A DNA stretch of 60,053 nucleotides, the filler included, from Candidatus Babelota bacterium (GTDB taxonomy: Bacteria; JAGOBX01), in the NCBI GenBank assembly GCA_017999075.1. It is 7 parts of 7 records of this genome, joined end to end, with 100 filler letters (N's around TTAATTAATTAA, not from the genome) between each part and the next. Parts side by side here need not be neighbours in the genome. Positions count along the whole stretch, not along the records: positions 1 to 8,606 come from JAGOBX010000131.1; 6 more parts are not named here. One strand, given 5' to 3'. Positions within the stretch are counted from its first letter, which is position 1. Each line of letters starts with the position of its first letter. Below, one piece after another: positions 1 through 60,053 of this stretch. The translations under genes were made by a program, and so were the position numbers. The notes under the pieces are model-generated. The model was not told where the DNA came from, did not search any database, and saw nothing but the letters and a program-made list of their open reading frames with translations.

Positions 1-91
1 ATATAAAATTATTTGTAATATTATGAATTCAAAATTTTTAAAATTTTGGTTAATAAAAAGTGCAAGAAATGGTTAAGAATAAATAAAATCC

Positions 92-182
92 GTCGTCTAT
101 CTTATGACTGCCGTTCGCGCTGCGCGCGACCTACGGACAGTCGCCTGCGGCGACCGTCGGCAGTCATTATCCGATATATGAC
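92..182 (+). repeat. attC-like cassette recombination site 1 (non-canonical, TATC/GATA core)
   Basis: GTCGTCTATC-TT-ATGACTGCCG(104-113)...CGGCAGTCAT(158-167)-TATCC-GATATATGAC; GC-rich palindrome in AT-rich intergenic DNA. Confidence 0.85.
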
Positions 183-211
183 AGTGTTTTAAGAAAAAAT
201 GCAATAAACTG

Positions 212-240
212 TTGACATAACAACAATATCGTTGTATAGT
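212..240 (+). promoter_or_regulatory. sigma70 promoter with palindromic operator for the TA cassette
   Basis: TTGACA(212-217)-N17-TATAGT(235-240); ACAAC-N6-GTTGT inverted repeat at 220-235; ATG at 248 suggests a leaderless transcript. Confidence 0.7.
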
Positions 241-247
241 GCTGGTT

Positions 248-622
248 ATGGATGAAAAGGAATTTTCGGTATGCTTTTATTCAAAAGCAAACAACCAAAC
301 ACCAGTTGAAATATTTTTAGATTCGTTGAATACTAAAGAACAACAAAAAATAGTTGCTCATATTAAATTATTAGAAAAATACGGAAACAAGTTAGAAAGA
401 CCATATAGTGCATATTTACGTGATAAAATTTATGAACTTCGGATAAAGGTTTCACGAAATCAATATAGAATTTTTTATTTTTTCTATTTAGATAAGAAAA
501 TAATTTTAACAAATGCAATGATAAAAAAGACAGATGAAATTCCAATACAAGAAATCGAAAAAGCGGTATCTTATATGAATGATTTTATTACTCGATATAA
601 ACGAGGTGATATTAAATTATGA
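248..622 (+). CDS. RelE/HigB-family (Gp49-like) toxin
   Basis: PVEIFLDSL, LERPYSAYLRDKIYELR and YRIFYFF motifs; overlaps the downstream HTH gene. Confidence 0.85.
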   Translation: MDEKEFSVCFYSKANNQTPVEIFLDSLNTKEQQKIVAHIKLLEKYGNKLERPYSAYLRDKIYELRIKVSRNQYRIFYFFYLDKKIILTNAMIKKTDEIPIQEIEKAVSYMNDFITRYKRGDIKL

Positions 623-906
623 AAACATTAAAACAGTATATCACTGAAAAAGAAAAAAAAAGCCCAGGTTATAAAAAAGAAATAGAACGTGAATTTATAA
701 AAGCAGAGATATTTTATTTATTGCGCAAAACACGAGAAAAACATCAAATATCGCAAATAGAATTAGCACAGAAATGTCGTTTATCTCAGCAAGCTATTTC
801 GAAAATTGAAAATGCTAAAGATGATCATATTTCTCTGCACACATTAAATAAATATGTTAGTGCGTTGGGATATAGATTAAATTTTGCATTAGAACCTGCG
901 TTATGA
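619..906 (+). CDS. XRE-family HTH antitoxin (HigA-like)
   Basis: ISQIELAQKCRLSQQAISKIEN HTH; ATGA overlap with the toxin. Confidence 0.85.
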   Translation: MKTLKQYITEKEKKSPGYKKEIEREFIKAEIFYLLRKTREKHQISQIELAQKCRLSQQAISKIENAKDDHISLHTLNKYVSALGYRLNFALEPAL

Positions 907-913
907 AAACACC

Positions 914-1007
914 GTCATATATCTCGGAGTCTGCGCTCGCCGCTGCGCGGCGGCCTTGCGGTCAGACTGCTGCGCAGTCCGACGCAGACTCCTGTCCGAT
1001 AACCGAT
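914..1007 (+). repeat. attC-like site 2
   Basis: GTCATATATC-TC-GGAGTCTGCG-c-TCG...CGA-CGCAGACTCC-TGTCC-GATAACCGAT. Confidence 0.85.
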
Positions 1008-1028
1008 ATTTTTATTAAAGGGAAAAAT

Positions 1029-1775
1029 ATGGTGCAAATTATTTATTTTTTTATTACATTATTTCTAATATTTAGTAATTCATCTAATGCTTCAATATTA
1101 GGAATGGAGTATAAGGAAATAATATTTAATCAAAACGATACAACTATTGACGCAATATGGGCAGATAATTTAAAAATTACTCAAAGTGGACTTGAAAGTC
1201 CAAAATTAGAATCATTAATGAGTATTGAGACATGGATTAAAATTAATAAAATGTCCGCAGGTTATGCTTGGCGCCCACCTGAAAATTCTAATATTAGACT
1301 ATTTATTGATGGCATAGGTTCAGAGACATTTCCATTACAAGTTTATGTAAGATTTGGCTGTGATGGTAAACACTGGTCAACATGGTATAAAATGAATATA
1401 GATTTTAACTATAAATTTTTTAGGAAAAAAGCCAAGTGGATTTTTTCCTATGAACTTAGAATTCCCAAAGATAAACAAGAAAATGAATATTCAAAATTAT
1501 TTAGTGAATGGGGACAAACAGATGTAGCCTGGTCATCTGATGAAAATGCTTTTTGTGAATATTTGATAAATAAAAAGCCAGATTTTTTTAGAGACAATTT
1601 TCCATTTATCGGGTATTTACAGTTTCTTTTTGAAAGTTCTTCTTTAAAAGAAAAAATAATAATAAAATCTATAAGTATTGAATCGGCTTACGGGGTTGGC
1701 GGTATGCATTCAAAACCTAAAGAAGGATATATACCTGATTATAATAGCAAATGGCACTTAAATATTGGCAAATAA
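1029..1775 (+). CDS. hypothetical secreted protein (cassette ORF)
   Basis: ATG at 1029 after AAGGGA, followed by a signal-peptide-like MVQIIYFFITLFLIFSNSSNA; the ORF-track extension to 903 merely reads through site 2. Confidence 0.75.
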   Translation: MVQIIYFFITLFLIFSNSSNASILGMEYKEIIFNQNDTTIDAIWADNLKITQSGLESPKLESLMSIETWIKINKMSAGYAWRPPENSNIRLFIDGIGSETFPLQVYVRFGCDGKHWSTWYKMNIDFNYKFFRKKAKWIFSYELRIPKDKQENEYSKLFSEWGQTDVAWSSDENAFCEYLINKKPDFFRDNFPFIGYLQFLFESSSLKEKIIIKSISIESAYGVGGMHSKPKEGYIPDYNSKWHLNIGK

Positions 1776-1779
1776 AAAC

Positions 1780-1876
1780 ATCGGTTATCTTAGACCTGCC
1801 GTTCGCGCCGCAAGCGTCGCGACCCTACGGGACACCGCGCAAGCGCGGCGTCGGCAGGTCTTATCCGATAACTGCC
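1780..1876 (+). repeat. attC-like site 3
   Basis: ATCGGTTATC-TT-AGACCTGCCG...CGGCAGGTCT-TATCC-GATAACTGCC. Confidence 0.85.
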
Positions 1877-1896
1877 ATTTTTAAAAAGAGAAAAAT

Positions 1897-2781
1897 ATGA
1901 TTATAGATTCACACACTCATTTATTTGATGTATTCACAGGACATAAAATTAAAAAAGGAATAGTTAATTATCCTTTAGGCATAACAATGCTGTTAGAATG
2001 GTTGGGATATAAAAAAGGAAATAATAATAAAACTCCGAATAAAATCATTCGATATTTAGCATTATATGATAATTTAAAACGTTCCCAATGCGGAACAATA
2101 GAAAATTTAGTTTTTTATATGTCTGAAAATAAAATTCAAAAATCATTAGTTTGGGCGATTGAACCATTTGTGAAAACAAAAGGACTAATTGAAATATATA
2201 AAGATAATAATAATTTATTGCCAATAGCCTCAATTAACTTATTTAATAATCCTGATATTGATATTGTTAATGAATTTAAAAAAAATATTTCGGATAAAGT
2301 ATTTGGATTAAAGATACATCCAATAATTCAAAATATTCATCCGGCATCCGAAATATTTTTAAATGTTTTAGAAGAATATGCAATTTATAAAAAACCTGTT
2401 TTTTTACACACCGGGTCAAGCTCGGTTGTATTTAGAGAATATAATAATTATGAATATGGTTCAATATATAATTTTGAAAAAGCGGTTAAAACATTTCCGA
2501 ATATTCAATTTATATTTGGACATATGGGTAATAATACGCCTTTGGAGGCAATTGATTTAGCAAAAAAATATTCTAATATAATTCTCGAAACAAGTTATCA
2601 AAACAATAAAATAATCAAAATTGCTATAGATAATATAGGTATTGAACGAATAATATTTGGCTCTGATTTTCCGTATTCAAGACAATATTATGCTTTGAAA
2701 GAAATTTTTAAATTAAAAATTTCTTACGATAATTTAGAAAAAATATTATTTAAAAATATAAAAAGAATTATTAACATTTAA
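1897..2781 (+). CDS. amidohydrolase family (Amidohydro_2) metal-dependent hydrolase
   Basis: IIDSHTH, GLKIHP, FLHTG, FGHMG and IIFGSDFPY motifs. Confidence 0.85.
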   Translation: MIIDSHTHLFDVFTGHKIKKGIVNYPLGITMLLEWLGYKKGNNNKTPNKIIRYLALYDNLKRSQCGTIENLVFYMSENKIQKSLVWAIEPFVKTKGLIEIYKDNNNLLPIASINLFNNPDIDIVNEFKKNISDKVFGLKIHPIIQNIHPASEIFLNVLEEYAIYKKPVFLHTGSSSVVFREYNNYEYGSIYNFEKAVKTFPNIQFIFGHMGNNTPLEAIDLAKKYSNIILETSYQNNKIIKIAIDNIGIERIIFGSDFPYSRQYYALKEIFKLKISYDNLEKILFKNIKRIINI

Positions 2782-2782
2782 A

Positions 2783-3664
2783 ATGAAAAAAATTGTAATA
2801 TTGACATTTGAAAGTTTGGGTTCTGGATATTTAATTTATCATATTATGAATAGTAAATATCAGAAATATATTGATCAAATAATTATTAGTAAAAAATCAA
2901 AGCCGTTAAATTATGTATTTGCATATTTACAAAAATTTCATTTTAAAATTTTCATTTTAAAAATATTCGAATTTTTTTCTTTTAAAATTTTCAATTTATT
3001 GTATTTAGTTACAAAAAAAAAAATAGGAATTCCAAGTATAAAACAAATGTGTAAAGAAAATAATATTTTTTTTTGTTATGAAAATAATATTAATTCTAAG
3101 TTTAATATAAATATATTTCAGACAAAAAAAGAAACAGTTTATTTGTCTATTTATTTTGATCAAATTATTAAGAAGGAATTATTGCAAAGTATGGGCGGAA
3201 ATTGTTATAATATACACCCCGCATTGTTGCCTAATTATGGAGGACCAATTCCGACTTTTTGGATGTTATTTAATAAAGAAAGTGAATGTGGAATTACATT
3301 ACATAAAATTGATACGAATATTGATGAAGGGATAATTTATTATCAACAGAAATTTAAAATAACTCCAAATGATAGTGTTCAATCTCTTTATTTAAAATCT
3401 ACATGTAAAGCAACGAATATTTTGTATAAATTTTTAGACGATATACTTTCATCACAAAATGAAATTAAATCAATTGAAAACGAATATAAGAAATCATATT
3501 ATACATTCCCATTGAAAGATATGAATATAAATCATATTAAATTATTATCATGGAAATATTTTTTTTCATGGGTAAAGAATTTTAAAAACGGCAGTTATCT
3601 TGACCTTTTACCTCGCACCGCAAGCGGTGCGGCGGCTTTGCCGTCATCGCTTCGCGACGAGTAA
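2783..3664 (+). CDS. formyltransferase family protein (Fmt/ArnA-N-like)
   Basis: NIHPALLPNYGGPIP, GITLHKID and IDEGII motifs; the C-terminus runs into site 4. Confidence 0.85.
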   Translation: MKKIVILTFESLGSGYLIYHIMNSKYQKYIDQIIISKKSKPLNYVFAYLQKFHFKIFILKIFEFFSFKIFNLLYLVTKKKIGIPSIKQMCKENNIFFCYENNINSKFNINIFQTKKETVYLSIYFDQIIKKELLQSMGGNCYNIHPALLPNYGGPIPTFWMLFNKESECGITLHKIDTNIDEGIIYYQQKFKITPNDSVQSLYLKSTCKATNILYKFLDDILSSQNEIKSIENEYKKSYYTFPLKDMNINHIKLLSWKYFFSWVKNFKNGSYLDLLPRTASGAAALPSSLRDE

Positions 3665-3693
3665 AAGGTCTATCCGATAGACGCAATGCAATC
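3590..3693 (+). repeat. attC-like site 4
   Basis: GGCAGTTATC-TT-GACCTTTTAC-c-TCG...CGA-GTAAAAGGTC-TATCC-GATAGACGCAATGCAATC. Confidence 0.85.
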
Positions 3694-3779
3694 TCAACGA
3701 AAGCGGCTACGATTTTCTTTAAAACTCGCAACTAAAACTATTGACAAATAAAGCACTTACAATATTTTTTGAAAAATCC

Positions 3780-3808
3780 CTAAAGTTTTTTTGAGATTCA
3801 GACGATAT
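3780..3808 (+). promoter_or_regulatory. sigma28/SigD (FliA) promoter
   Basis: CTAAAGTTT...GACGATAT (TAAA-N16-GACGATAT) upstream of a flagellin gene. Confidence 0.65.
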
Positions 3809-3903
3809 ATAAGACAGTTTGTGAAATTTATATTGAGGTGATTATAGAAATAATCATTTAATTAAAATCTAATTCGACTTAAAAATGTCGATACATAATT
3901 AAA

Positions 3904-4085
3904 CCTTGAGTTGAAAACTGGCACTTTTCTAAAGTCCAAGGTAAAACACACGCTTCCGAATTTAAGTTCGGGGCGTAAGCTTTTACGCTTTGGACTTCGG
4001 TATGCCAGTACCTCAACTCAGGGCGTTGAGTTTACGCCCTTTGCACTTTCAGAAAACAACTCAAAAAAAATAGCGTAAATTCAAC
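3904..4085 (+). other. structured 5' leader (long hairpin 3904-4023 plus hairpin 4025-4085)
   Basis: nested complementary segments CCTTGAGTTGA/TCAACTCAGGG, ACTGGCA/TGCCAGT, AAGTCCAA/TTGGACTT, GTAAAA/TTTTAC and GTTGAGTTTACGC/GCGTAAATTCAAC. Confidence 0.55.
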
Positions 4086-4096
4086 ATTTAAAATAA

Positions 4097-4108
4097 CTCA
4101 AGGATGAG
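4097..4108 (+). promoter_or_regulatory. CsrA-type binding hairpin overlapping the RBS
   Basis: CTCA-AGGA-TGAG places GGA in a hairpin loop next to the GAGGTG Shine-Dalgarno of the flagellin. Confidence 0.6.
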
Positions 4109-4119
4109 GTGATTTTTAA

Positions 4120-5763
4120 ATGGATTTGATGAGCGCTATAACTAATTCACTCGCAAACGGCGCATACAGAATGATGAACTTGCAACGAGACCAAATGTTG
4201 CAACATCAGAACAAAATATCTTCAGGAAAACGGATAAATTCAGCATCCGATGATGCTGCCGGACTTGCAATATCTAAAAAATTTGAAACACAAACAAGAG
4301 GGCTTCAACAAGCTAACAGAAATGTTCAAGACGGAATTTCTATGTTGCAAACATTAGAAGGCGGTCTTGGTGGAATACACGATATATTACAACGAATGAG
4401 AAGTCTTGCAGTTCAATCAGCAAATGATACATTAACAAATGAAGACAGAAACTTAATTCAATTAGAAATAAACGAATTGATTAAAGAAATCGACAGAAAA
4501 CAAACAAGTTGTGAATTTAATACAATCAAGTTATTAAAAGGAGTTTTCAATAATCCTAAATTAGGCGAATGGAATCAAATAACACAATTGAATGGTTCTT
4601 CTATAGCAGGTTTTGATGTTAGCACTGACGGAAAACTAATTACTTTTTCTTCAAATAAGGATGACGGAATAACAAGCAAATTATATGTAATGAATTCTGA
4701 CGGAAGTAATATTAAAAAATTAACCGATTTTCCGTCATATATGTCAAAATTTACTCCAGATAATGAAAACATAACATTTACAGGTATTCCACCAGGCGAA
4801 ACTCTTCGTGAAGCTATGATGATTAGTGTTGACGGAAATAATTTAACAAACCTTTCAAATACTCCGCTTTCGGCAGAATCTTATTCTCAAGTATCTCCTG
4901 ACGGAAATACTGTTATTTGGTCTCAAAGCGGAAATTTAATTAAATCTGATTTTCCTGACTTAAACCCATCTGCAACAGGTAATGTAATTGGCAATTGGTT
5001 TAATTATTTTCCGTCAGGTGATAAAATAATCTATCATCGCAACGTCGTCACAAGTTGGGAAATATTTATTGCTGATTTAGAAGGAAATGTTTTACAACAA
5101 GTTACTAATAATTCCCTTTCTGATTTAGTCTACGGAAATGGAATTTCACCAGATGAAAGTAAAATTGTTTTTTCAAGGCATTCGTCTAATAGTTCTACCG
5201 ATGATACAGGCGAATTATATATGATGAATATTGACGGCAGTGAGTTAACTCGATTAACAGATAATAATTCATTTGAAGGATTGAGTCAATTATCCGAAGA
5301 CGGAAAAAAACTTTACTTTGTTTCGAATAAAACAGGTGCTCAAGAAATTTATACTGCCGAAATGGAATATGACGGTTTATTCTTACATGCTGGCGCAAAT
5401 ATGAATCAAACTATTGAATTAAAACTTGACAATATGAGTTCATACGCACTAGGAATTCGTGGATTATCCGTTGAAACTCAAACTCAATCAGAAGCAGCAT
5501 TAGGACTAATGGATAATGCTATAAATAAAGTTTCCGCATATAGAGCAAAAATTGGAGCTCTTCAAAATCGCCTTGAACATACTTTTAATTATAACGGAGC
5601 AGCCGAAGAAAATCAGACATCTGCCAAATCACGAATCGAAGATGCAGACATTGCTCGTGAAATGATTGAATACACAAAACGAGATATGCTCGATAAAATT
5701 TCAATGTCAATGCTTTCACAAGCAAACTTAAAGCAAAAAAATATTTTAAATTTATTTCAGTAG
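4120..5763 (+). CDS. fliC: flagellin with TolB-like (PD40) beta-propeller in the variable region
   Basis: Flagellin_N (SSGKRINSASDDAAGLAI, LQRMRSLAVQSANDT) and Flagellin_C (RAKIGALQNRLEH, SRIEDADIAREM); the centre has repeated SPDG/STDGK...I.FSS...LY.MN.DGS blades. Confidence 0.9.
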   Translation: MDLMSAITNSLANGAYRMMNLQRDQMLQHQNKISSGKRINSASDDAAGLAISKKFETQTRGLQQANRNVQDGISMLQTLEGGLGGIHDILQRMRSLAVQSANDTLTNEDRNLIQLEINELIKEIDRKQTSCEFNTIKLLKGVFNNPKLGEWNQITQLNGSSIAGFDVSTDGKLITFSSNKDDGITSKLYVMNSDGSNIKKLTDFPSYMSKFTPDNENITFTGIPPGETLREAMMISVDGNNLTNLSNTPLSAESYSQVSPDGNTVIWSQSGNLIKSDFPDLNPSATGNVIGNWFNYFPSGDKIIYHRNVVTSWEIFIADLEGNVLQQVTNNSLSDLVYGNGISPDESKIVFSRHSSNSSTDDTGELYMMNIDGSELTRLTDNNSFEGLSQLSEDGKKLYFVSNKTGAQEIYTAEMEYDGLFLHAGANMNQTIELKLDNMSSYALGIRGLSVETQTQSEAALGLMDNAINKVSAYRAKIGALQNRLEHTFNYNGAAEENQTSAKSRIEDADIAREMIEYTKRDMLDKISMSMLSQANLKQKNILNLFQ

Positions 5764-5775
5764 GAGAATTTTTAA

Positions 5776-6348
5776 ATGGGTGATTATAATCAGTGGTATA
5801 ATTTCACATATGAAGGAATATTTTCTTTAGCGTCATGGGATAATTTCAATGAAGATATTGAAAAAAAAATTATATGTCTTTTTTCATGGATGCCCTGTGC
5901 TATAATGAATATTACTCATTCAGGAAAAGGAAAAAATCGAATCACAAAAGCTCAAGTATATAACATTGAAAATTGTAAAGAAAAAATTTTATCTGTCAAA
6001 TCAATCGCTGAATCATTTAAAAATATAAAATTGGTAGATATCGACATTAAAAATAAAAAAATAAAACAAAATATTCTTGATTTAAGTAAACCACTTGTCG
6101 AAATATTTGGAACAGTAGGAGCAAGTAAATTTTTACATTTTAGTTTTCCATTTTTTTTTATTATGTGGGATCGAAAAATAAGAAATCATTATAAATTAAA
6201 AGACAATGAAATAGGTTATTATAATTATTTATTGAATGCAAAAGAAGCATTAAATAATTCCGATATTTTAAATATAGCAAAAAATAAATTTCCTAATAAC
6301 ATTCTGCGTGGTTTAGATATATACAGAATGGAAACTATTCGAGATTAA
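5776..6348 (+). CDS. hypothetical protein
   Basis: 190-aa ORF with AGGAG RBS directly after the flagellin; GASKFLHFSFP..FIMWD motif. Confidence 0.7.
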   Translation: MGDYNQWYNFTYEGIFSLASWDNFNEDIEKKIICLFSWMPCAIMNITHSGKGKNRITKAQVYNIENCKEKILSVKSIAESFKNIKLVDIDIKNKKIKQNILDLSKPLVEIFGTVGASKFLHFSFPFFFIMWDRKIRNHYKLKDNEIGYYNYLLNAKEALNNSDILNIAKNKFPNNILRGLDIYRMETIRD

Positions 6349-6376
6349 AATTATTTTATCCACATATAATAATGCC

Positions 6377-6489
6377 GATTGCACTGCGTCTATCATAGTC
6401 CTATACCTCGTGCTTCGCACGGCTGCTGCGCAGTCATTTTGCCTTCGGCAAAACGAGTATAGGACATTACCGTTATCCGCAAAAAGCGC
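6377..6489 (+). repeat. attC-like site 5 (right core GTTA)
   Basis: GATTGCACTGCGTCTATC-AT-AGTCCTATAC-c-TCG...CGA-GTATAGGACA-TTACC-GTTATCCGC. Confidence 0.85.
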
Positions 6490-6570
6490 AGAGAGAAAAT
6501 TCATTTGCTTAATTATTTATTTTGATATATTATGTAATCATTTATAAAATGAAATGTGGAGAACTAACTA

Positions 6571-7734
6571 ATGTTTAAAGAAATTCTATTAACTTATGAT
6601 AGTAATTTAACAAAAAATGAAATAATGTCAATAAATATTTTCAATAATTCATTTGATGAAAGTGATATTAAATTGGAATATAATTGTAATAAAATTATTG
6701 TTTTGTTACGTGAAGTTGACTTGGATAATTTGAAACGTGTATCTCAAGGTTTATTAAAATGTTCAGAAAAACCAATTTTTTCGGATATTATTACTCGTAT
6801 TGAAGCTATTAAAAGTTATGGCATCAATGGGAAAAAAAGAAATTATATTGATTACAATAAAGAACGGAAAGTAAAAAATCGAACAGAAAAAGAAGAAAAG
6901 CGAGGACAATATTATTATACAAAAGGTAATGATTTTTCAAAAATAAATAATGACTTACCTAATGAATTTATTGATAAAATTATATCAGAAGATAGCGAAA
7001 TTTTTTTGAAAAAATTGCCAGATAATTCTATTGATTTGGTTTTTACTTCTCCGCCGTATAATTTTGGATTGGAATATGAAAAAAATGCGGATGATCATTA
7101 TTGGGATGATTATTTTAATAAATTATATAAAGTTTTTGAACAGTGTATTAGAGTATTAAAATATGGCGGCAGAATTATTGTAAATATTCAACCTCTTTTT
7201 TCAGATTATATTCCGAGTCATCACATAATAAGTAATTATTTCATCCAAAAAAAATTGATTTGGAAAGGAGAAATTTTATGGGAAAAAAATAATTATAATT
7301 GTAAATATACAGCTTGGGGAAGTTGGAAAAGTCCAAGTAATCCATATTTAAAATATACATGGGAATTTCTTGAAATATTCTCAAAAGGGAGTTTAAAAAA
7401 AGAGGGAAAATCTGGAAATATAGACATTATTGCAGATGAATTTAAACAATGGGTTGTTGCTAAATGGTCTATAGCTCCTGAAAGAGATATGAAAAAATTC
7501 AACCACCCTGCTATGTTCCCAGAAAAATTAGTTGAAAGAGTTATTAAACTTTTTAGTTATAAAAATGATGTTATTCTTGACCCTTTTAATGGAGTAGGAA
7601 CAACAACATTAGTTGCTAAAAAAAATGAGAGAAAATTTATTGGTATTGATATTTCTAACGAGTATTGTTCTACCGCGTTAAAAAGATTAGAAAATTTAAA
7701 AATAGAACAGGGGTTGTTTGCAAATGAATTATGA
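6571..7734 (+). CDS. site-specific DNA methyltransferase (N4/N6, beta class)
   Basis: FTSPPYN motif IV precedes HPAMFPEKL and ILDPFNGVGTT (motif I). Confidence 0.9.
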   Translation: MFKEILLTYDSNLTKNEIMSINIFNNSFDESDIKLEYNCNKIIVLLREVDLDNLKRVSQGLLKCSEKPIFSDIITRIEAIKSYGINGKKRNYIDYNKERKVKNRTEKEEKRGQYYYTKGNDFSKINNDLPNEFIDKIISEDSEIFLKKLPDNSIDLVFTSPPYNFGLEYEKNADDHYWDDYFNKLYKVFEQCIRVLKYGGRIIVNIQPLFSDYIPSHHIISNYFIQKKLIWKGEILWEKNNYNCKYTAWGSWKSPSNPYLKYTWEFLEIFSKGSLKKEGKSGNIDIIADEFKQWVVAKWSIAPERDMKKFNHPAMFPEKLVERVIKLFSYKNDVILDPFNGVGTTTLVAKKNERKFIGIDISNEYCSTALKRLENLKIEQGLFANEL

Positions 7735-8428
7735 AAAAATAAATGAATTAGTTAAAACTTATGAATCTGTTGTAAAAGTTGTCGATAAAAAAGCATCCGA
7801 AGAAGAACATCGAGCTTATGGTGGCGTTGTTCGAAGTGTCAAAGGTTGGTTGCAAGAACATTTAACAGAAGAAATAATAAAAATTGCTTGGGAAAATGTA
7901 GGTGGAAATAATTCAAGAATTGAAATTAATTCTCAAAAACAAATGATACCAATTAAAAAAGATTATATCATCAAAATTCAAGATGAAGAAATTAAAAATT
8001 TTATATTAGAAAATATTACAGATTATTTTTATGGATTGAGTGTGGATAAACAAATTTTTATTGATAATAATTTTGTTATTGGAATAGAATGTAAAGCATA
8101 TACGGAAAATGCGATGATAAAAAGAATCCTTGTTGATTTCAGTTTATTGAAAACAATTTTTCCGCAATTACAGTGTTATCTATTTCAGTTAGAAAGTCAA
8201 CTCGGTGGAGATTATTCAGAATTAAAGAAAATTACTTTTGGCAGCACGTCGACACATACTTTGATGTCATATTTTCCAGATGTTAGTTTAAATATTTTTA
8301 CTTTTTTGAAAGGTGAAAGAAAGGTTGATAAACCAATTCATAAATATGAACATTTCAAACCTATCGAAAAAGATAAATTAATAGAAGCAGTTGAATTAAT
8401 ATCAGAAGATATAAAAAGATTTTTATAA
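7724..8428 (+). CDS. putative type II restriction endonuclease
   Basis: overlaps the MTase; VDKQIF...GIECKAY resembles a PD-(D/E)xK motif. Confidence 0.7.
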   Translation: MNYEKINELVKTYESVVKVVDKKASEEEHRAYGGVVRSVKGWLQEHLTEEIIKIAWENVGGNNSRIEINSQKQMIPIKKDYIIKIQDEEIKNFILENITDYFYGLSVDKQIFIDNNFVIGIECKAYTENAMIKRILVDFSLLKTIFPQLQCYLFQLESQLGGDYSELKKITFGSTSTHTLMSYFPDVSLNIFTFLKGERKVDKPIHKYEHFKPIEKDKLIEAVELISEDIKRFL

Positions 8429-8433
8429 ACAGA

Positions 8434-8537
8434 GCGCTTTCAGCGGATAACTTGTGCTTTTACCTCACGCCTTCGGCGTGGCCGCTTCGCGGTCAGCGCT
8501 TCGCGCCGAGTAAAAGCACGGTTCGATAAATGCCATC
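8434..8537 (+). repeat. attC-like site 6 (left core TAAC)
   Basis: GCGCTTTCAGCGGATAAC-TT-GTGCTTTTAC-c...CGA-GTAAAAGCAC-GGTTC-GATAAATGCC. Confidence 0.85.
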
Positions 8538-8559
8538 TTTTTTAAAAACGAGGTGTATT

Positions 8560-8607
8560 ATGTTAACAGAAAAACAGATTGAAGATGTATTTGAACAATA
8601 TTATGAN
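8560..8607 (+). CDS. start of next cassette ORF (partial, MLTEKQIEDVFEQYY...)
   Basis: GAGGTG RBS then ATG after site 6; cut by the contig end. Confidence 0.55.
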
Positions 8608-8706
8608 NNNNNNNNNNNNNNNNNNNNNNNNNNNNNNNNNNNNNNNNNNNTTAATTAATTAANNNNNNNNNNNNNNNNNNNNNNNNNNNNNNNNNNNNNN
8701 NNNNNN

Positions 8707-9785
8707 ATCATAACTCTGCTTACACTTTGAAGAACATCAACGCATGGGTAATGATTTTTATGGGCAAGTTCACGGGATAATACAATATGTCCGTCAAGAA
8801 TTCCCCTAACAGAATCTGCTATAGGTTCGTTCATATCATCACCGTCAACAAGTATCGTGTATAATCCTGTAATAGTTCCGTTTTCTCCTGCTCCTGAGCG
8901 TTCCAGCATCATCGGCAGCAAAGAAAATACAGAAGGAGTATATCCCCGGGTTGCCGGAGGTTCGCCAATAGCCAAACCTATCTGACGTTGGGCATGAGCA
9001 AATCTTGTTACAGAATCCATCATAAGCATAACATTTAAACCTTTATCCCGGAAATATTCAGCTATAGTATGAGCTGCAAATGCACCGCGCAAACGCATTA
9101 AAGGAGGTTGATCTGATGTTGCAATAACAACTATGCTGCGTTTAAGGCCTTCTTCACCAAGTTCTTTTTCAATAAACTCCCTAACCTCCCTTCCACGTTC
9201 TCCTATCAATGCAATCACATTAACGTCTGCAGAAGCATATCTTGCTATCATTCCCATCATAGTACTTTTTCCGACTCCGCTTCCTGAAAAAACTCCCATT
9301 CTCTGTCCTTTACCAAATGTCATAATTCCGTCTATTGCCGATATTCCAAGAGATAATGGTTCTGTTATACGTTTTCTTGTTAAGGGATCAGGTGCAGACG
9401 AATAAATACTTCTGATTTCTTCAGGTATCACCGGATTTTTACCATCAGCCGGTTCGCCCATACCATTCAAGATTCTGCCGCGTAAACTATCTGATAACAT
9501 TATTTGAAGAGGATGACCTGCGGCTACTACTTCATCACCCTGACTTATACCTGCCATATCTCCTATAGGCATAAGCAATACTTTATTATTTTTGAATCCA
9601 ACAGCTTCTGCAAGTTTACACTCGTTACTGTCTTTCGGATATATGTAACACAATTCACCGATTTTACAAGACGGTCCTGACGATTCTATTACAATACCTA
9701 CAACATTAGCTATTTTTCCGCTTTTCTTTATGGAAGGTTTTAAATTTATTATTTGTTTAAATTTATCAGACAAAGAGTTTGACAT
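8707..9785 (-). CDS. fliI: flagellar export ATPase FliI (3' truncated by gap)
   Basis: GQRMGVFSGSGVGKS, ALIGERGREVREF and GEPPATRGYTPSVF. Confidence 0.95.
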
Positions 9786-9863
9786 TTTAGGATTTTTATA
9801 TAATATAATTACCGAGTATTTTTTTTGATTTATAAGTTCATTTGATAAAACATCAATAAATCG

Positions 9864-10688
9864 CTATAATTCTTCTATTGTTTGTTTCAAACTTTCAAAC
9901 AGACTTTCACATTTAATTTTTAATGTAGAATCGAAATTTCCTTTATCTGTTTCCAGAATACAACTTATATCATCCATATTCTGTGAACCGACTACTTTCA
10001 ATTTTTCAAGAGAAGTAACTTCACCAGCAACTACATTTTTCATATTTTTAATTTTTTCAACATTCGACTGGCTGACTTTTATAACTAATTCTTTAGCATC
10101 GCCTATTTCAGATAATAAATCTGTCAAATTTTTTATTAAAATATCTTCCTTATAAACTTCAATTTCTTTTGAAATAATATGATTAACAAAAGTCTTAACT
10201 ATTTCAAAAATTTCATCTTTCAAATTAAGAATTTTTTCTTTTTTTTCTTTAGTAATTGTATCTATTATTGAATTCAAAAGCAATAATTTATCTTTAGTTT
10301 CATTTTTGAATTCAGTTATTGCTTGTTTATATCCTTCATCATAGCCACGTTGAAATCCGGTTTGTTTCTGGATTTCAATTTGCTGTTTAGAGGATTCTAT
10401 AATCTCAATTTTCTGTTGTTCCCCTTCTTTAAGCAAATTAATTTTTTTTTGTTCGATTTCAATAAGAGCCTGTTGCTCCAATTTAACAAGCTCTTTCTTC
10501 TTCTCTTCTATAAGTTCATTTATTTCTGAAAGTTTTTGTTCGGCAAGCTTTGTTTCATCAACTTTAAGTTTATCGTCTTCAGATTCTTTTATAAAAATAT
10601 TTTCTCCGTCAAAATTTGTGCCTATAATAAAATTGCGCGGGTTTACAGTTATATTAAGTGATTTATAAATCCCTGTGTCCTGAGTCAT
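9864..10688 (-). CDS. fliH: flagellar assembly protein FliH
   Basis: GFQRGYDEGYKQA GxxxG repeats; lies between fliG and fliI. Confidence 0.8.
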   Translation of the reverse strand: MTQDTGIYKSLNITVNPRNFIIGTNFDGENIFIKESEDDKLKVDETKLAEQKLSEINELIEEKKKELVKLEQQALIEIEQKKINLLKEGEQQKIEIIESSKQQIEIQKQTGFQRGYDEGYKQAITEFKNETKDKLLLLNSIIDTITKEKKEKILNLKDEIFEIVKTFVNHIISKEIEVYKEDILIKNLTDLLSEIGDAKELVIKVSQSNVEKIKNMKNVVAGEVTSLEKLKVVGSQNMDDISCILETDKGNFDSTLKIKCESLFESLKQTIEEL

Positions 10689-11707
10689 TATACTACTAAT
10701 TCTTCTTCACCTCCGCGTGCGATTATAATGTCTCCGGATTCTTCAAGACGTCTTATAACATTAACTATACGCTGTTGAGCTTCTTCAACATCGCGCATAC
10801 GCACAGGTCCCATAAATTCCATATCTTCTTCAAGCATTGCAGACGCGCGTTTTGACATATTGCCGAATATTTTCTGTTTAACAGTCTCGTCAACAGCTTT
10901 CAAAGCAACTGCAAGTTCTTTTGTATCAACTTCACGCAAAACCTGCTGAATTGACCTGTCATCAAGTAAAACAATATCTTCAAATACAAACATAAGTTTC
11001 TTTATTTCTTCAGCGAGTTCAGGTTCTTCTTCCTCAAGATTTTCAAGTATGCTCTTTTCAGTACCGCGGTCCACTTTATTCAATATATCAACTATAGCCT
11101 GCACTCCACCTGCAATCGTATATTCTTCGCTGACAAGAGATGATAATTTCTTTTCAAGAACCCTTTCAACCTGCCTTAATATTTCCGGAGAAGTTCTGTC
11201 CATTGTTGCAATTCTTTTAGCAACGTCAGCCTGTATCTCTACATTCAGCTGAGGAAGTATCGCTGCCGCAGTATCAGGATCAAGATAAGATAAAATCAAG
11301 GAAATAGTCTGAGGATGTTCACCTTGTATAAAATTCAAAACATGTGAAGGATCAGCTTTTCTTACAAAATCAAATGGTTTTACCTGGATACTCTGAGTCA
11401 ACCTGTTTATTATATCCATAGAACGCTGTGTTCCCAAAGCTTTCTCTAAAACCTGACGGGCATAATCAAGCCCGCCTTGAGTTATAAAATCATTAGCCAT
11501 CAGCATTTCATGAAATTCCTGAACAACTGAATCCTTGTCAGACGGCTCAACCTTTTCAAGTTTTGCTATCTCCAAAGTCAATTCTTCAATTTCTTTATCC
11601 GTTAAATGTTTGAATATATTTGACGATATGTCAGCGCCAAGCGTTACTAAAAAAATCGCTGCTTTTTGTTTTCCCGTCAACTTATCACCTTGCTGGTTTG
11701 ACGCCAT
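10688..11707 (-). CDS. fliG: flagellar motor switch protein FliG
   Basis: LTGKQKAAIFL, GGLDYA, EHPQTI, MFVFEDI and GPVRMRDVEEAQ. Confidence 0.97.
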   Translation of the reverse strand: MASNQQGDKLTGKQKAAIFLVTLGADISSNIFKHLTDKEIEELTLEIAKLEKVEPSDKDSVVQEFHEMLMANDFITQGGLDYARQVLEKALGTQRSMDIINRLTQSIQVKPFDFVRKADPSHVLNFIQGEHPQTISLILSYLDPDTAAAILPQLNVEIQADVAKRIATMDRTSPEILRQVERVLEKKLSSLVSEEYTIAGGVQAIVDILNKVDRGTEKSILENLEEEEPELAEEIKKLMFVFEDIVLLDDRSIQQVLREVDTKELAVALKAVDETVKQKIFGNMSKRASAMLEEDMEFMGPVRMRDVEEAQQRIVNVIRRLEESGDIIIARGGEEELVV

Positions 11708-11738
11708 TTAACCGCCTCCTGTTATTTAACTACTAATT

Positions 11739-13364
11739 TTATCTGTTTTCAAACAACCAAGTACGCAATAGCGCAGCCACCATTTCAGGTTTCTTCTGAG
11801 CCATATCCTGCGCATGTTTCAATAATTCAAGTTTTTCGCGTTCTTCAGGAGTTAATTCCGAATCCGCTATCAGCCTTGAACCAAGCGCCTGATCCTGTGT
11901 GGCAAGTTCGCGTTTACGCAACAATTCTTCTTTACGAAGCTTCCATCTTTTATGCATTTCAAACAGAAATATGAAAATTATTACAAGACAAACTATACTT
12001 AACACTGTAATTTTAAACATTCTTTCTTTTTGAAGTTTTGATTTTATAAGTTTATCTTCATACTCAAATTCCGCTGTACGGTCGAATTGCAATTCTACTA
12101 CTTTAACACTGTCGTTTCGGTCAGGATTATATCCTATTGCGCTTTTAACCCCTTCTTCAAGACTTTTTAATAATTCAGGAGTCAAGTGTTTATAAGTTCT
12201 TTTTATCTTCTCAGTCGGTTTAGATGGTTCAGTATATTCCCATATCCCGTCAACCATCAAAGATGCCGAAACTCTTTTAATTGTCGGATTTCTTACTATT
12301 GATTTTTCAAGTTTATTAGGTTCATAATTTATACGATTTTCTTTCTTTTCATATTTTATCGGTCCATTTTCAGCGCTTTTATATACAGGTATATTATCTG
12401 TTACTCCAGGTTTTCCGCCTTCTTTAAAGCCTATCCCTTCAAATTTTTCGTCAAGAGTTTCTTCGCTGCGTTTAATAGGATCAAATCCGGGATTTGAAAA
12501 TTCCGTTGACTTAGCCTCTTCCTTATCAAAATTATATTCAATAGTAACTTCAGCTGTAATTCTTCTGTGACTTAATATTTTCCCAAGTGCATTTATTATT
12601 TTGTTTTTTAATTTTTTCTCTTCACGTTCTTTTATTTTATTCTGCATATCAACTTTGGTTTCACTTTCTATCTCTTTATCTTCAATTTCATCGTTTAAAC
12701 TCTCGCCTGTAGCAGAATCAACAAGCATTATATTTTCAGATTTACAATTTGGTATATAATAAGATGCAAGGTTTATAATCCCTTTAATCTGTTTTTTTTC
12801 AAGTTTTTCATAAGGTTTAAGTTCTATTGTTATTGATGCTTTAGAAGATTCTTCCATAGAAGAAAACAGCGGTCTGTCCGGCAAAGATATCGCAACAACT
12901 GCAGATTTTATCGGACCTAAACCCTGAATCATACGGGTTAAAGCTCCTTCAGTCGCGATTTTAAAATGAATTTTCTTTTCGTATTCAGTAAGTCCGCGCG
13001 GCAAATCTTTAAATATTTCAAATCCTGTTATATTACTTTTAGGAAGTTTGTTCTCTGATCCTAATTTTAATAAAATATCATTTTTCCTTTCAGAAGAAAC
13101 ATATAAATATCCAAGATTAGCGTCATATTTATAATTTTCACGCCAATCATCAAGAGATTTTTTTACTTGACCCGCGTCTTCTATTGATAACTTATGGTCA
13201 AATAACGGCGTAAGCTTCTCACCTGATGTTATAATTGCAGTTATTATAATTGCAGTTAATGCAAGGGCAACAATTGAAATAATTGTAATTTTCTGTTTCT
13301 TAGACAAATTATTCCAAACATTTAGCCCCTGTTCTTTAAATTTATTAAAAAAATCTTTCATCAA
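11739..13364 (-). CDS. fliF: flagellar M-ring protein FliF
   Basis: two TM segments, GFEIF, ATEGALTRMI, KASITIEL and AIGYNPDRNDSV; upstream of fliG. Confidence 0.92.
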   Translation of the reverse strand: MMKDFFNKFKEQGLNVWNNLSKKQKITIISIVALALTAIIITAIITSGEKLTPLFDHKLSIEDAGQVKKSLDDWRENYKYDANLGYLYVSSERKNDILLKLGSENKLPKSNITGFEIFKDLPRGLTEYEKKIHFKIATEGALTRMIQGLGPIKSAVVAISLPDRPLFSSMEESSKASITIELKPYEKLEKKQIKGIINLASYYIPNCKSENIMLVDSATGESLNDEIEDKEIESETKVDMQNKIKEREEKKLKNKIINALGKILSHRRITAEVTIEYNFDKEEAKSTEFSNPGFDPIKRSEETLDEKFEGIGFKEGGKPGVTDNIPVYKSAENGPIKYEKKENRINYEPNKLEKSIVRNPTIKRVSASLMVDGIWEYTEPSKPTEKIKRTYKHLTPELLKSLEEGVKSAIGYNPDRNDSVKVVELQFDRTAEFEYEDKLIKSKLQKERMFKITVLSIVCLVIIFIFLFEMHKRWKLRKEELLRKRELATQDQALGSRLIADSELTPEEREKLELLKHAQDMAQKKPEMVAALLRTWLFENR

Positions 13365-13449
13365 AAAGTTCCTCCAGCATAAAATATGCGGTTGACATTT
13401 TATTATAACAAAAAAATTTTATTTTGTAAATCTTTTTTTTTACAATTTT

Positions 13450-14859
13450 TTAAAAAATTTTTCCCGGGTTCATTATATTATCAGGATCAATATCATATTT
13501 TATTTTTTTCATTATATTTATTTCTTTTTCAGTCAGTTTCCAATTTAAATATTTTTTTTTCGCAAATCCTATACCGTGCTCTCCGCTTATAGAACCTCCG
13601 AGTTTTATAGATAATTTCAAAATTTTTTCTATAGCCTCTATCTTTTTAACATCCCATATTTGTTTTTCCATATCATCTTTTACAACATTCACATGAACAT
13701 TTCCGTCTCCTGCATGACCGTAAGCGGCAACTTTAATTCCGGTATCATTTCCTATAATTTTAATACCATTCAGCAAATCAGGGATTCGATTTCTTGGCAC
13801 AACCACATCTTCCCCTATTTTTTCTTTACCTATATGCTTAAGCGCATCTCTAAGAGTCCTTCTCATTTCCCATATTTTATTTTTTGTTTTTTCATCAGAA
13901 GCCACAAAAACATCAAGAGCGCCGTTATTTAAAAAAATTTCTCCTGCAGATTCAATTTTTTTATTAATTTCATTTTCATCAAACCCGTCTATTTGAATCA
14001 AAAGCTGCGCTTCAGCTTCATCCGAATACTGGAATTTTTTATTTAAAAACTTTTCAGAATACTTTATAGAATCAGAATCTATAAATTCACAAACAGCCAA
14101 TCCAAAATTTTTATTTATAACTTCAGGAATTATTTTCGCCGCATCTTCAAATTTAGCGAAAGGAACAAGCATATCAATTACTACCGGAGGTTTAGGAATT
14201 AATTTAACAATCATTTCCGATATAATTCCAAGCGTTCCTTCGGAGCCTATTATCATATGATTAAGATTGTATCCTGTAGACACTTTCTCGTATTTCCCGG
14301 AATAGTTTGAAATCGTACAATCAGGAAATACGGTTTTTAAATTCAAAATATAATTTCTTGTTATACCATATTTCAAAGCTCTGGGGCCGCCTGCAGATAC
14401 TGCTGCGTTTCCGCCCAGCGAACAAGTATCTATGCTGTTAGGATCAGGAGGATAAAATAAATTTTCATTTTCAACCAAAGTGTCAAAATCGCGCAATATT
14501 ATTCCCGGCTGAACCACAGCGCAAAAATTTTCTTTATCAATGTCAATTATTTGATTCAATCCCGCAGTCGATATTACTGCTCCTCCGAATACAGGAATCG
14601 AACCTCCGGTAACACTCGTGCCCCCGCCTCTTACAGTTATAGGTATTTTTTCATAAGCCAGATATTTTACAATTTCAACAATAATATCAGTACTGCGTGG
14701 AATCACTGCGATTTCTGGCATCACAGGAAGCACTTCACTTTCATCCTTTGAATATGCGGATAATGATACAATATCTTTTCTTACAACATTTTCTTTGCCG
14801 CACAAACTTATTAAAAAATCTTCAGTTTTATCTGTAACTTTATTATACATATTTTCCAA
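13450..14859 (-). CDS. FAD-linked oxidase, GlcD/D-lactate dehydrogenase family
   Basis: RGGGTSVTGG, YPPDPNS, GHAGDGNVH and ISGEHGIG. Confidence 0.9.
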   Translation of the reverse strand: MENMYNKVTDKTEDFLISLCGKENVVRKDIVSLSAYSKDESEVLPVMPEIAVIPRSTDIIVEIVKYLAYEKIPITVRGGGTSVTGGSIPVFGGAVISTAGLNQIIDIDKENFCAVVQPGIILRDFDTLVENENLFYPPDPNSIDTCSLGGNAAVSAGGPRALKYGITRNYILNLKTVFPDCTISNYSGKYEKVSTGYNLNHMIIGSEGTLGIISEMIVKLIPKPPVVIDMLVPFAKFEDAAKIIPEVINKNFGLAVCEFIDSDSIKYSEKFLNKKFQYSDEAEAQLLIQIDGFDENEINKKIESAGEIFLNNGALDVFVASDEKTKNKIWEMRRTLRDALKHIGKEKIGEDVVVPRNRIPDLLNGIKIIGNDTGIKVAAYGHAGDGNVHVNVVKDDMEKQIWDVKKIEAIEKILKLSIKLGGSISGEHGIGFAKKKYLNWKLTEKEINIMKKIKYDIDPDNIMNPGKIF

Positions 14860-14975
14860 TTCAATAAAATAAACAGTTTATTTATATCAGTTTTCCGAAT
14901 ACTATATTTTTTTTATGAAATTGTCAATACATTGATTTTTATTGCAAAACTATAGAACTATAATATACAGAATAA

Positions 14976-15563
14976 TTATTTCAAATGGCGGATGATATCT
15001 ATGAATCTACGCAGTTTCATTTCATCTTTTTTGCCTGGAAACTTTTCTATGCCGCTTGACACATCTGCTCCGAAAGCCTTGTTCCCTTCCAGTAATGTTT
15101 CAGCATTTTCACAGTTCAAACCTCCAGCTAAAAAATAAGGTTTCTTTATGTCATAATCCTTCAAACTTAAAATCTCCAGTATCTCACCATTTAATTTTGT
15201 TTTATCAAACAATAGATAATCTGCATCCATGCAACATTCTAATTTTTCGATTTCAGTTACACGTTTTATAACAGGTTTATTTAACTTTTCTTTGTATTCT
15301 TTAACATTTTCTCCGCCGTGAAGCTGTATCAAATCAAATCCGCATCTAATATCAACATCTTCAATATATTCTATCGGCTGATTCATAAACACTCCGACAG
15401 TCAAAATCATATCTTTTTTTATTGTCCGGATAATTTCAGCACAGGTTTTAATTTCAATTTTTCTAGGACTTTCAGCAAAAATAAATCCCAAAAAATCAGC
15501 TCCATACTTTATGGATAATACAGCATCTTCAAAATTTGTAATTCCGCAAATTTTAATTTTCAA
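14976..15563 (-). CDS. trpF: phosphoribosylanthranilate isomerase
   Basis: KIKICGIT, IQLHGGE, LAGGLN and DVSSGIE. Confidence 0.95.
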   Translation of the reverse strand: MKIKICGITNFEDAVLSIKYGADFLGFIFAESPRKIEIKTCAEIIRTIKKDMILTVGVFMNQPIEYIEDVDIRCGFDLIQLHGGENVKEYKEKLNKPVIKRVTEIEKLECCMDADYLLFDKTKLNGEILEILSLKDYDIKKPYFLAGGLNCENAETLLEGNKAFGADVSSGIEKFPGKKDEMKLRRFIDIIRHLK

Positions 15564-16881
15564 ATTCAGCCTCGTATAAAATTACTTTCATCCCAGGTTT
15601 AATCTCAAAGTCATTGTTATCTATAAGAATCTTTAAATGAAAAAGATATTCCGAAGATTCAAATTCAGGATATGCAGATATGATTTCACCGCCGATATTT
15701 TTATTCAATGCATCAACATAAACGCGTACGTTCTTTTTTTCCATACTTTTTTCAGCAGTTTCCTTTGAAACTAAAAACTCGGCATAAACATTAGATATAT
15801 CAATTATAACCGCTAATTTTCCTGATTCTGAAATATAATCATTTTCTCTGACAACAACATCTTTAGCATACCCTGAAACCGGTGAATAAATTTTTATATA
15901 CTTCAATTTTTCTTTCATCCTATCAATATCAAAATTTTTTTTAGATATATTATGTTCCGCTATATCCAAATCTATCTGCCTCGGAATTTCATTAGCTATT
16001 TTAATGTCTAATTCTGATTTATCAAAATTAAGTTTTGAAATTTCAAGTTGATTTTTTTTCTTTAAAAATTCTTTTTCTGACATTCCATTATTTTCAAAAA
16101 TCAGTTTTTCCGCAGCAAACCCTGCAAGAGCATCTTCATAGTTGCGTTTACTTATATTCACGGCAATCTTTAATTTTTCAAGTTCAGATTCTGATTTTCC
16201 TGATTTCAATTTTTCCAAATCAAGATAAAGTTTTTTTAAATCATACTCTGACGATTTAATATCTTCAAGCAATTTTTTATCATCTATTTCACATATCATT
16301 GAATTTATTGAAACAAACTGCCCTTCTTTTAAATTAATCTGTTTTATAAAACCGCTAACCTTACTTGTAACAGCAATTTCATTATATGGAAAAATAAACC
16401 CTTCGTAAATATTCTTGGCATCACCAGCTTTACATTCTTCATTTTTTTCCACTTTTTTATCAGGTTCAATATTAATAATTGAATTTTCCAAGTCATTGAT
16501 GAACTGATTTATTTTTTTATCATCTTCTGCTGTTTTAATATCAATATATATATTTTCTATTGTTGATGAATTGGTGTCTTCACTCATTATAATATTCTTT
16601 TCTTTAGATTTTATATCTTTTAAATTTTCATTTTCCCAAGTTTCTGTCTTTAGTATGGAAGTTTCATTATTCCGAATTTCATTTACAGATTCTATTTGAA
16701 GTTTAGCATTTTTAATTTTATCAAGCAAAGCTTTGATATAAGTATCGTCTGAAATATCAGAATAATCATTATCTGAAGCAGAAACTATTGTTGAACAAAA
16801 AAATATTGAAGTCAAAAAAATAATAATAATCTGATAAAATAAAATGCTGTTTTTTAGTTTTAATTTCATAATAAAATTCAT
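15553..16881 (-). CDS. efflux RND/ABC periplasmic adaptor (HlyD family) with N-terminal extension
   Basis: VTSKVSGFIKQINLKEGQFV, coiled coil, IYSPVSG and IKPGMKV. Confidence 0.8.
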   Translation of the reverse strand: MNFIMKLKLKNSILFYQIIIIFLTSIFFCSTIVSASDNDYSDISDDTYIKALLDKIKNAKLQIESVNEIRNNETSILKTETWENENLKDIKSKEKNIIMSEDTNSSTIENIYIDIKTAEDDKKINQFINDLENSIINIEPDKKVEKNEECKAGDAKNIYEGFIFPYNEIAVTSKVSGFIKQINLKEGQFVSINSMICEIDDKKLLEDIKSSEYDLKKLYLDLEKLKSGKSESELEKLKIAVNISKRNYEDALAGFAAEKLIFENNGMSEKEFLKKKNQLEISKLNFDKSELDIKIANEIPRQIDLDIAEHNISKKNFDIDRMKEKLKYIKIYSPVSGYAKDVVVRENDYISESGKLAVIIDISNVYAEFLVSKETAEKSMEKKNVRVYVDALNKNIGGEIISAYPEFESSEYLFHLKILIDNNDFEIKPGMKVILYEAEFEN

Positions 16882-16927
16882 TCTCCAAAAATAATTATCT
16901 ATTCATATTTCCCATTATTAAAATATA

Positions 16928-17284
16928 TTATTGAACAATTTTAACCAGCATCCCGGGTTTAAATTGATATTCTTTATTTTCTTTTATTAAAACCCTTACC
17001 CTTAATGTTCCTGTTGCAGAATCCACATCAGGAAAAACCGAATACAGCTCACCCTTAACTTTTTTCTTTATTATAGGCGCATAAATTTCAAATGTTTTAC
17101 TTTTATAATATTCTTCAATTTTGTCAACTGAAACATTCAGTTCAGCGTATATTTTTGAAATATCGGTAATAACGGCGATCTTACCATTTTCGTTAACAAA
17201 ATCCCCTTCTTTCACCATAACTTCTTTAACAAAACCTGAAATTTCCGATTTAATAAAAACTCCTTCCATTTTTTTTTTCAATTT
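16928..17284 (-). CDS. efflux periplasmic adaptor, C-terminal part (5' truncated)
   Basis: IKSEISGFV, VDSATGTLRVRV and FKPGM. Confidence 0.75.
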   Translation of the reverse strand, partial: KLKKKMEGVFIKSEISGFVKEVMVKEGDFVNENGKIAVITDISKIYAELNVSVDKIEEYYKSKTFEIYAPIIKKKVKGELYSVFPDVDSATGTLRVRVLIKENKEYQFKPGMLVKIVQ

Positions 17285-17383
17285 NNNNNNNNNNNNNNNN
17301 NNNNNNNNNNNNNNNNNNNNNNNNNNNNTTAATTAATTAANNNNNNNNNNNNNNNNNNNNNNNNNNNNNNNNNNNNNNNNNNN

Positions 17384-17542
17384 NGCTATAAGTAATACGT
17401 CAGGAGGTATAGGAAAAAAAGAAGATTCCGCAAAAGACATTAAAATCAAAACCAAATTTCCATATTGAGTGTTGGCCCAGTGTAATGTCCAATTATAAAT
17501 ATATTTTACAGGTTTATTTATAAAATTCATAATTTTTTTCAT
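17384..17542 (-). CDS. YqaA/DedA family membrane protein (partial)
   Basis: SFAESSFFPIPPDVLLI motif. Confidence 0.8.
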
Positions 17543-17722
17543 AGCTGTCAGTATTTTATAACATAACTTTAAATTAGCAATGTTTTTTTACTGATTTGAC
17601 AAAATAAAAACTATAAGTATAATTACAAAATAAATAATTTAACATTTTGGATATTTATTGAAGTTTCAAAAATTCGATAAATTTTATAAATAAAATTATA
17701 ATATAAAAATCAAGGAAATGTT

Positions 17723-18823
17723 ATGAAAGAAAAATTAAAATATTACAAATTTAACTTTATGCATAAATTTGTTAAAGATGTTTTTATAAATACAGGGGTT
17801 CCTAAAAAGGATGCAAAAATAATTGCAGATGTAATAATAGAAGCTGATAAACGCGGAATAGATTCTCACGGAGTGGCGCGCCTTAAAACAATCTATTATG
17901 ACAGAATAAAGGAAGGCATTCAGTTTCCAGTAACAAATTTTGAAATTATAAAAGACAAAATGGCAATTGCTGTTGTTGACGGACATAATGGAATGGGCCA
18001 GGTAATCGCCAAAAAATCAATGGATATTGCTATAAAAAAAGCAAAAAAATATGGAATCGGAATGGTTGCATCCCGAAACTCCACACATTACGGAATAGCC
18101 GGATATTATGTGTTACAGGCAATAAAATCCGGTATGATCGGAATAACAGGGACTAATGCAAGACCTTCTGTGGCTCCTACGTTCGGAATTGAAAATATGC
18201 TCGGCACCAATCCCCTTACTTTTGGAATGCCGTCTGATGAAGAATTCCCTTTTGTATTAGACTGTGCAACCTCTTTAACTCAACGAGGTAAAATAGAAGT
18301 TTATGCAAGGTTAAACAAAAAATTGCCTGAAGGATGGGTCATTGGCGATGACGGCAAATCAAAAACAGATAGCATTAAAATTCTAAATGATTTGGTGAAA
18401 GGAACTGCAGCGCTTACTCCGCTCGGAGGCATAGGCGAAGAAACAGCAGGATACAAAGGATACGGATATGCTACAGTGGTAGAAATTTTATCTGCTGCAT
18501 TACAATCAGGAAACTTTTTAAAAATGCTTAATGGTATTGAAAACGGAATTAAAGTTCCTTACAGATTAGGGCATTTTTTTATTGCTGTAAATATTGATTT
18601 TTTCATTAAGCTTGAAGAATTCAAAAAAATCACAGGTTCTATTCTTCGCAGCTTAAGATCATCAAAAAAAATGAAAGGACAGAATAGAATTTATACTGCC
18701 GGTGAAAAAGAACATTTAATCTGGCTCGACAGAAAAAAAAAAGGAATTCCTTTACCTGAAAAATCTATTGAAGAATTAAAAACAATATGTAAAGAATTAA
18801 ATTTAACCGGATATAAATTTTAA
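17723..18823 (+). CDS. Ldh_2 family malate/L-lactate/L-sulfolactate dehydrogenase
   Basis: ADKRGIDSHGV, VDGHNGMGQ, HYGIAGYY, LGTNP and GYKGYG. Confidence 0.9.
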   Translation: MKEKLKYYKFNFMHKFVKDVFINTGVPKKDAKIIADVIIEADKRGIDSHGVARLKTIYYDRIKEGIQFPVTNFEIIKDKMAIAVVDGHNGMGQVIAKKSMDIAIKKAKKYGIGMVASRNSTHYGIAGYYVLQAIKSGMIGITGTNARPSVAPTFGIENMLGTNPLTFGMPSDEEFPFVLDCATSLTQRGKIEVYARLNKKLPEGWVIGDDGKSKTDSIKILNDLVKGTAALTPLGGIGEETAGYKGYGYATVVEILSAALQSGNFLKMLNGIENGIKVPYRLGHFFIAVNIDFFIKLEEFKKITGSILRSLRSSKKMKGQNRIYTAGEKEHLIWLDRKKKGIPLPEKSIEELKTICKELNLTGYKF

Positions 18824-18827
18824 AATT

Positions 18828-19448
18828 TCATATTCGGTTTTTTTTATTTTTAACCATTTTAACTTTAAAAAAATCTTCCCGTTCTTTTTCTTCAAGTGTA
18901 GATTCAAGAAATTTGATTTGTTCTTCATATTTCGGAATCAATATATAATCAAGAGCGTTAGCCCTTTTCTGCGTTTTTTTAATTTCAAAAACTAACTTTT
19001 TTACCGATGTTTCAATTTCAATTATTTTCAACGATATGCTTACAGCTGTCTTAACTTTTTTTATTAATTCATCAACCTCTGAAGTAGAATCTAAAAGGCT
19101 GATGTTCTGAGAGATATTTTTATTATCATCATTTATTACGGGAATAGAAACACCTATAATATTTTTGTTTTTCAAAAAAACATCTTTGTCTTCAACGCAG
19201 ATATTTGACAGCAAACTGACTTTAGAAGAACCGTTTGTCAACCGCGCAAATGCCGCAGCTTTAAAAACATCATTATATGCCTTAAAAAATTCTTTTTGCA
19301 TAATTTTTATTTTAGGAGCAAGAGCTGTAAGTTTATGCGTTAAAGCAATTCTTTTTTTATCAAGCAGGTTATAACCCTGTCTGGCAATTTTAATTGATTT
19401 TTTCAAATTCAATAAATTGCTTTTTGTAGGAGCAACATATTCAAACAT
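18828..19448 (-). CDS. atpD: V-type ATP synthase subunit D
   Basis: PTKSNLL, GYNLLDKKR and TQKRANALDYILIP. Confidence 0.92.
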   Translation of the reverse strand: MFEYVAPTKSNLLNLKKSIKIARQGYNLLDKKRIALTHKLTALAPKIKIMQKEFFKAYNDVFKAAAFARLTNGSSKVSLLSNICVEDKDVFLKNKNIIGVSIPVINDDNKNISQNISLLDSTSEVDELIKKVKTAVSISLKIIEIETSVKKLVFEIKKTQKRANALDYILIPKYEEQIKFLESTLEEKEREDFFKVKMVKNKKNRI

Positions 19449-19508
19449 AAAAAACTCCTGAAATCATCATCATAAAAAAAGAGTTATAATTTATTATTCC
19501 CATAATTT

Positions 19509-20903
19509 TTATAATTTAGGTTTATAATATTTTTTTAGAATACTATCAGGAATTCTTTCAAAAAGTGAAACTGGAAGTTTAGAAAATAATTCCCAAACAA
19601 TATTCAACGATTCTTCTATTGTTCTGTTTTCAGAATAAGACTGGTTAATGAACACTTGTTCAAAACTGCGTGAAAAATCAAGAATAATTTTATCAGTTTC
19701 ATTCAAACTTTCTTCACCTATTACAGCTACAAGCGACGCAATTTCCTGAGACTGAGAATACAAAGCATTTAATTGACTTGCAACTTTATCATGATCATCT
19801 CTGGTTTTCCCTTCACCTATTCCGTCTTTCATCAGGCGGGAAAGAGAAGATAAAATATTTACAGGCGGATAAATATTTTTTTTAAAAAGAGATTTACTTA
19901 ATACTATCTGCCCTTCAGTAATGTATCCAGTCATATCAGGTATAGGATGAGTAATATCATCATTCGGCATAGTAAGAATCGGAATTTGCGTTATTGAACC
20001 TGATTTGCCATGAAGCCTTCCTGCGCGTTCGTAAATCGTAGACAAATCGCTGTACAAATATCCCGGAAATCCTTTGCGCGACGGAACTTCGCCTCTGCTT
20101 GATGAAAGTTCACGGAGAGCTTCACAATAATTAGTCATATCAGTCAAAATTACTAAAACATGATAATCTTCTTCAAAAGCTAAAAATTCAGCTGTAGTCA
20201 AAGCTGACCTGGGTATCATAATCCTTTCAATTATAGGATCATTGGCAAGATTAAGAAACATAACTACTTTATTAAAAGCGCCGCTTTCTTCAAAACTATT
20301 CCTGAAATAATATGCCGTATCATTTTTAATTCCCATTGCCCCGAAAACTACTGCAAATTTATCATTTGCCTTATCAGTAATATTAGCTTGCCGCGCAATC
20401 TGAGCTGCAAGCATATTATGCGGTAATCCTTCAGTTGAAAAAATCGGAAGTTTCTGGCCTCTTATAAGAGTTGCTAAAATATCAATTGCTGAAACCCCTG
20501 TTTGTATGCAGTCTTTAGGATAACTTCTGGATACAGGATTTATAGGTTCGCCATTAACATTTTTTTTTACGGACGACAATATTTCAGGACCATCATCAAG
20601 CGGTTTACCTAGAGCATTAAACGTCCGGCCAAGCATTTCAGCTGAAACCGGAAGCTCAAATGGCTTACCGAAGAATTTTATTTTGGTCTCCGCAAGATTT
20701 AAATCTTTAGTGCCTTCAAAAACCTGAACAACCGCAAAACTATCAGTTACTTCTATAACTTTCCCAGTCCGGCGAGAATCATCGTGTAATTGAATTTGAA
20801 CTAATTCATCATATCCTACTCCGCTTATATTTTCAATAACAATAAGGTTTCCCGAAGATTTTGTAATTCCTTTATATTCTTTCAATAACATATTTTTCAC
20901 CAT
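19509..20903 (-). CDS. atpB: V-type ATP synthase subunit B
   Basis: [21 protein letters not shown] and [12 protein letters not shown]. Confidence 0.95.
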
Positions 20904-22663
20904 TTCATATTAGAAATTTCATCATCAAATTTTTTCCAAACTTCATCAATCAAATAAAGTTCATTATTCTTGACTGTACTTTTAAGTTTGAACAAAACAT
21001 CATTTATTTTTAATTTTTTCAATAAATCAAACGAAACGCCTTTTATATTTAATTCTTTTAAGACATCATAATAATGATGATATAATTTCAACATTTTATA
21101 TTGTTTTTCCATAGAACAATAAGTGTCAACTTCATCATAAGCCCCCTGCTGAAGAAAACCAGTTTTTATCAAACGCGCAAAAAAAATAATTAATTTCTGA
21201 TTGTCTGCAAGCACATCATCTCCAACAAGTTTTACAATTTGAGACAATTCATTTTCAATTTGCATTATTTCCATTGTTTTATTAACTATCTGCATCCAAT
21301 CAGGCGAAACGTTTTTTTCCCAGTATTCACTCATTTCATTATAATATTCCGAATAGCTCTCCAGCCAGTTAATAGCAGGGTAATGCCTGGCATTTGCCAG
21401 ATTGCGATCAAGCCCCCAGAAACATCTGATAAAACGTTTTGTATTCTGAGTTACAGGTTCGCTGAAATCACCGCCAGGAGGTGAAACTGCGCCTATAACA
21501 CTTATAGAACCATTTGTTTTATTAAAATTCTGAACATATCCTGCCCGTTCATAAAATTCTGCAACTCTGCTTCCAAGATACGCAGGATATCCTTCTTCGG
21601 CTGGTATTTCTTCAAGTCTTCCGGAAATTTCACGCAAAGCTTCCGCCCATCTCGAAGTAGAATCAGCCATAATTGCAACATTATATCCCATATCTCTGAA
21701 ATATTCGCCAAGTGTTATTCCTGTATATATGCTGGCTTCACGCGCGGCAACAGGCATATTTGAGGTGTTTGCTATAAGTATTGTTCTTTCCATAAGAAGT
21801 TGACCTGAACGCGGATCAATTATTTTAGGAAAATCTTCAAGCACTTCAGTCATTTCATTTCCTCTTTCTCCACAGCCAACATAAACAATAAGATCAGCAG
21901 CGCTCCATTTTGCAAGTTGATGCTGAGTCATTGTTTTACCTGTCCCGAATCCGCCTGGTATAGCAGCAGTGCCTCCTTTGGCTAACGGAAAAAACGTATC
22001 TATAACACGCTGGCCAGTAATTAAAGGTTCTGCAGGAAGCAACCTTTGTTGAACCGGCCTTGAAATGCGAATAGGCCAATTCTGAAACATTTTAATTTCC
22101 TTTATGCCATTCGAAGTTTTAACTCGAAAAATAACAGTCTCTATATTGTAAACCCCATTAGGAATGTTTTCTATAATCTCGCCACTTATACCTATCGGTA
22201 CAAGAATTTTATGAACAATCATAGATGTTTCCTGTATTTCTGCAACAATATCCCCTGATTTAACAATATCTCCTTTGATTTTAAGAATTCTTACCTCCCA
22301 TTTTTTTTTACGGTCCAAAGTAGTAGACGAAACTCCTCTTGTAAGAAATTGTCCGGAAATCTGTTCAAGTTTTTTTAAAGGTCGTAAAATTCCATCATAC
22401 ATATTTCCAACAAGCCCCGGGCCTAATTCAGCATAAAGCGGAAAATTAGTGCGGTAATAAGGTTCTCCTGGTTTCAATCCGCAAGTATCTTCATAAACCT
22501 GAATGGTAGCAATATTATTATTCAATTCAATAACTTCTCCTGTAAGTTTAAGATTACCTGCTTGAATCAATTCAAACATTTTTACGTTTACCGCATTATC
22601 CAGTTTAACAACAGGTCCGTTTACATATATAATTTTTCCATTAGGCGTCTGCATAACAATCAC
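20897..22663 (-). CDS. atpA: V-type ATP synthase subunit A
   Basis: [18 protein letters not shown] and [14 protein letters not shown]. Confidence 0.95.
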
Positions 22664-22669
22664 TTCCAG

Positions 22670-23305
22670 TTATTCATATAATTCTTTCAATATAATAAAT
22701 TTCAATTCTGTTTTTGAGGAATTCAGTCTTTCTTCAACTGTATTAGACAAAAAATAATTTTTATTCTCAGGTTTAACCATAACTCCTGCATTAGTCGTAA
22801 TATAATCATAAGATTTAATCAAATTCACTATTTTGTTATGTTCGGTAAAAAAATAATTATTAATCTTTTCCAAAAATTCAGGGGTTAAAATACATTCATC
22901 CCTTTTATCAAATATCAATATTATATCCGGTTCATCAATTTCCATTACCGCTTCAATGATCATAGCTCTTAAAATTGCAGGATATTTTTTGTTTTCTCTA
23001 ATGGTTTTCAAATCCGCATTAACCTCTTCAAAAAGATTTTCCACAAGTTCCGAAATTTTTTTCATTTTATTTTTTTTTTGTTCAAGAGTCGCCTGAAGAA
23101 TGTTTCTATTCCCCGAATTTTCAGAGTCTTTTTTAATTTGATTAAGTTTTTTCGATATATTATCTTCTATCTTTTCAATTTCTTTTTTTTCATAATCTGC
23201 CGCCCAATCCAAAGCAGATTTTATAATTTCATCACGTTTGGCTTCTGCTTCTTTCATAATATTTTTACTAATATTATTTATTTTATCATTAAATGAAACA
23301 GCCAT
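22670..23305 (-). CDS. atpE: V-type ATP synthase subunit E
   Basis: N-terminal coiled coil, C-terminal AGVMV..SNTVEERL; operon position. Confidence 0.8.
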   Translation of the reverse strand: MAVSFNDKINNISKNIMKEAEAKRDEIIKSALDWAADYEKKEIEKIEDNISKKLNQIKKDSENSGNRNILQATLEQKKNKMKKISELVENLFEEVNADLKTIRENKKYPAILRAMIIEAVMEIDEPDIILIFDKRDECILTPEFLEKINNYFFTEHNKIVNLIKSYDYITTNAGVMVKPENKNYFLSNTVEERLNSSKTELKFIILKELYE

Positions 23306-23310
23306 AATTA

Positions 23311-23622
23311 CTACACCTTCATTCCTGTAGATTGAAAAATATAATCAATAATATAATTTTCATTAAACTTGCTATTGTTTTTTTCAGGAATAACATGCAC
23401 TAATGGAAGCGCTCCTGATTTCGAATGTGTTTCAATTTTATTCCTGATAATATCAGCTATATCTGCAGAAACTATAATTAAACATAAATCAGGCGTATCC
23501 AATAGTTTTTGAAATAATAAATCAAGTGAATTTTCAGTCATAGTGTCAGGACAAACTGATTTAATTCCTGCAAAACCAAGTATATCTCCGCACTCCTGGC
23601 TTACAAACCCTATTATCTTCAT
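23311..23622 (-). CDS. atpF: V-type ATP synthase subunit F
   Basis: 103 aa with GFAGI and PLVHVIP; operon position. Confidence 0.8.
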   Translation of the reverse strand: MKIIGFVSQECGDILGFAGIKSVCPDTMTENSLDLLFQKLLDTPDLCLIIVSADIADIIRNKIETHSKSGALPLVHVIPEKNNSKFNENYIIDYIFQSTGMKV

Positions 23623-24110
23623 AATTTTGCCAATATCATAAAAGAAACTAATAATCCATAAATAGCAATTCCTTCAGCTAATCCCATATAAATCAATGTT
23701 TTCCCCAATAATCCGGGTTTTTCAGAAATTGCGCCAATGCCCGCAGCGCCAACTATGCCCGTTCCTATTCCTGCACCAATTGTCGCAAATGCCGTAGACA
23801 ACCCTGCAGCAATGAATCCAAGACCGTTCTGTATGCCTTGTCCCAATGAAATTTCTCCTAATGTTTTGGCAGGTTCAGAAACAGTTTCCGCCACAGCATT
23901 GCTTCCTGATAAAATCCATATAATTCCCGTAATAAATGAAAATAATAAAACATTAATATTTATACCAACCGCAAGTTTCCCGAAAAACATATGTTTTTTT
24001 TTCATCAAAACATCTAAAACAATTTTTTCATTTTCTAAATAGTTTAAATAAAAACCGTAACATATTGAACCGATTACAACCAAACTCAAAAATAATAATA
24101 CAATAAACAT
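23619..24110 (-). CDS. atpK: V-type ATP synthase subunit K (proteolipid)
   Basis: GAAGIGAISEKP and GLAEGIAIYGL. Confidence 0.9.
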   Translation of the reverse strand: MFIVLLFLSLVVIGSICYGFYLNYLENEKIVLDVLMKKKHMFFGKLAVGININVLLFSFITGIIWILSGSNAVAETVSEPAKTLGEISLGQGIQNGLGFIAAGLSTAFATIGAGIGTGIVGAAGIGAISEKPGLLGKTLIYMGLAEGIAIYGLLVSFMILAKL

Positions 24111-24169
24111 AACAACCTCCTAAAAATTATATTTAATTATTGCATAGTTTTATATTATATACTATATGC

Positions 24170-25954
24170 TTATGCAGTAATTTTATTGTCAACTTCAAGT
24201 TTGTCCGGATTAAAAGACACTCCATCTCCTTTATAAAACTTACTGAAAAATTCATAATATTCCAATCTCAATATTTGAATTGTAACAATCACCGATTCAA
24301 CAACTATAATTAAAACATTTCCTAATATATAAATTAAAATATCGAGATCTCTGTCATATCTTCCGACATTTATTATGTCTGCAATAATTTTCACAACAGC
24401 AAATAGTCCTACATGATTTAAAGCAAATGCTGCAATACGAACAAATGATATTGAATTGCTCAAAAAACTTAATACCACATCAAATAATTCAATAACAGAT
24501 AAAACTATATAGTTGGCTTTGTCTTCTTTAATAAAAAATTTATTATGGGAAATATAATGAGAAAGCGGTTCTTTCAGCATCATTATCATAAGCGGTATAA
24601 CCCAAATCAGAAGTATTGTTATACAAGTGATAAAATTTATTCCAAAATCTATAATTTTCAGAACCAAAAACAGACCTGCCGCAAGCGTTCCCCAATAAAA
24701 AACAATTCCGGCAACACCGTTTTTCCCAAAATATTTATTTTCATGATCTTTATTTTTATCGCAATTAATTATATTTAATATAATCCCGATTGATATAATG
24801 CAAATACCTATCAAAACTGTAATAATCATAAAATGATCAGTTGAATGAACAGGTGACAGCCACAATGGTTTGAATAACTCAAATCCAAAATATTCTCCGT
24901 ACAGCAAACCAAATATGATAGAACTTATTCCCATATACTGCATAATTTTAAATGCATTTATTTTATTTTTCTTATATATAATAAACCCGGCAAGAAAAAT
25001 TATAAATCCTTGACCAACATCTCCAAACATAAGTCCAAACATTATTAAAAAAGACACTGCAACGATTTTCGTTGGATCGTATTCGAAATATGAAGGAATT
25101 CCGTACATTTTTAAAATATCCTCAAATGGTTTAAAAAACTTCGGATTTTCTATTAAAGTAGGGACATTTACGCTTCCAGATTTATTTTCAAAATATTTTT
25201 CTGCAGGCTTTGAAAAAAACAACGCTGAATTTTCAGAAATTTTATTTATATGATAACTGAATTTTGAGTCATAATCTTCAGGTACCCATCCGTTAATCAT
25301 AACATTTTTATTAAATTTTCCAGAGCGTTCCGCTATTTCATTTATAATAACATTAGCTGCAAGGCTGTTATATATTTTTTTTATAATATCCCTGAACAAA
25401 ATATTATTATATTTTTTTTCAAGGGAATATTTTTCAAGATCGCAGTTAATCAGTTCTATATCTCCCTGCAGTTTTGATATAATCCAGCTCGGTTTATCGG
25501 CAATATCAGACGGTATATCAAGAATTTCAAAATACAATGAATTTAAAATATTAATAAATTTTTCTTTCCTTGATTTCAGATAAACCACTAAAAAATAAGA
25601 CTGATTTTCTTCTATTTTCAATTCGTGAAACAATGTATCCATATCATTCGAAAAAAGTTCTTTAAATCTAACTGCATTTAATTTGGATAATCTTCCATAA
25701 ATCATTTCAATAAAATAAAAATTGTTAAAAACTTTAATGTTGAACCGTAAATTTATACTGACAAGAAATTCAAGTTTATGTTTCAAATCTTCAATTTTTT
25801 TCAATTCATTTTTAAAAAAATTTATCTGTTTATGTATTTTCAAAACATCTTTTTCAATATTTAAAATCTGCGATTCATAACTCAAAATATTTTTATAATC
25901 AAGTTCTATTTTTGATTGTTCAAATCTGGTATCAAGTTTCAAATCAAGTATATA
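24170..25954 (-). CDS. atpI: V-type ATP synthase subunit I (5' truncated)
   Basis: YGIPSYFEYDPT, FGLMFGDVGQG, SFVRIAAFALNH and LRLEYYEFFSKFY. Confidence 0.92.
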   Translation of the reverse strand, partial: YILDLKLDTRFEQSKIELDYKNILSYESQILNIEKDVLKIHKQINFFKNELKKIEDLKHKLEFLVSINLRFNIKVFNNFYFIEMIYGRLSKLNAVRFKELFSNDMDTLFHELKIEENQSYFLVVYLKSRKEKFINILNSLYFEILDIPSDIADKPSWIISKLQGDIELINCDLEKYSLEKKYNNILFRDIIKKIYNSLAANVIINEIAERSGKFNKNVMINGWVPEDYDSKFSYHINKISENSALFFSKPAEKYFENKSGSVNVPTLIENPKFFKPFEDILKMYGIPSYFEYDPTKIVAVSFLIMFGLMFGDVGQGFIIFLAGFIIYKKNKINAFKIMQYMGISSIIFGLLYGEYFGFELFKPLWLSPVHSTDHFMIITVLIGICIISIGIILNIINCDKNKDHENKYFGKNGVAGIVFYWGTLAAGLFLVLKIIDFGINFITCITILLIWVIPLMIMMLKEPLSHYISHNKFFIKEDKANYIVLSVIELFDVVLSFLSNSISFVRIAAFALNHVGLFAVVKIIADIINVGRYDRDLDILIYILGNVLIIVVESVIVTIQILRLEYYEFFSKFYKGDGVSFNPDKLEVDNKITA

Positions 25955-26053
25955 NNNNNNNNNNNNNNNNNNNNNNNNNNNNNNNNNNNNNNNNNNNNTT
26001 AATTAATTAANNNNNNNNNNNNNNNNNNNNNNNNNNNNNNNNNNNNNNNNNNN

Positions 26054-26767
26054 NGCTTTACCTGTTTTTTTTATTGATTTAAGTATGGTATTTTTATCAA
26101 TGGGTTTTATTGTAGAAATATTTATCAATTCTGCCGAAATGCCTTTTTGTTTTAATAATTTAACGGATTGCATAGCGGAGTTCAATATGTACCCTGAAGA
26201 AATAATGGTTATATCAGAACCTTTCGAAATAATTTCCGATTTTCCGATTTTAAATTTTAAATTTAAATTTTTATGTATTGAAGGTTCGCCTGCAATTCCC
26301 AGTCTGAGATAAGCAGGTCCTTTAAAATTTACTAATTCCGATATCGTGCATTTAGTTTCAGCGGGATCAGATGGAGAAATCACTGTCATATTTGGCAAAG
26401 ACCGCATTAAAGCTATATCTTCAATAGAATGATGCGTTGGCCCAAGTAGACTGTATGAAACTCCGCCGCCCACGCCTATTATTTTAACATTAGTTTTTTG
26501 AATACACACATCTACCCTTATCTGTTCAAAGTTGCGCATTAAAACAAATGGAATTATTGTGTAACAGAACGGGATGAATCCGTTTAAAGCAAGTCCGGCA
26601 GCTACTCCTATCATATTAGCTTCGGAAACGCCTACATTAATAAATCTTTCAGGACATTCTTTTCTGAAATCGTCGAAAACTATTGCTCCGATATCAGCGG
26701 ATAACAGTATTATTTTTGAATTTTTAAATGCTTCGATTTTAAATTGTTCTATAAACGCGTTACGCAT
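26054..26767 (-). CDS. transketolase, pyrimidine-binding/C-terminal subunit (3' truncated)
   Basis: RFINVGVSEANMIGVAAG, EQIRVDVC and GPTHHSIED. Confidence 0.88.
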
Positions 26768-26774
26768 ACCATTT

Positions 26775-27968
26775 TTATAAAATACGTTCTATAATATGAA
26801 TATAAAAAGCCAGTCTTAAATAATCAACGCCTACTTTTATTATGTTGTTCAACCGCAAAGCTTTAGTTTTTCCGCCTTTCCGTTCTTTAAGCTCGATAGG
26901 AACTTCAGAAAACAGAACTCCAGAATTAAGTCTTACTGCTTTTATCAAAGTTTCTGTCTGAAAGAAAAAACTATTTGATTTTAAATCAAGTTTATCAAGT
27001 ATTTTTTTTTTATAAATTATGTTTCCATTAGTGTAGTTGAACATGGTGCCGAAAGAAATATTTATTATCATAAGGTAAATTGAAGACAGCACTCTTCTGA
27101 AAACTGACCTTACGCCGGTATTAACTGCAAAAGGTATTATTATATCAACATAATTAAGCATAAAAATATATTTTATTAATTCTTCCGGATCATTCTCTCC
27201 GTCTGCTGGAAACCATGTAAATGCTTCAAATTTAGATAATTGTATTCCTTCCCGTACGCTGTATCCCAACCCTTTATTTTTTTTATGGCGGATCAATTTT
27301 ATTTTGTCAGGATAATTTTTTTTAATAATTTCCATTATTGAATAAGTTTTGTCTGAACTTCCGTCATCAATCAGAATTAACTCCCATTTTATTTGATGTT
27401 TTTCTAAACAGTTTATTAAACCTGACGCTGAGGTTTCAATATTTAACTCTTCATTTAACGCAGGTATTACTATGGAAATTGAACATTTTTTTTCAAGTTT
27501 AGTTATTATGGAGCTGGTTGATTTTCCTTCAACCATTTCTACAGTTTTAACTTCGCCTCCGGCAGATATTACTTCTTTAGCTCCTACGATTGAATCTAAA
27601 TTGTAGTCAGCTCCTTTTACAAGAACATCAGGTTTTATCGAGTTTATAAGAGTAAGCGGCGTGTCATCATCAAAAAAAATTATGTAATTCACACAACTCA
27701 GCGCGCTTAGAACGGCAGCTCTGTCATTCTGAGAATTTATAGGCCTATCGTTTCCTTTTATGCGTTTTATTGAAGAGTCGGAATTCAATCCTATTACTAA
27801 AATTTTTCCGAATTCAGATGCTTTTTTTAAATATGAAACGTGTCCGGAATGAATTATGTCAAAACAACCGTTTGTAAAAACAATTTTTTTTCCGGCCAAC
27901 AATGTTTTTTTTAATTCTAAAAATTTTTCAACATCAATGAGTTTGTCTTGAAAATCAAATTTTGTCAT
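26775..27968 (-). CDS. rfaE2: heptose-1-phosphate adenylyltransferase (RfaE domain II) fused to GT2 glycosyltransferase
   Basis: VFTNGCFDIIHSGH...LVKGADY, followed in frame by SIVIPALNEE...IDDGSSD. Confidence 0.85.
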   Translation of the reverse strand: MTKFDFQDKLIDVEKFLELKKTLLAGKKIVFTNGCFDIIHSGHVSYLKKASEFGKILVIGLNSDSSIKRIKGNDRPINSQNDRAAVLSALSCVNYIIFFDDDTPLTLINSIKPDVLVKGADYNLDSIVGAKEVISAGGEVKTVEMVEGKSTSSIITKLEKKCSISIVIPALNEELNIETSASGLINCLEKHQIKWELILIDDGSSDKTYSIMEIIKKNYPDKIKLIRHKKNKGLGYSVREGIQLSKFEAFTWFPADGENDPEELIKYIFMLNYVDIIIPFAVNTGVRSVFRRVLSSIYLMIINISFGTMFNYTNGNIIYKKKILDKLDLKSNSFFFQTETLIKAVRLNSGVLFSEVPIELKERKGGKTKALRLNNIIKVGVDYLRLAFYIHIIERIL

Positions 27969-28039
27969 TATATATACACTCAGTGCTCCATTTGCGCGTA
28001 ATAAAATTCAATTCAAAAAAAATTGAAAAATTGAAAATT

Positions 28040-29053
28040 TTAAATAACGCTGATTATGGCATTGTTATTATAATTTTTTACAAGGCTAATCAGCTTGTTT
28101 CTTGATATTGCAGTAGCTCCAAGTTCTTTAACAACCTCTCCTGCCGCAATATTTGATAATATGGATGAACATTTGAAATCCGCGCCTGCGCTTAATGATA
28201 GAGCCATAACGCTTATAACAGTATCTCCGGCTCCAGTAACATCATATACTTCAGTTGCTTCAGTTGGAATGTTGAAAATTTCATTTTTTTGAAATAGAGA
28301 CATTCCTTCTTCGCTTCGAGTTATCAGCAGCGCATCAATATTCAAATCTTTAAGTATTTTATTTCCTGCTTTATATAAAGATTTTTCATCTGTTATAGAA
28401 ATTTTTGAACCTTCAGCAGCTTCTTTTTTGTTAGGTGTCATAATGGTGATATTTTTATAATCCATAAAATGTTCTATTTTTGGATCTACAATTACAGGAA
28501 TACCTAACGTTTTTTTTATATCCACTACCTGTTCAATAATTTTTGGTACAATAGTTCCTTTTCCATAATCTGACAATATTATAGCATCTATAGATTTTTT
28601 TTGCCGATTTATAAAATCGGCAATTTTTTCAGTTTGTTCAGGCATAATTTTTTTTTTAGATTCAACATCAACTCTGACAACCTGCTGATGCCTCGCTATA
28701 ATTCTGGTTTTAAGTATAGTCGGTCTGTTTTTATCTGTCAGTAATCCTGAAATATCTGAACCTGTTTTTTTCAGCATATTTTTTATTTTTGAACCGAAAT
28801 AATCATTCCCCACCAATCCTGAAATAACTACGTTTGCTCCAAGACTTCTGAGGTTGTTTGCGACATTTCCTGCGCCTCCCGGAGAAAACCATCTGTCTTT
28901 AACTTCTACCACAGGAACAGGAGCTTCAGGAGATATTCTTGACACTTCTCCTGTAATATACTCATCAAGTATAATATCTCCGATTATTAATATTCTGCTT
29001 TTTTCAAATTTTTCAATTATTGATAATAATTTACGTTTGAATTTAATATCCAT
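28040..29053 (-). CDS. rfaE1: D-glycero-beta-D-manno-heptose-7-phosphate kinase (RfaE domain I)
   Basis: RISPEAPVPVV, GGAGNVANN, SDYGKG and DVTGAGDTV. Confidence 0.93.
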   Translation of the reverse strand: MDIKFKRKLLSIIEKFEKSRILIIGDIILDEYITGEVSRISPEAPVPVVEVKDRWFSPGGAGNVANNLRSLGANVVISGLVGNDYFGSKIKNMLKKTGSDISGLLTDKNRPTILKTRIIARHQQVVRVDVESKKKIMPEQTEKIADFINRQKKSIDAIILSDYGKGTIVPKIIEQVVDIKKTLGIPVIVDPKIEHFMDYKNITIMTPNKKEAAEGSKISITDEKSLYKAGNKILKDLNIDALLITRSEEGMSLFQKNEIFNIPTEATEVYDVTGAGDTVISVMALSLSAGADFKCSSILSNIAAGEVVKELGATAISRNKLISLVKNYNNNAIISVI

Positions 29054-29096
29054 AATTTTTTAAAAATTAATTAAAAAATAAATAATAACGTGAAAT

Positions 29097-30674
29097 TTAG
29101 TTGTATTTCAATACAAGCATAGTAATATCATCCGCCTGATCAGCGCCGTCTGCAAATTTTAAAATGTCATTCATTACAGCCGGGCAAACCTGATCAAGTT
29201 CTATATTTTTAATTTTTTCAATTTCAGATTCCAATCTTGGTTCTGAGTATAATTCAAGAGTAGGATTAACTGCTTCTGTAACTCCGTCAGTATATAAATA
29301 AAGAGTATCACCTGATTCCAAAGTCAATTTTTCGTTGGTGAATTCATATCCTTCCCATACGCCGAGAGCAACACATTTTTTTTCATTTTTTAAATAAACA
29401 GGATTTTTTCCTTTTTTAATTAATAAAGGAGGATTGTGGCCTGCGCTTGAATAATTTATAACTCCTGTTGGAATATGCATAACCCCGCAAAACAATGTGC
29501 AGAACATTGCGTTATCATTATCTCTGCTTAATTCATTGTTAGCTTCTTCCAGGATTTTTGCAGGCATTATTGAAGCCATTGCAGTTGCTTTTATAAGGGT
29601 TTTTGTAACTGCCATAAAAAGGGCTGCCGGCACTCCTTTCCCCGAAACATCCCCTATTACAAAACAATAATAATCTTCATCTATAAAAAAGAAATCAAAC
29701 AAGTCGCCCCCAACCTCTTTAGCAGGCTGCATAAATGCTCTTAGAGAAAATTCTTTTCTGTCAGGATATTGTTTAGGCAATATCGACATTTGAATATTGT
29801 GAGCAACTTTTAATTCGCTTTGAATTCGTTCTTTGCTTGCAGTGGTTTCCCGCAAATCAATAATATATTTTTGCAAAGCATTCTGCATTGTTAAAAACGC
29901 GCCTGACAATTTGCCTACTTCATCTTTGTATTTTGACGAAAACCTGTTTAAATAATTCTGTGATGTTTCAGATAATTTAAAATCATTTGTTACAAGTTCA
30001 TTTGTGTATACTGTTAACTGATTTAATGGTTTTGATAATCTTGCTATTATTATGTAAGCAACTATAAGAGCAACTACAAATATGGCGAAACCTATAAGTA
30101 AATATTTGTTTCTTATTTGAATAAGGCGGTTTTTAACGTATCCTATGGCAAAATCCGCGCCTATAACATATTCTTTTCCTGACTGAGTTTTTCTTGGAAT
30201 AAAAACGGATCGCACAGCTCCGTTTATATCTTCGTATTCAGCGTATTCAATGTTATGAGTCAATAATGGTTTCATTACAACGCTTGTGTCAGTTTCAGTG
30301 AACTCATAAAAAAAAGGTTCGAGTTCGCCTGTTTTGATTTGTTCGTCAGTATAAATGAGAGAAGTGAAATAAATTTTTCCATTTTTATTTACATAAGTGT
30401 ATAAATAAAGAGCGTGAACGTTTTTTGAAAAATTTGTAAGCAGATAGGCTTTTTCCTTGAATTCATTGTCTGTTACTGAAGATGAATCTTCTATTTTATC
30501 ATGATAGACATCTCCCACAAAATTGAGCATGCCGTATGCAGTAGCTTTTAATACTTCGTCTATTCTGTCATATTCGGCATTTTTTGCCAGATTGTAACTG
30601 TATTGAGTGTAAATTGCGACACTTGCCGATAATATTATAAATATTAATATCACAAATTTTTGCTTAATGTTCAT
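29097..30674 (-). CDS. membrane HAMP + SpoIIE/PP2C phosphatase
   Basis: two TMs, EVGGDLFD, GDVSGKGVPAA, YTDGVTEA and DDIT. Confidence 0.9.
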   Translation of the reverse strand: MNIKQKFVILIFIILSASVAIYTQYSYNLAKNAEYDRIDEVLKATAYGMLNFVGDVYHDKIEDSSSVTDNEFKEKAYLLTNFSKNVHALYLYTYVNKNGKIYFTSLIYTDEQIKTGELEPFFYEFTETDTSVVMKPLLTHNIEYAEYEDINGAVRSVFIPRKTQSGKEYVIGADFAIGYVKNRLIQIRNKYLLIGFAIFVVALIVAYIIIARLSKPLNQLTVYTNELVTNDFKLSETSQNYLNRFSSKYKDEVGKLSGAFLTMQNALQKYIIDLRETTASKERIQSELKVAHNIQMSILPKQYPDRKEFSLRAFMQPAKEVGGDLFDFFFIDEDYYCFVIGDVSGKGVPAALFMAVTKTLIKATAMASIMPAKILEEANNELSRDNDNAMFCTLFCGVMHIPTGVINYSSAGHNPPLLIKKGKNPVYLKNEKKCVALGVWEGYEFTNEKLTLESGDTLYLYTDGVTEAVNPTLELYSEPRLESEIEKIKNIELDQVCPAVMNDILKFADGADQADDITMLVLKYN

Positions 30675-30836
30675 TATTATATTATCTCCTTAAAAAAGAA
30701 AAAAGGTTTAAAATATATTATAATACTAAATTCGTATGTCAAGAAAATTCTGTTGACAATGGATTGAAGATGACTATAATAAATTAGTTCATTTTTATAA
30801 ATATCGTTCGGTAAACCGGGAAAATAAATTTTAAAT

Positions 30837-31751
30837 ATGGTTAACTCAAATATTTTGCAATTCAAAAGAGTCTCCATCGAAGATAAGGATTTTTTAAATT
30901 CTTTTTTAAAACCTTATAATTTAAAAACACATGAATTTTGTTTTACAAATTTATATATGTGGAGTGAATACTGCAGAATTGAATATGCTGTTTATAAGAA
31001 TTGTTTAATAATTAAAAAAAGGGATGCATTAAGTTTTGAGGATTATTTTATGCAGCCTGTGAATTATGAAAAATCTAATTTCCAGGAAATTATAGATTTA
31101 ATTATAGGTTTGAATAAAAAATATAAATTTAATTATCTTTTCCGTGATGCTGAAGAATTATTCGTCAAAGATCTTGAAGAATTGTATCCTGGAATGTTTA
31201 AAATAGATTTGGACAGAGATAATTCTGATTATATATTTTTGAAAAAAGATATTGCAGAATATAAAAAACATAAATTACATTCTAAAAAAAGACAGATGAA
31301 TCAGTTTATCAGGAACTACAAATATAATTTTACAGAAATAAATGTTACCAATATTCCTGACTGCATTAAATTTGGACGCAATATAATGGAGAAAAAAGAT
31401 GCGGATAAAATTCAAATTTATGAAATGAATGCCAATATTGATTTGCTTTCAAAATTTTCGCAGTTTGATTTAATAGGAGTTGCTGTATATGTTGATTCGA
31501 AAGTCATAGGTTATATTGTAGGCGAAAAATTAAATGATTTAATGGTTGTGGTTCATATTCAAAAAGCTGATACTGATTATAAAGGGGTTTATGCATTTTT
31601 AAAACATATGTTTGCCTCTTCCGAAAATTTAGACGGGATAGAATTTATTAATGAAGAACAGGATTTGGGAGTTGAGACGTTGAGAAATGCCAAATCACAG
31701 TATTGCCCTGTAAAATTAGAACCGAAATATACAGTTGTTTTAAAAAATTAA
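30837..31751 (+). CDS. DUF2156 family (GNAT-like) protein
   Basis: FCFTNLYMW, DRDNSDYIF and INEEQDLGVETLRNAKSQYCP. Confidence 0.82.
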   Translation: MVNSNILQFKRVSIEDKDFLNSFLKPYNLKTHEFCFTNLYMWSEYCRIEYAVYKNCLIIKKRDALSFEDYFMQPVNYEKSNFQEIIDLIIGLNKKYKFNYLFRDAEELFVKDLEELYPGMFKIDLDRDNSDYIFLKKDIAEYKKHKLHSKKRQMNQFIRNYKYNFTEINVTNIPDCIKFGRNIMEKKDADKIQIYEMNANIDLLSKFSQFDLIGVAVYVDSKVIGYIVGEKLNDLMVVVHIQKADTDYKGVYAFLKHMFASSENLDGIEFINEEQDLGVETLRNAKSQYCPVKLEPKYTVVLKN

Positions 31752-31759
31752 ATTTATAT

Positions 31760-34571
31760 ATGAAAAAAAATATGAAAAAAATAATATTGAATTTATTCGA
31801 CCGGCTTCTTCACTCAATGGAAATAAGAAAAGAGGAAGCTCCTAAAGTATTTATCCTGCTTGGATTATGCATACCCATGGGGTTATCTATGGTTTTGGCA
31901 TACAGCGTTACTAATTCTGTATTTAATACTGAAGTAGGACCTGATTATCTTCCTTATATGTATCTTGTAATAGGTTTATTACAGCTGCCTCTTCTATTCG
32001 GGTTAAACAATTTTGTGAATAAAAAAAATATTTATCGCTCCACGAAAACAACTTTAATTATTTCAATGATAATAATTTTAGTTAACTGGATTCTTTTTGA
32101 ACAAAATGATTTCAGTAAGAGTTCCGGAGTTTTACTGAAAAATATTATTATAGCATTTATTTTTATTTCCACATTTATATCAATATATTTAGTGAATTTT
32201 TTGATTTGGATAATAGCTTCGGAAATGTTTACAATACGCGAAAGCAAACGCCTCCTTGCTCATTTGTCCGGAGGTTATTACATAGGCGTTGTTGTCGGCG
32301 GTCTTGCTTTATCAGCTGTTATAGGATATATCGGAATTAACTGGATATATTTTTCAACCATCATATTTTTGGGAATAGCTGTATACTTATTGAATTTATT
32401 GAATGAAAAATACATGAAAATTTTAATTGATGGAGCTGAGCATGAAAAAATAACAGTTTCTGAAAGTTATAGTTATCTGAAAGATTCTAAATATTCAAAA
32501 CTTGTAATATTTCTGTTTATAATGTTTAACCTTTTGAGATGTTTCTTTTTGTTTCAGTTCAATATTGCTGCAGAGTATAAATATCCTGATACTGCAGATC
32601 TTACCCAATACTTTGGTTTTTATGAATCGCTTAACGCCGCTGTTTCCATAATTATAACCTTTTTCTTTATAAATAAAATTATTTTGTATTTAGGCGTATG
32701 GAACACTATGATTCTTTTAGGTTCAGGGTTTACCGCCACTTTTTTTATTGTAATGACAAAAGACGTTAATATTTATCTTTTATCTATTGGGGCTTTACTG
32801 AACGAATGTCTGTATTATCTTGTAATGCCGCCTCTTCATACTCTTGTTTTCAAACCTGTAAATTTAAGAATACGAACCGCAATAATGTCTATGTCCAATC
32901 TTATTAGCGAATCTCTCGGCCAAATTTTAAGTTTTGTTTTCGGATTATTAATTACGTGGAAAATCCTTGATTTTTTTGATTTTTCGGTTTTTTCTATAGT
33001 TATTTCTCTGATTATCAGTTTAATTTTGATTTATTCGAAAAAAGAATATATTAAAATACTTTCAGAAGCTATTAAATCTAAAAATACTGATATTTTTGAG
33101 CATTCTAATGAATTGTTCGGTAGTATTCAAAAATCAATAAATTCGTCTTTTATTCAGGAAATTTTCAAATCTTCTGATCCGGATGTTATTAAAACATCTC
33201 TTCAGTTTATTCAAAATATAAAGAATCCGGAAATAATAAAATTTTTGATGCCGTTATTAAATTCGCCTGACAGTGAAATTAAAGCTCATGCAATAGGAGC
33301 TCTAGGAAATTTTGATAATCTGGATGAAAATATAATAGAAAATATTCATAATATGTTTGATGACACTAATTACAAAGTACGAGCTAATGCTATTATTGTT
33401 TTAAATAGAAAAGGAATTGACAAATTTAACAGTCAGGCTGAAGTAATACTTGAGGAAATGATAGGTTCTGATTCTATAGAAAGAAAAATTGTTGCTATAG
33501 AAACAATAAGCGTTATAAAATTGCCGAAGCTTCAACAAAAAATACTTGATTTTATCAAAGATGACAATTTTTCTATAAGAAAATCAGCTATAACAGCAGT
33601 TTCTCTCATTTATAATTATATACCTCAAAAAGATTATGAACAGGTTATTTCAAATTTAGTGGAATTGTTAAATGAACCTGATGATGTTATAAGAAGTGAA
33701 GCTGTAAATACACTGTCTGTAATTGGTAAAAATAATATTGATTTGTTTGCTAAAATGCTTACTTCGAAAAATGTTCTTGAATGGGAATCTGCAGTAGAAC
33801 TTCTTGCGCGCTGGCAATCAAACGATAACTATGATTATATGGTTTCAAGCGCTTTGATTCATATTAAAGAAATTTTTGAAAATATTATTTCAATGCGCGA
33901 ACTTAAAAAAATACCGTTTTCAGATGCTGTTGAACCTTTGCTGAATAGGCTTGAAAATAATAATGAGATTATTATGAGAGTTATATTCAGAATTTTTTCG
34001 ATTAAAAGCGACAGGACAATAATAAACACTCTTAAAATTCAATTATACAACAGCGATAAGAATATACGTATGAATGCTATAGAAACTCTGGAAAATGTAG
34101 CCGACCAGAAAATAGTCAAAGGAATTATTCCAGTATTTGAATTTACTGAACAGTCGGAAATAATTGAAGCGGCTAAAAAATTATGGAAACTCGAAGAAGT
34201 TAAATATCAGAAAACTTTAATAGATTTGTTGCACGATAATGATCCTTGGGCCAGAGCCTGCAGTGCTTATATAATGGGAGAATTGAGTCATAATGATTTT
34301 GAAAAACCTTTAAAAAATTATCTTGATACGTATAATCAAAAATTGAGTTCTATTAAATCTGAAACAAATTCAGAACGCTCTGAGCAGAAACTTCAAAACT
34401 TTATAAATGAAAACTTTTTGGTGTGTGAAAATATAAAAATAGCTTTGCAAAATATTGAAACATTGAAAAAATTGTTATTTGAGGAGGATTTTATTATGCC
34501 TGAAAAATCAGACCTTCTGCCTTTAATGGAACGCATTATTTTTTTGAAAAAAATTCCTATTTTTTCACGGC
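31760..34571 (+). CDS. Npt/MFS-like membrane domain + HEAT repeats + start of cNMP-binding domain (3' truncated)
   Basis: ~12 TMs with EMFTIRESKRL; HEAT repeats (VRANAI, IRKSAI, WARACSAY); MERIIFLKKIPIFS. Confidence 0.8.
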
Positions 34572-34719
34572 NNNNNNNNNNNNNNNNNNNNNNNNNNNNN
34601 NNNNNNNNNNNNNNNTTAATTAATTAANNNNNNNNNNNNNNNNNNNNNNNNNNNNNNNNNNNNNNNNNNNNCTTACACAGTGCTATTCTAATGACGATGG
34701 TCAAAAAATATTTGATATG

Positions 34720-35514
34720 ATAAAAAATCAATTGGACTTTAAGGAAGCAATACAAGTCTCATTCAAAGGAGTTGATATTGTATCCTCAATTCTTTGTCTA
34801 TTCTGTATTTATTCAATCCCAGCCTTCATCCATGTTTAATTACCCAATGATAAAAGATCAATTTTTTCATATTCTTTGTTATCTCCGACAAAATATAATA
34901 AAGCTTCCATAACTCCAATAAGTGAAGGATTGTTAGCCCATATCCCGCCATCAACAACAAAATTTTTTGAAATTCCTGGTAAAGAAAAAATCGGAAAATA
35001 TGTAGGCGCCGCACTCGTAGCTTAAAGCTATATCAGTCATAGACAATTTTCCGTCCGGTCTGTTAGATTTTTATTATGCGTGGTTTTTATTATAACTCCT
35101 CTAAAATCAGAAATATCTACAACAGGAATACATACGCACATATTTGAATCATCTAATTTTTTATCTCCGTATAATTCTTGAAGTTTTTCTTTCAAACTTT
35201 CATTTTTATATTTTGATGAACAAAGATATGATTTTAAATTTCTGAGTTTTTTTAATATTCCGGTTTTAGGTGGAAATATATCTGCTCCATAATCAATATA
35301 AAATTTTACAATATCTTCAGCAGATTTTCCAGCAGCTAATCCTAATGCAATAATTCCGCCGGTTGATGTTCCACAAATTAAATCAAAACAATCCGATATC
35401 CATCCTACCAAAATTCTTTTCAAATACAGATAGAATTATTGCAGAATATAATCCTTTTATTCCGCCGCAGTCAATAGATAAAATTTTAAATGTTTTACTA
35501 ATTTCTTTACTCAT
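34720..35514 (-). pseudogene. patatin-like phospholipase (CapV-like), multiply frameshifted
   Basis: KILSIDCGGIKG, ICGTSTGG, TSAAPTYFP and DGGIWANNP are separated by frameshifts; GGAT duplication near 35400. Confidence 0.8.
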
Positions 35515-36218
35515 CAAATCTCCGATTTTTCTAATTGTTCTTTTCGTTTTTGCCAGTCCGGTAATACACCTGAAAGAAAATTATAAAATTTTTTGTCGTG
35601 AGTATAATATTTCAAATGACACAATTCATGGGTTATTACATAATCTATGCAGCTTAACGATACTTTTATAAGTTCAGGATTAATCAGTATTTTTCCATTT
35701 TTAGCGCAGCTTCCCCAACGTTTCCGCATGGATTTAATTTGCCATTCGGGAAAGGCAATTCCATATTTTCTTAATTTTTCATAACAAAAATTTAACCTTT
35801 CATTAAATTTAATTTTCATTCGGGTTCGATACCATTCAGCTAATTTTTTTTTTATCTGCTCACTGTTGGATTTATCTAAAACAGTTATATAGATATACCC
35901 CTTTATAAATTTTACATTCTCATTTTTATCTTCAAAAATTTTAAGACGATACTGTTTTCCTAAATAGCGATGAGTTTCACCGCTTATATATTTCCGAGGA
36001 ATAACTTTAGGCGCGGTTTCAGAGAAATAAGAAACTTGTTTTAATATCCATGAAGCGCGTTTTTGAACTTTCTCCTTTATTTTTTCGATTTGACTATTTT
36101 CAGGAGCGCAAACAAATACGGTTGAATCCGGCAGAACGCTTATTTCCAATATTTTTCTTTTACGGTATTCTATATTAAACTCAATTTTTTTATTACCGAA
36201 TTTTATACTTTCTTTCAT
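35514..36218 (-). CDS. M48/YgjP (DUF45) metallopeptidase-like protein
   Basis: YISGETHRYLG, RWGSC and YVITHELCHL; typical neighbour of hsdR. Confidence 0.88.
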   Translation of the reverse strand: MKESIKFGNKKIEFNIEYRKRKILEISVLPDSTVFVCAPENSQIEKIKEKVQKRASWILKQVSYFSETAPKVIPRKYISGETHRYLGKQYRLKIFEDKNENVKFIKGYIYITVLDKSNSEQIKKKLAEWYRTRMKIKFNERLNFCYEKLRKYGIAFPEWQIKSMRKRWGSCAKNGKILINPELIKVSLSCIDYVITHELCHLKYYTHDKKFYNFLSGVLPDWQKRKEQLEKSEI

Positions 36219-36397
36219 ATTATTACCACCAACATACACCAACTAACACGAACATGTTTTTAAACGGAGTAAATGCTGTAAAAACGAGACAGGGATTATC
36301 CCTTTTTCCCAGCCGTAAACCGGGCTATTAATATTTTTTCATAAACAAAATGTTTATTGTAATTATTAACTCTTAACTCTAAACTTTTAACTTTTAA

Positions 36398-39300
36398 CTA
36401 TTCCCCATACCTAATCTTTGCAACATTGATCGATTCATCCATAATCAAATCAATTTGATCGAAAGTAATCTTTAAGTTATGCAATTCTTTAATATCAAAT
36501 AAATAATCTTCAATAGTGTTTCTCATTTTATTTTGGACATCCGAATTATTCTGCCAGTCAACAATTTTTAATTCGCGTATAATGTCATCAATTTTTATTG
36601 CAACATCCGCATATAATTCTTTTAAATCAGATTGTATTTCTTCAGATTTTATTGCCTCGTTTACTATTCCGAAAAACGCTTTTGCCACATCGCGAGTTCG
36701 TAATTTTTCCGGCATCTCATCGCCGGTTCGATTACGCACAGAATTCATTATCGACTTGACCTGATTCAAATAATCAACTTCAGAAATTCTTTGTTCTCTA
36801 TATGCCTTTATCGTTTCTTCTAAAAGCTGAGAAAACTTTTTATAAAAAGCAGGATCTTCTTCCATTTTTTCATAAATTGATTTTTTAGTTCTGTTAGCGA
36901 TAGTGTCTGCCCTTGCTCGCAATCCTTTTATTTTGTTTACTTCCTGATCGAATTTTTCTTTATCGAAAATATTTACTAAATCAGTTATCCGTGTTACTTT
37001 CTCTGAAGTCACATAAGTATCAATAAGTTTTTGGACCTTTCCTTCATATTCCTTATAATCAATAGATTCAGCATATCGCTTTTTAACAGAAGTTCGTAAT
37101 TTTTGAAAAAACAATAAGTCAGTTTTATAATTTTTAATAGTTTTTTCAGGGGTTGCATCAACAAATTTAAATGTTGATAACGCAATATCAAGCGTCCTGG
37201 TATAGGAAGAAAGTTTATCATAAAATTTTTTCCTAATTTCTTCATTCCCTAAACAAACTTCATATTCTTCTTCATCCTGTTTATTTTTTAAAGTTTTAAA
37301 AATGTCCCAAAGTTCAGAATGTTTTTGCGGTAATTTATTTATTTCGGCCATAACATCAATCAGCGTTCCTGCAATATCATTTTCATCAAAACCAGCCAAT
37401 ACTCCATAATCTGTTAGAGCCTGATCTAATGCTCCCAATAATCCATAATAATCAATTATATATCCAAAATCTTTGCCTTCATATAAGCGGTTAACTCGCG
37501 CTATTGCCTGAAGCAGAGAATGTCCCTGCAATTTTTTTGTTAGATATAATACAGTATTTTTAGGCGCGTCAAATCCTGTCAGTAATTTATCTACTACAAT
37601 TATGATTTCAGGATACGCGCTTTTTTTAAAAGCGTTTATTAGTTGTTTGTTATAGGCATCCTCTGTTCCATATTTTTCCATTGCCGCTTTCCAAAAAATC
37701 AAAACATCTTCTTTGGCTCCGGTATATGTATCATCATAACCCTCGCGAGTATCCGGTCCTGAAATCAAAACATCGGAAGATACCATTCCGAAATCATCAA
37801 GATATTTTTTATATTTAATTGCTGCAGGTTGAGAAGGCGCGGCCAATTGACCTTTAAAAGGAGTGCCTTGCCAGGTGTTTTTAAAGTGAACACTTATATC
37901 ATAAGCAATCATTTTAATTTTTAATTCTGCTTGATTTAATTGATTTGCGGAACTGAATTTTTTCTTTAAATCAACTTTTTGGTCATCTGACAGATTTTCA
38001 GAAACTTTATCAAACCACGTATCAATAGCATTTTGCGTTACTTCCTGTTCCGCGTGTCTTCCTTCATATAACAACGGAACAACGGCTTTATCTTCTACAG
38101 CTTCATTTATAGTATAAGTATCTATTATGCCGCCGAAACGGTCAGCAGTATTCTTATCTTTTTTCATTAAGGGTGTTCCGGTAAAACCGATATAACAGGC
38201 ATTCGGTAATACTTTTTGCATCTGCACATTCAAAGAACCGTATTGACTACGGTGACTTTCATCTACCAACACAAAAATTTCTTTGGAATCATTGCTTATG
38301 CTTTTATTACTCAAAGCGCTTTCAAACTTATGAACAAGAGTTGTTATAATTTCATATTTTGATTTACTCACAAGTTCGGCAAGATGTTTTCCTGTTTTTG
38401 CCTGAACCGGTTCTTTTCCGCAGTTGTGAAAGGTTTTATAAATTTGGTCATCCAGATCAACACGGTCAGTAACAAGAAGAATTTTAGGGTTGAGAATGGA
38501 CGGCTGCAATACAATAGATTTAGCAAGCATAACCATTGTCAAAGATTTACCGCTGCCTTGCGTGTGCCACAGAACACCGCCAATTCTTTTTCCGCTATTA
38601 TCAAAAGTATTAAGGCGCTCAACTGTTTTATTAACTGCAAAATATTGTTTATAGCGTGCAATTTTCTTTTCTCCGCCATCGTATAAAGTAAATTTATACA
38701 TAAATTCAAGTAATCTTTCAGGCCGGCAAAGGCAATATAAAAGTTTATCCTGTTCAGTAATCAGCCGAGGATCTTTTTCCATTTCTAAAAAGTAATGTTT
38801 TACATAGTTAAATTTTTCGGAAAACAACCTTGCTTTCTGATCATCGCGAAGCGGTTTATTGACCATTTGCAGAAGTTCATTATTTATGTCCGAATCTTCT
38901 TTCCAAACATTCCAAAATTTAGCTGGAGTTCCTGCAGTCGCGTATTTAGCTTCATTTTTACTTATTGCTAAAACCAATTGAGAAAAAATGAAAAGCACCG
39001 GAATTTCTTCTTTATGCTGGTTACGTAGCATCTGAGAAATTGCTGTTTTTTCAAGCGTTTCTTTTAAGTCAGGAGATTTGCATTCAATCACAACAAGCGG
39101 AATACCATTTACAAAAAGAATAATGTCCGGTCGTCTGGTTTGATGAGACGCTGTTTTTTCGACTTCAAATTCTTCGGTTATATGGAATTCATTGTTCAAC
39201 GGATTTTCAAAGTCAATATATTTCATAGTAAAACTTTTAGTTTCATCGCCGATAGTTTGTTCAAAACTTTTCCCTAATGTAAGCAAGTCGTATATTTTTT

Positions 39301-39583
39301 CATTTGTTCTAACAAGTCCGTCAAACTGCACATCTTTCAATGTCTGAATTGCCTGTCGATATGCAGGCGGATGAAACTTATAATCTCTGCCTTTAAAACT
39401 AAATGTATTAATTTTATGCAACTGTTTTTCAAGAATATTTTCCAAAAGCACATGCGAGCGTTTTCCGTTCCGTTCTTCAAGCGCATCTTTGGGCGTCAAA
39501 TATTTATATCCCATATTTATTAACAACTGCAAAGCAGGTATTTGTGAAATATGATCTTCTTTGAAAGACGGTTTTTGATTCAT
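36398..39583 (-). CDS. hsdR: type I restriction endonuclease subunit R
   Basis: RPDIILFVNGIPLVVIECK, WHTQGSGKS, DESHRSQYG, FTGTP and LLTGFDAP. Confidence 0.95.
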   Translation of the reverse strand: MNQKPSFKEDHISQIPALQLLINMGYKYLTPKDALEERNGKRSHVLLENILEKQLHKINTFSFKGRDYKFHPPAYRQAIQTLKDVQFDGLVRTNEKIYDLLTLGKSFEQTIGDETKSFTMKYIDFENPLNNEFHITEEFEVEKTASHQTRRPDIILFVNGIPLVVIECKSPDLKETLEKTAISQMLRNQHKEEIPVLFIFSQLVLAISKNEAKYATAGTPAKFWNVWKEDSDINNELLQMVNKPLRDDQKARLFSEKFNYVKHYFLEMEKDPRLITEQDKLLYCLCRPERLLEFMYKFTLYDGGEKKIARYKQYFAVNKTVERLNTFDNSGKRIGGVLWHTQGSGKSLTMVMLAKSIVLQPSILNPKILLVTDRVDLDDQIYKTFHNCGKEPVQAKTGKHLAELVSKSKYEIITTLVHKFESALSNKSISNDSKEIFVLVDESHRSQYGSLNVQMQKVLPNACYIGFTGTPLMKKDKNTADRFGGIIDTYTINEAVEDKAVVPLLYEGRHAEQEVTQNAIDTWFDKVSENLSDDQKVDLKKKFSSANQLNQAELKIKMIAYDISVHFKNTWQGTPFKGQLAAPSQPAAIKYKKYLDDFGMVSSDVLISGPDTREGYDDTYTGAKEDVLIFWKAAMEKYGTEDAYNKQLINAFKKSAYPEIIIVVDKLLTGFDAPKNTVLYLTKKLQGHSLLQAIARVNRLYEGKDFGYIIDYYGLLGALDQALTDYGVLAGFDENDIAGTLIDVMAEINKLPQKHSELWDIFKTLKNKQDEEEYEVCLGNEEIRKKFYDKLSSYTRTLDIALSTFKFVDATPEKTIKNYKTDLLFFQKLRTSVKKRYAESIDYKEYEGKVQKLIDTYVTSEKVTRITDLVNIFDKEKFDQEVNKIKGLRARADTIANRTKKSIYEKMEEDPAFYKKFSQLLEETIKAYREQRISEVDYLNQVKSIMNSVRNRTGDEMPEKLRTRDVAKAFFGIVNEAIKSEEIQSDLKELYADVAIKIDDIIRELKIVDWQNNSDVQNKMRNTIEDYLFDIKELHNLKITFDQIDLIMDESINVAKIRYGE

Positions 39584-39671
39584 AACGAACTCCAATTTAT
39601 TAATTTACCACGAACATACACTAACAAACACGAACATTTTTTGTAACGAATTAACTCGGATCTTCACGAAT

Positions 39672-42600
39672 TTATTTTTTAAAATATTTCCCTTTAATTT
39701 TAGTCTTTAAATTTGTTTGGTCATTTAAAAAACTATATCCTGAAATTTCTAACATCCCAGGATGATTTTTTCTTGCATATAAAGAAGCATTATCAAAAAT
39801 TCTTTTTTCTCCCATAACAATCCAAAAAATATCTAAATTATTTTCGTTCAAAAATGATTTCAGTGAATCTTGTTTTATCAAAAATGCTCCAGGACCATTT
39901 AATTCAATTGAAGGATCAATGGCTATCAATTCATTTTTATGGTTATAATACTCTCCAAAATCTGCTGTACTTTGGATATTCAACTTATTAAATAACAGTT
40001 CACATGGCATATAAATTAAAATGCTCTCATCAATTGAGCAATCATATCCGGAATCTTCAATTATATATTCACAACACGATACCATAATATCAACAGGAAT
40101 TTTATTATAAGAATTTGGTTTAATCCAACTCAAATTTTCATATTCTAATATTTCATTTTTATACGCTGGAGACCAAAACATTTCACCCATAAAAATATGT
40201 CTTAATTCTGATTCTTCCGTCATCCAACGTCCATAAAAATTTTGTTTTTCTAACCACTCTGTAAGTTTTTCTTTATCTTTCTTTTTTATAAAATAACTTT
40301 TAATCATATACCAAATTTCTTTATATTTTTTGTTAAGAATTTCAGTTTCTATAGTAATAGATTCTTTCCAATTATAACTCGCATTAAGTAAATACCATTT
40401 TTCTTTGTCACAACTTTCAACTTCTAATAAACTATTTAAATCAGGTAAATCTTCAGTAGTCTTAATCCAATCTATTTCAGTTTTAAATTTATTCCAACTA
40501 TTATAAATAACAGGAAAATACCATGTTTGATGATGATTTTCAAACCAATCCTGACGCTTAGTATTATACAGCAGACAAGACGGATCAATTTCCCTTCTTC
40601 CAATTTGCCACGGACCTTCATAAATCCCACCATATTCATCAGAAAACTGGAAATTATCTGCTATTCTTGCTAAGCATTCATATAATGCAATCCATTGATA
40701 TTTTTTACCTATTCTTTCAACTTTATGAGGAGACCTATAATCACCTCCATATCTATTTAAATGCCAATCATAATATCCAAATTTATCAACTTCCCATCCT
40801 AAATTTAAAACTTTCTGAAATACCCAACGTTGAATTACCTTTAAATCAAATAACTCTTTTTGATAGTAATTATGAGAATTAGAACTATACTCATCAAAAA
40901 AATCATTAAATTCTTTTCTTTTTTTGCTATTTAACGAATTTAATAAATCATTTTTCTTTTTTTGTAATTCACTATCTAAAATTTTAGCATTTTCCTGAGT
41001 ATTTTTGGTTTCTTCGGGGGTTCTTCCTATTCTTTCCAATAAATCATTGTGAAAAACTTTTTGTCGAATATCAAAATATTTTTTTAAAAATTCGGTTTGA
41101 TTAGTTGTTAATGAATCTAAAAAATTCTTTTCTCTAGTTTGAGGTATCATATATTTTTTCTTGCTGTTAAGCTTAAGTTTTTTCCAATATGATCTATTTG
41201 AATTTGTCCCAATGATATATCTCGCAAAATCTCCCCAGCTCAAAACAGAACTATATATATTAATAATAGCATTTTTATATTTTTCATGTTCCGGATATTT
41301 ATCATTAAATTTTCCATACTTTTCTAAACTTCTCAGTGTCGGTATTTTAAAAGAAGGCCATTCTGATTTATAAGGTGGTCGAATATTATCAATATTTATA
41401 TTTAATTTCAATTTTCTATGTAAAGCTAATTCAATAATTTCTCTACAATAATCGCGAAATAAAATATTAGATAATGGGCTATTATTATTAAACTGCCAAT
41501 CATAAATATATTGAGCTAATGTTTTTAATAAATTATTATTTTTTATTATCATACTAGCGCCATATGCCGCAGCAACTAATCTTTCAAGTATATAATCATC
41601 ATTAACTTCCTTAAATTTATCCAAAATATTTACTATAATTTGAGGATTATTGCTTAATAAAAAGACAAGAGCTTTTGTTGCCCTATCCCTAAGAAATCTA
41701 TTAGAAGATGTTAAAAACCATCCTACTAATATTGAATATAACTCGGAAGATTCAACAGACAAAGTTTTTACATTATCGAAATTATTAGCCCATTCAATTG
41801 TGTTGTAAATAATATTTCCTTTCTCATAATTTTTATTCAAATATAATGTCCAAATATAATCTCTTTCAGCCATTGGAAGTTTTATAAAAAAATCATGTAA
41901 GCGTAATATATTTAATGGATGTTTTTCAAACGCTGCCAAAGAAATAACAATATCAAAAAAATTATGTAAAGATTTTTCATATTTAATTATATATTTATTT
42001 ATAAAATCGAAAGTTTTTTCGGTTATTGTGCTTGGACTTCGCCAGATTAAACTATTAAGAAAACTTTCTATTATCCTGTTTTCATTTTTATTGCTTATCT
42101 CAATATATTCAAATAATTCCTTATCTTTATTTTCAGGCAAAAGAACACTTAGCATATCAACAATACCATAATTATATGAATTAATAAGTTCTTCAATTTT
42201 CTTTTTTAAAATTGTGAAGGTCGGACAATTTTCAATAATATATTTAGCTTTCAAATAATCTGTAAATTTATCATATATCAAAGTAACGCCATCTTCATAT
42301 TTTGAAGGATTAAAACTTACTAAATATCTATTTTGAAATATAATATTTTCGCTTTCTAAATATTTAATCGGAGAATTACTATATCCTTTATTTTTTGCGG
42401 GAATAATTTCATTTATTATTTTTTCAGCATCATCATATTTAATCCAATTTTGATTTGTTTTAAACATTTCTTCTGTAAGCGCATAAATTATATTTCGTAC
42501 AATGTTTTGTTTTGGGTTAAAATCTAAGTACTTAGGTGCAGCCAAATTTTTATTTACCCGGCTAACAAAACCATCAAATATTTTTGTTAATTCAACACCG

Positions 42601-43140
42601 CCTTTTGTAATTTTGGATTTCCCTTCTGCTTTTAAATTTTCACAAAATATTTTTAAAAACATTGGATTGTAATATTCAGGCAGTAATAAAGGTATAGAAG
42701 GAATTTCTAATTTATAAAAATTAAAAAACTGCCTGATTGCTTCAAATCCTAAATCATTAAACCCATTATGAACTATTCTTATAAGTTTATTATTTTTTAA
42801 AAGTTCATCAGGGATCACTGTATCTTCATATGTTGCTCGTATACTATATCCTATGGATAGATACTCATATTGTTCGGCAACTTCAATCATTCCTGCAATA
42901 TAAGTTTTCCAAAAATGTCTTTCTTCACTTTCATTAAGAGCATCAATTAAAATTAGACATCTTTGGTTAGATAATTGACCTAAAGCGTTTAATGCACCTA
43001 AAAATTCCTCACGAGAACAGTTTAATCCGATTCTATCCAACATTTGCTTCCACGGATCATTATTTTTAAAATTCATACCCAAAAATAACAATGCCGGCTT
43101 TCCAGATAAAATCTGTCGACTGATTATCTCACAAAATAAG
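39672..43140 (-). CDS. large STAND/NACHT-like ATPase, Avs (AVAST)-like anti-phage protein (5' truncated)
   Basis: Walker B LILIDALNE, NPMFLKIFC, RDRATKAL and ERIGKKYQWIA...YEGPWQ...REIDPS; >1139 aa within an R-M cluster. Confidence 0.65.
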
Positions 43141-43581
43141 NNNNNNNNNNNNNNNNNNNNNNNNNNNNNNNNNNNNNNNNNNNNTTAATTAATTAANNNN
43201 NNNNNNNNNNNNNNNNNNNNNNNNNNNNNNNNNNNNNNNNTTCTTTATTAAGAAAATAAATTAATCAATGCAGCGCAGATGTTTGTAAAAATAATTTACA
43301 TAATACTGCGCTGCTTTATTAAATAACAAAAATTGAAAATTTCTTGCCAATAAGTTTTATATTTTATTATCTTATAAAAGATATTAAAAAATATAACTTT
43401 TACTTTATCCTTAATTCACAAACCCGCATATCTGGTAATTCGACAATTACAGTAACACTGCGTTAAGATATTATTTGATTATACAGGAAAAATATTGTTA
43501 ATATGAACAATATTTTGCAACCAATCTTCTTTAAGTTAGTATAACTAAACAAGAGTAATTAAATTTTTAGGAGGCGACAAT

Positions 43582-43749
43582 ATGTTAAATACTACACATT
43601 CAAATAATATTATTTCATTAGAGTCTTTAATCTTTCAACACAATCAAATAAAAAAAGCGGATATGACAGGTTATGAAAAACTTGATAATATTTTAACTAA
43701 CATAGAGAAAAGTGATTTATACATTTACAGAAGAAATTGGTTTATATAA
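43582..43749 (+). CDS. small hypothetical protein (55 aa)
   Basis: AGGAGG RBS 7 nt before ATG; below the ORF-track cutoff. Confidence 0.45.
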   Translation: MLNTTHSNNIISLESLIFQHNQIKKADMTGYEKLDNILTNIEKSDLYIYRRNWFI

Positions 43750-43783
43750 AGAATTATAAAATTTAATTTAATGAATTGAGAGC

Positions 43784-44362
43784 GTGGTATTAATGAAATC
43801 TATAGAATCGAATTTAACTCGATTGTTAAATTATATGACAAACCATAATACTGGTGTAATTACCGCTTTTCGTTCTGAGTATTCTTATAGAGAGAATTTA
43901 CAAAGAAATAGGAGTTTATTATCCAAACTATTTTATTCGCGATATTCGGTAACCGCAGTAAGAGGCGTTTATATTGAAAATTTTGCTACTAATGATGCCA
44001 AAGAAATATCAGCGACAATATTCTTTGTAACTGATATTAAACATAAAAAAACATTAGAAAAAGATTTGCGTAAACTTGGCGAAGAATTTGAACCGGATTC
44101 TATTCTCTTTATCCCATCACCAGGTAATAGAGCATATTTATGGGGTACTAATCAAAGTCAATATCCTGGTTATGGTAAAGTCAAAAAATTCTCACAGCTT
44201 AATATTAACAGTTTTGATGAGTTTATGACTAAAATACAGGGTAGCCCTTTCATATTTGAATCTATTAAGGAACATATTCCTACACCAACCGGATTTTTTG
44301 GTAGATGGTCAGTTAGTCATTATGCTAAACAAAATTGGAGAGATATGGAAGATATTGAATAA
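43784..44362 (+). CDS. hypothetical protein, phage-like
   Basis: 192-aa ORF; GVITAFR..YSYRENLQRNRSL...VRGVYIEN...EFEPDSILF. Confidence 0.65.
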   Translation: MVLMKSIESNLTRLLNYMTNHNTGVITAFRSEYSYRENLQRNRSLLSKLFYSRYSVTAVRGVYIENFATNDAKEISATIFFVTDIKHKKTLEKDLRKLGEEFEPDSILFIPSPGNRAYLWGTNQSQYPGYGKVKKFSQLNINSFDEFMTKIQGSPFIFESIKEHIPTPTGFFGRWSVSHYAKQNWRDMEDIE

Positions 44363-44655
44363 TTTTTTTTCATACTAACTATTGTAGCGTATAATAAATA
44401 AATTGACGAAATAATTTTTAAATTGTATTAGTGGTTTTATATATGTAACAAAATTATCCAATACATATAAAAAACCCTTATATTTTTCACATACCGCTAC
44501 GCTATCGGTATTTTAGTGGTTCTTTATTTCCAGCGGTTTTTTCAAACCGCTGGTTACAAACATTAAACACCTGCGGCACAATGATTTAAAAAGAATCGGC
44601 GATATTGATTTAGATATAAAATTCGGATTTTTCGAGTGGTGTTATTAGACAGCCC

Positions 44656-44682
44656 CGTGGTAAAAGCACAAGTTACACGACC
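44656..44682 (-). repeat. truncated left half of an attC-like site
   Basis: minus-strand TAACTTGTGCTTTTACC (44675-44659) is identical to 8448-8464 of site 6; lies just after the doc stop codon. Confidence 0.7.
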
Positions 44683-44690
44683 GGACTTTT

Positions 44691-45083
44691 TTAATTTCTT
44701 GATAATGATTCAAATATATCCGCTAATTTTTCTTTTGAAATATTTCCAGAACATAACTCTATTATAGTATCGTATAATACTTTATCTAAATCTAATATTC
44801 TTATACCATTCAAATCTAAAAAAACTAAAGCAGATGCTAATCCTGTTCTTTTATTTCCGTCTATAAAAGGATGATTCATACAAATATGAAAACAATACGC
44901 TGCCCCCATATGATAAATATCTTTATGAAAATATTCATTCCCAAATCCGGCAGAAGGCATTGCTATAGAAGACATGAGTAAATTTTCATTTCTAATACCA
45001 TAGTAACCACCATAATGTTCAATCTGATTTTTATAAATTAATTTAATTTCATCTATCGTTAAAAAACGAATAACGGTATTCAT
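44691..45083 (-). CDS. doc: Doc (death-on-curing, Fic-family) toxin
   Basis: HPFIDGNKRTG Fic motif; YGGYYGIRNENLLMS. Confidence 0.9.
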   Translation of the reverse strand: MNTVIRFLTIDEIKLIYKNQIEHYGGYYGIRNENLLMSSIAMPSAGFGNEYFHKDIYHMGAAYCFHICMNHPFIDGNKRTGLASALVFLDLNGIRILDLDKVLYDTIIELCSGNISKEKLADIFESLSRN

Positions 45084-45088
45084 AAAAA

Positions 45089-45316
45089 TTATTGTCCCAA
45101 TTTTTGCAAAGTATCTGAATGATTTATATTAACTTTATTTAATGATTCCATTATATCATTATACTGATTTTCAGTTCTTATTGGGGAAATAATCAGATGT
45201 CTTCCGTCTGTAGAAATATCTACTGATGTAGAATAATCTAAATTTAGTGATTCAATAAATTGCTTATCTAAAACAATTGCCAAATTTTCTCCATGTTTAA
45301 CAAGATTTCTAATCAT
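45089..45316 (-). CDS. AbrB/MazE-type antitoxin
   Basis: LVKHGENLAIVLDK...VDISTDGRHLIISP; upstream of doc. Confidence 0.85.
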   Translation of the reverse strand: MIRNLVKHGENLAIVLDKQFIESLNLDYSTSVDISTDGRHLIISPIRTENQYNDIMESLNKVNINHSDTLQKLGQ

Positions 45317-45486
45317 TATAAACTCCTGTATTTTTATCCTCTAATTAGAATTATTTTTGATACAAATTTCATTGCAAAAACATTAAAATTAAAACTTATA
45401 GTTATAACTTTTCAAATAATATTTTAATTAAAATATTTATTTATAAATAATAATAAATTATAACACTTTATTTTTTATTATGCAAG

Positions 45487-45545
45487 TTTTTTTGTTTTTC
45501 TGCAACCGTTTAACCGTTTCCTGATTTAAGCGTATTATTAAATAT
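45487..45545 (+). repeat. direct repeat copy 1 (of 47061-47111)
   Basis: TTTTTTTGTTTTTCTGCAACCGTTT[AACCGTTT]CCTGATTTAAGCGTATTATTAAATAT. Confidence 0.8.
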
Positions 45546-45567
45546 AAATGACAATGATTTAAATAGC

Positions 45568-45662
45568 ATGGCGGCTATATAGACACAGCCGTCGGCGGCT
45601 GAAAGCCGCTGACTGAAAGCCGAGCCGCTTGCGGCTCGAGCGGCTGTGTCAAGATAACGGAA
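45568..45662 (-). repeat. attC-like site 7, right core degenerate
   Basis: minus strand TTCCGTTATC-TT-GACACAGCCG-c-TCG...CGA-CGGCTGTGTC-TAT[CCG missing]ATAGCC. Confidence 0.8.
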
Positions 45663-46710
45663 GTTTTTTTTCTTCAAAACTTAAAATCTTATCAATTAGT
45701 GTAACTACTTCATCTAAAATATTCGAATTTATTTTTAATTCAGAATTCTTATATTCCAAAAATGTAATAAAATACTTGTCTTCGTTAAATGACAATTTAT
45801 GTTTATTGGAAAGTTCTATTTTATCAATATATGGTAAGTTAGGAAGTGTTAAATAGGCAAATTCGCCATAAACATTGAATATGAAAGATAAATCTTCAAA
45901 TGCTTTCTTTTGTATATAGCAATAATAAGATGCGCCAGCAGCTCGCCAAGCAATAAAATTTTCTCTCTTTTTTATTTCTGATATAAATGAATACATAAAA
46001 TTAATTCTATTTCGGTCGCGGGCATATTTACTGCTTTTTATTTCTTCTCTTTTATTAGCAATATCATCTCGAATGTTAGGTGGGGGTAAAATTTGCTCAA
46101 ATCCAATCTGATAACTTTTACTATCAACCGGAAAAACTTGATATCTCCAACATTCTATTAGATAGGTCAAACTCTCTGAAGAATTATTTAAAAAATCAAC
46201 AATTGATAATGCGTTTGCAGTAAAATTTTCTCCAACAAGTACAATAATTTGAAATTCATTTACCTTTATTTCTTCTGATTGTTTTCCTAAAGTTATGTGG
46301 TCATTGATTTTTTGTTTTGCTTCATCAGCAGAATTTAATTTAATATTTTGTATATGCCCTTTCTGATAGTGAGTAAAAAACAATTGTGATATATCATTTA
46401 AATCTTTATTATAGTATTCTGAAGCATAACCTAATGCTTGTAATAATGCACCTTCATTTACAATACCTTGTTTTAATTCACAGATTACTAAATCTCCTTC
46501 ATTATCAATTCCGATCAAGTCTGACCGTTGCTCACTATTTAAAGAATCTTGCCTTGTTATCCATAAAATATTTTTTTCAAAAATATCTTTTTCGTTATTG
46601 ATTATCCATGTTTCTAAATGTTGCGGTTCATTAAACCCCTGCGAGCTTAATGAGGCACTATTAATTTTTAGAAGTTTGCGATTTTCTGTATCAATTTTAA
46701 ATAATTGCAT
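45649..46710 (-). CDS. NucS-like PD-(D/E)xK endonuclease domain protein (cassette ORF)
   Basis: EPQHLETWI, RSDLIGIDNEGDLVICELK and QALGYAS; GGAGG RBS; stop codon inside site 7. Confidence 0.75.
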   Translation of the reverse strand: MQLFKIDTENRKLLKINSASLSSQGFNEPQHLETWIINNEKDIFEKNILWITRQDSLNSEQRSDLIGIDNEGDLVICELKQGIVNEGALLQALGYASEYYNKDLNDISQLFFTHYQKGHIQNIKLNSADEAKQKINDHITLGKQSEEIKVNEFQIIVLVGENFTANALSIVDFLNNSSESLTYLIECWRYQVFPVDSKSYQIGFEQILPPPNIRDDIANKREEIKSSKYARDRNRINFMYSFISEIKKRENFIAWRAAGASYYCYIQKKAFEDLSFIFNVYGEFAYLTLPNLPYIDKIELSNKHKLSFNEDKYFITFLEYKNSELKINSNILDEVVTLIDKILSFEEKKLPLS

Positions 46711-47060
46711 GCTTTCCTCCAAAAAAAAATTTCTGCTATCTCGTATTTACGCGCAGTTACTGCTCTTTTTATGTTAAATCAGCAATAAATTAGAAGTTGA
46801 CTGCGTGTAAATCACCATCAGCCGAAAGCCATTCCAAACTATCAACTAATAATGTATTTTTAATACAATAATATTTCATAAAAATCAATTTGAAAGATCA
46901 TTTGCCAAACTTTTTATTTTTACTATTTCCTGCGTTGACACAAAAATACATCAACCAATCATAAACTTGTTCAACGCAGAATAAAAGTTCAGCAGTTAAC
47001 CGATTTAATAATTATACGCAAATTGTTTAAAAAAGTTGCAAAATATTTAATGTTTTTTAT

Positions 47061-47111
47061 TTTTTTTGTTTTTCTGCAACCGTTTCCTGATTTAAGCGTA
47101 TAATTAAATAT
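47061..47111 (+). promoter_or_regulatory. direct repeat copy 2 containing an ECF-type promoter
   Basis: TGCAAC(47075-47080)-N16-CGTA(47097-47100), upstream of the ECF sigma gene. Confidence 0.6.
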
Positions 47112-47161
47112 GAGATAAAAATTTAATTGATTAATCAAATAAAAAAAGTATAATCTAAAAT

Positions 47162-48499
47162 ATGGATTATACAAAATTAACAAACGAAGAACTTGTAAAA
47201 AAAATACAGGACAGCGGGTGCGTGAACTGTCAGAATGCGCTGTTTGAACGCTTGTTCGATTACAGCGGATATTATATACAAAACAAATATTATAATATTA
47301 ATGAATCAGAAAGAGATGACATAATCTCCGAAACAATCGCGCGTTTTTTCAATACGCTCGATAGGTTTGACCATATGAAAAGTAAAGTATTAACTTATTT
47401 TACAACCATTATGCGCAACAAATGCAACGATTATTTCAAGAAACATAAACTTGTTAAAACCGAGAGTTTGGACGCATTAATAAGCGAAAGCAGCGATGAT
47501 TCATTTATAAACTTTGCGCAAGCGGATGATTTTAATTTTGACGCGCATACGGCCTCATCAGAAATTTTTAATTCAGTATTGAATTCATTGCGCCGTCTGC
47601 AAAATTACGATTATAAAATTGCGCTGTTCCTGCGGCTGAATGTCGGTCTGGACAACCGCGAGATAGCCGAGCTTACAGGCAGGAGCGAAAACACTGTTAA
47701 AAGCGATGTATCGCGCGGTATTAAAGAGATTATTCTGATGCTTGAAGAGTATTGGGGCGAACTTGATAATGAATTGCTGGCGTTTTTCAATCATAACATA
47801 TCCGGCTTGAAACTGAACCAAAAAGATATAAACAAAATCAGTGATACATTAACAAGACAGATTCTTGAAAAACGGTTTTTAGAAAATTATGAATACCGCG
47901 CGATAGCAAAAAAATTCAATCTTAACGAGCAACAGGTATTCGAAAAAATTATCGAAGGTATTAATTATATCATTGACAAAGGTATGACGCGTAAAAATAA
48001 AATTACTATTGAATCATTAGATGCCGATAGCATTGACAGAATATTGAATTACATAACGCCGCTTAATAAAATGCTGTTTCGGCTGCCTAAAAACCGTAAT
48101 ACGCAGAATAACATTAACGAAGAAATTATTTATCTAATCGCATTATGTATTAACCGTTTTGATATGCCTGAAACAACGGCTGAATATTCGGATTTCGGTA
48201 TTTTCATCGGCAGTATGATTGAATACAATAATTACAGTTTTGACGAGTTTGCCGACAAACTGCAAATCAGCAAACTCGAACTTACATCGTATATGAACAA
48301 CCTTAAATTCCCGGATGAAAAGATTAAAACTAAGATTGCAAAATTATTTAATATTAAAGTATCGGAACTCAACTTGATTATTGAACACACAAGCGCGAAA
48401 CTTGCGATGATTGCTAAAATGAAGAAAACCTCGCGCGCAGACATTAACCATAATAAATTTAAAAACGAATTACGCAAAAAAGTTATTCGCAATGAATAA
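47162..48499 (+). CDS. ECF-type sigma factor with additional sigma4-like and XRE HTH domains
   Basis: region 2 DDIISET...TYFTTIMRNKCNDYFKK; region 4 GLDNREIAELTGRSENTVKSDVSRG; YEYRAIAKKFNLNEQQV; SFDEFADKLQISKLELTSYMN. Confidence 0.85.
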   Translation: MDYTKLTNEELVKKIQDSGCVNCQNALFERLFDYSGYYIQNKYYNINESERDDIISETIARFFNTLDRFDHMKSKVLTYFTTIMRNKCNDYFKKHKLVKTESLDALISESSDDSFINFAQADDFNFDAHTASSEIFNSVLNSLRRLQNYDYKIALFLRLNVGLDNREIAELTGRSENTVKSDVSRGIKEIILMLEEYWGELDNELLAFFNHNISGLKLNQKDINKISDTLTRQILEKRFLENYEYRAIAKKFNLNEQQVFEKIIEGINYIIDKGMTRKNKITIESLDADSIDRILNYITPLNKMLFRLPKNRNTQNNINEEIIYLIALCINRFDMPETTAEYSDFGIFIGSMIEYNNYSFDEFADKLQISKLELTSYMNNLKFPDEKIKTKIAKLFNIKVSELNLIIEHTSAKLAMIAKMKKTSRADINHNKFKNELRKKVIRNE

Positions 48500-51194
48500 T
48501 CATCATATTTCAAATACAGAATATAAGTCGGCGGAATATTATCTTCTGACTATCCCATTCAGCGCTGCCCAACAATTATTTACTCAGAATGTTGAAAAAC
48601 CGCGTAATTATTCATTAAATGACTGCGGTTTGAAATTAAAAAATTATATAATCAATTATATAAACGCTGAATTGATTATTGACAGTTTTATCATTATGCC
48701 CGAATATATTTCGCTGCTGTTGACTACAATCAAAGACAATAATGACCGCATAGAACGGTTTGAAAATAATTCCTTATCGCCGCTGCGATTTAATGAAATC
48801 ATAGAGAGAAAAATATCAGTATCAAAAAAACTGTTCAATGAATTGAAGAAATTCAAACGCCTGCTTAAAATAGAATTTCCTTTTATTACACTCTCTAAAA
48901 ATTATTATGACGCGATTATTACTGAAAAAACAAAGTGGGTATATTACAGAAAATTAATCGTGTCATTAGCAAATTTTGAAACCGCGGAAAACTATAGAAA
49001 ACTCGCGTGGCGCAACAACTGGACGCGCAACTTCGAACTTGCAGGCAAAAATTTTTATATAGCTATAGAACACTATGAAAAAATAAAAGATATACTTGAT
49101 ATTGAAAGTATGCTGATTAATTACTTGCAGGCGCGCCGCGGGTTGGCGCTCTCATTAAGTTTTCTTTTGAAGAATAATATTTCGCAAAACCATTCTGAAT
49201 ATAATCTTGAATTAATCGACAAACTGCTTATTAAATTTCCGCAATCGCGCGCTGAACTGACGCTGGAAAAATTAAAAAATATTCAGTCGCTGATAATTAC
49301 AACAAGCCAGACAAATGACGAAGCAAAATATCTCGATTATCTTGAAAAACAATTGAATACTTCAAAAGCGGCTAAGAATTATTATTATCTCGCGCTCGCA
49401 TATCAGAATTACGGACTTTATTGTTATGCAAAAAAAGATTTAAAAAGCGCGCGCAAATATTTTGAAAAAGCATATAACAGCAAGTCCATACATCCGTTAA
49501 AAAGATTGGAGATGCTGCTTTACAAGACATTAATTTTGATGGACGAAAACAAAATAAAAGAGGCAATCAATAATCTCGAATTAATTGAAAAAAAATTCAG
49601 CGCTAATGATATATTCGACCATAAAATTTATTTTAATCTCGCGTTATGCGAATACTCTAATAAAAATTATGCAATCGCGATGAATCATTTTGAAAAAGCA
49701 ATTGAGTATAATGACAGGAATATGGCGAGTATAAAAGATTTTGAAAGCCGCGCGTTATTCGCCGGCAAACGCGCGCGCTTATTTAATAAAGCAATAGAAT
49801 GCGCTGCGCGCGCATCTAAAAAAACGGAGTATATAATTAATTTGATAGACAAAGCCAAATCGCGCAGTTTCAACGAAATCATTTTTAACAAGAATAATTT
49901 ATCTGTTGAGAATATCAAAATCCCGGAATTCAAACAACTCGCTGAAACAGAAACAAAATTGACAGAAGCGCGAAACAATTATTTTTATTCCAAAACAAAA
50001 TTCACAGACAACAACGCCGCGAATAATAACAATGATGCAAATATCATACTAAAAAAAATTAAAGCATTAGAAACCAATAAAAATGAGTTGCTGATTAAAA
50101 TAAAATATAAGAATACGAATTTATATTCGCAGATTGCGCTGCCTGAAATAAATATCAACGCTATAAAAAATAATATACCTGAAAACTCGATTATTATTGA
50201 CTATTACGCGACCGAAAATATTTTGTTGATAATTTTGATAAGCGGACAATTCATAAAAATGAAAACTGTTGATATTTCACTGTCCGAATTAAACAGCGCC
50301 GCCGATAATTTCATAAACTTTATCAATAGATTCAAATATTATTCTATTGACTGCGCAAACGCGCTTACCTTAAAACAATTCAACTGGTTTGCCGGAACGC
50401 TCTATGAAATGCTTGTTAAACCAATCGAAAAAGAAATACTCGATTTTAAAAATATCATTATTTCGCCGAACAGTCATCTGCATAACATTTCATTTGCCGC
50501 GCTTATAGACGCGCGCGCCAAACTTTTAATTGAGTCATTTAATATAAGTTATATCCCGAGTTTGCGGACACTTGAAAATCTGAATATTGAAAAAAGAAAA
50601 ATTAAAGAGTGCAGAAATCTTATTATTGCTAACGCTACGAATGATTTGTATTATTCAGAAATCGAAGCCCAATACATATCCAAAAAAATGAAAACCAAAT
50701 CTTTTGTAAATAAACGCGCCACAAAAAATAATTTTTTGCGGAACGCTGATAAATTCGAGATTATACATTTCGCGTGTCACGCTGATTACAGAGCTGACGC
50801 GCCCGAATTTTCGCATATACTTTTAAGAAACGAACATAATCAATTTGTCAACCTTGAAATTAACGAAATTATAAATCTCAATTTATCGAATGTTGAACTG
50901 CTGGTATTGTCATCGTGTTTGACAGGCGTATCAAATATAATCAAAGGCGATGAACTCGTGTCATTAGCGCGCGCGTTTCTGTTTGCAGGCGTGAAATGCG
51001 TAATAGTATCTCTCTGGGAAATAGACGATAAAATCACTGCCGAACTGATGATGCGGTTTTATGATATGCTGCTGCAAACCGGCAATTCGCAATATTCGCT
51101 TAAATGCGCGCAACTGCATATAAAAGAAAAATATGTGTATCCTTACTACTGGACGGGCTTTAATGTTATAGGTTTAAATGAATTCAAAAATTAA
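48492..51194 (+). CDS. TPR-CHAT caspase-like protease with N-terminal degenerate Y1/RAYT transposase-like domain
   Basis: CHAT motifs LYEMLVKPI, IISPNSHLHNISFAAL, IIHFACHA, LVLSSCLTG, AFLFAG, VSLWEIDD and PYYWTGF; central TPRs. Confidence 0.85.
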   Translation: MNNHHISNTEYKSAEYYLLTIPFSAAQQLFTQNVEKPRNYSLNDCGLKLKNYIINYINAELIIDSFIIMPEYISLLLTTIKDNNDRIERFENNSLSPLRFNEIIERKISVSKKLFNELKKFKRLLKIEFPFITLSKNYYDAIITEKTKWVYYRKLIVSLANFETAENYRKLAWRNNWTRNFELAGKNFYIAIEHYEKIKDILDIESMLINYLQARRGLALSLSFLLKNNISQNHSEYNLELIDKLLIKFPQSRAELTLEKLKNIQSLIITTSQTNDEAKYLDYLEKQLNTSKAAKNYYYLALAYQNYGLYCYAKKDLKSARKYFEKAYNSKSIHPLKRLEMLLYKTLILMDENKIKEAINNLELIEKKFSANDIFDHKIYFNLALCEYSNKNYAIAMNHFEKAIEYNDRNMASIKDFESRALFAGKRARLFNKAIECAARASKKTEYIINLIDKAKSRSFNEIIFNKNNLSVENIKIPEFKQLAETETKLTEARNNYFYSKTKFTDNNAANNNNDANIILKKIKALETNKNELLIKIKYKNTNLYSQIALPEININAIKNNIPENSIIIDYYATENILLIILISGQFIKMKTVDISLSELNSAADNFINFINRFKYYSIDCANALTLKQFNWFAGTLYEMLVKPIEKEILDFKNIIISPNSHLHNISFAALIDARAKLLIESFNISYIPSLRTLENLNIEKRKIKECRNLIIANATNDLYYSEIEAQYISKKMKTKSFVNKRATKNNFLRNADKFEIIHFACHADYRADAPEFSHILLRNEHNQFVNLEINEIINLNLSNVELLVLSSCLTGVSNIIKGDELVSLARAFLFAGVKCVIVSLWEIDDKITAELMMRFYDMLLQTGNSQYSLKCAQLHIKEKYVYPYYWTGFNVIGLNEFKN

Positions 51195-51522
51195 AAAACA
51201 CACTGGCAGAAATTTTATGAAAAAAATAGTCCACAGAACCAGCATTGCTATTTAAATCAAAATTTTCTCACCTCAATAGCCGAGCAATCAATTTCATTTC
51301 TTATAATAATTTTATACACTTTTAAAATCATCTCATACAATTTTTCGTCAAAATTTGAAATTAAATGATTTTGGGCGAGATGGATATTCTGATGGGTACT
51401 GTATTTTTTGAATGCAAATATTATTCTTAATTTTAAATTTTTGATATATTTACTTGAAATATGACTTGATGTATTGTATGATGATATTATAAAAATTAGT
51501 AAAATGTAGTTTGAAAAATAAT

Positions 51523-51618
51523 ATGAACAAAAAACAACTTTTAGAGAAATTAAGCGGTATTGAATGGACTGATTTTGAATGTAAGGAAGCAAGGGCTGAA
51601 CTACCTAAAGATATTTGG
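51523..51618 (+). CDS. AlbA_2/Schlafen-like domain protein (partial)
   Basis: MNKKQLLEKLSGIEWTDFECKEARAELPKDIW, cut by the gap. Confidence 0.65.
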
Positions 51619-51718
51619 NNNNNNNNNNNNNNNNNNNNNNNNNNNNNNNNNNNNNNNNNNNNTTAATTAATTAANNNNNNNNNNNNNNNNNNNNNNNNNN
51701 NNNNNNNNNNNNNNNNNN

Positions 51719-54268
51719 AATGCTATTGTAATCATATATTTTATTTGATACTTCTTCAAGCGCCTGAACAATATTTAAATTTTCAGTATTTTCCGCAACC
51801 AGTAATTTATCGACTATTCTGTTAAATTCAAATTTATCCGTAGAATTACTTAAAAACCGTTCGATCTTATTTCCAATCATTGACCATAAATCAAGTTTAT
51901 ATTTAAAATAATTTAATTTTCCAATTAAGTCATTTAAAAAAAGTTTTATATATTTGATTTCTTTTCTTAATTCCGGAGAATTATCAAGTATAACTATAAT
52001 ATTATTTATCGAATTATATTTTTCGGTATATTTTACAGATATTGGTCTGGCCATAAAATTTGTTCTGAATTCTATTGTTGAATCACGGTTAACAGTAGAA
52101 GCAAAATTGTGAAAATCTGTTATTTCAGGATCAGAAAACCTTGTAAATCCTTCAAATACTTCAAAATGATTTTCATTTATATTCATTATATTGTTTGAAT
52201 AAACATCTCTGATTTTAATATTTTCTATAATATGCGGAAACATTGATTTTGAATTAACGCTTAACACATCTATCACGTATTTGTCAGTTGTTTTATCATT
52301 AAATGCTAATGATACTATTGTATTGTTTTCAAAGTCAGCATAATAATACCTGTCTTTTTCTGATGCAATTCTATAACAGGCATTGGTTGTAAGAGACAAA
52401 TCAGGCATAACAAAAATTTCTTCAATTTTCTTTTGACCAATATTGTATGCCCATAACTTAACTGTATTTTTTTTATTGATTAAATATATATATCCTCCGC
52501 TAATTATCATTTTTTTTAATTTAAATTCATTGCTTATTACAACACTGTCAGACAAAATCCCTTTTTGATTGAATATATTTATTACATTTTCAGGCTCATT
52601 ATATATATATATGTTTGAACTGTCTGAAACAATATATTTTACTCCTGTAAGTATCTTATCCGGCCATATATTAACAGTAAATGTATCTCCAAAAGCAAAA
52701 CATTTTAAGATTTCATTATTGGTTTTTGATGCTGCTGTCATATTTTTTTCTGCAAATCTTACAGGCACTTGTTCACCAGCAGTTGTAAAAACAGAAACAG
52801 GCGTAGTTCTGCCCTGAAATTTTAAATAAATCAAATTATTGACTATTTCAAAACTCTCAAGTTTGTCATTGGTAAATAATTGAAAATTAATATCTTTCTG
52901 TTTCATGAGATTATTGTCAAGAATAATCATTCTGTTTATATTAGACAATAAAACAAATAATTTATTGTTGTGGAAATTTATATCAAGAACTTTATTTTTT
53001 TCAAGTTTATGCGCAGCCGTTATCTGGTTGTTGTCATATTTCAATATTTCATTGTTTGTCGCGTCATAAATATAATAAAAATCACCGGAAGAATCAGATT
53101 TTGAAACAACTGATACAGCTCCGATTGTCCGCCGTTTACCTATATCAAGAAGGGTTCCTTCATATTCTCCTGTGTTTTTGCCGAATACAGATATTACATT
53201 AGTATCTCCGGTTTCTAAAATATCGGTTACCAAAATATTTTCACCTAGAATGCTGATTGAACCCGGTTTACCTATATTTTTTTTACCGAGCATAAATTCT
53301 CCAAGTAAGTTTCCCGAATCGTCAAATTTAAAAATTTTACCTGCGCTGTCAAGAACAAATAATATGCCGTTATCAAATTTCAAGTCCACAGGATTGCTGA
53401 AATAATTTTTTTCGAAATTATCTATCCTTAAAAGTTCATTACCGGCGCTATTAACTTTAACTATTGATTTATTTCCTGAATCTATATAATAAATATTTTC
53501 TTTGGGATCAACGCTTATATTGGTTATTCCAAAAGGTTTTATCGGATTTTTAGACAATTCATATTTTTTTATCAATTGTAAGGTTAGGGAATTATATAAA
53601 TAAATACTATTATCTTTCATATCTGAAATATAAAGTTTCCCTTTGTTTTCCGCAATTCCATACGGAAAAACAAATCCGTTAAGTTTTTTTATCAGTTTAT
53701 AATTATTATCAAATACACAAACTGATTTGTCTCCAGATGATACTACATAAAATATATTATCTTTTACTGCGAAATTAATCGGTGAAACGAACTTCTTATC
53801 ATCATATTCAAGACTTTTTATAACGTTTATTTTTCTAACGTTAAACTTTCCTGAATTATCATTTCCAATCTCAAGATCTTTTCCTGACTTTAAATAATCT
53901 ATTCTGTTTTTAATGAATTGCGTTTCTTTAATTCTTTGAAGTATTTCAACTGATTTTTCATAATCTCCAAGCATATAATATGTTTGGGCAAGCCAGTAAT
54001 ACGCTTGATTTTCATAAGGAAAAGTTTCAATTGATTTTTCGAAAAATCTTATTGCAGAACCAAAATCTTTAGAATTATATTGTTTGAACCCTTCGTAAAA
54101 TTCATTACGTGCAGTCATAATTTGTTTGGTGGTTAATATCTCGCTGTAAACATACGGTTCAGTATCTGGTATTATTATCCCGTTAAAATTAATGGACATA
54201 CCTGGCGAATTAAAAAAAATCAATACCGCAACAACTAATTGCAGACAAATAATTATTCTGCGTTTCAT
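51719..54268 (-). CDS. secreted TPR + NHL/beta-propeller repeat protein, probable vWA start (3' truncated)
   Basis: signal peptide, TPR AYYWLAQTYY, NHL-like FVFPYGIA/FSNPVDL and IIVILDNS. Confidence 0.7.
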
Positions 54269-54314
54269 TGAATTTACCTCTGAACGCTAAATTTTTAAAG
54301 TTCTTAATTCTCTG

Positions 54315-56243
54315 TTAAAAATCTTCTATTTTAAAAAAATTTCCAAGAGAATTATCTATATCTTCCTGATCTTTTAAATACGTCTGAAGCTCTTTTTTTT
54401 CCTGTTCTTTTAAATAATCAAGAACGCTTAAAGAAATTTTCTTTGTTTTATAATCTATAGAAGAAATATTTGCCGTTATTTCTTCATCCTGTTTAACTAC
54501 GTCTTCAGGCCCTTTAACATTTTTTTCTGTTAACTGAGAGATATGAATGAATCCTGTATATTCATCCGTAATTCTAACTATAACTCCAGCTTTTAATATT
54601 TTCAAAACCTTGCATTTAAATGTTTTATTTTTCTCGAGTTTTTTGATTTCATCCATCCATGGATCTTTTAAAGTATCCTTTATGCTTAGCACAATCTTGT
54701 TGGATTCTTCAATAACTTCAATGATTTTGACAATTATATTATTCCCTATCTTAAAATGTTTTTCAAGATTATCTATTTCGTTCCATCCAACTAATTTTCT
54801 CGGAACTATCCCCATCAACCCGTTCTGCAGTTGAACAATTAAAAAATTCGGTTTAATGTCTGAAATTATCCCTTCAACCGCTTCGGAATTGGCCATTTTT
54901 TCTTTTACAAACTGCCATGGATTAAGTTTTCTTTGTTTTAAACTCACTATTATATTTTTCTTTTCTCGTGAAAAATCAATAACCTTAACCGTAATTCCAT
55001 CGCCTATCTTAAAATTTTCTTTTTTATCTTTAATCCATGCAATCTCTCTTGAAGGTAAAAAAGCCATTATTCCTTCTTCTAATTTTATTGTTATTCCTTT
55101 CTGATCGATTTTAAAAATTTTTCCAAACACGCTTTTATCTTTTTGATATTTTGTTTCAGCTGTTTCCCAAGGATCAACAGTCAATTGTTTCACTCCAAGT
55201 CCGATTTTCTTTGTTTCCTTATCCATATCAAGAATCTTAACCTGGATTTCCTGGCCTGTCTTATATAATTGATTTATATCATCAACAAAACCCCAACTAA
55301 CATTGGTTATATGAAGAAAACCTGTTACTCCTCCTAATGAAATTACAGCTCCGAATTCCATTATTTTTTGGATATTGCCGGAAAGAATGTCTCCTGGTTT
55401 ATAACTGCTAAAAAAAATCTCGGCAGCTTTTTGTTCTTCTTCTTCAATCAATTGGCGCCGCGATAACGAAACTTTTTTCTTTTCCTTATCTATATCTGTA
55501 ATTTTAAATTCATAACTTTTATTCAAATATAATTCTGGTTTAGTGATTTTATGTTTTCCAAGCTGGGATATATGTAAAAAAGTCGGAATTCCAATATCAA
55601 CAATAAACCCGTTTTTAACTATTTCAATAATTTTTCCAGTAATAGGTTTGTTTTCCGCCTTCAATTCTTCAATTTTCTGCCATGCATAGATTTGTTTTCC
55701 TATTCTATAAGATAGTTCGAGGCCTCCTTCATCGCTTTCCATTCTCCTTATAAAAACCTTTATATCATCGCCTACTTTAGGAGGATTATTTTCAAATTCT
55801 TCAATACTTATCAATCCTTCAGACTTTGCGCCGATATCAACCAGAACATCTTCTTTGGTAACAAGAATAACTTTTCCTGTAACAACAGTCTTCTCTTTTA
55901 AATCTTTCAGGTTATCTTCAAAAAGCAAGGTAAATTCTTCATAATTAGAAATATTTTTTTTTTGTGCTTCATTAACCGAAACCGAAATATTTTTTTCTTC
56001 AGAATCAGGTTTATAAGCTTCAACATTTTCTTCTTTTTCAACAACATTATTCTGAAAATTATTTTCTTCGGAAATTTCATTTTCATTTTTCTTAGATGCC
56101 GTTTTATTAATAAAATCAGATTTTTCTGTATCGGTTTTTTTTGTTCCATCAGGATTATCTTCATTCATAAAATTAAACATCATACTTTTTCCGTTTTCTT
56201 CAAGCGAAGTAAAGGCGTTATTATCAATATTAGCATTGCTCAT
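54315..56243 (-). CDS. rpsA: 30S ribosomal protein S1
   Basis: VDIGAKSEGLI and six S1 repeats (FLHISQL, GFLHITNVSW, GFIHISQL). Confidence 0.9.
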   Translation of the reverse strand: MSNANIDNNAFTSLEENGKSMMFNFMNEDNPDGTKKTDTEKSDFINKTASKKNENEISEENNFQNNVVEKEENVEAYKPDSEEKNISVSVNEAQKKNISNYEEFTLLFEDNLKDLKEKTVVTGKVILVTKEDVLVDIGAKSEGLISIEEFENNPPKVGDDIKVFIRRMESDEGGLELSYRIGKQIYAWQKIEELKAENKPITGKIIEIVKNGFIVDIGIPTFLHISQLGKHKITKPELYLNKSYEFKITDIDKEKKKVSLSRRQLIEEEEQKAAEIFFSSYKPGDILSGNIQKIMEFGAVISLGGVTGFLHITNVSWGFVDDINQLYKTGQEIQVKILDMDKETKKIGLGVKQLTVDPWETAETKYQKDKSVFGKIFKIDQKGITIKLEEGIMAFLPSREIAWIKDKKENFKIGDGITVKVIDFSREKKNIIVSLKQRKLNPWQFVKEKMANSEAVEGIISDIKPNFLIVQLQNGLMGIVPRKLVGWNEIDNLEKHFKIGNNIIVKIIEVIEESNKIVLSIKDTLKDPWMDEIKKLEKNKTFKCKVLKILKAGVIVRITDEYTGFIHISQLTEKNVKGPEDVVKQDEEITANISSIDYKTKKISLSVLDYLKEQEKKELQTYLKDQEDIDNSLGNFFKIEDF

Positions 56244-56268
56244 TATAAAAACTCCCCATTATGTTAAA

Positions 56269-57153
56269 TTATTTATTATTATTATCAATTTTTTTAATTT
56301 TGTCAACTACATCTTCAATAATCCAGCCAGGAGTTGACGCTCCTGCCGTTATCCCTACAATTTTAACATTCTCAATCCATTCTTTTTTAAACTCATCAAA
56401 ATTTTCAATATGAACAGTATTTAAATTTATTTTCTTGCAAATCTGATACAATCTTGTGGTGTTAGCGCTGTTTTTCCCTCCGATTACTATAACTATATCA
56501 ACTCTTTTAGCCAAATCTGCGCTGCTGTTCTGTCTTTTTTCAGTTGCCTCGCAAATAGAATTATAAATTTTTAATTCTTTGTTTTTTTCTATCAGAGCTG
56601 AAATGCATTCTTTAAAATTATCAAGAGTCTGAGTGGTCTGAGCAACTACTCCTGCTTTATTTTGAAACTTTTCAATTTTTTTCACATCGTCAGCTTTTTC
56701 TATAACAATTACCTTTGACGTAAAAGTTTCAAGCAAGCTGTTTACTTCAGGATGATTTTTATCTCCAACTATTACAGCCTGATAATTTTCATTCAATAAT
56801 GATTCAATATAATCTTCAATTTTTTTCACAAAAGGACACGTAGAATTTATAACCTTCAATCCGAGACCTTCGGCGCGCTTAAGCGATTGCCTTGACACTC
56901 CATGAGATCTTATAATTAACACTGCATCTTTGATATCCGTTATTTCATCTATATTGTTAACTCTTATCGCTCCAAGATTTTCAAGTTCTTTAACTACGCT
57001 CGGATTATGTATTATATCACCCAGTATATAAACTTTTGTTTCCGGCTTCTTTTGTTTGAGAATATCATAAGCTGCAGTAACAGCCCTTTTTACTCCAAAA
57101 CAGAAACCGGAATTTTCAGCCACAAATATTTCCCGAGTATGAATATGACGCAT
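56269..57153 (-). CDS. ispH: 4-hydroxy-3-methylbut-2-enyl diphosphate reductase
   Basis: GFCFGVKRAV, IIHN, STCPFV, ICEAT and GITAGASTP. Confidence 0.96.
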   Translation of the reverse strand: MRHIHTREIFVAENSGFCFGVKRAVTAAYDILKQKKPETKVYILGDIIHNPSVVKELENLGAIRVNNIDEITDIKDAVLIIRSHGVSRQSLKRAEGLGLKVINSTCPFVKKIEDYIESLLNENYQAVIVGDKNHPEVNSLLETFTSKVIVIEKADDVKKIEKFQNKAGVVAQTTQTLDNFKECISALIEKNKELKIYNSICEATEKRQNSSADLAKRVDIVIVIGGKNSANTTRLYQICKKINLNTVHIENFDEFKKEWIENVKIVGITAGASTPGWIIEDVVDKIKKIDNNNK

Positions 57154-57206
57154 TATCTATATCTGCCTCATTTTTTCCAATATTTTTATACTTCATTTTA
57201 TAAAGA

Positions 57207-58028
57207 TTACATGAACTTAATAATTTCTTTTACAAGTGTTTCAAACTTTTGTTTTACAGCATTTGCGGTTTCCATAACTTCAGTATGCGTCAGAGCCTGA
57301 TCAAGTATTCCCGAAGCCATATTGGTTATACATGATATACCTAGTGTTCTCATACCTGCATGAGCCGCAGCTATTACTTCAGGAACTGTCGACATTCCTA
57401 CAGCATCAGAACCCCATTTTCTCATCATTTTAATTTCTGCAGGAGTTTCGTATGACGGACCCGCATTTCCGCAATATATTCCGCGCTTAACAGATATTCC
57501 CACCTTTCTGCTTAAACGTTCCGCAAGCTTAATATATTCCCGGTCATATGCAAAAGTCAAATCAGGAAAACGCGGACCGAGTTCATCTATATTGTCTCCT
57601 ATTAACGCATTGGTTCCTGTATTATTTATATGGTCAGTAATCAGCATCAGATCTCCGGGTTTAAATTTTTTGTTCACTCCGCCGGCCGCATTTGTAATAA
57701 TTAATTTTTCAACTCCTATAAGTTTTAATGTCCTTACTCCATAAGTTACTTCTTCAACAGAGTATCCTTCATAATAATGAAATCTTCCCTGCATTGCGCA
57801 TACAACTTTGTCAGACAATTTTCCTATTATCAGCTGTCCTTTATGACCGGCAATTTTAGACAATGGAAAATTAGGTATATCACTGTATTTCAATATAACT
57901 GAATCCTGAATTTCTTCACCGAGTCCTCCCAATCCTGAACCCAATATGAGTCCTATCTCAGGCGTTTCTTTAATAAACGGTTTTATATAATCAACCGTTT
58001 CTTTAAGTTTTTTCAAAACTTTATTCAT
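57207..58028 (-). CDS. punA: purine-nucleoside phosphorylase
   Basis: ILGSGLG, QGRFHYYEG, GPSYETPAE and AVGMSTVPE. Confidence 0.95.
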   Translation of the reverse strand: MNKVLKKLKETVDYIKPFIKETPEIGLILGSGLGGLGEEIQDSVILKYSDIPNFPLSKIAGHKGQLIIGKLSDKVVCAMQGRFHYYEGYSVEEVTYGVRTLKLIGVEKLIITNAAGGVNKKFKPGDLMLITDHINNTGTNALIGDNIDELGPRFPDLTFAYDREYIKLAERLSRKVGISVKRGIYCGNAGPSYETPAEIKMMRKWGSDAVGMSTVPEVIAAAHAGMRTLGISCITNMASGILDQALTHTEVMETANAVKQKFETLVKEIIKFM

Positions 58029-58115
58029 CTAATATATGGCCCCCTAAATATTTAAATATATTTTATTCATAAAAAAATGAAATATTATTTTCAACAATTA
58101 TACTATATTTTTAAT

Positions 58116-59573
58116 CTACTCAATATTTAAATTAATCTTTTTGATTTTCAACGGCAGTTTAACAAAAAAAGTGGTTCCTTTTCCTTCATCATTACTTTTA
58201 TACCATATTTGTCCGTTATGTCCTTTTTCAACTATATATTTCGTTATTGATAACCCAAGTCCAAGCCCTTCATTATGATAATTTATATCTCCGGCCTGTA
58301 AAAATTTTTTAAATACTTTTTCCTTATCAGTAAAATCGATTCCCATTCCATCATCTTTAATTTTCAGAAGTAAATTGTTATCTTCTATATCAGCTGATAT
58401 ATTTATATTACCTGCGCACTGCGTAAACTTGACTGCATTATCCAGAAGACACGCTAAAGCCATTTTCATCATATTATAATCATATTCTAAAACAATTTTA
58501 TCAATTTCCTTTGCTATATTATTTGTTAAAATTATACGTTTTTCATTTACTGCATTTTGTAATTCCAAAATAATTTCATCTATCAATTTTCTCAATCTGA
58601 AAGACGTGTATATAAAAGTATATTTTCCTGATTCCAGTTCTATAACCAGCAGAATTCTATTAATTATAAATTCCATTTTAGATGATTCGTCTGCAATTAT
58701 TTTTATGAAATCATTTTTTTCAGTTTCTTCCAATTCCATAGAATCAGACAGAAGCGTATCAGTATAAGCTTTAATCGAAGTAAGCGGAGTTCTAAGTTCA
58801 TGGGATATTAAATTCAAATAATCTGATTTCATCTTATCAGCTTCTTTCAATTCATCAAATGCCTTTTGAATTTTATCATATAACTCCGACACTAACCCGA
58901 GATTTTTCGTAAGTTCAATATTTTTCTGATCAAGTTCTGAAATTAAACTTGCGTTTTCGAGAGATATCAAAGCGGAATTACGAAGGACTCTAAGTATTGT
59001 TAACTCTTTGTTGTTTAAATCAGTTTTATTACGTTTTGGTCCTAACAAAAACAAAATTTTATTATTGTTTTTATTAGTTATCGGCATTATATATTTTATA
59101 TTTATTTTTTTTATTTCATTAAAAAAAACAGGCTGTTCAATTAAATCTATCGGAAGTTTGTCGTCAATCTCAAACAATTCATTTTTTTCATTTATCAAAC
59201 TCAACTCATCATTGTCAACAGGAATAATTTCCTTATTTAATGATGCAGCTGAAATTCCGAACATATTTTTAATTTTAAAATAATCCGGCGTTTCATTTTT
59301 ATCATACTCTACAAATACAAGAGGTTTAAACTGAAAATGTCCGAGTATAAAATAATATAATGTTTTTTTTATGTTTTCAGGATTCAATTGCTGTGAAAAT
59401 TCATTGGAAATGTCGAATATATTCAACAAATCCAATTCCTGTTTCATATTTTTTTCTTTTTCAAAATCAAAATTTTTTTTATATTTTTCAACGTCAATTT
59501 TAAGTTTGTACAGTAATATTTTAAGTTTTCTATTCTGCTCGTTCAATTCATCAATATCAGTTATTTTATCCAA
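58116..59573 (-). CDS. sensor histidine kinase (GAF-like + HisKA + HATPase)
   Basis: ISHELRTPLTSI, LLDNAVKFT, DDGMGI and GLGLGLSI. Confidence 0.92.
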   Translation of the reverse strand: MDKITDIDELNEQNRKLKILLYKLKIDVEKYKKNFDFEKEKNMKQELDLLNIFDISNEFSQQLNPENIKKTLYYFILGHFQFKPLVFVEYDKNETPDYFKIKNMFGISAASLNKEIIPVDNDELSLINEKNELFEIDDKLPIDLIEQPVFFNEIKKINIKYIMPITNKNNNKILFLLGPKRNKTDLNNKELTILRVLRNSALISLENASLISELDQKNIELTKNLGLVSELYDKIQKAFDELKEADKMKSDYLNLISHELRTPLTSIKAYTDTLLSDSMELEETEKNDFIKIIADESSKMEFIINRILLVIELESGKYTFIYTSFRLRKLIDEIILELQNAVNEKRIILTNNIAKEIDKIVLEYDYNMMKMALACLLDNAVKFTQCAGNINISADIEDNNLLLKIKDDGMGIDFTDKEKVFKKFLQAGDINYHNEGLGLGLSITKYIVEKGHNGQIWYKSNDEGKGTTFFVKLPLKIKKINLNIE

Positions 59574-59693
59574 TTTTTTCCCCTTAACATCCGTTAATTT
59601 ACGAAAGTTAATTTATAAAAAAACCTTAATAATTACAAAATTAATAAATATTATATTTTTCAAATATATTTAATCGAACAATACCGGCATTTA

Positions 59694-60053
59694 TTATTCT
59701 GCCTTAAAATATTTTGTCAGAATCAGCCTATTTCCAATTTCACGATCACGTTCATATTCAACTTTATCCATAAATTTTTTTATTATATATACTCCCAATC
59801 CCCGATTTTTTCTTGATTTAATATGTTCTTTCATATTAACATTCCCGAACTTTTCCATATCAAAACCTTCGCTGAAATCTGTTATCTGAATATTAATTTT
59901 CTGCATATCAACAAAAATTTTTATATAAATTTCTTCATCATTTTTTAATTTATACCCGTGTTCAATAATATTGGCCACAGCTTCATCGAGCACGAGAGTT
60001 ATCTGCATTACTATATCTTCAGAAAATTTATTAAGTTCGGATATATGTTTAAT
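59694..60053 (-). CDS. anti-sigma factor / RsbW-type Ser kinase (5' truncated)
   Basis: LVLDEAVANIIEHGY and RGLGVYIIKKFMD. Confidence 0.88.
   Translation of the reverse strand: MKHISELNKFSEDIVMQITLVLDEAVANIIEHGYKLKNDEEIYIKIFVDMQKINIQITDFSEGFDMEKFGNVNMKEHIKSRKNRGLGVYIIKKFMDKVEYERDREIGNRLILTKYFKAE

Follow-up and report, generated by a model that had tools for sequence, protein, structure and literature searches.

A gene cassette array bounded by attC-like folded sites with a predominantly GAT/ATC core triplet in a Candidatus Babelota bacterium

Results

The window that we analysed, a 60,053-nucleotide stretch of DNA from a Candidatus Babelota bacterium, consists of seven contigs of ~8.6 kb each joined by N linkers, and the array contig described here is therefore restricted to positions 1-8606. 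On this contig, six sites of ~80 nt (46-58% GC, as compared to 26.8% in the remainder of 1-8606) separate gene modules in which every predicted gene lies on the plus strand. A preliminary description had placed six palindromes between co-oriented modules; all six were recovered where it had located them, and the common gene orientation was borne out. Defining the core of a site as the span from TAWC to GWTA, the sites, all on the plus strand, are site 1 (84-190, folding core 98-176, 80.7 bits with our model R1), site 2 (906-1015, core 920-1001, 88.4 bits with R1), site 3 (1772-1884, core 1786-1870, 78.6 bits with R1), site 4 (3582-3693, core 3596-3679, 74.1 bits with R1), site 5 (6377-6489, core 6391-6475, 63.0 bits) and site 6 (8434-8542, core 8448-8528, 70.4 bits). 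As noted before, the left core is TATC in five of six sites and the right core GATA in five of six, the hybrids being site 5 (left TATC, right GTTA) and site 6 (left TAAC, right GATA). In site 1, the extension of the left box, R'', terminates in TATC (98-101), and the right box, R', comprises GATA at 173-176 and then 14 nt of cassette 1. The bottom-strand fold of each of the six sites had a z score between -3.6 and -4.75, with at most 1 in 200 shuffles as good, and a strict site pattern matched three times in the window vs 0.00 matches expected by chance.

The modules carry unrelated genes. Cassette 1 (174-998, plus strand), which ends with site 2, encodes a Gp49/HigB-like toxin (248-622) and an HTH antitoxin (619-906), preceded by a promoter-like site of their own (212-240, 11/12 promoter match). 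Cassette 2 (999-1867, plus strand) holds a single ORF of 248 aa (1029-1775) that had no family match, with a ribosome-binding site ~28 nt past R'. Cassette 3 (1868-3676, plus strand) contains an amidohydrolase (1897-2781) and a formyltransferase-like gene (2783-3664) that extends into site 4. Cassette 4 (3677-6472, plus strand) has a 440-nt leader containing a promoter-like site (3741-3768) and encodes a flagellin into which a PD40 beta-propeller is inserted (4120-5763) as well as an unknown ORF of 190 aa (5776-6348). The GTT/AAC-type cassette 5 (6473-8525, plus strand) encodes a type II DNA methyltransferase (6571-7734) and a type II restriction enzyme (7718-8428), again with a promoter-like site of their own, and cassette 6 (8526-8606, plus strand) is present by its start only, the contig end cutting it within an ORF that begins at 8560. 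In cassettes 2, 3 and 6, the ORF begins 28-35 nt downstream of R'. Apart from the toxin-antitoxin and restriction-modification pairs, the cassettes are compact and apparently promoterless, with a ribosome-binding site ~30 nt past R'. This content is typical of integrons, in which cassettes are compact, co-oriented and mostly promoterless, toxin-antitoxin and similar modules having their own promoters.

The same site family occurs in six metagenome contigs of 1.2-3.6 kb each; core counts below refer to 18 sites, and folds and covariation to 16 unique sites. When we compared flanking sequences, the 18 nt following a site paired with the 18 nt that precede the next one at a mean of 16.0/18 positions (11 adjacent pairs), whereas the two flanks of one and the same site paired at 10.2/18, equal to background; for 295 non-adjacent flank pairings, the mean was 9.75/18. 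The five flank pairs of the preliminary description were exact (17, 17, 17, 17 and 16 of 18), and its idea that the two ends of one cassette supply the matching halves of a site held for 11/11 cassettes. The pairing between R' and R'' extends over 17-18 nt and includes a conserved bottom-strand G·T at R position 11 in 10/11 cassettes, the gap-free ones, the eleventh, in contig L055, having an extra base at this position. The crossover lies right after the G of R', and since the cassette boundary falls directly after this core G, the first bases of a cassette are the complement of the R'' at its other end. Triplet position 2 follows the cassette and not the physical site (3 GTT/AAC and 8 GAT/ATC types, n=11), and six sites are hybrid as a consequence.

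The cores conform to RYYYAWC / GWTRRRY and keep the frame RYYYAxC / GxTRRRY. As the preliminary description had stated, the crossover triplet is mostly GAT/ATC: ATC and GAT occur in 15/18 sites each, AAC and GTT in 3/18 each, so that the canonical AAC (in R'') and GTT (in R') are absent in 15/18. Between the boxes and a 10-bp stem lie unpaired spacers, 2-3 nt on one side vs 5-6 nt (mostly TATCC) on the other. The stem showed compensatory changes in 10/10 pairs, 99.4% of cells being paired in the 16 sites, and its covariation of 0.718 compares to 0.19 after shuffling (0/500 reach it) and to at most 0.137 with slid partners. Extrahelical single bases, which attC sites have in the L box of one arm, were not found in the 10-bp stem of the 16 sites, whereas canonical control sites have single-base bulges. 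Beyond the stem, the terminal structure is composed of three hairpins; the 3 extra nt of the R'-side spacer and two bulged mini-hairpins may replace the extrahelical bases. The bottom strand was the more stable one in 16/16 unique sites, by a mean of 2.4 kcal/mol. C-GNA-G loops made up 30/46 loops of the bottom strand vs 0/38 of the top strand, and a G·T pair in hairpin 1 was conserved on the bottom strand in 12/16. Each cassette thus has at its 3' end an imperfect, hairpin-forming palindrome that favours the bottom strand. Ten of 18 sites also contain a 9-nt palindrome, TATCCGATA. There were no T-runs after the stems, and a terminator scan called 0/6 sites a terminator, its sole match within a site being an inner hairpin of site 5.

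The 'seventh site' of the preliminary description is indeed present on another contig, on the minus strand, as a decayed copy (45576-45656, 64.8 bits with R1, E 6e-13). Its core family is that of the third site of contig L075, and its decayed R' reads TATAT-AGCC in place of the expected TATCC-GATA. The cassette of site 7 (45649-46740, minus strand) encodes a 357-aa ORF matching the candidate defence family PDC-S11; its R' is GATAGCAGAAATTTTTTT at 46740-46723, and agrees at 15/18 positions with the reverse complement of its R''. On the same strand, a left half-site without its right half (44659-44675; TAAC-TT-stem arm, like site 6) follows a 75-aa ORF (45089-45316), which had no known family, and a Fic gene (44691-45083). 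This half-site is a truncated remnant.

Cassettes and cores of the array recur in different contexts. Contig L071 carries cassette 3 with 97.9% identity over 1819 nt, flanked by another site upstream and another cassette downstream. The identity begins at CGATAACTGCC and stops at GATAG, such that the breakpoints are the GATA cores. In L047, an 80-nt stretch including the core of site 1 is 100% identical and located between other cassettes. Furthermore, contig pieces of runs from two other studies begin at 6472 and 1862, i.e. at cassette edges, the pieces of run X5 beginning at 6472, the edge of cassette 5. Among short Logan contigs, we found no circular junction or excision joint, the joints listed having short sides. 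The strict site pattern gave 0 true sites among 46 matches in a set of 185,579 species represented by one genome each.

Consistent with the preliminary description, which saw no recombinase on the contig, a tyrosine recombinase was found neither in the 9 ORFs of the array contig nor in 30 of the 34 ORFs with a length of 120 aa or more elsewhere in the window, and the six related contigs (each at most 3.6 kb) contain no integrase-sized ORF. We also saw no integrase, attI or Pc promoter on the contig, both ends of which fall inside the array, accounting for a recombinase gene not being visible. As a stand-in for attC models we used R2, built from 11 canonical sites, a small set in which one attC type dominates. 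R2 recovered 13 canonical sites and 0/18 sites of the present family at E values up to 10, matching the earlier prediction of weak or no attC-model hits; with filters off, it yielded two partial matches below 9 bits at 2/6 window sites, and none full-length.

Discussion

We interpret the locus as part of an integron-type array whose sites form a variant attC family, belonging to a sedentary chromosomal integron or an integrase-less attC cluster, and assign this reading a probability of about 0.78. A CALIN is defined by two or more attC sites that lack an intI within 4 kb (PMC4889954). The array contig has six sites and no intI was seen on its 8.6 kb, though with both ends inside the array an integrase may lie just beyond. 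For attC sites, the AAC/GTT triplet is presented as the only conserved stretch, and a preference for the bottom strand is described together with G·T pairs and GAA/GCA loops on that strand (PMC5027507). The sites studied here resemble the attC sites of chromosomal integrons and CALINs in that an imperfect palindrome ends each co-oriented cassette at its 3' side, the inverse-core and core boxes fit RYYYAxC / GxTRRRY with the boundary directly after the core G, and the bottom strand is favoured by energy, G·T pairs, purine-rich composition and GAA/GCA loops. As in attC arrays, similar site cores span unrelated cassettes, and the cargo of toxin-antitoxin, restriction-modification and defence genes is like that of integrons.

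The sites also differ from canonical attC. In addition to the GAT/ATC triplet in 15/18 sites, the spacers measure 2-3 vs 5-6 nt (about 5 vs 5-6 in the 11 control sites), the 10-bp stem lacks bulged single bases, and the fold ends in a fixed three-hairpin junction. R' and R'' pair over 17-18 nt, including a fixed G·T at position 11, whereas R pairing at five canonical cassette junctions, read by eye, covers 8-12 nt. The sites are moreover GC-rich (55-65%) in a 27% GC host, and no integrase was seen. The triplet itself has precedents: IntI1 recombines GAT sites at least as efficiently as GTT (PMC2811028), and IntI1, IntI2 and IntI3 put cassettes into genomes at GWT (bioRxiv 10.1101/2022.09.11.507474), the second base being allowed to differ between partner sites (both sources). 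GAT is a workable integron crossover triplet according to these reports. Our sites share G↓WT with W = A, accepted or preferred by IntI1, with the attG sites and the GAT mutants. However, the attC and attI1 mutants with a GAT cleavage site are laboratory-made (PMC2811028) and attG sites are duplex genomic targets without a fold (bioRxiv 10.1101/2022.09.11.507474), whereas GAT here is the natural majority in folded, cassette-borne sites with ATC in R''.

A cassette starts at the base that follows the G of a G↓WTA core and extends through the G of the next such core. With the boundary after the G, it bears the 17 nt of R' at its 5' end, followed by one or two genes. Its 3' end is formed by R'' (the 18-nt box ending in TAWC), the 2-3-nt spacer, the 10-bp stem with its three mini-hairpins and, after the stem, the 5-6-nt spacer (mostly TATCC) and the final G. 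In the mechanism that we propose, the bottom strand, when single-stranded, is predicted to fold into the stem and three-mini-hairpin shape, and a tyrosine recombinase, presumably of the integron-integrase type, would cut at the equivalent of top-strand G↓WT. Recombination between two sites would free the cassette in circular form, with its R'' and R' paired into a 17-18-bp helix that contains one G·T at position 11; recombination with attI or a further site would put it back. The anatomy of the sites, their conserved fold and strand bias, the cassette boundaries and the recurrence of a cassette or a site core in other contexts are directly visible in the sequences, whereas the enzyme, the single-stranded substrate, the circular intermediate and any current activity are inferred.

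The preliminary description had favoured a separate, possibly undescribed shuffling system, which our results do not support in that form. An alternative of this kind, which we regard as improbable, is a convergent cassette system served by a non-integron recombinase (another tyrosine recombinase or a single-strand HUH enzyme), for which the TATC / TATCC-GATA motifs and the three-hairpin fold would be the recognition signals. Such a system would accommodate the triplet, spacer geometry, bulge-free stem and 18-nt R pairing that set the sites apart from canonical attC, the failure of the canonical stand-in model to find any site, the lack of an integrase among the scanned ORFs and the remote host lineage (V-ATPase subunit A best match 70%), and the 9-nt palindrome in 10/18 sites could be a duplex binding site. 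However, the array keeps the canonical core frame and the crossover position of integrons; its strand bias, G·T pairs and GAA/GCA loops match those described for attC (PMC5027507), and its cassette layout is that of integrons; and 3/11 cassettes are ordinary GTT/AAC ones within the same arrays. A canonical Shewanella attC site likewise has several small hairpins, with TGC/TAC loops, and known integron integrases accept GAT (PMC2811028; bioRxiv 10.1101/2022.09.11.507474). Given the attC-like frame, crossover and fold traits, the GTT/AAC cassettes and the tolerance for GAT, a variant attC family acted on by an unseen integron-type integrase is the simpler reading.

It is unlikely that the recombinase differs materially from known integron integrases, either as a deep IntI branch or as a convergent non-IntI enzyme. 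A deep IntI enzyme would read G↓AT and choose the strand by a 5-nt bulge, the fixed G·T pairs and the three-hairpin junction rather than by extrahelical bases. If the recombinase differs, the 18-nt R helix with its fixed position-11 wobble would be a recognition element, and might also be a trace of how new cassettes form in this lineage.

Outside integrons, REP/BIME elements with RAYT transposases and IS200/IS605-derived elements are intergenic hairpins rich in GC that are probably read in single-stranded form and have a conserved tetranucleotide adjoining the fold; to our knowledge, they never bound gene modules with mutually pairing ends. REP/BIME palindromes are short, occur irrespective of which genes adjoin them, and are not known to serve as points of gene-module exchange. 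The pdif (XerC/XerD) modules of Acinetobacter plasmids are bounded by 28-bp duplex sites of alternating orientation. The array resembles pdif modules in having modules in varied contexts between short recombination sites, but its sites are 80-nt co-oriented folds with a strand bias. It is very improbable that our sites are REP/BIME- or PATE-like palindromes spreading in intergenic gaps, or transcript-stabilising or terminating hairpins, with no cassette movement. They are GC-rich intergenic palindromes with near-identical cores beside unrelated genes and TATC on either side of the fold, but pairing spans whole cassettes (16/18) and not the sites' own flanks (10.2/18, background), and entire gene modules such as cassette 3 have been exchanged as a unit with breakpoints at the cores. 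The stems lack T-runs and terminator calls (0/6), and sites and genes are all co-oriented. An assembly or binning artefact, namely a chimeric contig joined at repeated hairpins with an unreal array order, is hardly credible: short-read assemblers can go astray at repeated GC-rich cores, the related contigs measure only 1.2-3.6 kb and the window is a set of binned contigs, but random stitching would break the 18-nt cassette-specific pairing that is present at every window junction and on three other contigs with at least two sites, and 92% of the words sampled from the array contig occur in a single run, possibly the source run.

The host is an AT-rich (27% GC contig), poorly sampled and uncultured wastewater bacterium; in a comparison with 5.8 billion proteins, the closest match to its V-ATPase subunit A had 70% identity.

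Organisation of the array and its cargo

The six GC-rich sites of the preliminary description are present in the array contig (1-8606), every gene between them lies on the + strand, in line with the co-oriented modules it had claimed, and each flank pair that it quoted is exact. With the left TAWC and the right GWTA taken as their limits, the site cores span 98-176, 920-1001, 1786-1870, 3596-3679, 6391-6475 and 8448-8528, with a GC content of 46-58% vs 26.8% for the remaining contig. A strict site pattern gave three matches in the window vs 0.00 expected, and the array observation is real and far above chance. Our first regex scanner also returned AT-rich false matches and a further false match at 3901-4028, which was rejected as a site, and it missed a seventh site on another contig. 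The window itself is made up of seven contigs of ~8.6 kb each and is not one continuous genome stretch; the junctions (8607-8706, 17285-17384, 25955-26054, 34572-34671, 43141-43240 and 51619-51718) consist of two 44-N runs around a TTAATTAATTAA linker. That the array contig belongs to the bin is taken from the binning.

Numbering as cassette n the gene module between sites n and n+1, we found that cassette 1 carries a Gp49/HigB-like toxin and an HTH antitoxin with an 11-of-12 promoter match, and cassette 2 a single ORF of unknown function. Cassette 3 encodes an amidohydrolase and a formyltransferase-like protein, the ORF of which runs into its own site. Cassette 4 holds, after a 440-nt leader, a flagellin with an inserted beta-propeller and an ORF of unknown function, and cassette 5 a type II methyltransferase and a restriction enzyme (E 1e-101). 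The ORFs of cassettes 2, 3 and 6 begin 28-35 nt past the box to the right of the fold, R'. In the flagellin (4120-5763, + strand), the PD40/beta-propeller domain is placed between the N- and C-terminal helical regions; its leader (3680-4119) contains GC-richer inverted repeats at about 3900-4080 that matched no Rfam family. Across the window, Rfam gave 0 matches at gathering score, and relaxed thresholds yielded a single match in 1-8606, at chance level. Chromosomal integrons have been viewed as stores of defence genes (bioRxiv 10.1101/2024.07.02.601686), and the restriction-modification and toxin-antitoxin cargo, together with a candidate defence gene of family PDC-S11 at a second locus, fits this view.

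All site counts out of 18 refer to the six sites of the array and twelve from six metagenome contigs, two of the twelve being exact duplicates of window sites. Read on the top strand, each site opens with an 18-nt box, R'', ending in TATC (15/18 sites) or TAAC (3/18), followed by a left spacer of 2-3 nt (TT, n=14; TC, n=3; ATA, n=1). The stem follows, its two matching 10-nt arms enclosing three mini-hairpins, and then a right spacer of 5-6 nt, which is TATCC in 10 of the 18 sites. The 18-nt R' box starts with GATA in 15/18 sites and GTTA in 3/18, its positions 8 and 11 being G and A, respectively.

Cassette boundaries and exchange point

The two boxes flanking a cassette, rather than those flanking a site, are complementary. 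For eleven cassettes, five in the window and six in the metagenome contigs L055, L071 and L075, the 18 nt after site n and the 18 nt before site n+1 paired at a mean of 16.0/18 positions. A site's own two flanks reached 10.2/18 and the other pairings (n=295) 9.75, with only five of the latter attaining 15. The second base of the triplet (ATC or AAC on the left, GAT or GTT on the right) likewise tracks the cassette and not the physical site, three cassettes being of the GTT/AAC and eight of the GAT/ATC type. Accordingly, the sites at 6391-6475 (TATC ... GTTA) and 8448-8528 (TAAC ... GATA) are hybrids, and the exchange point is placed between the spacer on its left and triplet base 2 on its right. 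This is the integron G|TT position.

Cassettes also recur in other contexts. In L071, cassette 3, with its amidohydrolase and formyltransferase-like genes, is present at 97.9% identity over 1819 nt, with a different site upstream and a different cassette downstream; identity to the window starts at CGATAACTGCC and stops at GATAG. In L047, an 80-nt stretch over the core of site 1 is 100% identical and sits between other cassettes. Parts of the array contig were detected in 20 public runs of 14 studies; one run contains 92% of the sampled contig words and may be the source, and the other runs contain 6-40%. We compared four runs with the array contig, all consisting of short assembled contigs, and gave no evidential weight to array parts that they left uncovered. 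One of them, from another study, covers the restriction-modification cassette with zero differences in pieces starting at 6472, and one from a third study has a cassette 3 piece that starts at 1862. Beyond both start points, the run contigs continue into unlike sequence. The joints listed for the runs were discounted as evidence of excision or circles, because all their sides measure 21-24 letters and the runs are short contigs.

Fold and strand bias of the sites

The bottom strands of the sites all take the same shape, with fold z-scores of -3.6 to -4.75. In an alignment of the 16 unique sites, all ten pairs of the outer stem showed compensatory double changes and 99.4% of cells were paired. 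The covariation score of the entire 22-pair structure was 0.718 vs 0.19 for shuffles (0/500 reached the observed value), and slid partners scored at most 0.137. Hairpins 1 and 3 aligned less well (76-78% paired), so that their counts are weaker. A terminator scan classed the sites as not terminator-like.

Predicted stability was higher for the bottom than for the top strand in 16/16 sites, by a mean of 2.4 kcal/mol. DNA triloops of the C-GNA-G type are unusually stable, and they make up 30 of the 46 predicted bottom-strand hairpin loops vs 0/38 on the top strand. The bottom strand has two fixed G·T pairs, one in hairpin 1 (12/16 sites) and one at position 11 of the R helix, and their top-strand equivalents are A·C mismatches. 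In gap-free comparison, R position 11 was mismatched in 10 of the 11 cassettes, being the sole mismatch in seven and accompanied by one or two more in three; the eleventh, from L055, has an extra base at this position. At the foot of hairpin 1 (columns 21-22 and 42-43 of alignment A2), a CG is invariant or nearly so and pairs with TG in 12/16 sites, giving a bottom-strand C-G and a G·T pair, while the surrounding stem varies freely. The conserved CG may represent a protein contact.

Comparison with canonical attC sites

The same strand-bias traits have been reported for canonical attC sites: G:T pairs are more numerous on the bottom strand, which is also the stabler one, purines are enriched, and the terminal loop has a conserved GAA on the bottom strand (PMC5027507). 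As controls we used plasmid-borne integrons, since the contig of the Shewanella benthica chromosomal integron ends directly after intI; they comprised a Shewanella integron, a class 1 array with six cassettes, a class 2 array and an array with one cassette. Unlike most sites of the present family, the controls have RYYYAAC/GTTRRRY cores, and they differ further in their spacers of ~5 and 5-6 nt, single bulged bases in the stems and an R'/R'' pairing of 8-12 nt (five junctions, read by eye). In one Shewanella site there are several small hairpins, the loops of which are TGC/TAC, so that terminal branching also occurs within attC. Two genes for group II intron reverse transcriptases lie within the cassette array of a control, the Shewanella xiamenensis plasmid integron (L137, 8982-14312); an association of group II introns with integrons has been reported (PMC7923331).

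Covariance models separated the two groups. R2, a stand-in model built from 11 canonical sites, which is small, mostly of one attC type and no substitute for IntegronFinder, found 13 canonical sites, two of them outside the training set, and, at E up to 10, 0/18 sites of the present family. With filters off, it gave no full-length match at any site in 1-8606 and two partial local matches over sites 2 and 6 (5.3 and 8.3 bits). Conversely, R1, the model of the present family, detected no canonical site in the control loci, its best match (12.8 bits, E 2.8) lying outside the cassette arrays.

The prevalent GAT triplet has precedents in the laboratory. For IntI1, triplet base 2 tolerates mutation, a T to A change at this base raises the recombination frequency, and GAT has been reported as a preferred secondary site (PMC2811028). 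In the E. coli genome, moreover, cassette insertion by IntI1, IntI2 and IntI3 follows a GWT consensus (bioRxiv 10.1101/2022.09.11.507474). AAC/GTT has been described as the most conserved part of attC, and attC clusters devoid of an integrase as common (PMC4889954); the portion of PMC8352920 considered here states nothing on triplet variants. Our literature search, which excluded supplements, did not find a natural GAT-type attC family, although one may still be in print.

According to these data, the array is an integron-type cassette array in behaviour, the sites of which share the logic and many fine traits of attC, and we put the probability of an integron-type mechanism at roughly 0.78. 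That the sites are instead served by a recombinase materially different from the integron type is unlikely: two textbook features of attC, the AAC/GTT triplet (in most sites) and extrahelical bases, are absent from the family, but the exchange point is that of integrons and IntI1 itself accepts GAT. Of the possibly undescribed shuffling system proposed in the preliminary description, the divergent GAT/ATC sites stand, whereas its separation from integrons is not supported, given the common attC logic and fine traits. What emerges is a natural site family from a remote uncultured lineage, with GAT/ATC as the majority state and another spacer and bulge geometry, which parallels in nature the tolerance of IntI1 for GAT seen in the laboratory. 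Its sites can serve as test substrates for strand choice without extrahelical bases and for the role of a long R helix in which one G·T pair is fixed. Tools for attC detection have been trained on sites with AAC/GTT, the triplet being regarded as the one constant of attC; our data suggest that integron-type cassette arrays may be under-counted in remote uncultured lineages.

Relatives, host and second locus

A search for tyrosine recombinases found none among the nine ORFs of the array contig or among 30 of the 34 ORFs with 120 aa or more in the rest of the window, and the six related metagenome contigs, at most 3.6 kb long, encode only cassette genes. The strict pattern matched 46 times in one genome per species (185,579 species) and nine times in viral contigs, in neither case with the stem. 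In metagenome contigs it matched 72 times, six matches having a perfect stem and 66 more than three mismatches in the 10-nt stem. Run on 54 of these 66 and on the 46 genome loci (100 loci, 644 kb), R1 detected nothing at E up to 0.01, and blastn of 1-8000 against a plasmid collection gave no match. Two R1 matches are incomplete or unusual: in L060 (19-187, - strand; 64.7 bits, 169 nt) the site seems to carry a long insertion, and in L084 (1-67, - strand) the contig end truncates it.

The host seems to belong to a deep lineage that has been poorly sampled. For its V-type ATPase subunit A (20897-22663, - strand), the nearest of 5.8 billion proteins is 70% identical, and the next relatives, from unrelated lineages, reach at most 66%. 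Ribosomal protein S1 showed 27-38% identity in the 12 of 15 diverse-phyla genomes where it was matched, and at most 33% among the matches listed for 401 genomes belonging to a single phylum. Flagellar, V-ATPase and LPS-heptose genes are present on the other contigs of the bin.

R1 recovered every known site at 63-88 bits and located site 7 (45576-45656, - strand; 64.8 bits) on another contig of the window. Its cassette contains a 357-aa ORF matching the candidate defence family PDC-S11, preceded by an R' box (46740-46723) that agrees at 15/18 positions with the reverse complement of the cassette's R''. The own R' of site 7 is decayed (TATAT-AGCC), and of a further site only the left half is present, at 44675-44659, downstream of a Fic gene. 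Cassettes thus occur at a second locus of the bin and are eroding there. The site-7 cassette is flanked on both sides (47100-47078 and 45534-45512, minus strand) by an exact direct repeat of 23 nt that belongs to a longer stretch of similarity; it could stem from duplication of a regulatory region or from a target duplication. Divergent from this cassette (47162-51194, + strand) is a gene for an ECF-type sigma factor of 445 aa with a long C-terminal extension, followed by one for a 900-aa protein that weakly matches the type III-E TPR-CHAT protein Csx29. Another bin contig carries a defence island (36398-43091, - strand), in which an Avs2 anti-phage NTPase, scoring 1101 bits and thereby exceeding the curated cut-off, adjoins a type I restriction HsdR subunit.

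Follow-up and report, generated by a model that had tools for sequence, protein, structure and literature searches.

The element at positions 914-1007 of the window, which is the whole analysed stretch of 60,053 nucleotides, is probably one of six attC-type sites of an integron-like gene-cassette array, with recombination proceeding by the mechanism proposed below. This array takes up the whole first contig of the window (1-8606). Because the sites follow the attC plan R''-spacer-L''-centre-L'-spacer-R', bear the cassette signature of integrons and belong to a family with mostly AAC/GTT boxes, they are a variant of attC and not another kind of site.

Layout of the six sites

Six sites were located on the array contig, and 914-1007 comprises the second of them, S2, together with a portion of both flanks.

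98-176, + strand: site S1, TAWC to GWTA (layout, folding, covariance model R1 at 60.8 bits)
920-1001, + strand: site S2, TAWC to GWTA (layout, folding)
1786-1870, + strand: site S3 (layout, folding, covariance model R1)
3596-3679, + strand: site S4 (layout, folding, covariance model R1)
6391-6475, + strand: site S5, with a right box, GTTA, that corresponds to the TAAC of S6 (layout, folding, covariance model R1)
8448-8528, + strand: site S6, the final one on the contig, which ends at 8606 (layout, folding, covariance model R1)

In every one of the six (6/6), a TAWC box is followed by a 2-nt spacer, a 10-nt arm, the core, another 10-nt arm, a 5-nt spacer and a GWTA box. The initial annotation had called this architecture invariant, and it recurs unchanged in 151 sites on 70 loci, found in other genomes and metagenomes by a strict scan. 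The left spacer is TT in four window sites, TC in one and AT in one; the right spacer is TATCC in three and TGTCC, TTACC and GGTTC in one each. The core between the arms measures 44-50 nt. TAAC occurs once among the left boxes and GTTA once among the right ones (1/6 each), all others being TATC and GATA. The six differing arm sequences are as first listed, and they are complementary at 10/10 positions in five sites and at 9/10 in S5. The single unpaired base reported after the left arm is a pyrimidine directly 3' of it in 6/6 sites (T in S1 and S3; C in S2, S4, S5 and S6).

According to a manual parse of the six sites and to the minus-strand folds, the core consists of the three hairpins described before, with otherwise no unpaired bases on the plus strand. 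The motif TCG...CGA does not form a closing helix. It is the start of hairpin A, which opens with TCR (TCG in 5/6, TCA in S6), and the end of hairpin C, which closes with CGW (CGA in 4/6, CGT in S1 and S3). S2 is divided as follows.

906-923, + strand: extended R'' half, 18 nt, ending in TATC at 920-923 (flank pairing)
924-925, + strand: left unpaired spacer, 2 nt, TC (layout)
926-935, + strand: left 10-nt arm on the L'' side, pairing with 983-992 (layout, folding, covariation of helix 2)
936, + strand: lone unpaired base between arm and hairpin A, pyrimidine on this strand and purine on the bottom one (layout, folding)
937-953, + strand: hairpin A, starting with TCG (folding, layout, covariation of helix 5)
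954-961, + strand: hairpin B, short, 2 bp in S2 (folding, layout, covariation of helix 4)
962-982, + strand: hairpin C (TCA...CGA), stacked on the arm (folding, layout, covariation of helix 3)
983-992, + strand: right 10-nt arm on the L' side (layout, folding)
993-997, + strand: right unpaired spacer, 5 nt, TGTCC (layout)
998-1015, + strand: R' box GATA and its extension, GWTANNYGNNA... (layout, flank pairing, crossover bounds)

The box-and-core pattern matches three times in the window against 0.00 expected by chance, and folding z-scores of the window sites range from -3.1 to -5.4 over both strands. The covariance model R1, built from a gap-free seed of nine metagenome sites (alignment A3), was run over the 60 kb and returned exactly the six sites and one degenerate seventh.

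45564-45668, - strand: a lone seventh site, on a different contig of the window (covariance model R1)

This seventh site lies 3' of an ORF at 45649-46722 (-). The left half and the arms of the site are preserved, and its right box is absent (TATAT/AGCC against TATCC/GATAGCC in the family). In a box-pattern scan of the genome contigs, 17 of 18 stretches were rejected as chance matches, with arms complementary at no more than 5/10 positions and, in one AT-rich case, at 7/10. CRISPR-like or tandem repeats were ruled out as well, the units being 0.6-6 kb apart and different in sequence.

The strict scan yielded 122 unique site sequences with 44 distinct left arms, which pair at 10/10 positions in 104 sites, 9/10 in 15 and 8/10 in 3. 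TAAC is found in 78 and GTTA in 80 of the 122, so that the family boxes are mostly the canonical AAC/GTT. When inverted 10-mers around a GC-rich core were searched for irrespective of boxes, 155 sites were obtained, and in 137 of them boxes lie 12-14 and 15-17 nt from the junction, the right one always 3 nt farther. The minus strand folds with three branches in 102/122 unique sites; some relatives have two mini-hairpins in the centre and not three. Site orientation is uniform within each locus (70/70). All of the site-bearing genomes are fragmented metagenome bins, and one of them, G001, has 15 sites.

Cassette junctions, covariation and the folded strand

The flank that follows GWTA is complementary to the flank that precedes the TAWC of the next site, with at least 12/18 matches in 65 of 81 adjacent pairs and 17/18 in 29 of the 81. 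As controls, the two flanks of one and the same site mostly score 6-11 and random pairs about 8-9. The signature is present at all five window junctions (5/5); for S2, 906-923 pairs with 173-190, the flank starting at the GATA of S1, with a C.A mismatch at position 11. Among the 65 pairs, complementarity of W across the cassette holds in 65, C-G stands at position 8 in 64 and C.A at position 11 in 53, while the W pair within a single site fails in 54/131 rows. The crossover is bounded between spacer position 4 and W. In S2 it would fall between G998 and A999, and the DNA from W onward is that of the next cassette.

Such flank complementarity is the chimeric-site signature of integron cassettes. 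Each cassette has the left part of its site at the 3' end and the final R' bases of the preceding site at the 5' end. When a cassette is circularised, its ends would thus pair as an outer R stem, with 10 bp followed by a mismatch, C.A (on the minus strand G.T), and by about 7 further bp. The two halves of this stem are the two ends of one cassette, 0.6-6 kb apart. The window contig holds five cassettes.

174-998, + strand: cassette 1, a Gp49/HigB-like gene and an HTH antitoxin-like gene
999-1867, + strand: cassette 2, a 248-aa ORF without family match
1868-3676, + strand: cassette 3, Amidohydro_2 and formyl-transferase-like ORFs
3677-6472, + strand: cassette 4, a long, structured leader, a flagellin into which a PD40 beta-propeller is inserted, and an ORF of 190 aa
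6473-8525, + strand: cassette 5, an N6/N4 DNA methylase and a 236-aa ORF

Cassette 1 has a promoter-like site of its own at 212-240. The family loci together comprise 74 distinct cassettes, whose median length is 932 bp. In 71 of these the top strand carries the longest frame, the sites lying 3' of co-oriented ORFs. Toxin-antitoxin modules, methylase or restriction-modification-like modules and flagellin are among the contents.

Covariation on the expanded alignment is strong. In alignment A4 (150 rows, 135 distinct), which was fitted to the model structure and whose pair counts are therefore biased towards it, the paired share of cells is 97.7%, as opposed to 70.2% in shuffles, of which 0 of 500 reach the observed value. 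Cells changed on both sides number 1053 against 294 in shuffles, double changes occur in 29 of 34 pairs, and slid controls are paired at 25.6-44.3%. The arms had been said to covary, and compensatory changes are indeed found at all 10 arm pairs (10/10). The 10-bp arms run without interruption, with 98.9% of arm cells paired.

This covariation bears on whether the sites might be double-stranded dif-like (Xer) sites that bound modules as pdif sites do and are recombined as duplexes, the hairpins being irrelevant. The TAWC and GWTA boxes do form an inverted repeat, the candidate recombinases described below are Xer-like (XerA 5hxy is among their best solved relatives), and attI-like regions hold palindromes that resemble duplex core sites. 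However, 34 base pairs that covary over about 80 nt, three hairpins included, would be superfluous for a duplex site, and G.T wobbles, GNA loops and spacers of 2 versus 5 nt would be meaningless in duplex DNA. Moreover, pdif modules are bounded by inversely oriented sites, whereas all sites within an array are co-oriented. Duplex recombination is thus very improbable.

Concerning the strand, the third pair of hairpin C is A.C on the plus strand and G.T on the minus strand in S2, and it is G.T on the minus strand in 135/135 rows. Of the 342 loops on the minus strand, 211 are triloops of the form c-GNA-g, as against 0 of the 309 on the plus strand; GNA triloops are typical of stable DNA hairpins. 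The minus strand is the more stable one in 113/122 unique sites and has the lower folding energy in 6/6 window sites. Because of the invariant G.T wobble, the GNA triloops and the greater stability, the strand that probably folds is taken to be the minus (bottom) one, which lies antisense to the genes of the cassettes; in S1, for instance, the recombinogenic strand would be the minus one.

The same observations argue against structured RNAs or transcription terminators serving the upstream genes. Stable hairpins 3' of ORFs would suit that function, as would the T-runs about 12-18 nt 3' of the right box. On the other hand, it is the sense (+) strand that has C.A mismatches where the antisense strand has G.T, the GNA triloops are on the antisense strand, and the outer stem exists only between cassette ends. 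No Rfam match was obtained on the sites at gathering score or E ≤1, nor any tRNA, and in a terminator scan 0/6 whole sites fit, only an inner hairpin of S5 doing so. An RNA function therefore deserves next to no credence.

The initial annotation had also proposed that folded single-stranded DNA is recognised by its structure, with a geometry other than that of attC. In favour of the first part, the covariation, the G.T wobbles, the GNA triloops and the minus-strand stability show that the sites behave as elements defined by the structure of a folded single strand, and the departure in geometry is kept in 137/155 sites. The plan, the cassette signature and the boxes are nevertheless still those of attC, so that the geometry is better described as a variant.

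We propose that the minus strand folds and is recombined. Inward from the R stem, the site has an asymmetric internal loop (2 nt left, 5 nt right) and an unbroken 10-bp L stem, beyond which one unpaired base and a multi-way junction with three mini-hairpins follow. A tyrosine recombinase would bind the R and L stems as a pseudo-duplex core site and cleave the bottom strand at TAW↓C, corresponding to G↓W of GWTA on the top strand. That one strand would then be exchanged, the partner being either a second folded site or a double-stranded attI, and replication would resolve the product as in integrons. Whereas canonical attC marks the strand by extrahelical bases, the correct strand here would be marked by the three extra spacer bases of the R'-L' arm and by the hairpin A/B branch on the L'' side.

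Array heads and candidate recombinases

When the whole window, array contig included, was searched by tblastn with three recombinase queries, no recombinase was found. Candidates come from arrays elsewhere. In G002 (contig C50), a frameshifted recombinase with Phage_int_SAM_4 and Phage_integrase domains is followed by its first cassette about 230 nt 3'. In G042 (contig C33), the array starts about 160 nt 3' of the stop of a homologue with 42.5% identity to the former, and it has the N2/arm10/arm10/N5 geometry and the C8-G8 and C11.A11 signature of the family. Both recombinases are co-oriented with their arrays, and both lack about 40 residues of the IntI-specific region (alignment A2). Homologous array heads were found in G031 and at two loci of G101, with cassette signatures and related sites whose spacers are short on the left and long on the right. 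Intact array-head recombinases include proteins of 370 aa (G052, contig C163) and 398 aa (G101, contig C55).

Array-head recombinases score 167.4, 225.5, 231.2 and 189.4 bits against TIGR02249, each in two stretches, with a cut-off of 265. The best solved relatives of the candidates are XerA (5hxy, 155.7 bits) and IntI4 (2a3v, 155.6 bits), and a small tree places the array-head enzymes between the Xer clade and the IntI clade. A homologue in G003 is isolated among housekeeping genes. Among the assembled contigs of G001, no close homologue of the G002 enzyme was found.

Four members of the same recombinase group lie directly upstream of IS91-type transposase genes. The array-head members have no IS91 transposase 3'; an attI-like region and cassettes are there instead, the attI-like motif reading GAACGA|GTTA.... 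On a metagenome contig, L119, an IS91-linked member and an IS91-type transposase gene stand beside a family site. This contig, along with the sites being GC-rich intergenic hairpins with a strand-specific structure, would speak for ends or targets of single-strand transposition by an HUH enzyme (REP/RAYT, IS200/IS605 or IS91 type), with no tyrosine recombinase involved. Yet the insertion sequence on L119 looks like an insertion beside the array, the left box of the adjoining site being altered to CAAC, and a Pfam scan of nine array ORFs yielded no HUH transposase family. Units that end at a fixed crossover and leave the rest of R' to the next unit are the product of reciprocal site-specific recombination and not of peel-and-paste or rolling-circle transposition, and the sites are regularly spaced 3' of co-oriented ORFs. 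Transposition of this kind is accordingly very unlikely.

More weight is due to the possibility that the sites are ordinary attC of a sedentary chromosomal integron with a canonical IntI in the unassembled part of the genome. The spacers and the junction would then be natural attC variability, and the insertion-less neighbours would be incidental, for example IS91 remnants. Plan, cassette signature and bottom-strand bias are all as in attC, AAC/GTT boxes are the commonest in the family, and chromosomal integrons show branched variable terminal structures according to a passage of PMC5027507. Canonical IntI is present in 8 of the 60 genomes searched, and some recombinases of the group are linked to IS91, including one that adjoins a site. 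In G060, sites of the family geometry occur together with a canonical IntI fragment (303 bits), although this IntI is broken by an internal stop and lies on another contig than the array, one on which no site of the family was found. At canonical IntI loci in the supposed relatives of G001, which form a heterogeneous set (39-67% GC), crude finders revealed no clear arrays.

Against ordinary attC, a 2-nt spacer and an L stem without extrahelical base are non-canonical, and the family retains this departure. None of the three genomes of the G002 phylum has an IntI above the curated TIGR02249 cut-off. The G002 and G042 heads adjoin a co-oriented insertion-less recombinase, with the first cassette boundary 160-230 nt past its stop, and the three further heads with related sites likewise adjoin an insertion-less recombinase. 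We therefore regard ordinary attC with a canonical IntI as rather unlikely.

Since the insertion-less clade heads arrays of this site family in G002 and G042, it is proposed as the source of the enzyme: roughly even weight is given to the cognate recombinase being a member of this clade, related to IntI, and not a canonical IntI. Somewhat more tentatively, the arrays may represent a second, unrecognised class of integron, in which an IntI relative without the additional domain and co-oriented with the cassettes reads folded bottom-strand sites by other asymmetry marks, namely the 5/2 spacer, the mini-hairpin branch and two fixed G.T wobbles. The array-head clade could be the ancestral state from which IntI evolved. 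A full-text literature search brought up no account of cassette arrays behind insertion-less IntI relatives. A passage of Cury et al. (PMC4889954) dismisses 'four' recombinases intermediate between IntI and Xer, and these may be the array-head clade.

Two tenets of integron biology are touched. One is that attC is recognised by its structure (extrahelical bases, a symmetric unpaired spacer and the AAC triplet); the other is that such recognition needs the IntI-specific domain. The family of 151 sites keeps the cassette logic and swaps the canonical marks for others, and at five array heads (G002 and G042 with the exact family, G031 and two in G101 with related sites) the array stands behind an integrase relative without that domain. 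If this is borne out, it offers a direct test of which structural features are truly required for single-strand recombination, it could explain part of the 'integrase-less' cassette clusters, and it bears on the origin of integrons. Current tools would then score such arrays as integrase-less CALINs or miss them. As gene banks, the arrays belong to an AT-rich phylum of bacteria that has hardly been sampled, and of which three genomes were examined.

Comparison with known systems

Integron attC sites, or 59-base elements, are substrates of IntI, examples being attCaadA7 and the Vibrio cholerae repeats. The sites described here resemble them as imperfect palindromes at the cassette 3' end with an R-box crossover (G↓TT in attC, G↓WT here), the R' remainder in the next cassette, an unpaired spacer between the R and L stems and a variable, possibly branched centre. 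The bottom strand is favoured, here by computation, and in both kinds of array the cassettes share one orientation, mostly lack a promoter and include toxin-antitoxin modules.

The canonical geometry used for comparison is that given in a passage of PMC5027507: an unpaired central spacer of 5-6 nt in each arm and an extrahelical G inside L'', with a T 6 bp further on. In contrast, the spacer here is 2 nt in the L''-R'' arm and 5 nt in the R'-L' arm, and the 10-bp L stem has neither the extrahelical G nor the T. A lone unpaired purine and a branch of two mini-hairpins stand at the L-stem end. The R stem reaches about 18 bp, in which C-G at position 8 and a wobble at position 11 are conserved, and the 'invariant' triplet has either A or T in its middle.

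A CALIN is a cluster of attC sites without an integron integrase, as defined by attC-model hits of IntegronFinder (Cury et al. 2016, PMC4889954). The window contig is alike in having six co-oriented cassette sites and no integrase gene. An adjacent intI with the IntI-specific domain, which characterises a complete integron, is absent from the window and from the G002 and G042 heads.

With IntI (TIGR02249; VchIntIA, PDB 2a3v), the recombinases of G002, G042, G031 and G101 share two domains, the catalytic motifs and an SPLD-type C-terminus. They differ in lacking the insertion of about 40 residues near patch III, in scoring below the cut-off and in being co-oriented with the cassettes. The part of Smyshlyaev et al. 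(bioRxiv 10.1101/542381) that defines an 'Integron-like' subgroup of simple tyrosine recombinases includes those of IS91 elements. Going by that description, the present enzymes are similarly close, insertion-less relatives of IntI, four of them upstream of IS91-type transposase genes, whereas the array-head members precede an attI-like region and cassettes and not an IS91 transposase.

Finally, XerCD acting on folded single-stranded phage DNA is named in a passage of PMC5027507 as the only other case of tyrosine recombinases using single- and double-stranded substrates. XerCD is an earlier case in which a Xer-type enzyme that lacks the IntI insertion recombines a single strand in folded form. 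The site there serves phage integration and not cassette arrays.

Anatomy of the sites in the window

The first contig (1-8606) has a G+C content of about 25% and carries six GC-rich islands, each 3′ of a plus-strand ORF.

Sites and linkers in the window
98-176, plus strand: site S1
920-1001, plus strand: site S2
1786-1870, plus strand: site S3
3596-3679, plus strand: site S4
6391-6475, plus strand: site S5
8448-8528, plus strand: site S6
45564-45668, minus-strand orientation: degenerate seventh site on another contig, matched by R1 (the covariance model of the sites)
8607-8706, 17285-17384, 25955-26054, 34572-34671, 43141-43240 and 51619-51718: linkers between contigs, across which there is no real neighbourhood

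As the initial annotation had described, S1-S6 all share one plan of TAWC (R″), 2 nt, a 10-nt arm (L″), a 44-50-nt core, a 10-nt arm (L′), 5 nt and GWTA (R′). The arms are complementary at 10/10 positions in five sites and at 9/10 in S5, and the right spacers are TATCC (three times), TGTCC, TTACC and GGTTC. The unpaired base noted after the left arm is a single pyrimidine directly following it. Because the remaining core resolves fully into three hairpins (A, B and C) with nothing left over, as had been proposed for the centre, the plus-strand centre is a four-way junction. The layout noted from the sequence is thus confirmed with one correction. The TCG...CGA pair holds as conserved sequence but is not a helix, as TCR opens hairpin A and CGW (CGT in S1 and S3) ends hairpin C.

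A pattern of boxes and core ends has three matches in the window versus 0.00 expected. When both strands were folded with DNA parameters, as had been suggested, every site folded better than shuffles on either strand (z from -3.1 to -5.4), and the minus strand had the lower folding energy in 6/6.

The solitary seventh site lies 3′ of an ORF of 357 aa that matches no Pfam family. It keeps intact arms and hairpins but lacks the crossover region (TATAT|AGCC versus TATCC|GATAGCC in the family), and it resembles a cassette that has become immobile. Incidentally, the seven contigs of about 8.3-8.6 kb are arranged by decreasing length, and their linkers read N44-TTAATTAATTAA-N44.

Cassette signature and crossover

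At 5/5 window junctions, the stretch of 18-20 nt after GWTA recurs, reverse-complemented, as the 18-20 nt ending in the next site's TAWC, a complementarity that first became apparent as an inverted repeat (I21). Because flanks match across cassettes, the identity of W is explained, as GTTA of S5 pairs with TAAC of S6. Each window junction contains one constant mismatch at position 11, where the left base is C and the right base A. Complementary cross-cassette flanks are the classical integron cassette signature. Recombination inside R′ keeps the outer R′ with the downstream cassette, and therefore array sites are chimeras.

Flanks of adjacent sites are complementary at 12/18 or more positions in 65/81 pairs, 29 of which reach 17/18. 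The two flanks of one site mostly score 6-11 (of 18), and random pairs cluster around 8-9. W is complementary across cassettes in 65/65 pairs and broken within single sites in 54/131 rows. Position 8 is C-G in 64/65 cross-cassette pairs, and positions 5-7, 9 and 10 of this stem covary.

Site instances with a common inner site but a different downstream cassette were compared, as was the converse. By this sequence comparison, the exchange point would lie between spacer position 4 and W, a bound that stays at this width because the 5-nt spacer varies independently of both sides. It agrees with an exchange at G|W, as in integrons.

Sites are co-oriented in 70/70 loci. The 74 distinct cassettes measure 932 bp at the median, and 71 of them have their longest frame on the top strand.

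Cassettes of the window array
239-906: Gp49/HigB-like and HTH pair, with its own strong, near-consensus promoter-like site at 212-240 (TTGACA-17-TATAGT)
One ORF with no family match
Amidohydrolase and formyl-transferase-like pair
Flagellin with PD40 insert (flagellin ORF 4120-5763)
DNA methylase and a partner without assigned function

Toxin-antitoxin cassettes of chromosomal integrons typically have a promoter-like site of their own, as the Gp49/HigB-like cassette does. Flagellin is unusual as an integron-type cassette; its PD40/beta-propeller insert sits between the N and C helical regions. Upstream of this ORF is a leader hairpin of about 120 nt (3904-4025; RNA fold -60.1 kcal/mol, z -5.5), for which no Rfam match was found.

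Relatives, covariation and the probable folded strand

A pattern scan over one genome per species gave 18 matches with one true site (10/10 arms), in metagenome bin G001. The same bin yielded 15 unique sites, all with this geometry, spread over contig C5 and small contigs. Among 60 'relatives', true sites occur in G001, G002 and G060, and in the phylum of G002 two of three genomes have them. A metagenome scan with an arm-specific pattern yielded 62 contigs. A strict geometric scan of the collected loci found 151 sites at 70 loci, comprising 122 unique sequences with 44 left arms, and the arms pair fully in 104 of the 122, at 9/10 in 15 and at 8/10 in 3.

Against circularity, a box-independent search used solely 9-10/10 inverted 10-mers flanking a GC-rich core. 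In 137 of its 155 sites, the nearest boxes are 12-14 nt to the left and 15-17 nt to the right, the right one always 3 nt further. Another 11 have a box-like tetramer in the arm, which makes the measure uninformative, and 7 lack a box on at least one side. TAAC is commoner than TATC (78 vs 44 of the 122 unique sites), as is GTTA than GATA (80 vs 42), and therefore the canonical AAC/GTT triplet is the majority form in the wider family. The window sites are unusual in preferring ATC/GAT.

Three side observations concern these relatives. In metagenome contigs L092-L153, arms and hairpins A, B and C are interchangeable modules that turn up in varied combinations (for example, two hairpin C versions found with three arm types), suggesting within-site exchange or a small set of permitted modules. 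Locus L046 (G001:C5; 8119-8213, 9623-9710, 9888-9959, 11035-11200) contains a small island beside a putative membrane-transporter ORF. It has an R1 match directly after that ORF, an inverted hybrid site with non-matching arms and two hairpins only, a putative MazF-like ORF, and then a regular site. Direct repeat copies of some 90 nt, beginning GATAAACGAA, lie on both sides, and the island may be a decayed or rearranged array end. In L156 (G042:C33, 7639-7771), an N run inside a duplicated hairpin of one array site probably reflects faulty assembly or masking of a repeat.

Covariation was examined with R1, a minus-strand model built on nine gap-free metagenome sites (alignment A3). R1 finds all six window sites at 59-89 bits and gives 177 matches over 78 sources, the best 150 of which (135 distinct rows) formed an alignment that was fitted to the model and is biased towards the structure. 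In these best 150, standard pairs fill 97.7% of cells versus 70.2% in column shuffles (0/500 shuffles reach the observed value), both sides change in 29/34 pairs, and double-change cells number 1053 versus 294 in shuffles. When partners were slid by 1-3 columns, pairing fell to 25.6-44.3%. Compensatory changes occur in all ten arm pairs, bearing out the arm covariation noticed earlier; these pairs are independent of the model fit because the boxes set their register.

In 135/135 distinct rows of the best 150 matches, hairpin C has as its third pair A.C when read on the plus strand and G.T on the minus strand. Likewise, outer-stem position 11 is C.A on plus and G.T on minus in 53/65 well-paired junctions. 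GNA triloops with C-G closure are exceptionally stable in DNA, and c-GNA-g triloops make up 211/342 minus-strand loops versus 0/309 plus-strand loops. The minus strand is more stable in 113/122 unique sites and takes a three-branch fold in 102/122. The G.T wobbles and GNA triloops distinguish the minus strand, which is antisense to the genes. The outer stem is possible only between two cassette ends, 0.6-6 kb apart, and none of the Rfam families, tRNA and terminator models fits the sites. Together with the strand marks, these observations argue for folded DNA, not RNA.

Array-head recombinases and comparison with attC

No tyrosine recombinase was detected in the window with three protein queries. 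In G002, contig C50 encodes a recombinase (Phage_int_SAM_4-type and catalytic domains) whose reading is split over two frames at an A-run. About 230 nt after its stop, GATAACTGCCATATCAATT is complementary to the first site's left flank, position 11 being C.A, and therefore the array starts there, on the same strand as the recombinase gene. For the catalytic half of this recombinase, the integron-integrase model gives 167 bits in two stretches, short of its 265-bit cut-off, and the XerA model gives 165 bits. G042 (55% G+C) has a 42.5% identical homologue with a cassette start about 160 nt past its stop. Its sites read TAAC-TT-arm10-[two hairpins]-arm10-TGGTC-GTTA, with the C8-G8 and C11.A11 marks as elsewhere, and R1 scores them at 27-36 bits. 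In G031 and two G101 loci, a homologue is followed by an attI-like region with palindromes, a ...GAACGA|GTTA... boundary and cassettes, whose sites have short left and long right spacers (1-3 vs 4-6 nt). The boundary motif is also present before the contig end in G052, G067 and G089.

The attI-like regions of L154, L155, L172, L180 and L181 lie 100-230 nt past the recombinase stop and contain two imperfect palindromes (e.g. TATATCCGCAGTACTGCGGATATA) resembling a duplex version of the extended R stem, then GAACGA|GTTA-type boundaries. In L088 (G037:C27, about 12700-12850), ...CAATAACGA|GTTAGGC... adjoins a canonical, divergently oriented IntI; its resemblance to the boundary after insertion-less recombinases hints at a shared attI logic. 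Here 'insertion-less' refers to IntI/Xer-like recombinases without the IntI-specific domain.

In the protein alignment A2, array-head proteins all lack about 40 residues of the IntI-specific region, which are present in the canonical IntIs of G018 and G010. Their best solved relatives are XerA (5hxy, 155.7 bits) and IntI4 (2a3v, 155.6 bits in two stretches). In a tree of 29 rows, small in sampling, arbitrarily rooted and leaving out two short pseudogene pieces, Xer and IntI each make up a clade of their own (100/100 in both cases), and IS91-linked recombinases join IntI with weak support (80/55). Array-head proteins fall between Xer and IntI as an unresolved grade, from which no order of events is claimed.

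Whether the insertion-less clade is the cognate enzyme of the sites we judge an evenly balanced question, because several points count against a novel enzyme. The main rival is that a canonical IntI elsewhere in the genome acts on them. The array-head gene of G002 is frameshifted, and G001, the richest in sites, has no close recombinase homologue among its assembled contigs. G060 combines sites of the present geometry (with two-hairpin cores) with a canonical IntI fragment (303 bits), which is interrupted by a stop, degraded at its N-terminus and located on a different contig, where such sites are absent. The same recombinase group also includes members from IS91-type elements (G010, G033, G135 and metagenome contig L119).

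In L119, such an element (1-1139) comprises a tyrosine recombinase gene with an in-frame TAA and then a Zn_Tnp_IS91-domain gene; 150 nt away is a family site with an altered left box, CAAC (1280-1388). Arrays of this kind may be targets, or places of origin, of IS91-type elements that carry IntI-like recombinases. Two published observations also weigh against a novel enzyme. Near attC sites, Cury et al. (2016, PMC4889954) saw few recombinases lacking the IntI region and judged these not to be IntI; their four 'intermediate' recombinases (Supplementary Figures S1 and S5) may overlap with the array-head clade. Smyshlyaev et al. (bioRxiv 10.1101/542381) note that the nearest IntI homologues, those of IS91 and IS3 elements, do not have the insertion. 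A full-text search found no description of arrays headed by insertion-less IntI relatives or of the 5/2-spacer geometry.

From the cassette organisation, conserved geometry, covariation, strand-specific marks and array-head arrangement in other genomes, all established here, we propose the following course. The cassette bottom strand would fold, in the array or as a circle, and two recombinase subunits would occupy the R stem and the L stem, with the 5/2 spacer between them. The R-stem subunit would cut TAW|C, leaving W free to be A or T because it would be on the unexchanged side. Swapping one strand with a second folded site would give excision, and with duplex attI integration, the junction being resolved by replication. 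The long spacer arm and the L″-side hairpin branch would tell the strands apart, the role of extrahelical bases in canonical sites.

According to PMC5027507, attC recombines as a bottom-strand hairpin with cleavage between A and C of AAC, its R′ and R″ being RYYYAAC and GTTRRRY. The unpaired central spacer usually has 5-6 bases per arm, L″ contains an extrahelical G (position 16) with a conserved T 6 bp beyond, and anything between 3 nt and a complex branched fold can serve as terminal structure.

The geometry had been taken to differ from IntI/attC, which holds for the spacers, the L and R stems and the centre; plan, strand and crossover are common to both. The spacer has 5 nt on the R′-L′ arm and 2 nt on the L″-R″ arm, versus usually 5-6 each in attC, and the L stem is an unbroken 10 bp, unlike the L″ with its extrahelical G described there. 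The sole unpaired base, a purine, marks the inner L-stem end on its L″ side; hairpins A and B branch off at this point, and hairpin C stacks onto the arm. The R stem reaches about 18 bp, and its positions 8 and 11 are fixed. As a lead, the branch point, counted along the R′-L′ arm, would coincide with the calculated position of the distal extrahelical T in attCaadA7. A clean remapping onto canonical R″-L″-L′-R′ spacing is not possible, in line with the departure originally noted. The sites are attC-type and stand in integron-like arrays, with a distinct conserved geometry.

Follow-up and report, generated by a model that had tools for sequence, protein, structure and literature searches.

A propeller flagellin in an integron-like cassette array of an uncultured, deeply branching bacterium

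An accessory flagellin with a beta-propeller outer domain is probably what a 2.8-kb cassette chiefly carries; this self-contained unit is part of an integron-like array in an uncultured, deeply branching bacterium. The protein retains the D0/D1 core of a flagellin around an outer PD40 propeller of the TolB and S9-peptidase type. The sites that delimit the cassettes form a structured family with covariation, and each cassette opens with bases that can pair with the outer box of the site belonging to it. That the cassette is mobile, that its genes are expressed and that the flagellin is incorporated into the filament is what we infer.

The window, i.e. the whole stretch of 60,053 nucleotides that was analysed, consists of seven separate contigs of a metagenome-assembled genome, joined by N/TTAATTAATTAA linkers. 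This source genome (G000) has 594 contigs, is 87% complete and has 2.58% contamination; the flagellin-bearing contig, G000:C272, makes up positions 1-8606. For comparison we used a genome of the same genus (G001, 97% complete) and one of the same family (G002). The features of the contig are as follows.

91-186, 913-1011, 1779-1880, 3589-3689, 6384-6485 and 8441-8538: the six attC-like sites of the contig, by covariance model
3589-3689, plus strand: attC-like site of the upstream cassette (covariance model R1, 101.1 bits), crossover after G3676
3677-6472, plus strand: flagellin cassette of 2,796 bp, with promoter, leader RNA, flagellin gene, DUF6308-like gene and its own attC-like site
3781-3808, plus strand: putative sigma-28 (FliA)-type promoter, TAAAGTTTTTTT-N-GACGATAT, by motif match
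3907-4020, plus strand: conserved multi-stem RNA in the flagellin 5' leader, by fold and covariation
4021-4039, plus strand: terminator-like hairpin followed by a T-run, at the 3' end of the leader
about 4102-4111, plus strand: Shine-Dalgarno sequence of the flagellin gene, AAGGATGAGG
4120-5763, plus strand: flagellin paralog P0001, ATG start, 547 aa
aa 1-142 of P0001: D0/D1 N-terminal helices, by Pfam and AF2
about aa 143-435 of P0001: six-bladed PD40 propeller of roughly 290 aa, by Pfam and model
aa 454-547 of P0001: D1/D0 C-terminal helix
5776-6348, plus strand: second cassette gene, DUF6308-like, 190 aa, beginning 13 nt past the flagellin stop codon
6384-6485, plus strand: the flagellin cassette's own attC-like site (R1, 79.3 bits), crossover after G6472

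The flagellin and its outer domain

The sequence-only reading had placed the gene at exactly these coordinates and had described intact flagellin N- and C-terminal domains on either side of PD40 repeats. Pfam bears this out, with Flagellin_N (PF00669) at residues 8-142 (E 1e-36, 126.5 bits, cut-off 26.6), Flagellin_C (PF00700) at 462-546 (E 2e-19, 70.2 bits, cut-off 23) and PD40 (PF07676) at 376-411 (E 3.8e-8, 33.5 bits, cut-off 20.9). The centre also matches the DUF5050 and DPPIV_N propeller families and has six SPDG-type blade motifs. In the full-length AF2 model (mean pLDDT 80.6) helices span residues 3-34, 42-100, 107-130 and 454-546, and the confidence falls below 50 at residues 269-310, about one blade. 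The best Foldseek matches of the full protein are solved flagellar filaments, e.g. 9au6_A (E 2.2e-16), and the flagellin models of NCBIfam score higher (219.7 bits) than the FlgL model TIGR02550 (116.4 bits, cut-off 127.2).

The proposal that the centre would model as a propeller also held when the domain was modelled alone (pTM 0.76), every top match listed by Foldseek being a propeller. Among them are the S9 peptidase 6igq_D (E 5e-12) and TolB 7mx5_A (TMq 0.57, rmsd 3.9 over 247 columns). The fold is thus like TolB of the Tol-Pal system, a six-bladed PD40 propeller, with matches to 7mx5, 4r40, 4pwz and 1c5k, but the sequence identity to these structures is 15-19%. TolB proper was rejected as an identity for the domain, since the TolB model TIGR02800 reaches 71.9 bits against a cut-off of 343.15, matches the propeller part only (best stretch at profile positions 200-310), and the TolB N-terminal domain is lacking. 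With the central 319 aa as query, the library gave 48,445 proteins at E<=1e-3; a threshold of E<=1e-30 left 217, and the best matches were large multi-propeller PD40 proteins.

A metagenomic relative, P0002, is a 716-aa protein encoded on a 2,280-bp contig. Its identity to P0001 is 79% at the N-terminus (residues 1-139, the first 30 of them identical) and 62% across the last 125 aa, and drops to 27% in between. Judged from the two sequences, such conserved termini with a divergent centre represent the classic pattern of flagellin alleles. PD40 is otherwise rare in this company, being present in just two (P0002 and P0005) of the 119 other best database matches to the flagellin. A search of genome contigs with P0001, possibly with the records of the source genome omitted, gave three loci, all of them distant PD40 proteins (25-39% identity) and none a flagellin relative. 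The alignment of P0001 and P0002 gave 592 pattern stretches in metagenome contigs, none of which encodes a relative, and the central domain had no ortholog among 61 genomes; its next best match after itself (E 1e-20, 34% identity) was in an unrelated genome.

The sequence-only reading had left room for the gene being a fixed chromosomal flagellin in relatives. This is true of propeller flagellins as such, which do occur in ordinary chromosomal context in the same lineage (G001:C130 and G000:C334), but these belong to a different subfamily with 32-37% identity to the cassette flagellin. The one on G001:C130 adjoins unrelated genes, on a contig without an attC match. At G000:C334 a 1,167-aa ORF was observed with HEMIH in its first half, a flagellinolysin-type unit.

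Propeller flagellins have already been predicted in print. Structural cluster #55 of Fields et al. (Nat Commun 2024; PMC11532411) comprises flagellins with WD40-repeat beta-propeller outer domains in AlphaFold predictions, and these propellers have cellular homologs that are not flagellins, which suggests co-option. The present protein shares with them the conserved D0/D1 core and the propeller as outer domain. The repeats of the present subfamily are PD40-type, and its propeller is TolB/S9-peptidase-like. The paper's description of the cluster makes no claim about genomic context (PMC11532411). The present gene, by contrast, lies on a cassette together with a putative sigma-28 promoter and a leader RNA. 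Flagellinolysin-type flagellins, with a HEXXH metallopeptidase as outer domain, form cluster #15 of the same work (PMC11532411). P0001 likewise displays a foreign functional domain in the place of D2/D3, and the host has such a metallopeptidase-type unit as well, but the propeller is without a recognisable catalytic motif and would be a scaffold or binding fold, not a peptidase.

Sites, cassette boundaries and recombinase

The gene had been read as lying between the fourth and fifth sites of the contig, which is correct; these are 3589-3689 and 6384-6485, the fourth and fifth of six, and the covariance model finds no internal site between 3689 and 6384. A long hairpin at 3907-4040 was considered as the fourth site and rejected. 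It is unmatched by the site model, and the boundary rule described below ties 3589-3689 directly to 6384-6485, which leaves the hairpin as a separate conserved RNA.

The site family has 45 copies in the three genomes. Predicted pairs are kept in 94.9% of cells, as compared to 65.0% in shuffles, none of 500 reaching 94.9%, and 31-44% when the partners are slid; compensatory changes are found in all ten pairs of the main stem (L-stem). The boundaries follow a simple rule: read on the opposite strand, the first bases of a cassette repeat the outer left box of its own site. All 22 of the 22 adjacent site pairs obey it at 9 or more of 11 positions; in the controls, this is so for 2 of 36 own-site pairings and for 5.2% of the 1,563 ordered pairs. 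For the flagellin cassette, 10 of the 11 nt beginning at G3676 agree in this way with the outer left box of site 6384-6485, and for its downstream neighbour 9 of the 11 nt beginning at G6472 agree with that of site 8441-8538. Since the rule is obeyed throughout the adjacent pairs, the cassettes are discrete, circularisable units.

Sedentary chromosomal integrons, such as the Vibrio superintegron, and integrase-less attC clusters consist of co-oriented cassettes with homogeneous, imperfectly palindromic sites whose structure is conserved over sequence. The crossover takes place at the first G of the inner-right box, the canonical right-box core is GTTRRRY, and the cargo includes toxin-antitoxin-like and restriction-modification genes, some cassettes having their own promoters. 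The present array is similar in that the genes are all co-oriented, the sites are structurally conserved, the crossover is at a G, and the cargo is of the toxin-antitoxin-like and restriction-modification type (a Gp49/HTH pair and a DNA methylase, besides unknowns), with a putative promoter of its own in the flagellin cassette. It differs in its right box, which is not strictly GTT and reads G-T-T-A or G-A-T-A, i.e. G(A/T)TA; the flagellin cassette starts after the G in GATAGAC and ends at the G in GTTATCC. It differs also in that, of the five complete cassettes on the contig, three or more have two annotated genes each, and in having a flagellin as cargo, for which no paper was found in a literature search. 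Other flagellins flanked by the same sites, which the sequence-only reading had thought worth looking for, did not turn up: an attC match on a flagellin contig was seen for one of nine such contigs in G000, none of 14 in G001 and none of 8 in G002. Carriage of a flagellin by a cassette was thus seen once in these genomes.

The family offers one view of a possible integration platform. On G002:C50 an Xer-like recombinase lies beside the entry site of an array, in the same orientation as the cassettes and without the insertion specific to IntI, both of which set it apart from the sedentary integrons. This arrangement of recombinase, entry site and array was observed once. The recombinase is split into separate ORFs by a stop or a frame change; these end 228 nt ahead of GATAACTGCC at 2970, the reverse complement of which is found in the first attC at 4289 (2 matches against 0.02 expected), and the boundary rule is satisfied at the entry site too. 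The split ORFs are orthologous, with 42-59% identity, to an intact 405-aa recombinase on G000:C9, which has a conserved downstream block. That contig ends 267 nt past the recombinase gene and is unjoined to the array contig C272. The best match in G001 is 36% identical and there is no close ortholog. Aligned to VchIntIA (2a3v) over residues 5-183 and 239-319, the array-linked recombinase has 14 aa where IntI has 55, and its best PDB matches are the XerC-like 4a8e and XerA 5hxy. The G000:C9 protein as an IntI was rejected, because it is below the family cut-off and without the IntI insertion. IntI-like fragments with stops were observed next to attC matches on G000:C189 and C124, and the best TIGR02249 pieces in G000 score 96.9 and 86.9 bits, where the cut-off is 265.

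The sequence-only reading had called the cassette mobile. The part of this that concerns a discrete unit stands, but the aligned contigs contain neither an excision nor a circular joint. In the Logan contigs of four runs (X1-X4) aligned to 1-8606, no joint that skips or circularises the cassette was seen, rare forms being invisible to contigs, and the data examined showed neither an excised form nor an empty site, nor any further copy of the cassette. A low-support joint from 4042 to 4513 (side 24, one contig) and three attC-to-attC chimeric matches were set aside as best explained by other repeat copies. Run X1, possibly the source sample of G000, has a 2,264-bp contig that covers 3647-5910 and another that bridges site 6384-6485 (6293-7159), both with 0 differences.

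Promoter, leader RNA and second gene

The putative promoter is of the type read by sigma-28, and fliA is present in G000 (236.2 bits, cut-off 189.6). The same motif, TAAAGTTTTTT...CGATA(T/A) with equal spacing, also precedes two of the genome's core flagellin genes (C352 and C342). The leader at 3907-4039 has a DNA-fold z-score of -6.6. Four full copies and one cut copy of the RNA are found in the genus, with compensatory changes at 14 of 49 predicted pairs; outside the cassette it was found only within this genus, on other G000 contigs and in G001. There was no match to it in Rfam at E<=1, and the sole Rfam match within 1-8606 at this threshold, a snoRNA inside the flagellin ORF, was rejected as chance. 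The terminator-like hairpin between promoter and flagellin gene could hold the gene silent. The eight sequencing runs listed for the sequence include no RNA run.

The 190-aa product of the second gene has no Pfam or NCBIfam match. It resembles ESM Atlas clusters that partly carry PF19827 DUF6308 (feature score 0.97, structure TM 0.77), and the GC content of its gene is 23.9% as compared to 33.3% for the flagellin gene.

The sequence-only reading had also found fliF, fliG, fliH and fliI in the window. Three of these, fliH, fliG and fliF, do lie at 9864-13364, but on another contig than the cassette, so a linkage of fliFGHI to the cassette is unsupported.

In the favoured reading, these elements would act together in the following way. 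A tyrosine recombinase cutting at G|WTA would excise and insert cassettes, the candidate enzyme being the Xer-like recombinase beside the G002 entry site with its intact ortholog on G000:C9. The flagellin gene would be transcribed as a member of the late flagellar regulon, with the leader RNA as a gate, and its product would leave the cell by the flagellar export apparatus. The protein may then co-polymerise with the core flagellins of 272-292 aa, so that propellers would stud the filament as ligand-binding modules. Adhesion, antigenic variation and phage-receptor switching, the roles named in the sequence-only reading, are speculative. The Salmonella Hin recombinase inverts the fljBA promoter and so switches between two resident flagellin genes. 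Here, too, site-specific recombination would alter which flagellin a cell can make, but what the cell would acquire or lose, in the form of a cassette, is an entire gene along with its promoter.

Alternative explanations and biological meaning

A bolder version of the cassette reading is tentative, though it can be entertained: the Xer-like, insertion-less recombinase that cuts G|WTA would circulate ready-to-run flagellin modules, each with a swappable outer domain, a sigma-28 promoter and a leader RNA, and P0001 and P0002 would be two alleles of such a module. A less probable alternative to the cassette reading is that the array is a sedentary relic without a working recombinase, in which the flagellin is now fixed and possibly silent, a trace of past capture and not of present exchange. 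Such a relic would agree with the finding that none of the three genomes of the family has a canonical IntI above the family cut-off, with the split recombinase on G002:C50 and the stop-bearing IntI-like fragments, with the terminator-like hairpin in the leader, and with the cassette sequence being unchanged (0 differences in the listed pieces) in four runs of one study labelled 2019-2021. However, the recombinase ortholog on G000:C9 is intact and its downstream block conserved, and the cassette ends are near-perfect, at 9-10 of 11 positions in all the adjacent pairs, where decay would have eroded them. Furthermore, the array cargo is wholly different between the two species of the genus; no cargo is common to the array and G001, G002 or G003, matches being limited to attC sites, a conserved flagellin D1 segment and the leader RNA. 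The ORF, promoter and ribosome-binding site of the flagellin are also intact.

The flagellin termini could instead serve only as an export or anchoring module, and the propeller be secreted or sit at a special position, such as a junction or next to the cap. The N-terminus (MDLMSAIT...) differs from the M-x-I-N start usual in the other paralogs and its first 30 residues are atypical, the FlgL score is near its cut-off, and no fewer than four short core flagellins are already present in the host. We consider such a protein outside the filament improbable, as the D0/D1 helices are modelled at full length with high confidence and match filament structures best, flagellin models outscore FlgL, and the termini of P0002 are conserved while its centre diverges. 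True flagellins, too, have documented or predicted outer domains of at least this size (PMC11532411). That C272 comes from another organism or is chimeric is very improbable indeed. The genome is fragmented and slightly contaminated, and repeated attC sites break assemblies, as the Logan contigs also do at these sites, but the site family recurs in the independently assembled genomes of the same genus and family (18 and 6 hits), and the promoter motif and leader RNA recur on other G000 contigs and in G001. The X1 contigs, moreover, reproduce their parts of the cassette exactly, though X1 may be the source sample, and the GC content of the contig (28.9%) is close to that of the genome (30.2%).

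The favoured reading, an accessory propeller flagellin carried by a cassette, touches on how flagella acquire new surfaces. Flagellin outer domains are a large and mostly unexplored pool of surface functions, and their acquisition is poorly understood. If the cassette system is active, flagella could diversify by exchange of cassettes and not by homologous recombination within fliC, a route of which the literature searches gave no description. If the reading of G|WTA modules is true, a single capture would plug a new surface domain into the flagellar regulon of the host, and the filament may be re-tooled for binding, for evasion of phages or predators, or for some other role. The present cassette also widens the range of cassette cargo to a structural subunit of an organelle. 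That a deep and sparsely sampled lineage has an attC-type array beside a recombinase other than a canonical IntI bears on the evolution of integron-like recombination.

The flagellin and its propeller-like centre

The flagellin gene lies on C272, the first contig of the window (1-8606), together with the following features:

239-906, +, Gp49 (HigB-like) and HTH pair, a two-gene cassette
1897-3664, +, Amidohydro_2 gene and formyltransferase (ArnA / sugar-formyltransferase-like), the cassette 5' of the flagellin cassette
3781-3808, putative late-flagellar-type promoter, TAAAGTTTTTTT-N-GACGATAT
3907-4020, multi-stem leader RNA between promoter and flagellin gene, with a terminator-like hairpin (4021-4039) and a T-run after it
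4120-5763, +, flagellin ORF, 547 aa
5776-6348, second ORF of the flagellin cassette, 190 aa, starting 13 bases past the flagellin stop
6571-8428, +, N6/N4 DNA methylase and a 236-aa gene of no known family, a two-gene cassette

The sequence-only reading had described flagellin termini around a PD40/TolB-like centre, and this was borne out by Pfam, with Flagellin_N at residues 8-142 (E 1e-36), Flagellin_C at 462-546 (E 2e-19), and PD40 (E 3.8e-8), DUF5050 and DPPIV_N between them. The best NCBIfam flagellin model reaches 219.7 bits, and the insert keeps all of these models under their cut-offs. FlgL (116.4 bits) and the TolB equivalog (71.9 bits, cut-off 343) were both rejected, and judged by these profiles the ORF is a flagellin, neither FlgL nor TolB.

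The proposed central beta-propeller also agrees with the predicted structures. An AlphaFold2 model from a 35-row alignment (mean pLDDT 80.6) has a centre that is all beta, of low confidence at residues 269-310, and the four long helices of a flagellin. Foldseek places solved flagellar filaments at the top, and TolB and S9-peptidase propellers next. When the domain was modelled alone (pTM 0.76, final 47 residues disordered), all of the top matches listed were beta-propellers, including an S9 peptidase structure (E 5e-12) and TolB 7mx5 (TMq 0.57, rmsd 3.9 over 247 columns). SPDG-type motifs occur six times (residues 168, 212, 259, 297, 343 and 392), which points to six blades. A search of 1.84 billion representatives with the central 319 aa alone gave 48,445 matches at E<=1e-3, of which 217 reach E<=1e-30; large multi-propeller proteins (30-47% identity) are the best.

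Flagellin_N is matched 12 times in the host genome (G000), across 9 contigs. Four or five are short core flagellins of 272-292 aa, to which the N domain of the cassette flagellin is 58-65% identical; FlgL and two genes truncated by contig ends are also in the set. Pfam finds Flagellin_N and Flagellin_C at the two ends of a giant flagellin of 1,543 aa (C248 209-4840, L036) and nothing in the stretch between. In another ORF of 1,167 aa (C334 1431-4934, L035) two complete flagellin units share a reading frame: the centre of the first has a HEMIH motif (HEXXH-type), and PD40 repeats are found in the second. Either the ORF is a genuine tandem fusion, or a lost stop codon or an assembly error has joined the two units. 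The cassette flagellin is 32% identical over its full length to the second, propeller unit, and 37% identical to a flagellin of the same type in the same-genus genome (G001:C130), which is adjoined by two unrelated genes on a contig with no attC match.

Of the 4,385 database matches, the best 120 contain only two PD40 carriers, P0002 and P0005. P0002, a 716-aa protein from a metagenomic contig of 2.3 kb, has the same first 30 residues as the cassette flagellin; the N domains are 79% identical and the C-terminal parts 62%, and its centre is longer and different (27% identity). Flagellin alleles typically have conserved ends and a variable centre, and this pair shows the same pattern.

Cassette boundaries and cargo

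The 60,053-base window is made of seven G000 contigs (C272 to C278, 8.3-8.6 kb each), sorted by length and concatenated, with N runs around TTAATTAATTAA at the joints (8607-8706, 17285-17384, 25955-26054, 34572-34671, 43141-43240 and 51619-51718). Since these are contigs of a MAG (594 contigs, 3.83 Mb, GC 30.2%, 87.35% complete, 2.58% contamination), neighbourhood across the joints is artificial. Of the fliF/G/H/I genes claimed for the window, fliH, fliG and fliF are found at 9864-13364, but on the contig following C272, which implies a flagellated organism and carries no linkage information for the cassette. Relatives of ribosomal protein L2 above 70% identity are MAGs only, and the genome set had one genome each from the same genus (G001), family (G002) and class (G003), so the lineage is deep and sparsely sampled. 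Elsewhere in the window, C274 carries an operon for the A, B, E and I subunits of a V/A-type ATPase (19509-25942), and 47162-51194 encodes an ECF-type sigma factor with a long fused C-terminal part (445 aa) and, after it, a TPR-CHAT protein of 900 aa.

C272 has five palindromic, GC-rich elements; when aligned, they show outer boxes that are conserved, an inner stem that covaries and a middle that varies. The covariance model made from these five recovered 17 sites in G000 (E<=1), six on C272, one of which (913-1011) lies beyond the five model elements; at E<=0.01 it found 18 sites in G001, 6 in G002 and 0 in G003. Over 45 aligned sites 94.9% of cells pair, compared to 65.0% in shuffles (0/500 reach 94.9%), pairing fell to 31-44% when the partners were slid, and 10/10 inner-stem pairs had compensatory changes. 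The right-box core is GTTA or GATA, not strictly GTT.

The strongest evidence for cassettes is the boundary rule, in which 11 nt from the right-box G of one site are compared with the reverse complement of the left outer box of the next. In three genomes 9-10 of the 11 positions match in 22/22 adjacent site pairs, one extra gapped pair being left out of the scoring, as against 2/36 own-site comparisons and 5.2% of 1,563 ordered pairs. This pattern has the appearance of integron-type cassettes. Each unit begins right after the crossover G, and at its end is a site with an outer box able to pair, upon circularisation, with the first bases of that unit. For the flagellin unit, GATAGACGCA from 3676 on matches the left box of the site at 6384-6485, which sets the cassette at 3677-6472 (2,796 bp), with no internal site.

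All C272 cassette genes are on the + strand. One further cassette has a single gene of unknown family, and multi-gene cassettes are common in the array. The Amidohydro_2 and formyltransferase pair could be glycan-modifying; a link to flagellin modification is speculation. A lone attC-like site on C277 (45566-45663, -, 48.5 bits) adjoins a 357-aa unknown ORF (45649-46722), with an S-AdoMet lyase family gene (43784-44362) about 1.2 kb off. The DNA comparison of C272 with G001, G002 and G003 revealed no common cargo, the only matches being the sites, the conserved flagellin D1 segment and the leader RNA. Taken on covariation, boundary rule and this cargo turnover, the earlier placing of the flagellin gene as a cassette between two sites is well supported.

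Part of the sequence is present in eight public runs, none recorded as RNA. Logan contigs from four runs of one study (X1-X4) were aligned to C272. X1 may be the source sample; there a contig of 2,264 bp spans 3647-5910 with no differences and a second spans 6293-7159 across the downstream site; the three remaining runs gave difference-free pieces. Among the contigs of the four runs none skipped or circularised the cassette, rare forms being invisible to contigs.

Putative promoter, leader RNA and second gene

On C352 and C342, TAAAGTTTTTT...CCGATA(A/T) precedes the start codons of core flagellin genes by 254-398 nt, with the spacing seen in the cassette, and looser GCCGATAT-type elements are found upstream of three other flagellin genes. 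Since the element at 3781-3808 is akin to the core flagellin promoters and fliA is present in G000, we infer that the cassette gene has an active late-flagellar promoter of host type.

The leader RNA folds far more stably than its shuffles (z -6.6), and compensatory changes occur in 14/49 predicted pairs among only four sequences. Its model matches 2/41 genomes searched, G000 and G001; the four full copies and one cut copy are all within the host genus (besides C272, G000:C341:997-1140, G000:C438:1-47, G001:C53:18901-19044 and G001:C184:6142-6285). Rfam gave no family at E<=1. A co-oriented ORF lies within 35-140 nt downstream in 5/5 copies, the ORF families being unrelated, and the copies outside the flagellin cassette have sigma-70-like promoters. 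The element is read as a candidate new cis-regulatory leader or attenuator, though it may instead be a free-standing small RNA.

The 190-aa ORF has no Pfam or NCBIfam match, and its look-alikes in the ESM Atlas partly carry DUF6308 (score 0.97, TM 0.77). Its GC is 23.9%, compared to 33.3% for the flagellin gene.

Candidate recombinase and entry site

No recombinase passing the IntI cut-off was found in G000, G001 or G002. A 405-aa ORF on G000:C9 (1970-3187, L038) is the best candidate; it matches the IntI profile only at positions 3-179 and 229-314 and aligns to VchIntIA (2a3v) at residues 5-183 and 239-319. In the specific insertion region VchIntIA/IntI has 55 residues and the C9 protein 14, and its best PDB relatives are XerC-like 4a8e and XerA 5hxy. 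This Xer-like tyrosine recombinase (C9 and G002:C50) has an N-terminal extension of about 110 aa and lacks the IntI-specific insertion.

The ortholog on G002:C50 (42-59% identity, split into two ORFs, 1527-2742, L057) lies next to the array entry site, co-oriented with the cassettes. There GATAACTGCC is located at 2970-2979, 228 nt past the end of the ortholog, and its reverse complement is found within the left box of the first attC at 4289 (2 matches compared to 0.02 expected), a pairing that would extend the boundary rule to the entry site. Contig C9 ends 267 nt beyond the recombinase gene (3188-3454), and a block conserved with G002 follows the gene, with AAG|TTATCAG as a possible junction. 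Fragments that match the IntI profile, interrupted by in-frame stops, occur at G000:C189:1055-1453 and C124:2049-2132, within 0.2-0.7 kb of attC-like sites (C189:1645-1713, C124:2801-2898), and may be decayed recombinase copies at the heads of other arrays. The predicted platform would thus work like an integron, yet where an integron has an IntI integrase the neighbouring recombinase here is Xer-like.

Propeller outer domains of flagellins are already in print; in Fields et al. (2024, PMC11532411) they appear as AlphaFold predictions, with WD40 repeats as cluster #55 of 682 and cellular non-flagellin homologs. The novelty is the combination and not the propeller fusion: an attC-type array, neighboured by an Xer-like recombinase, has among its cargo a flagellin with its own late-flagellar-type promoter and a leader RNA of no known class.
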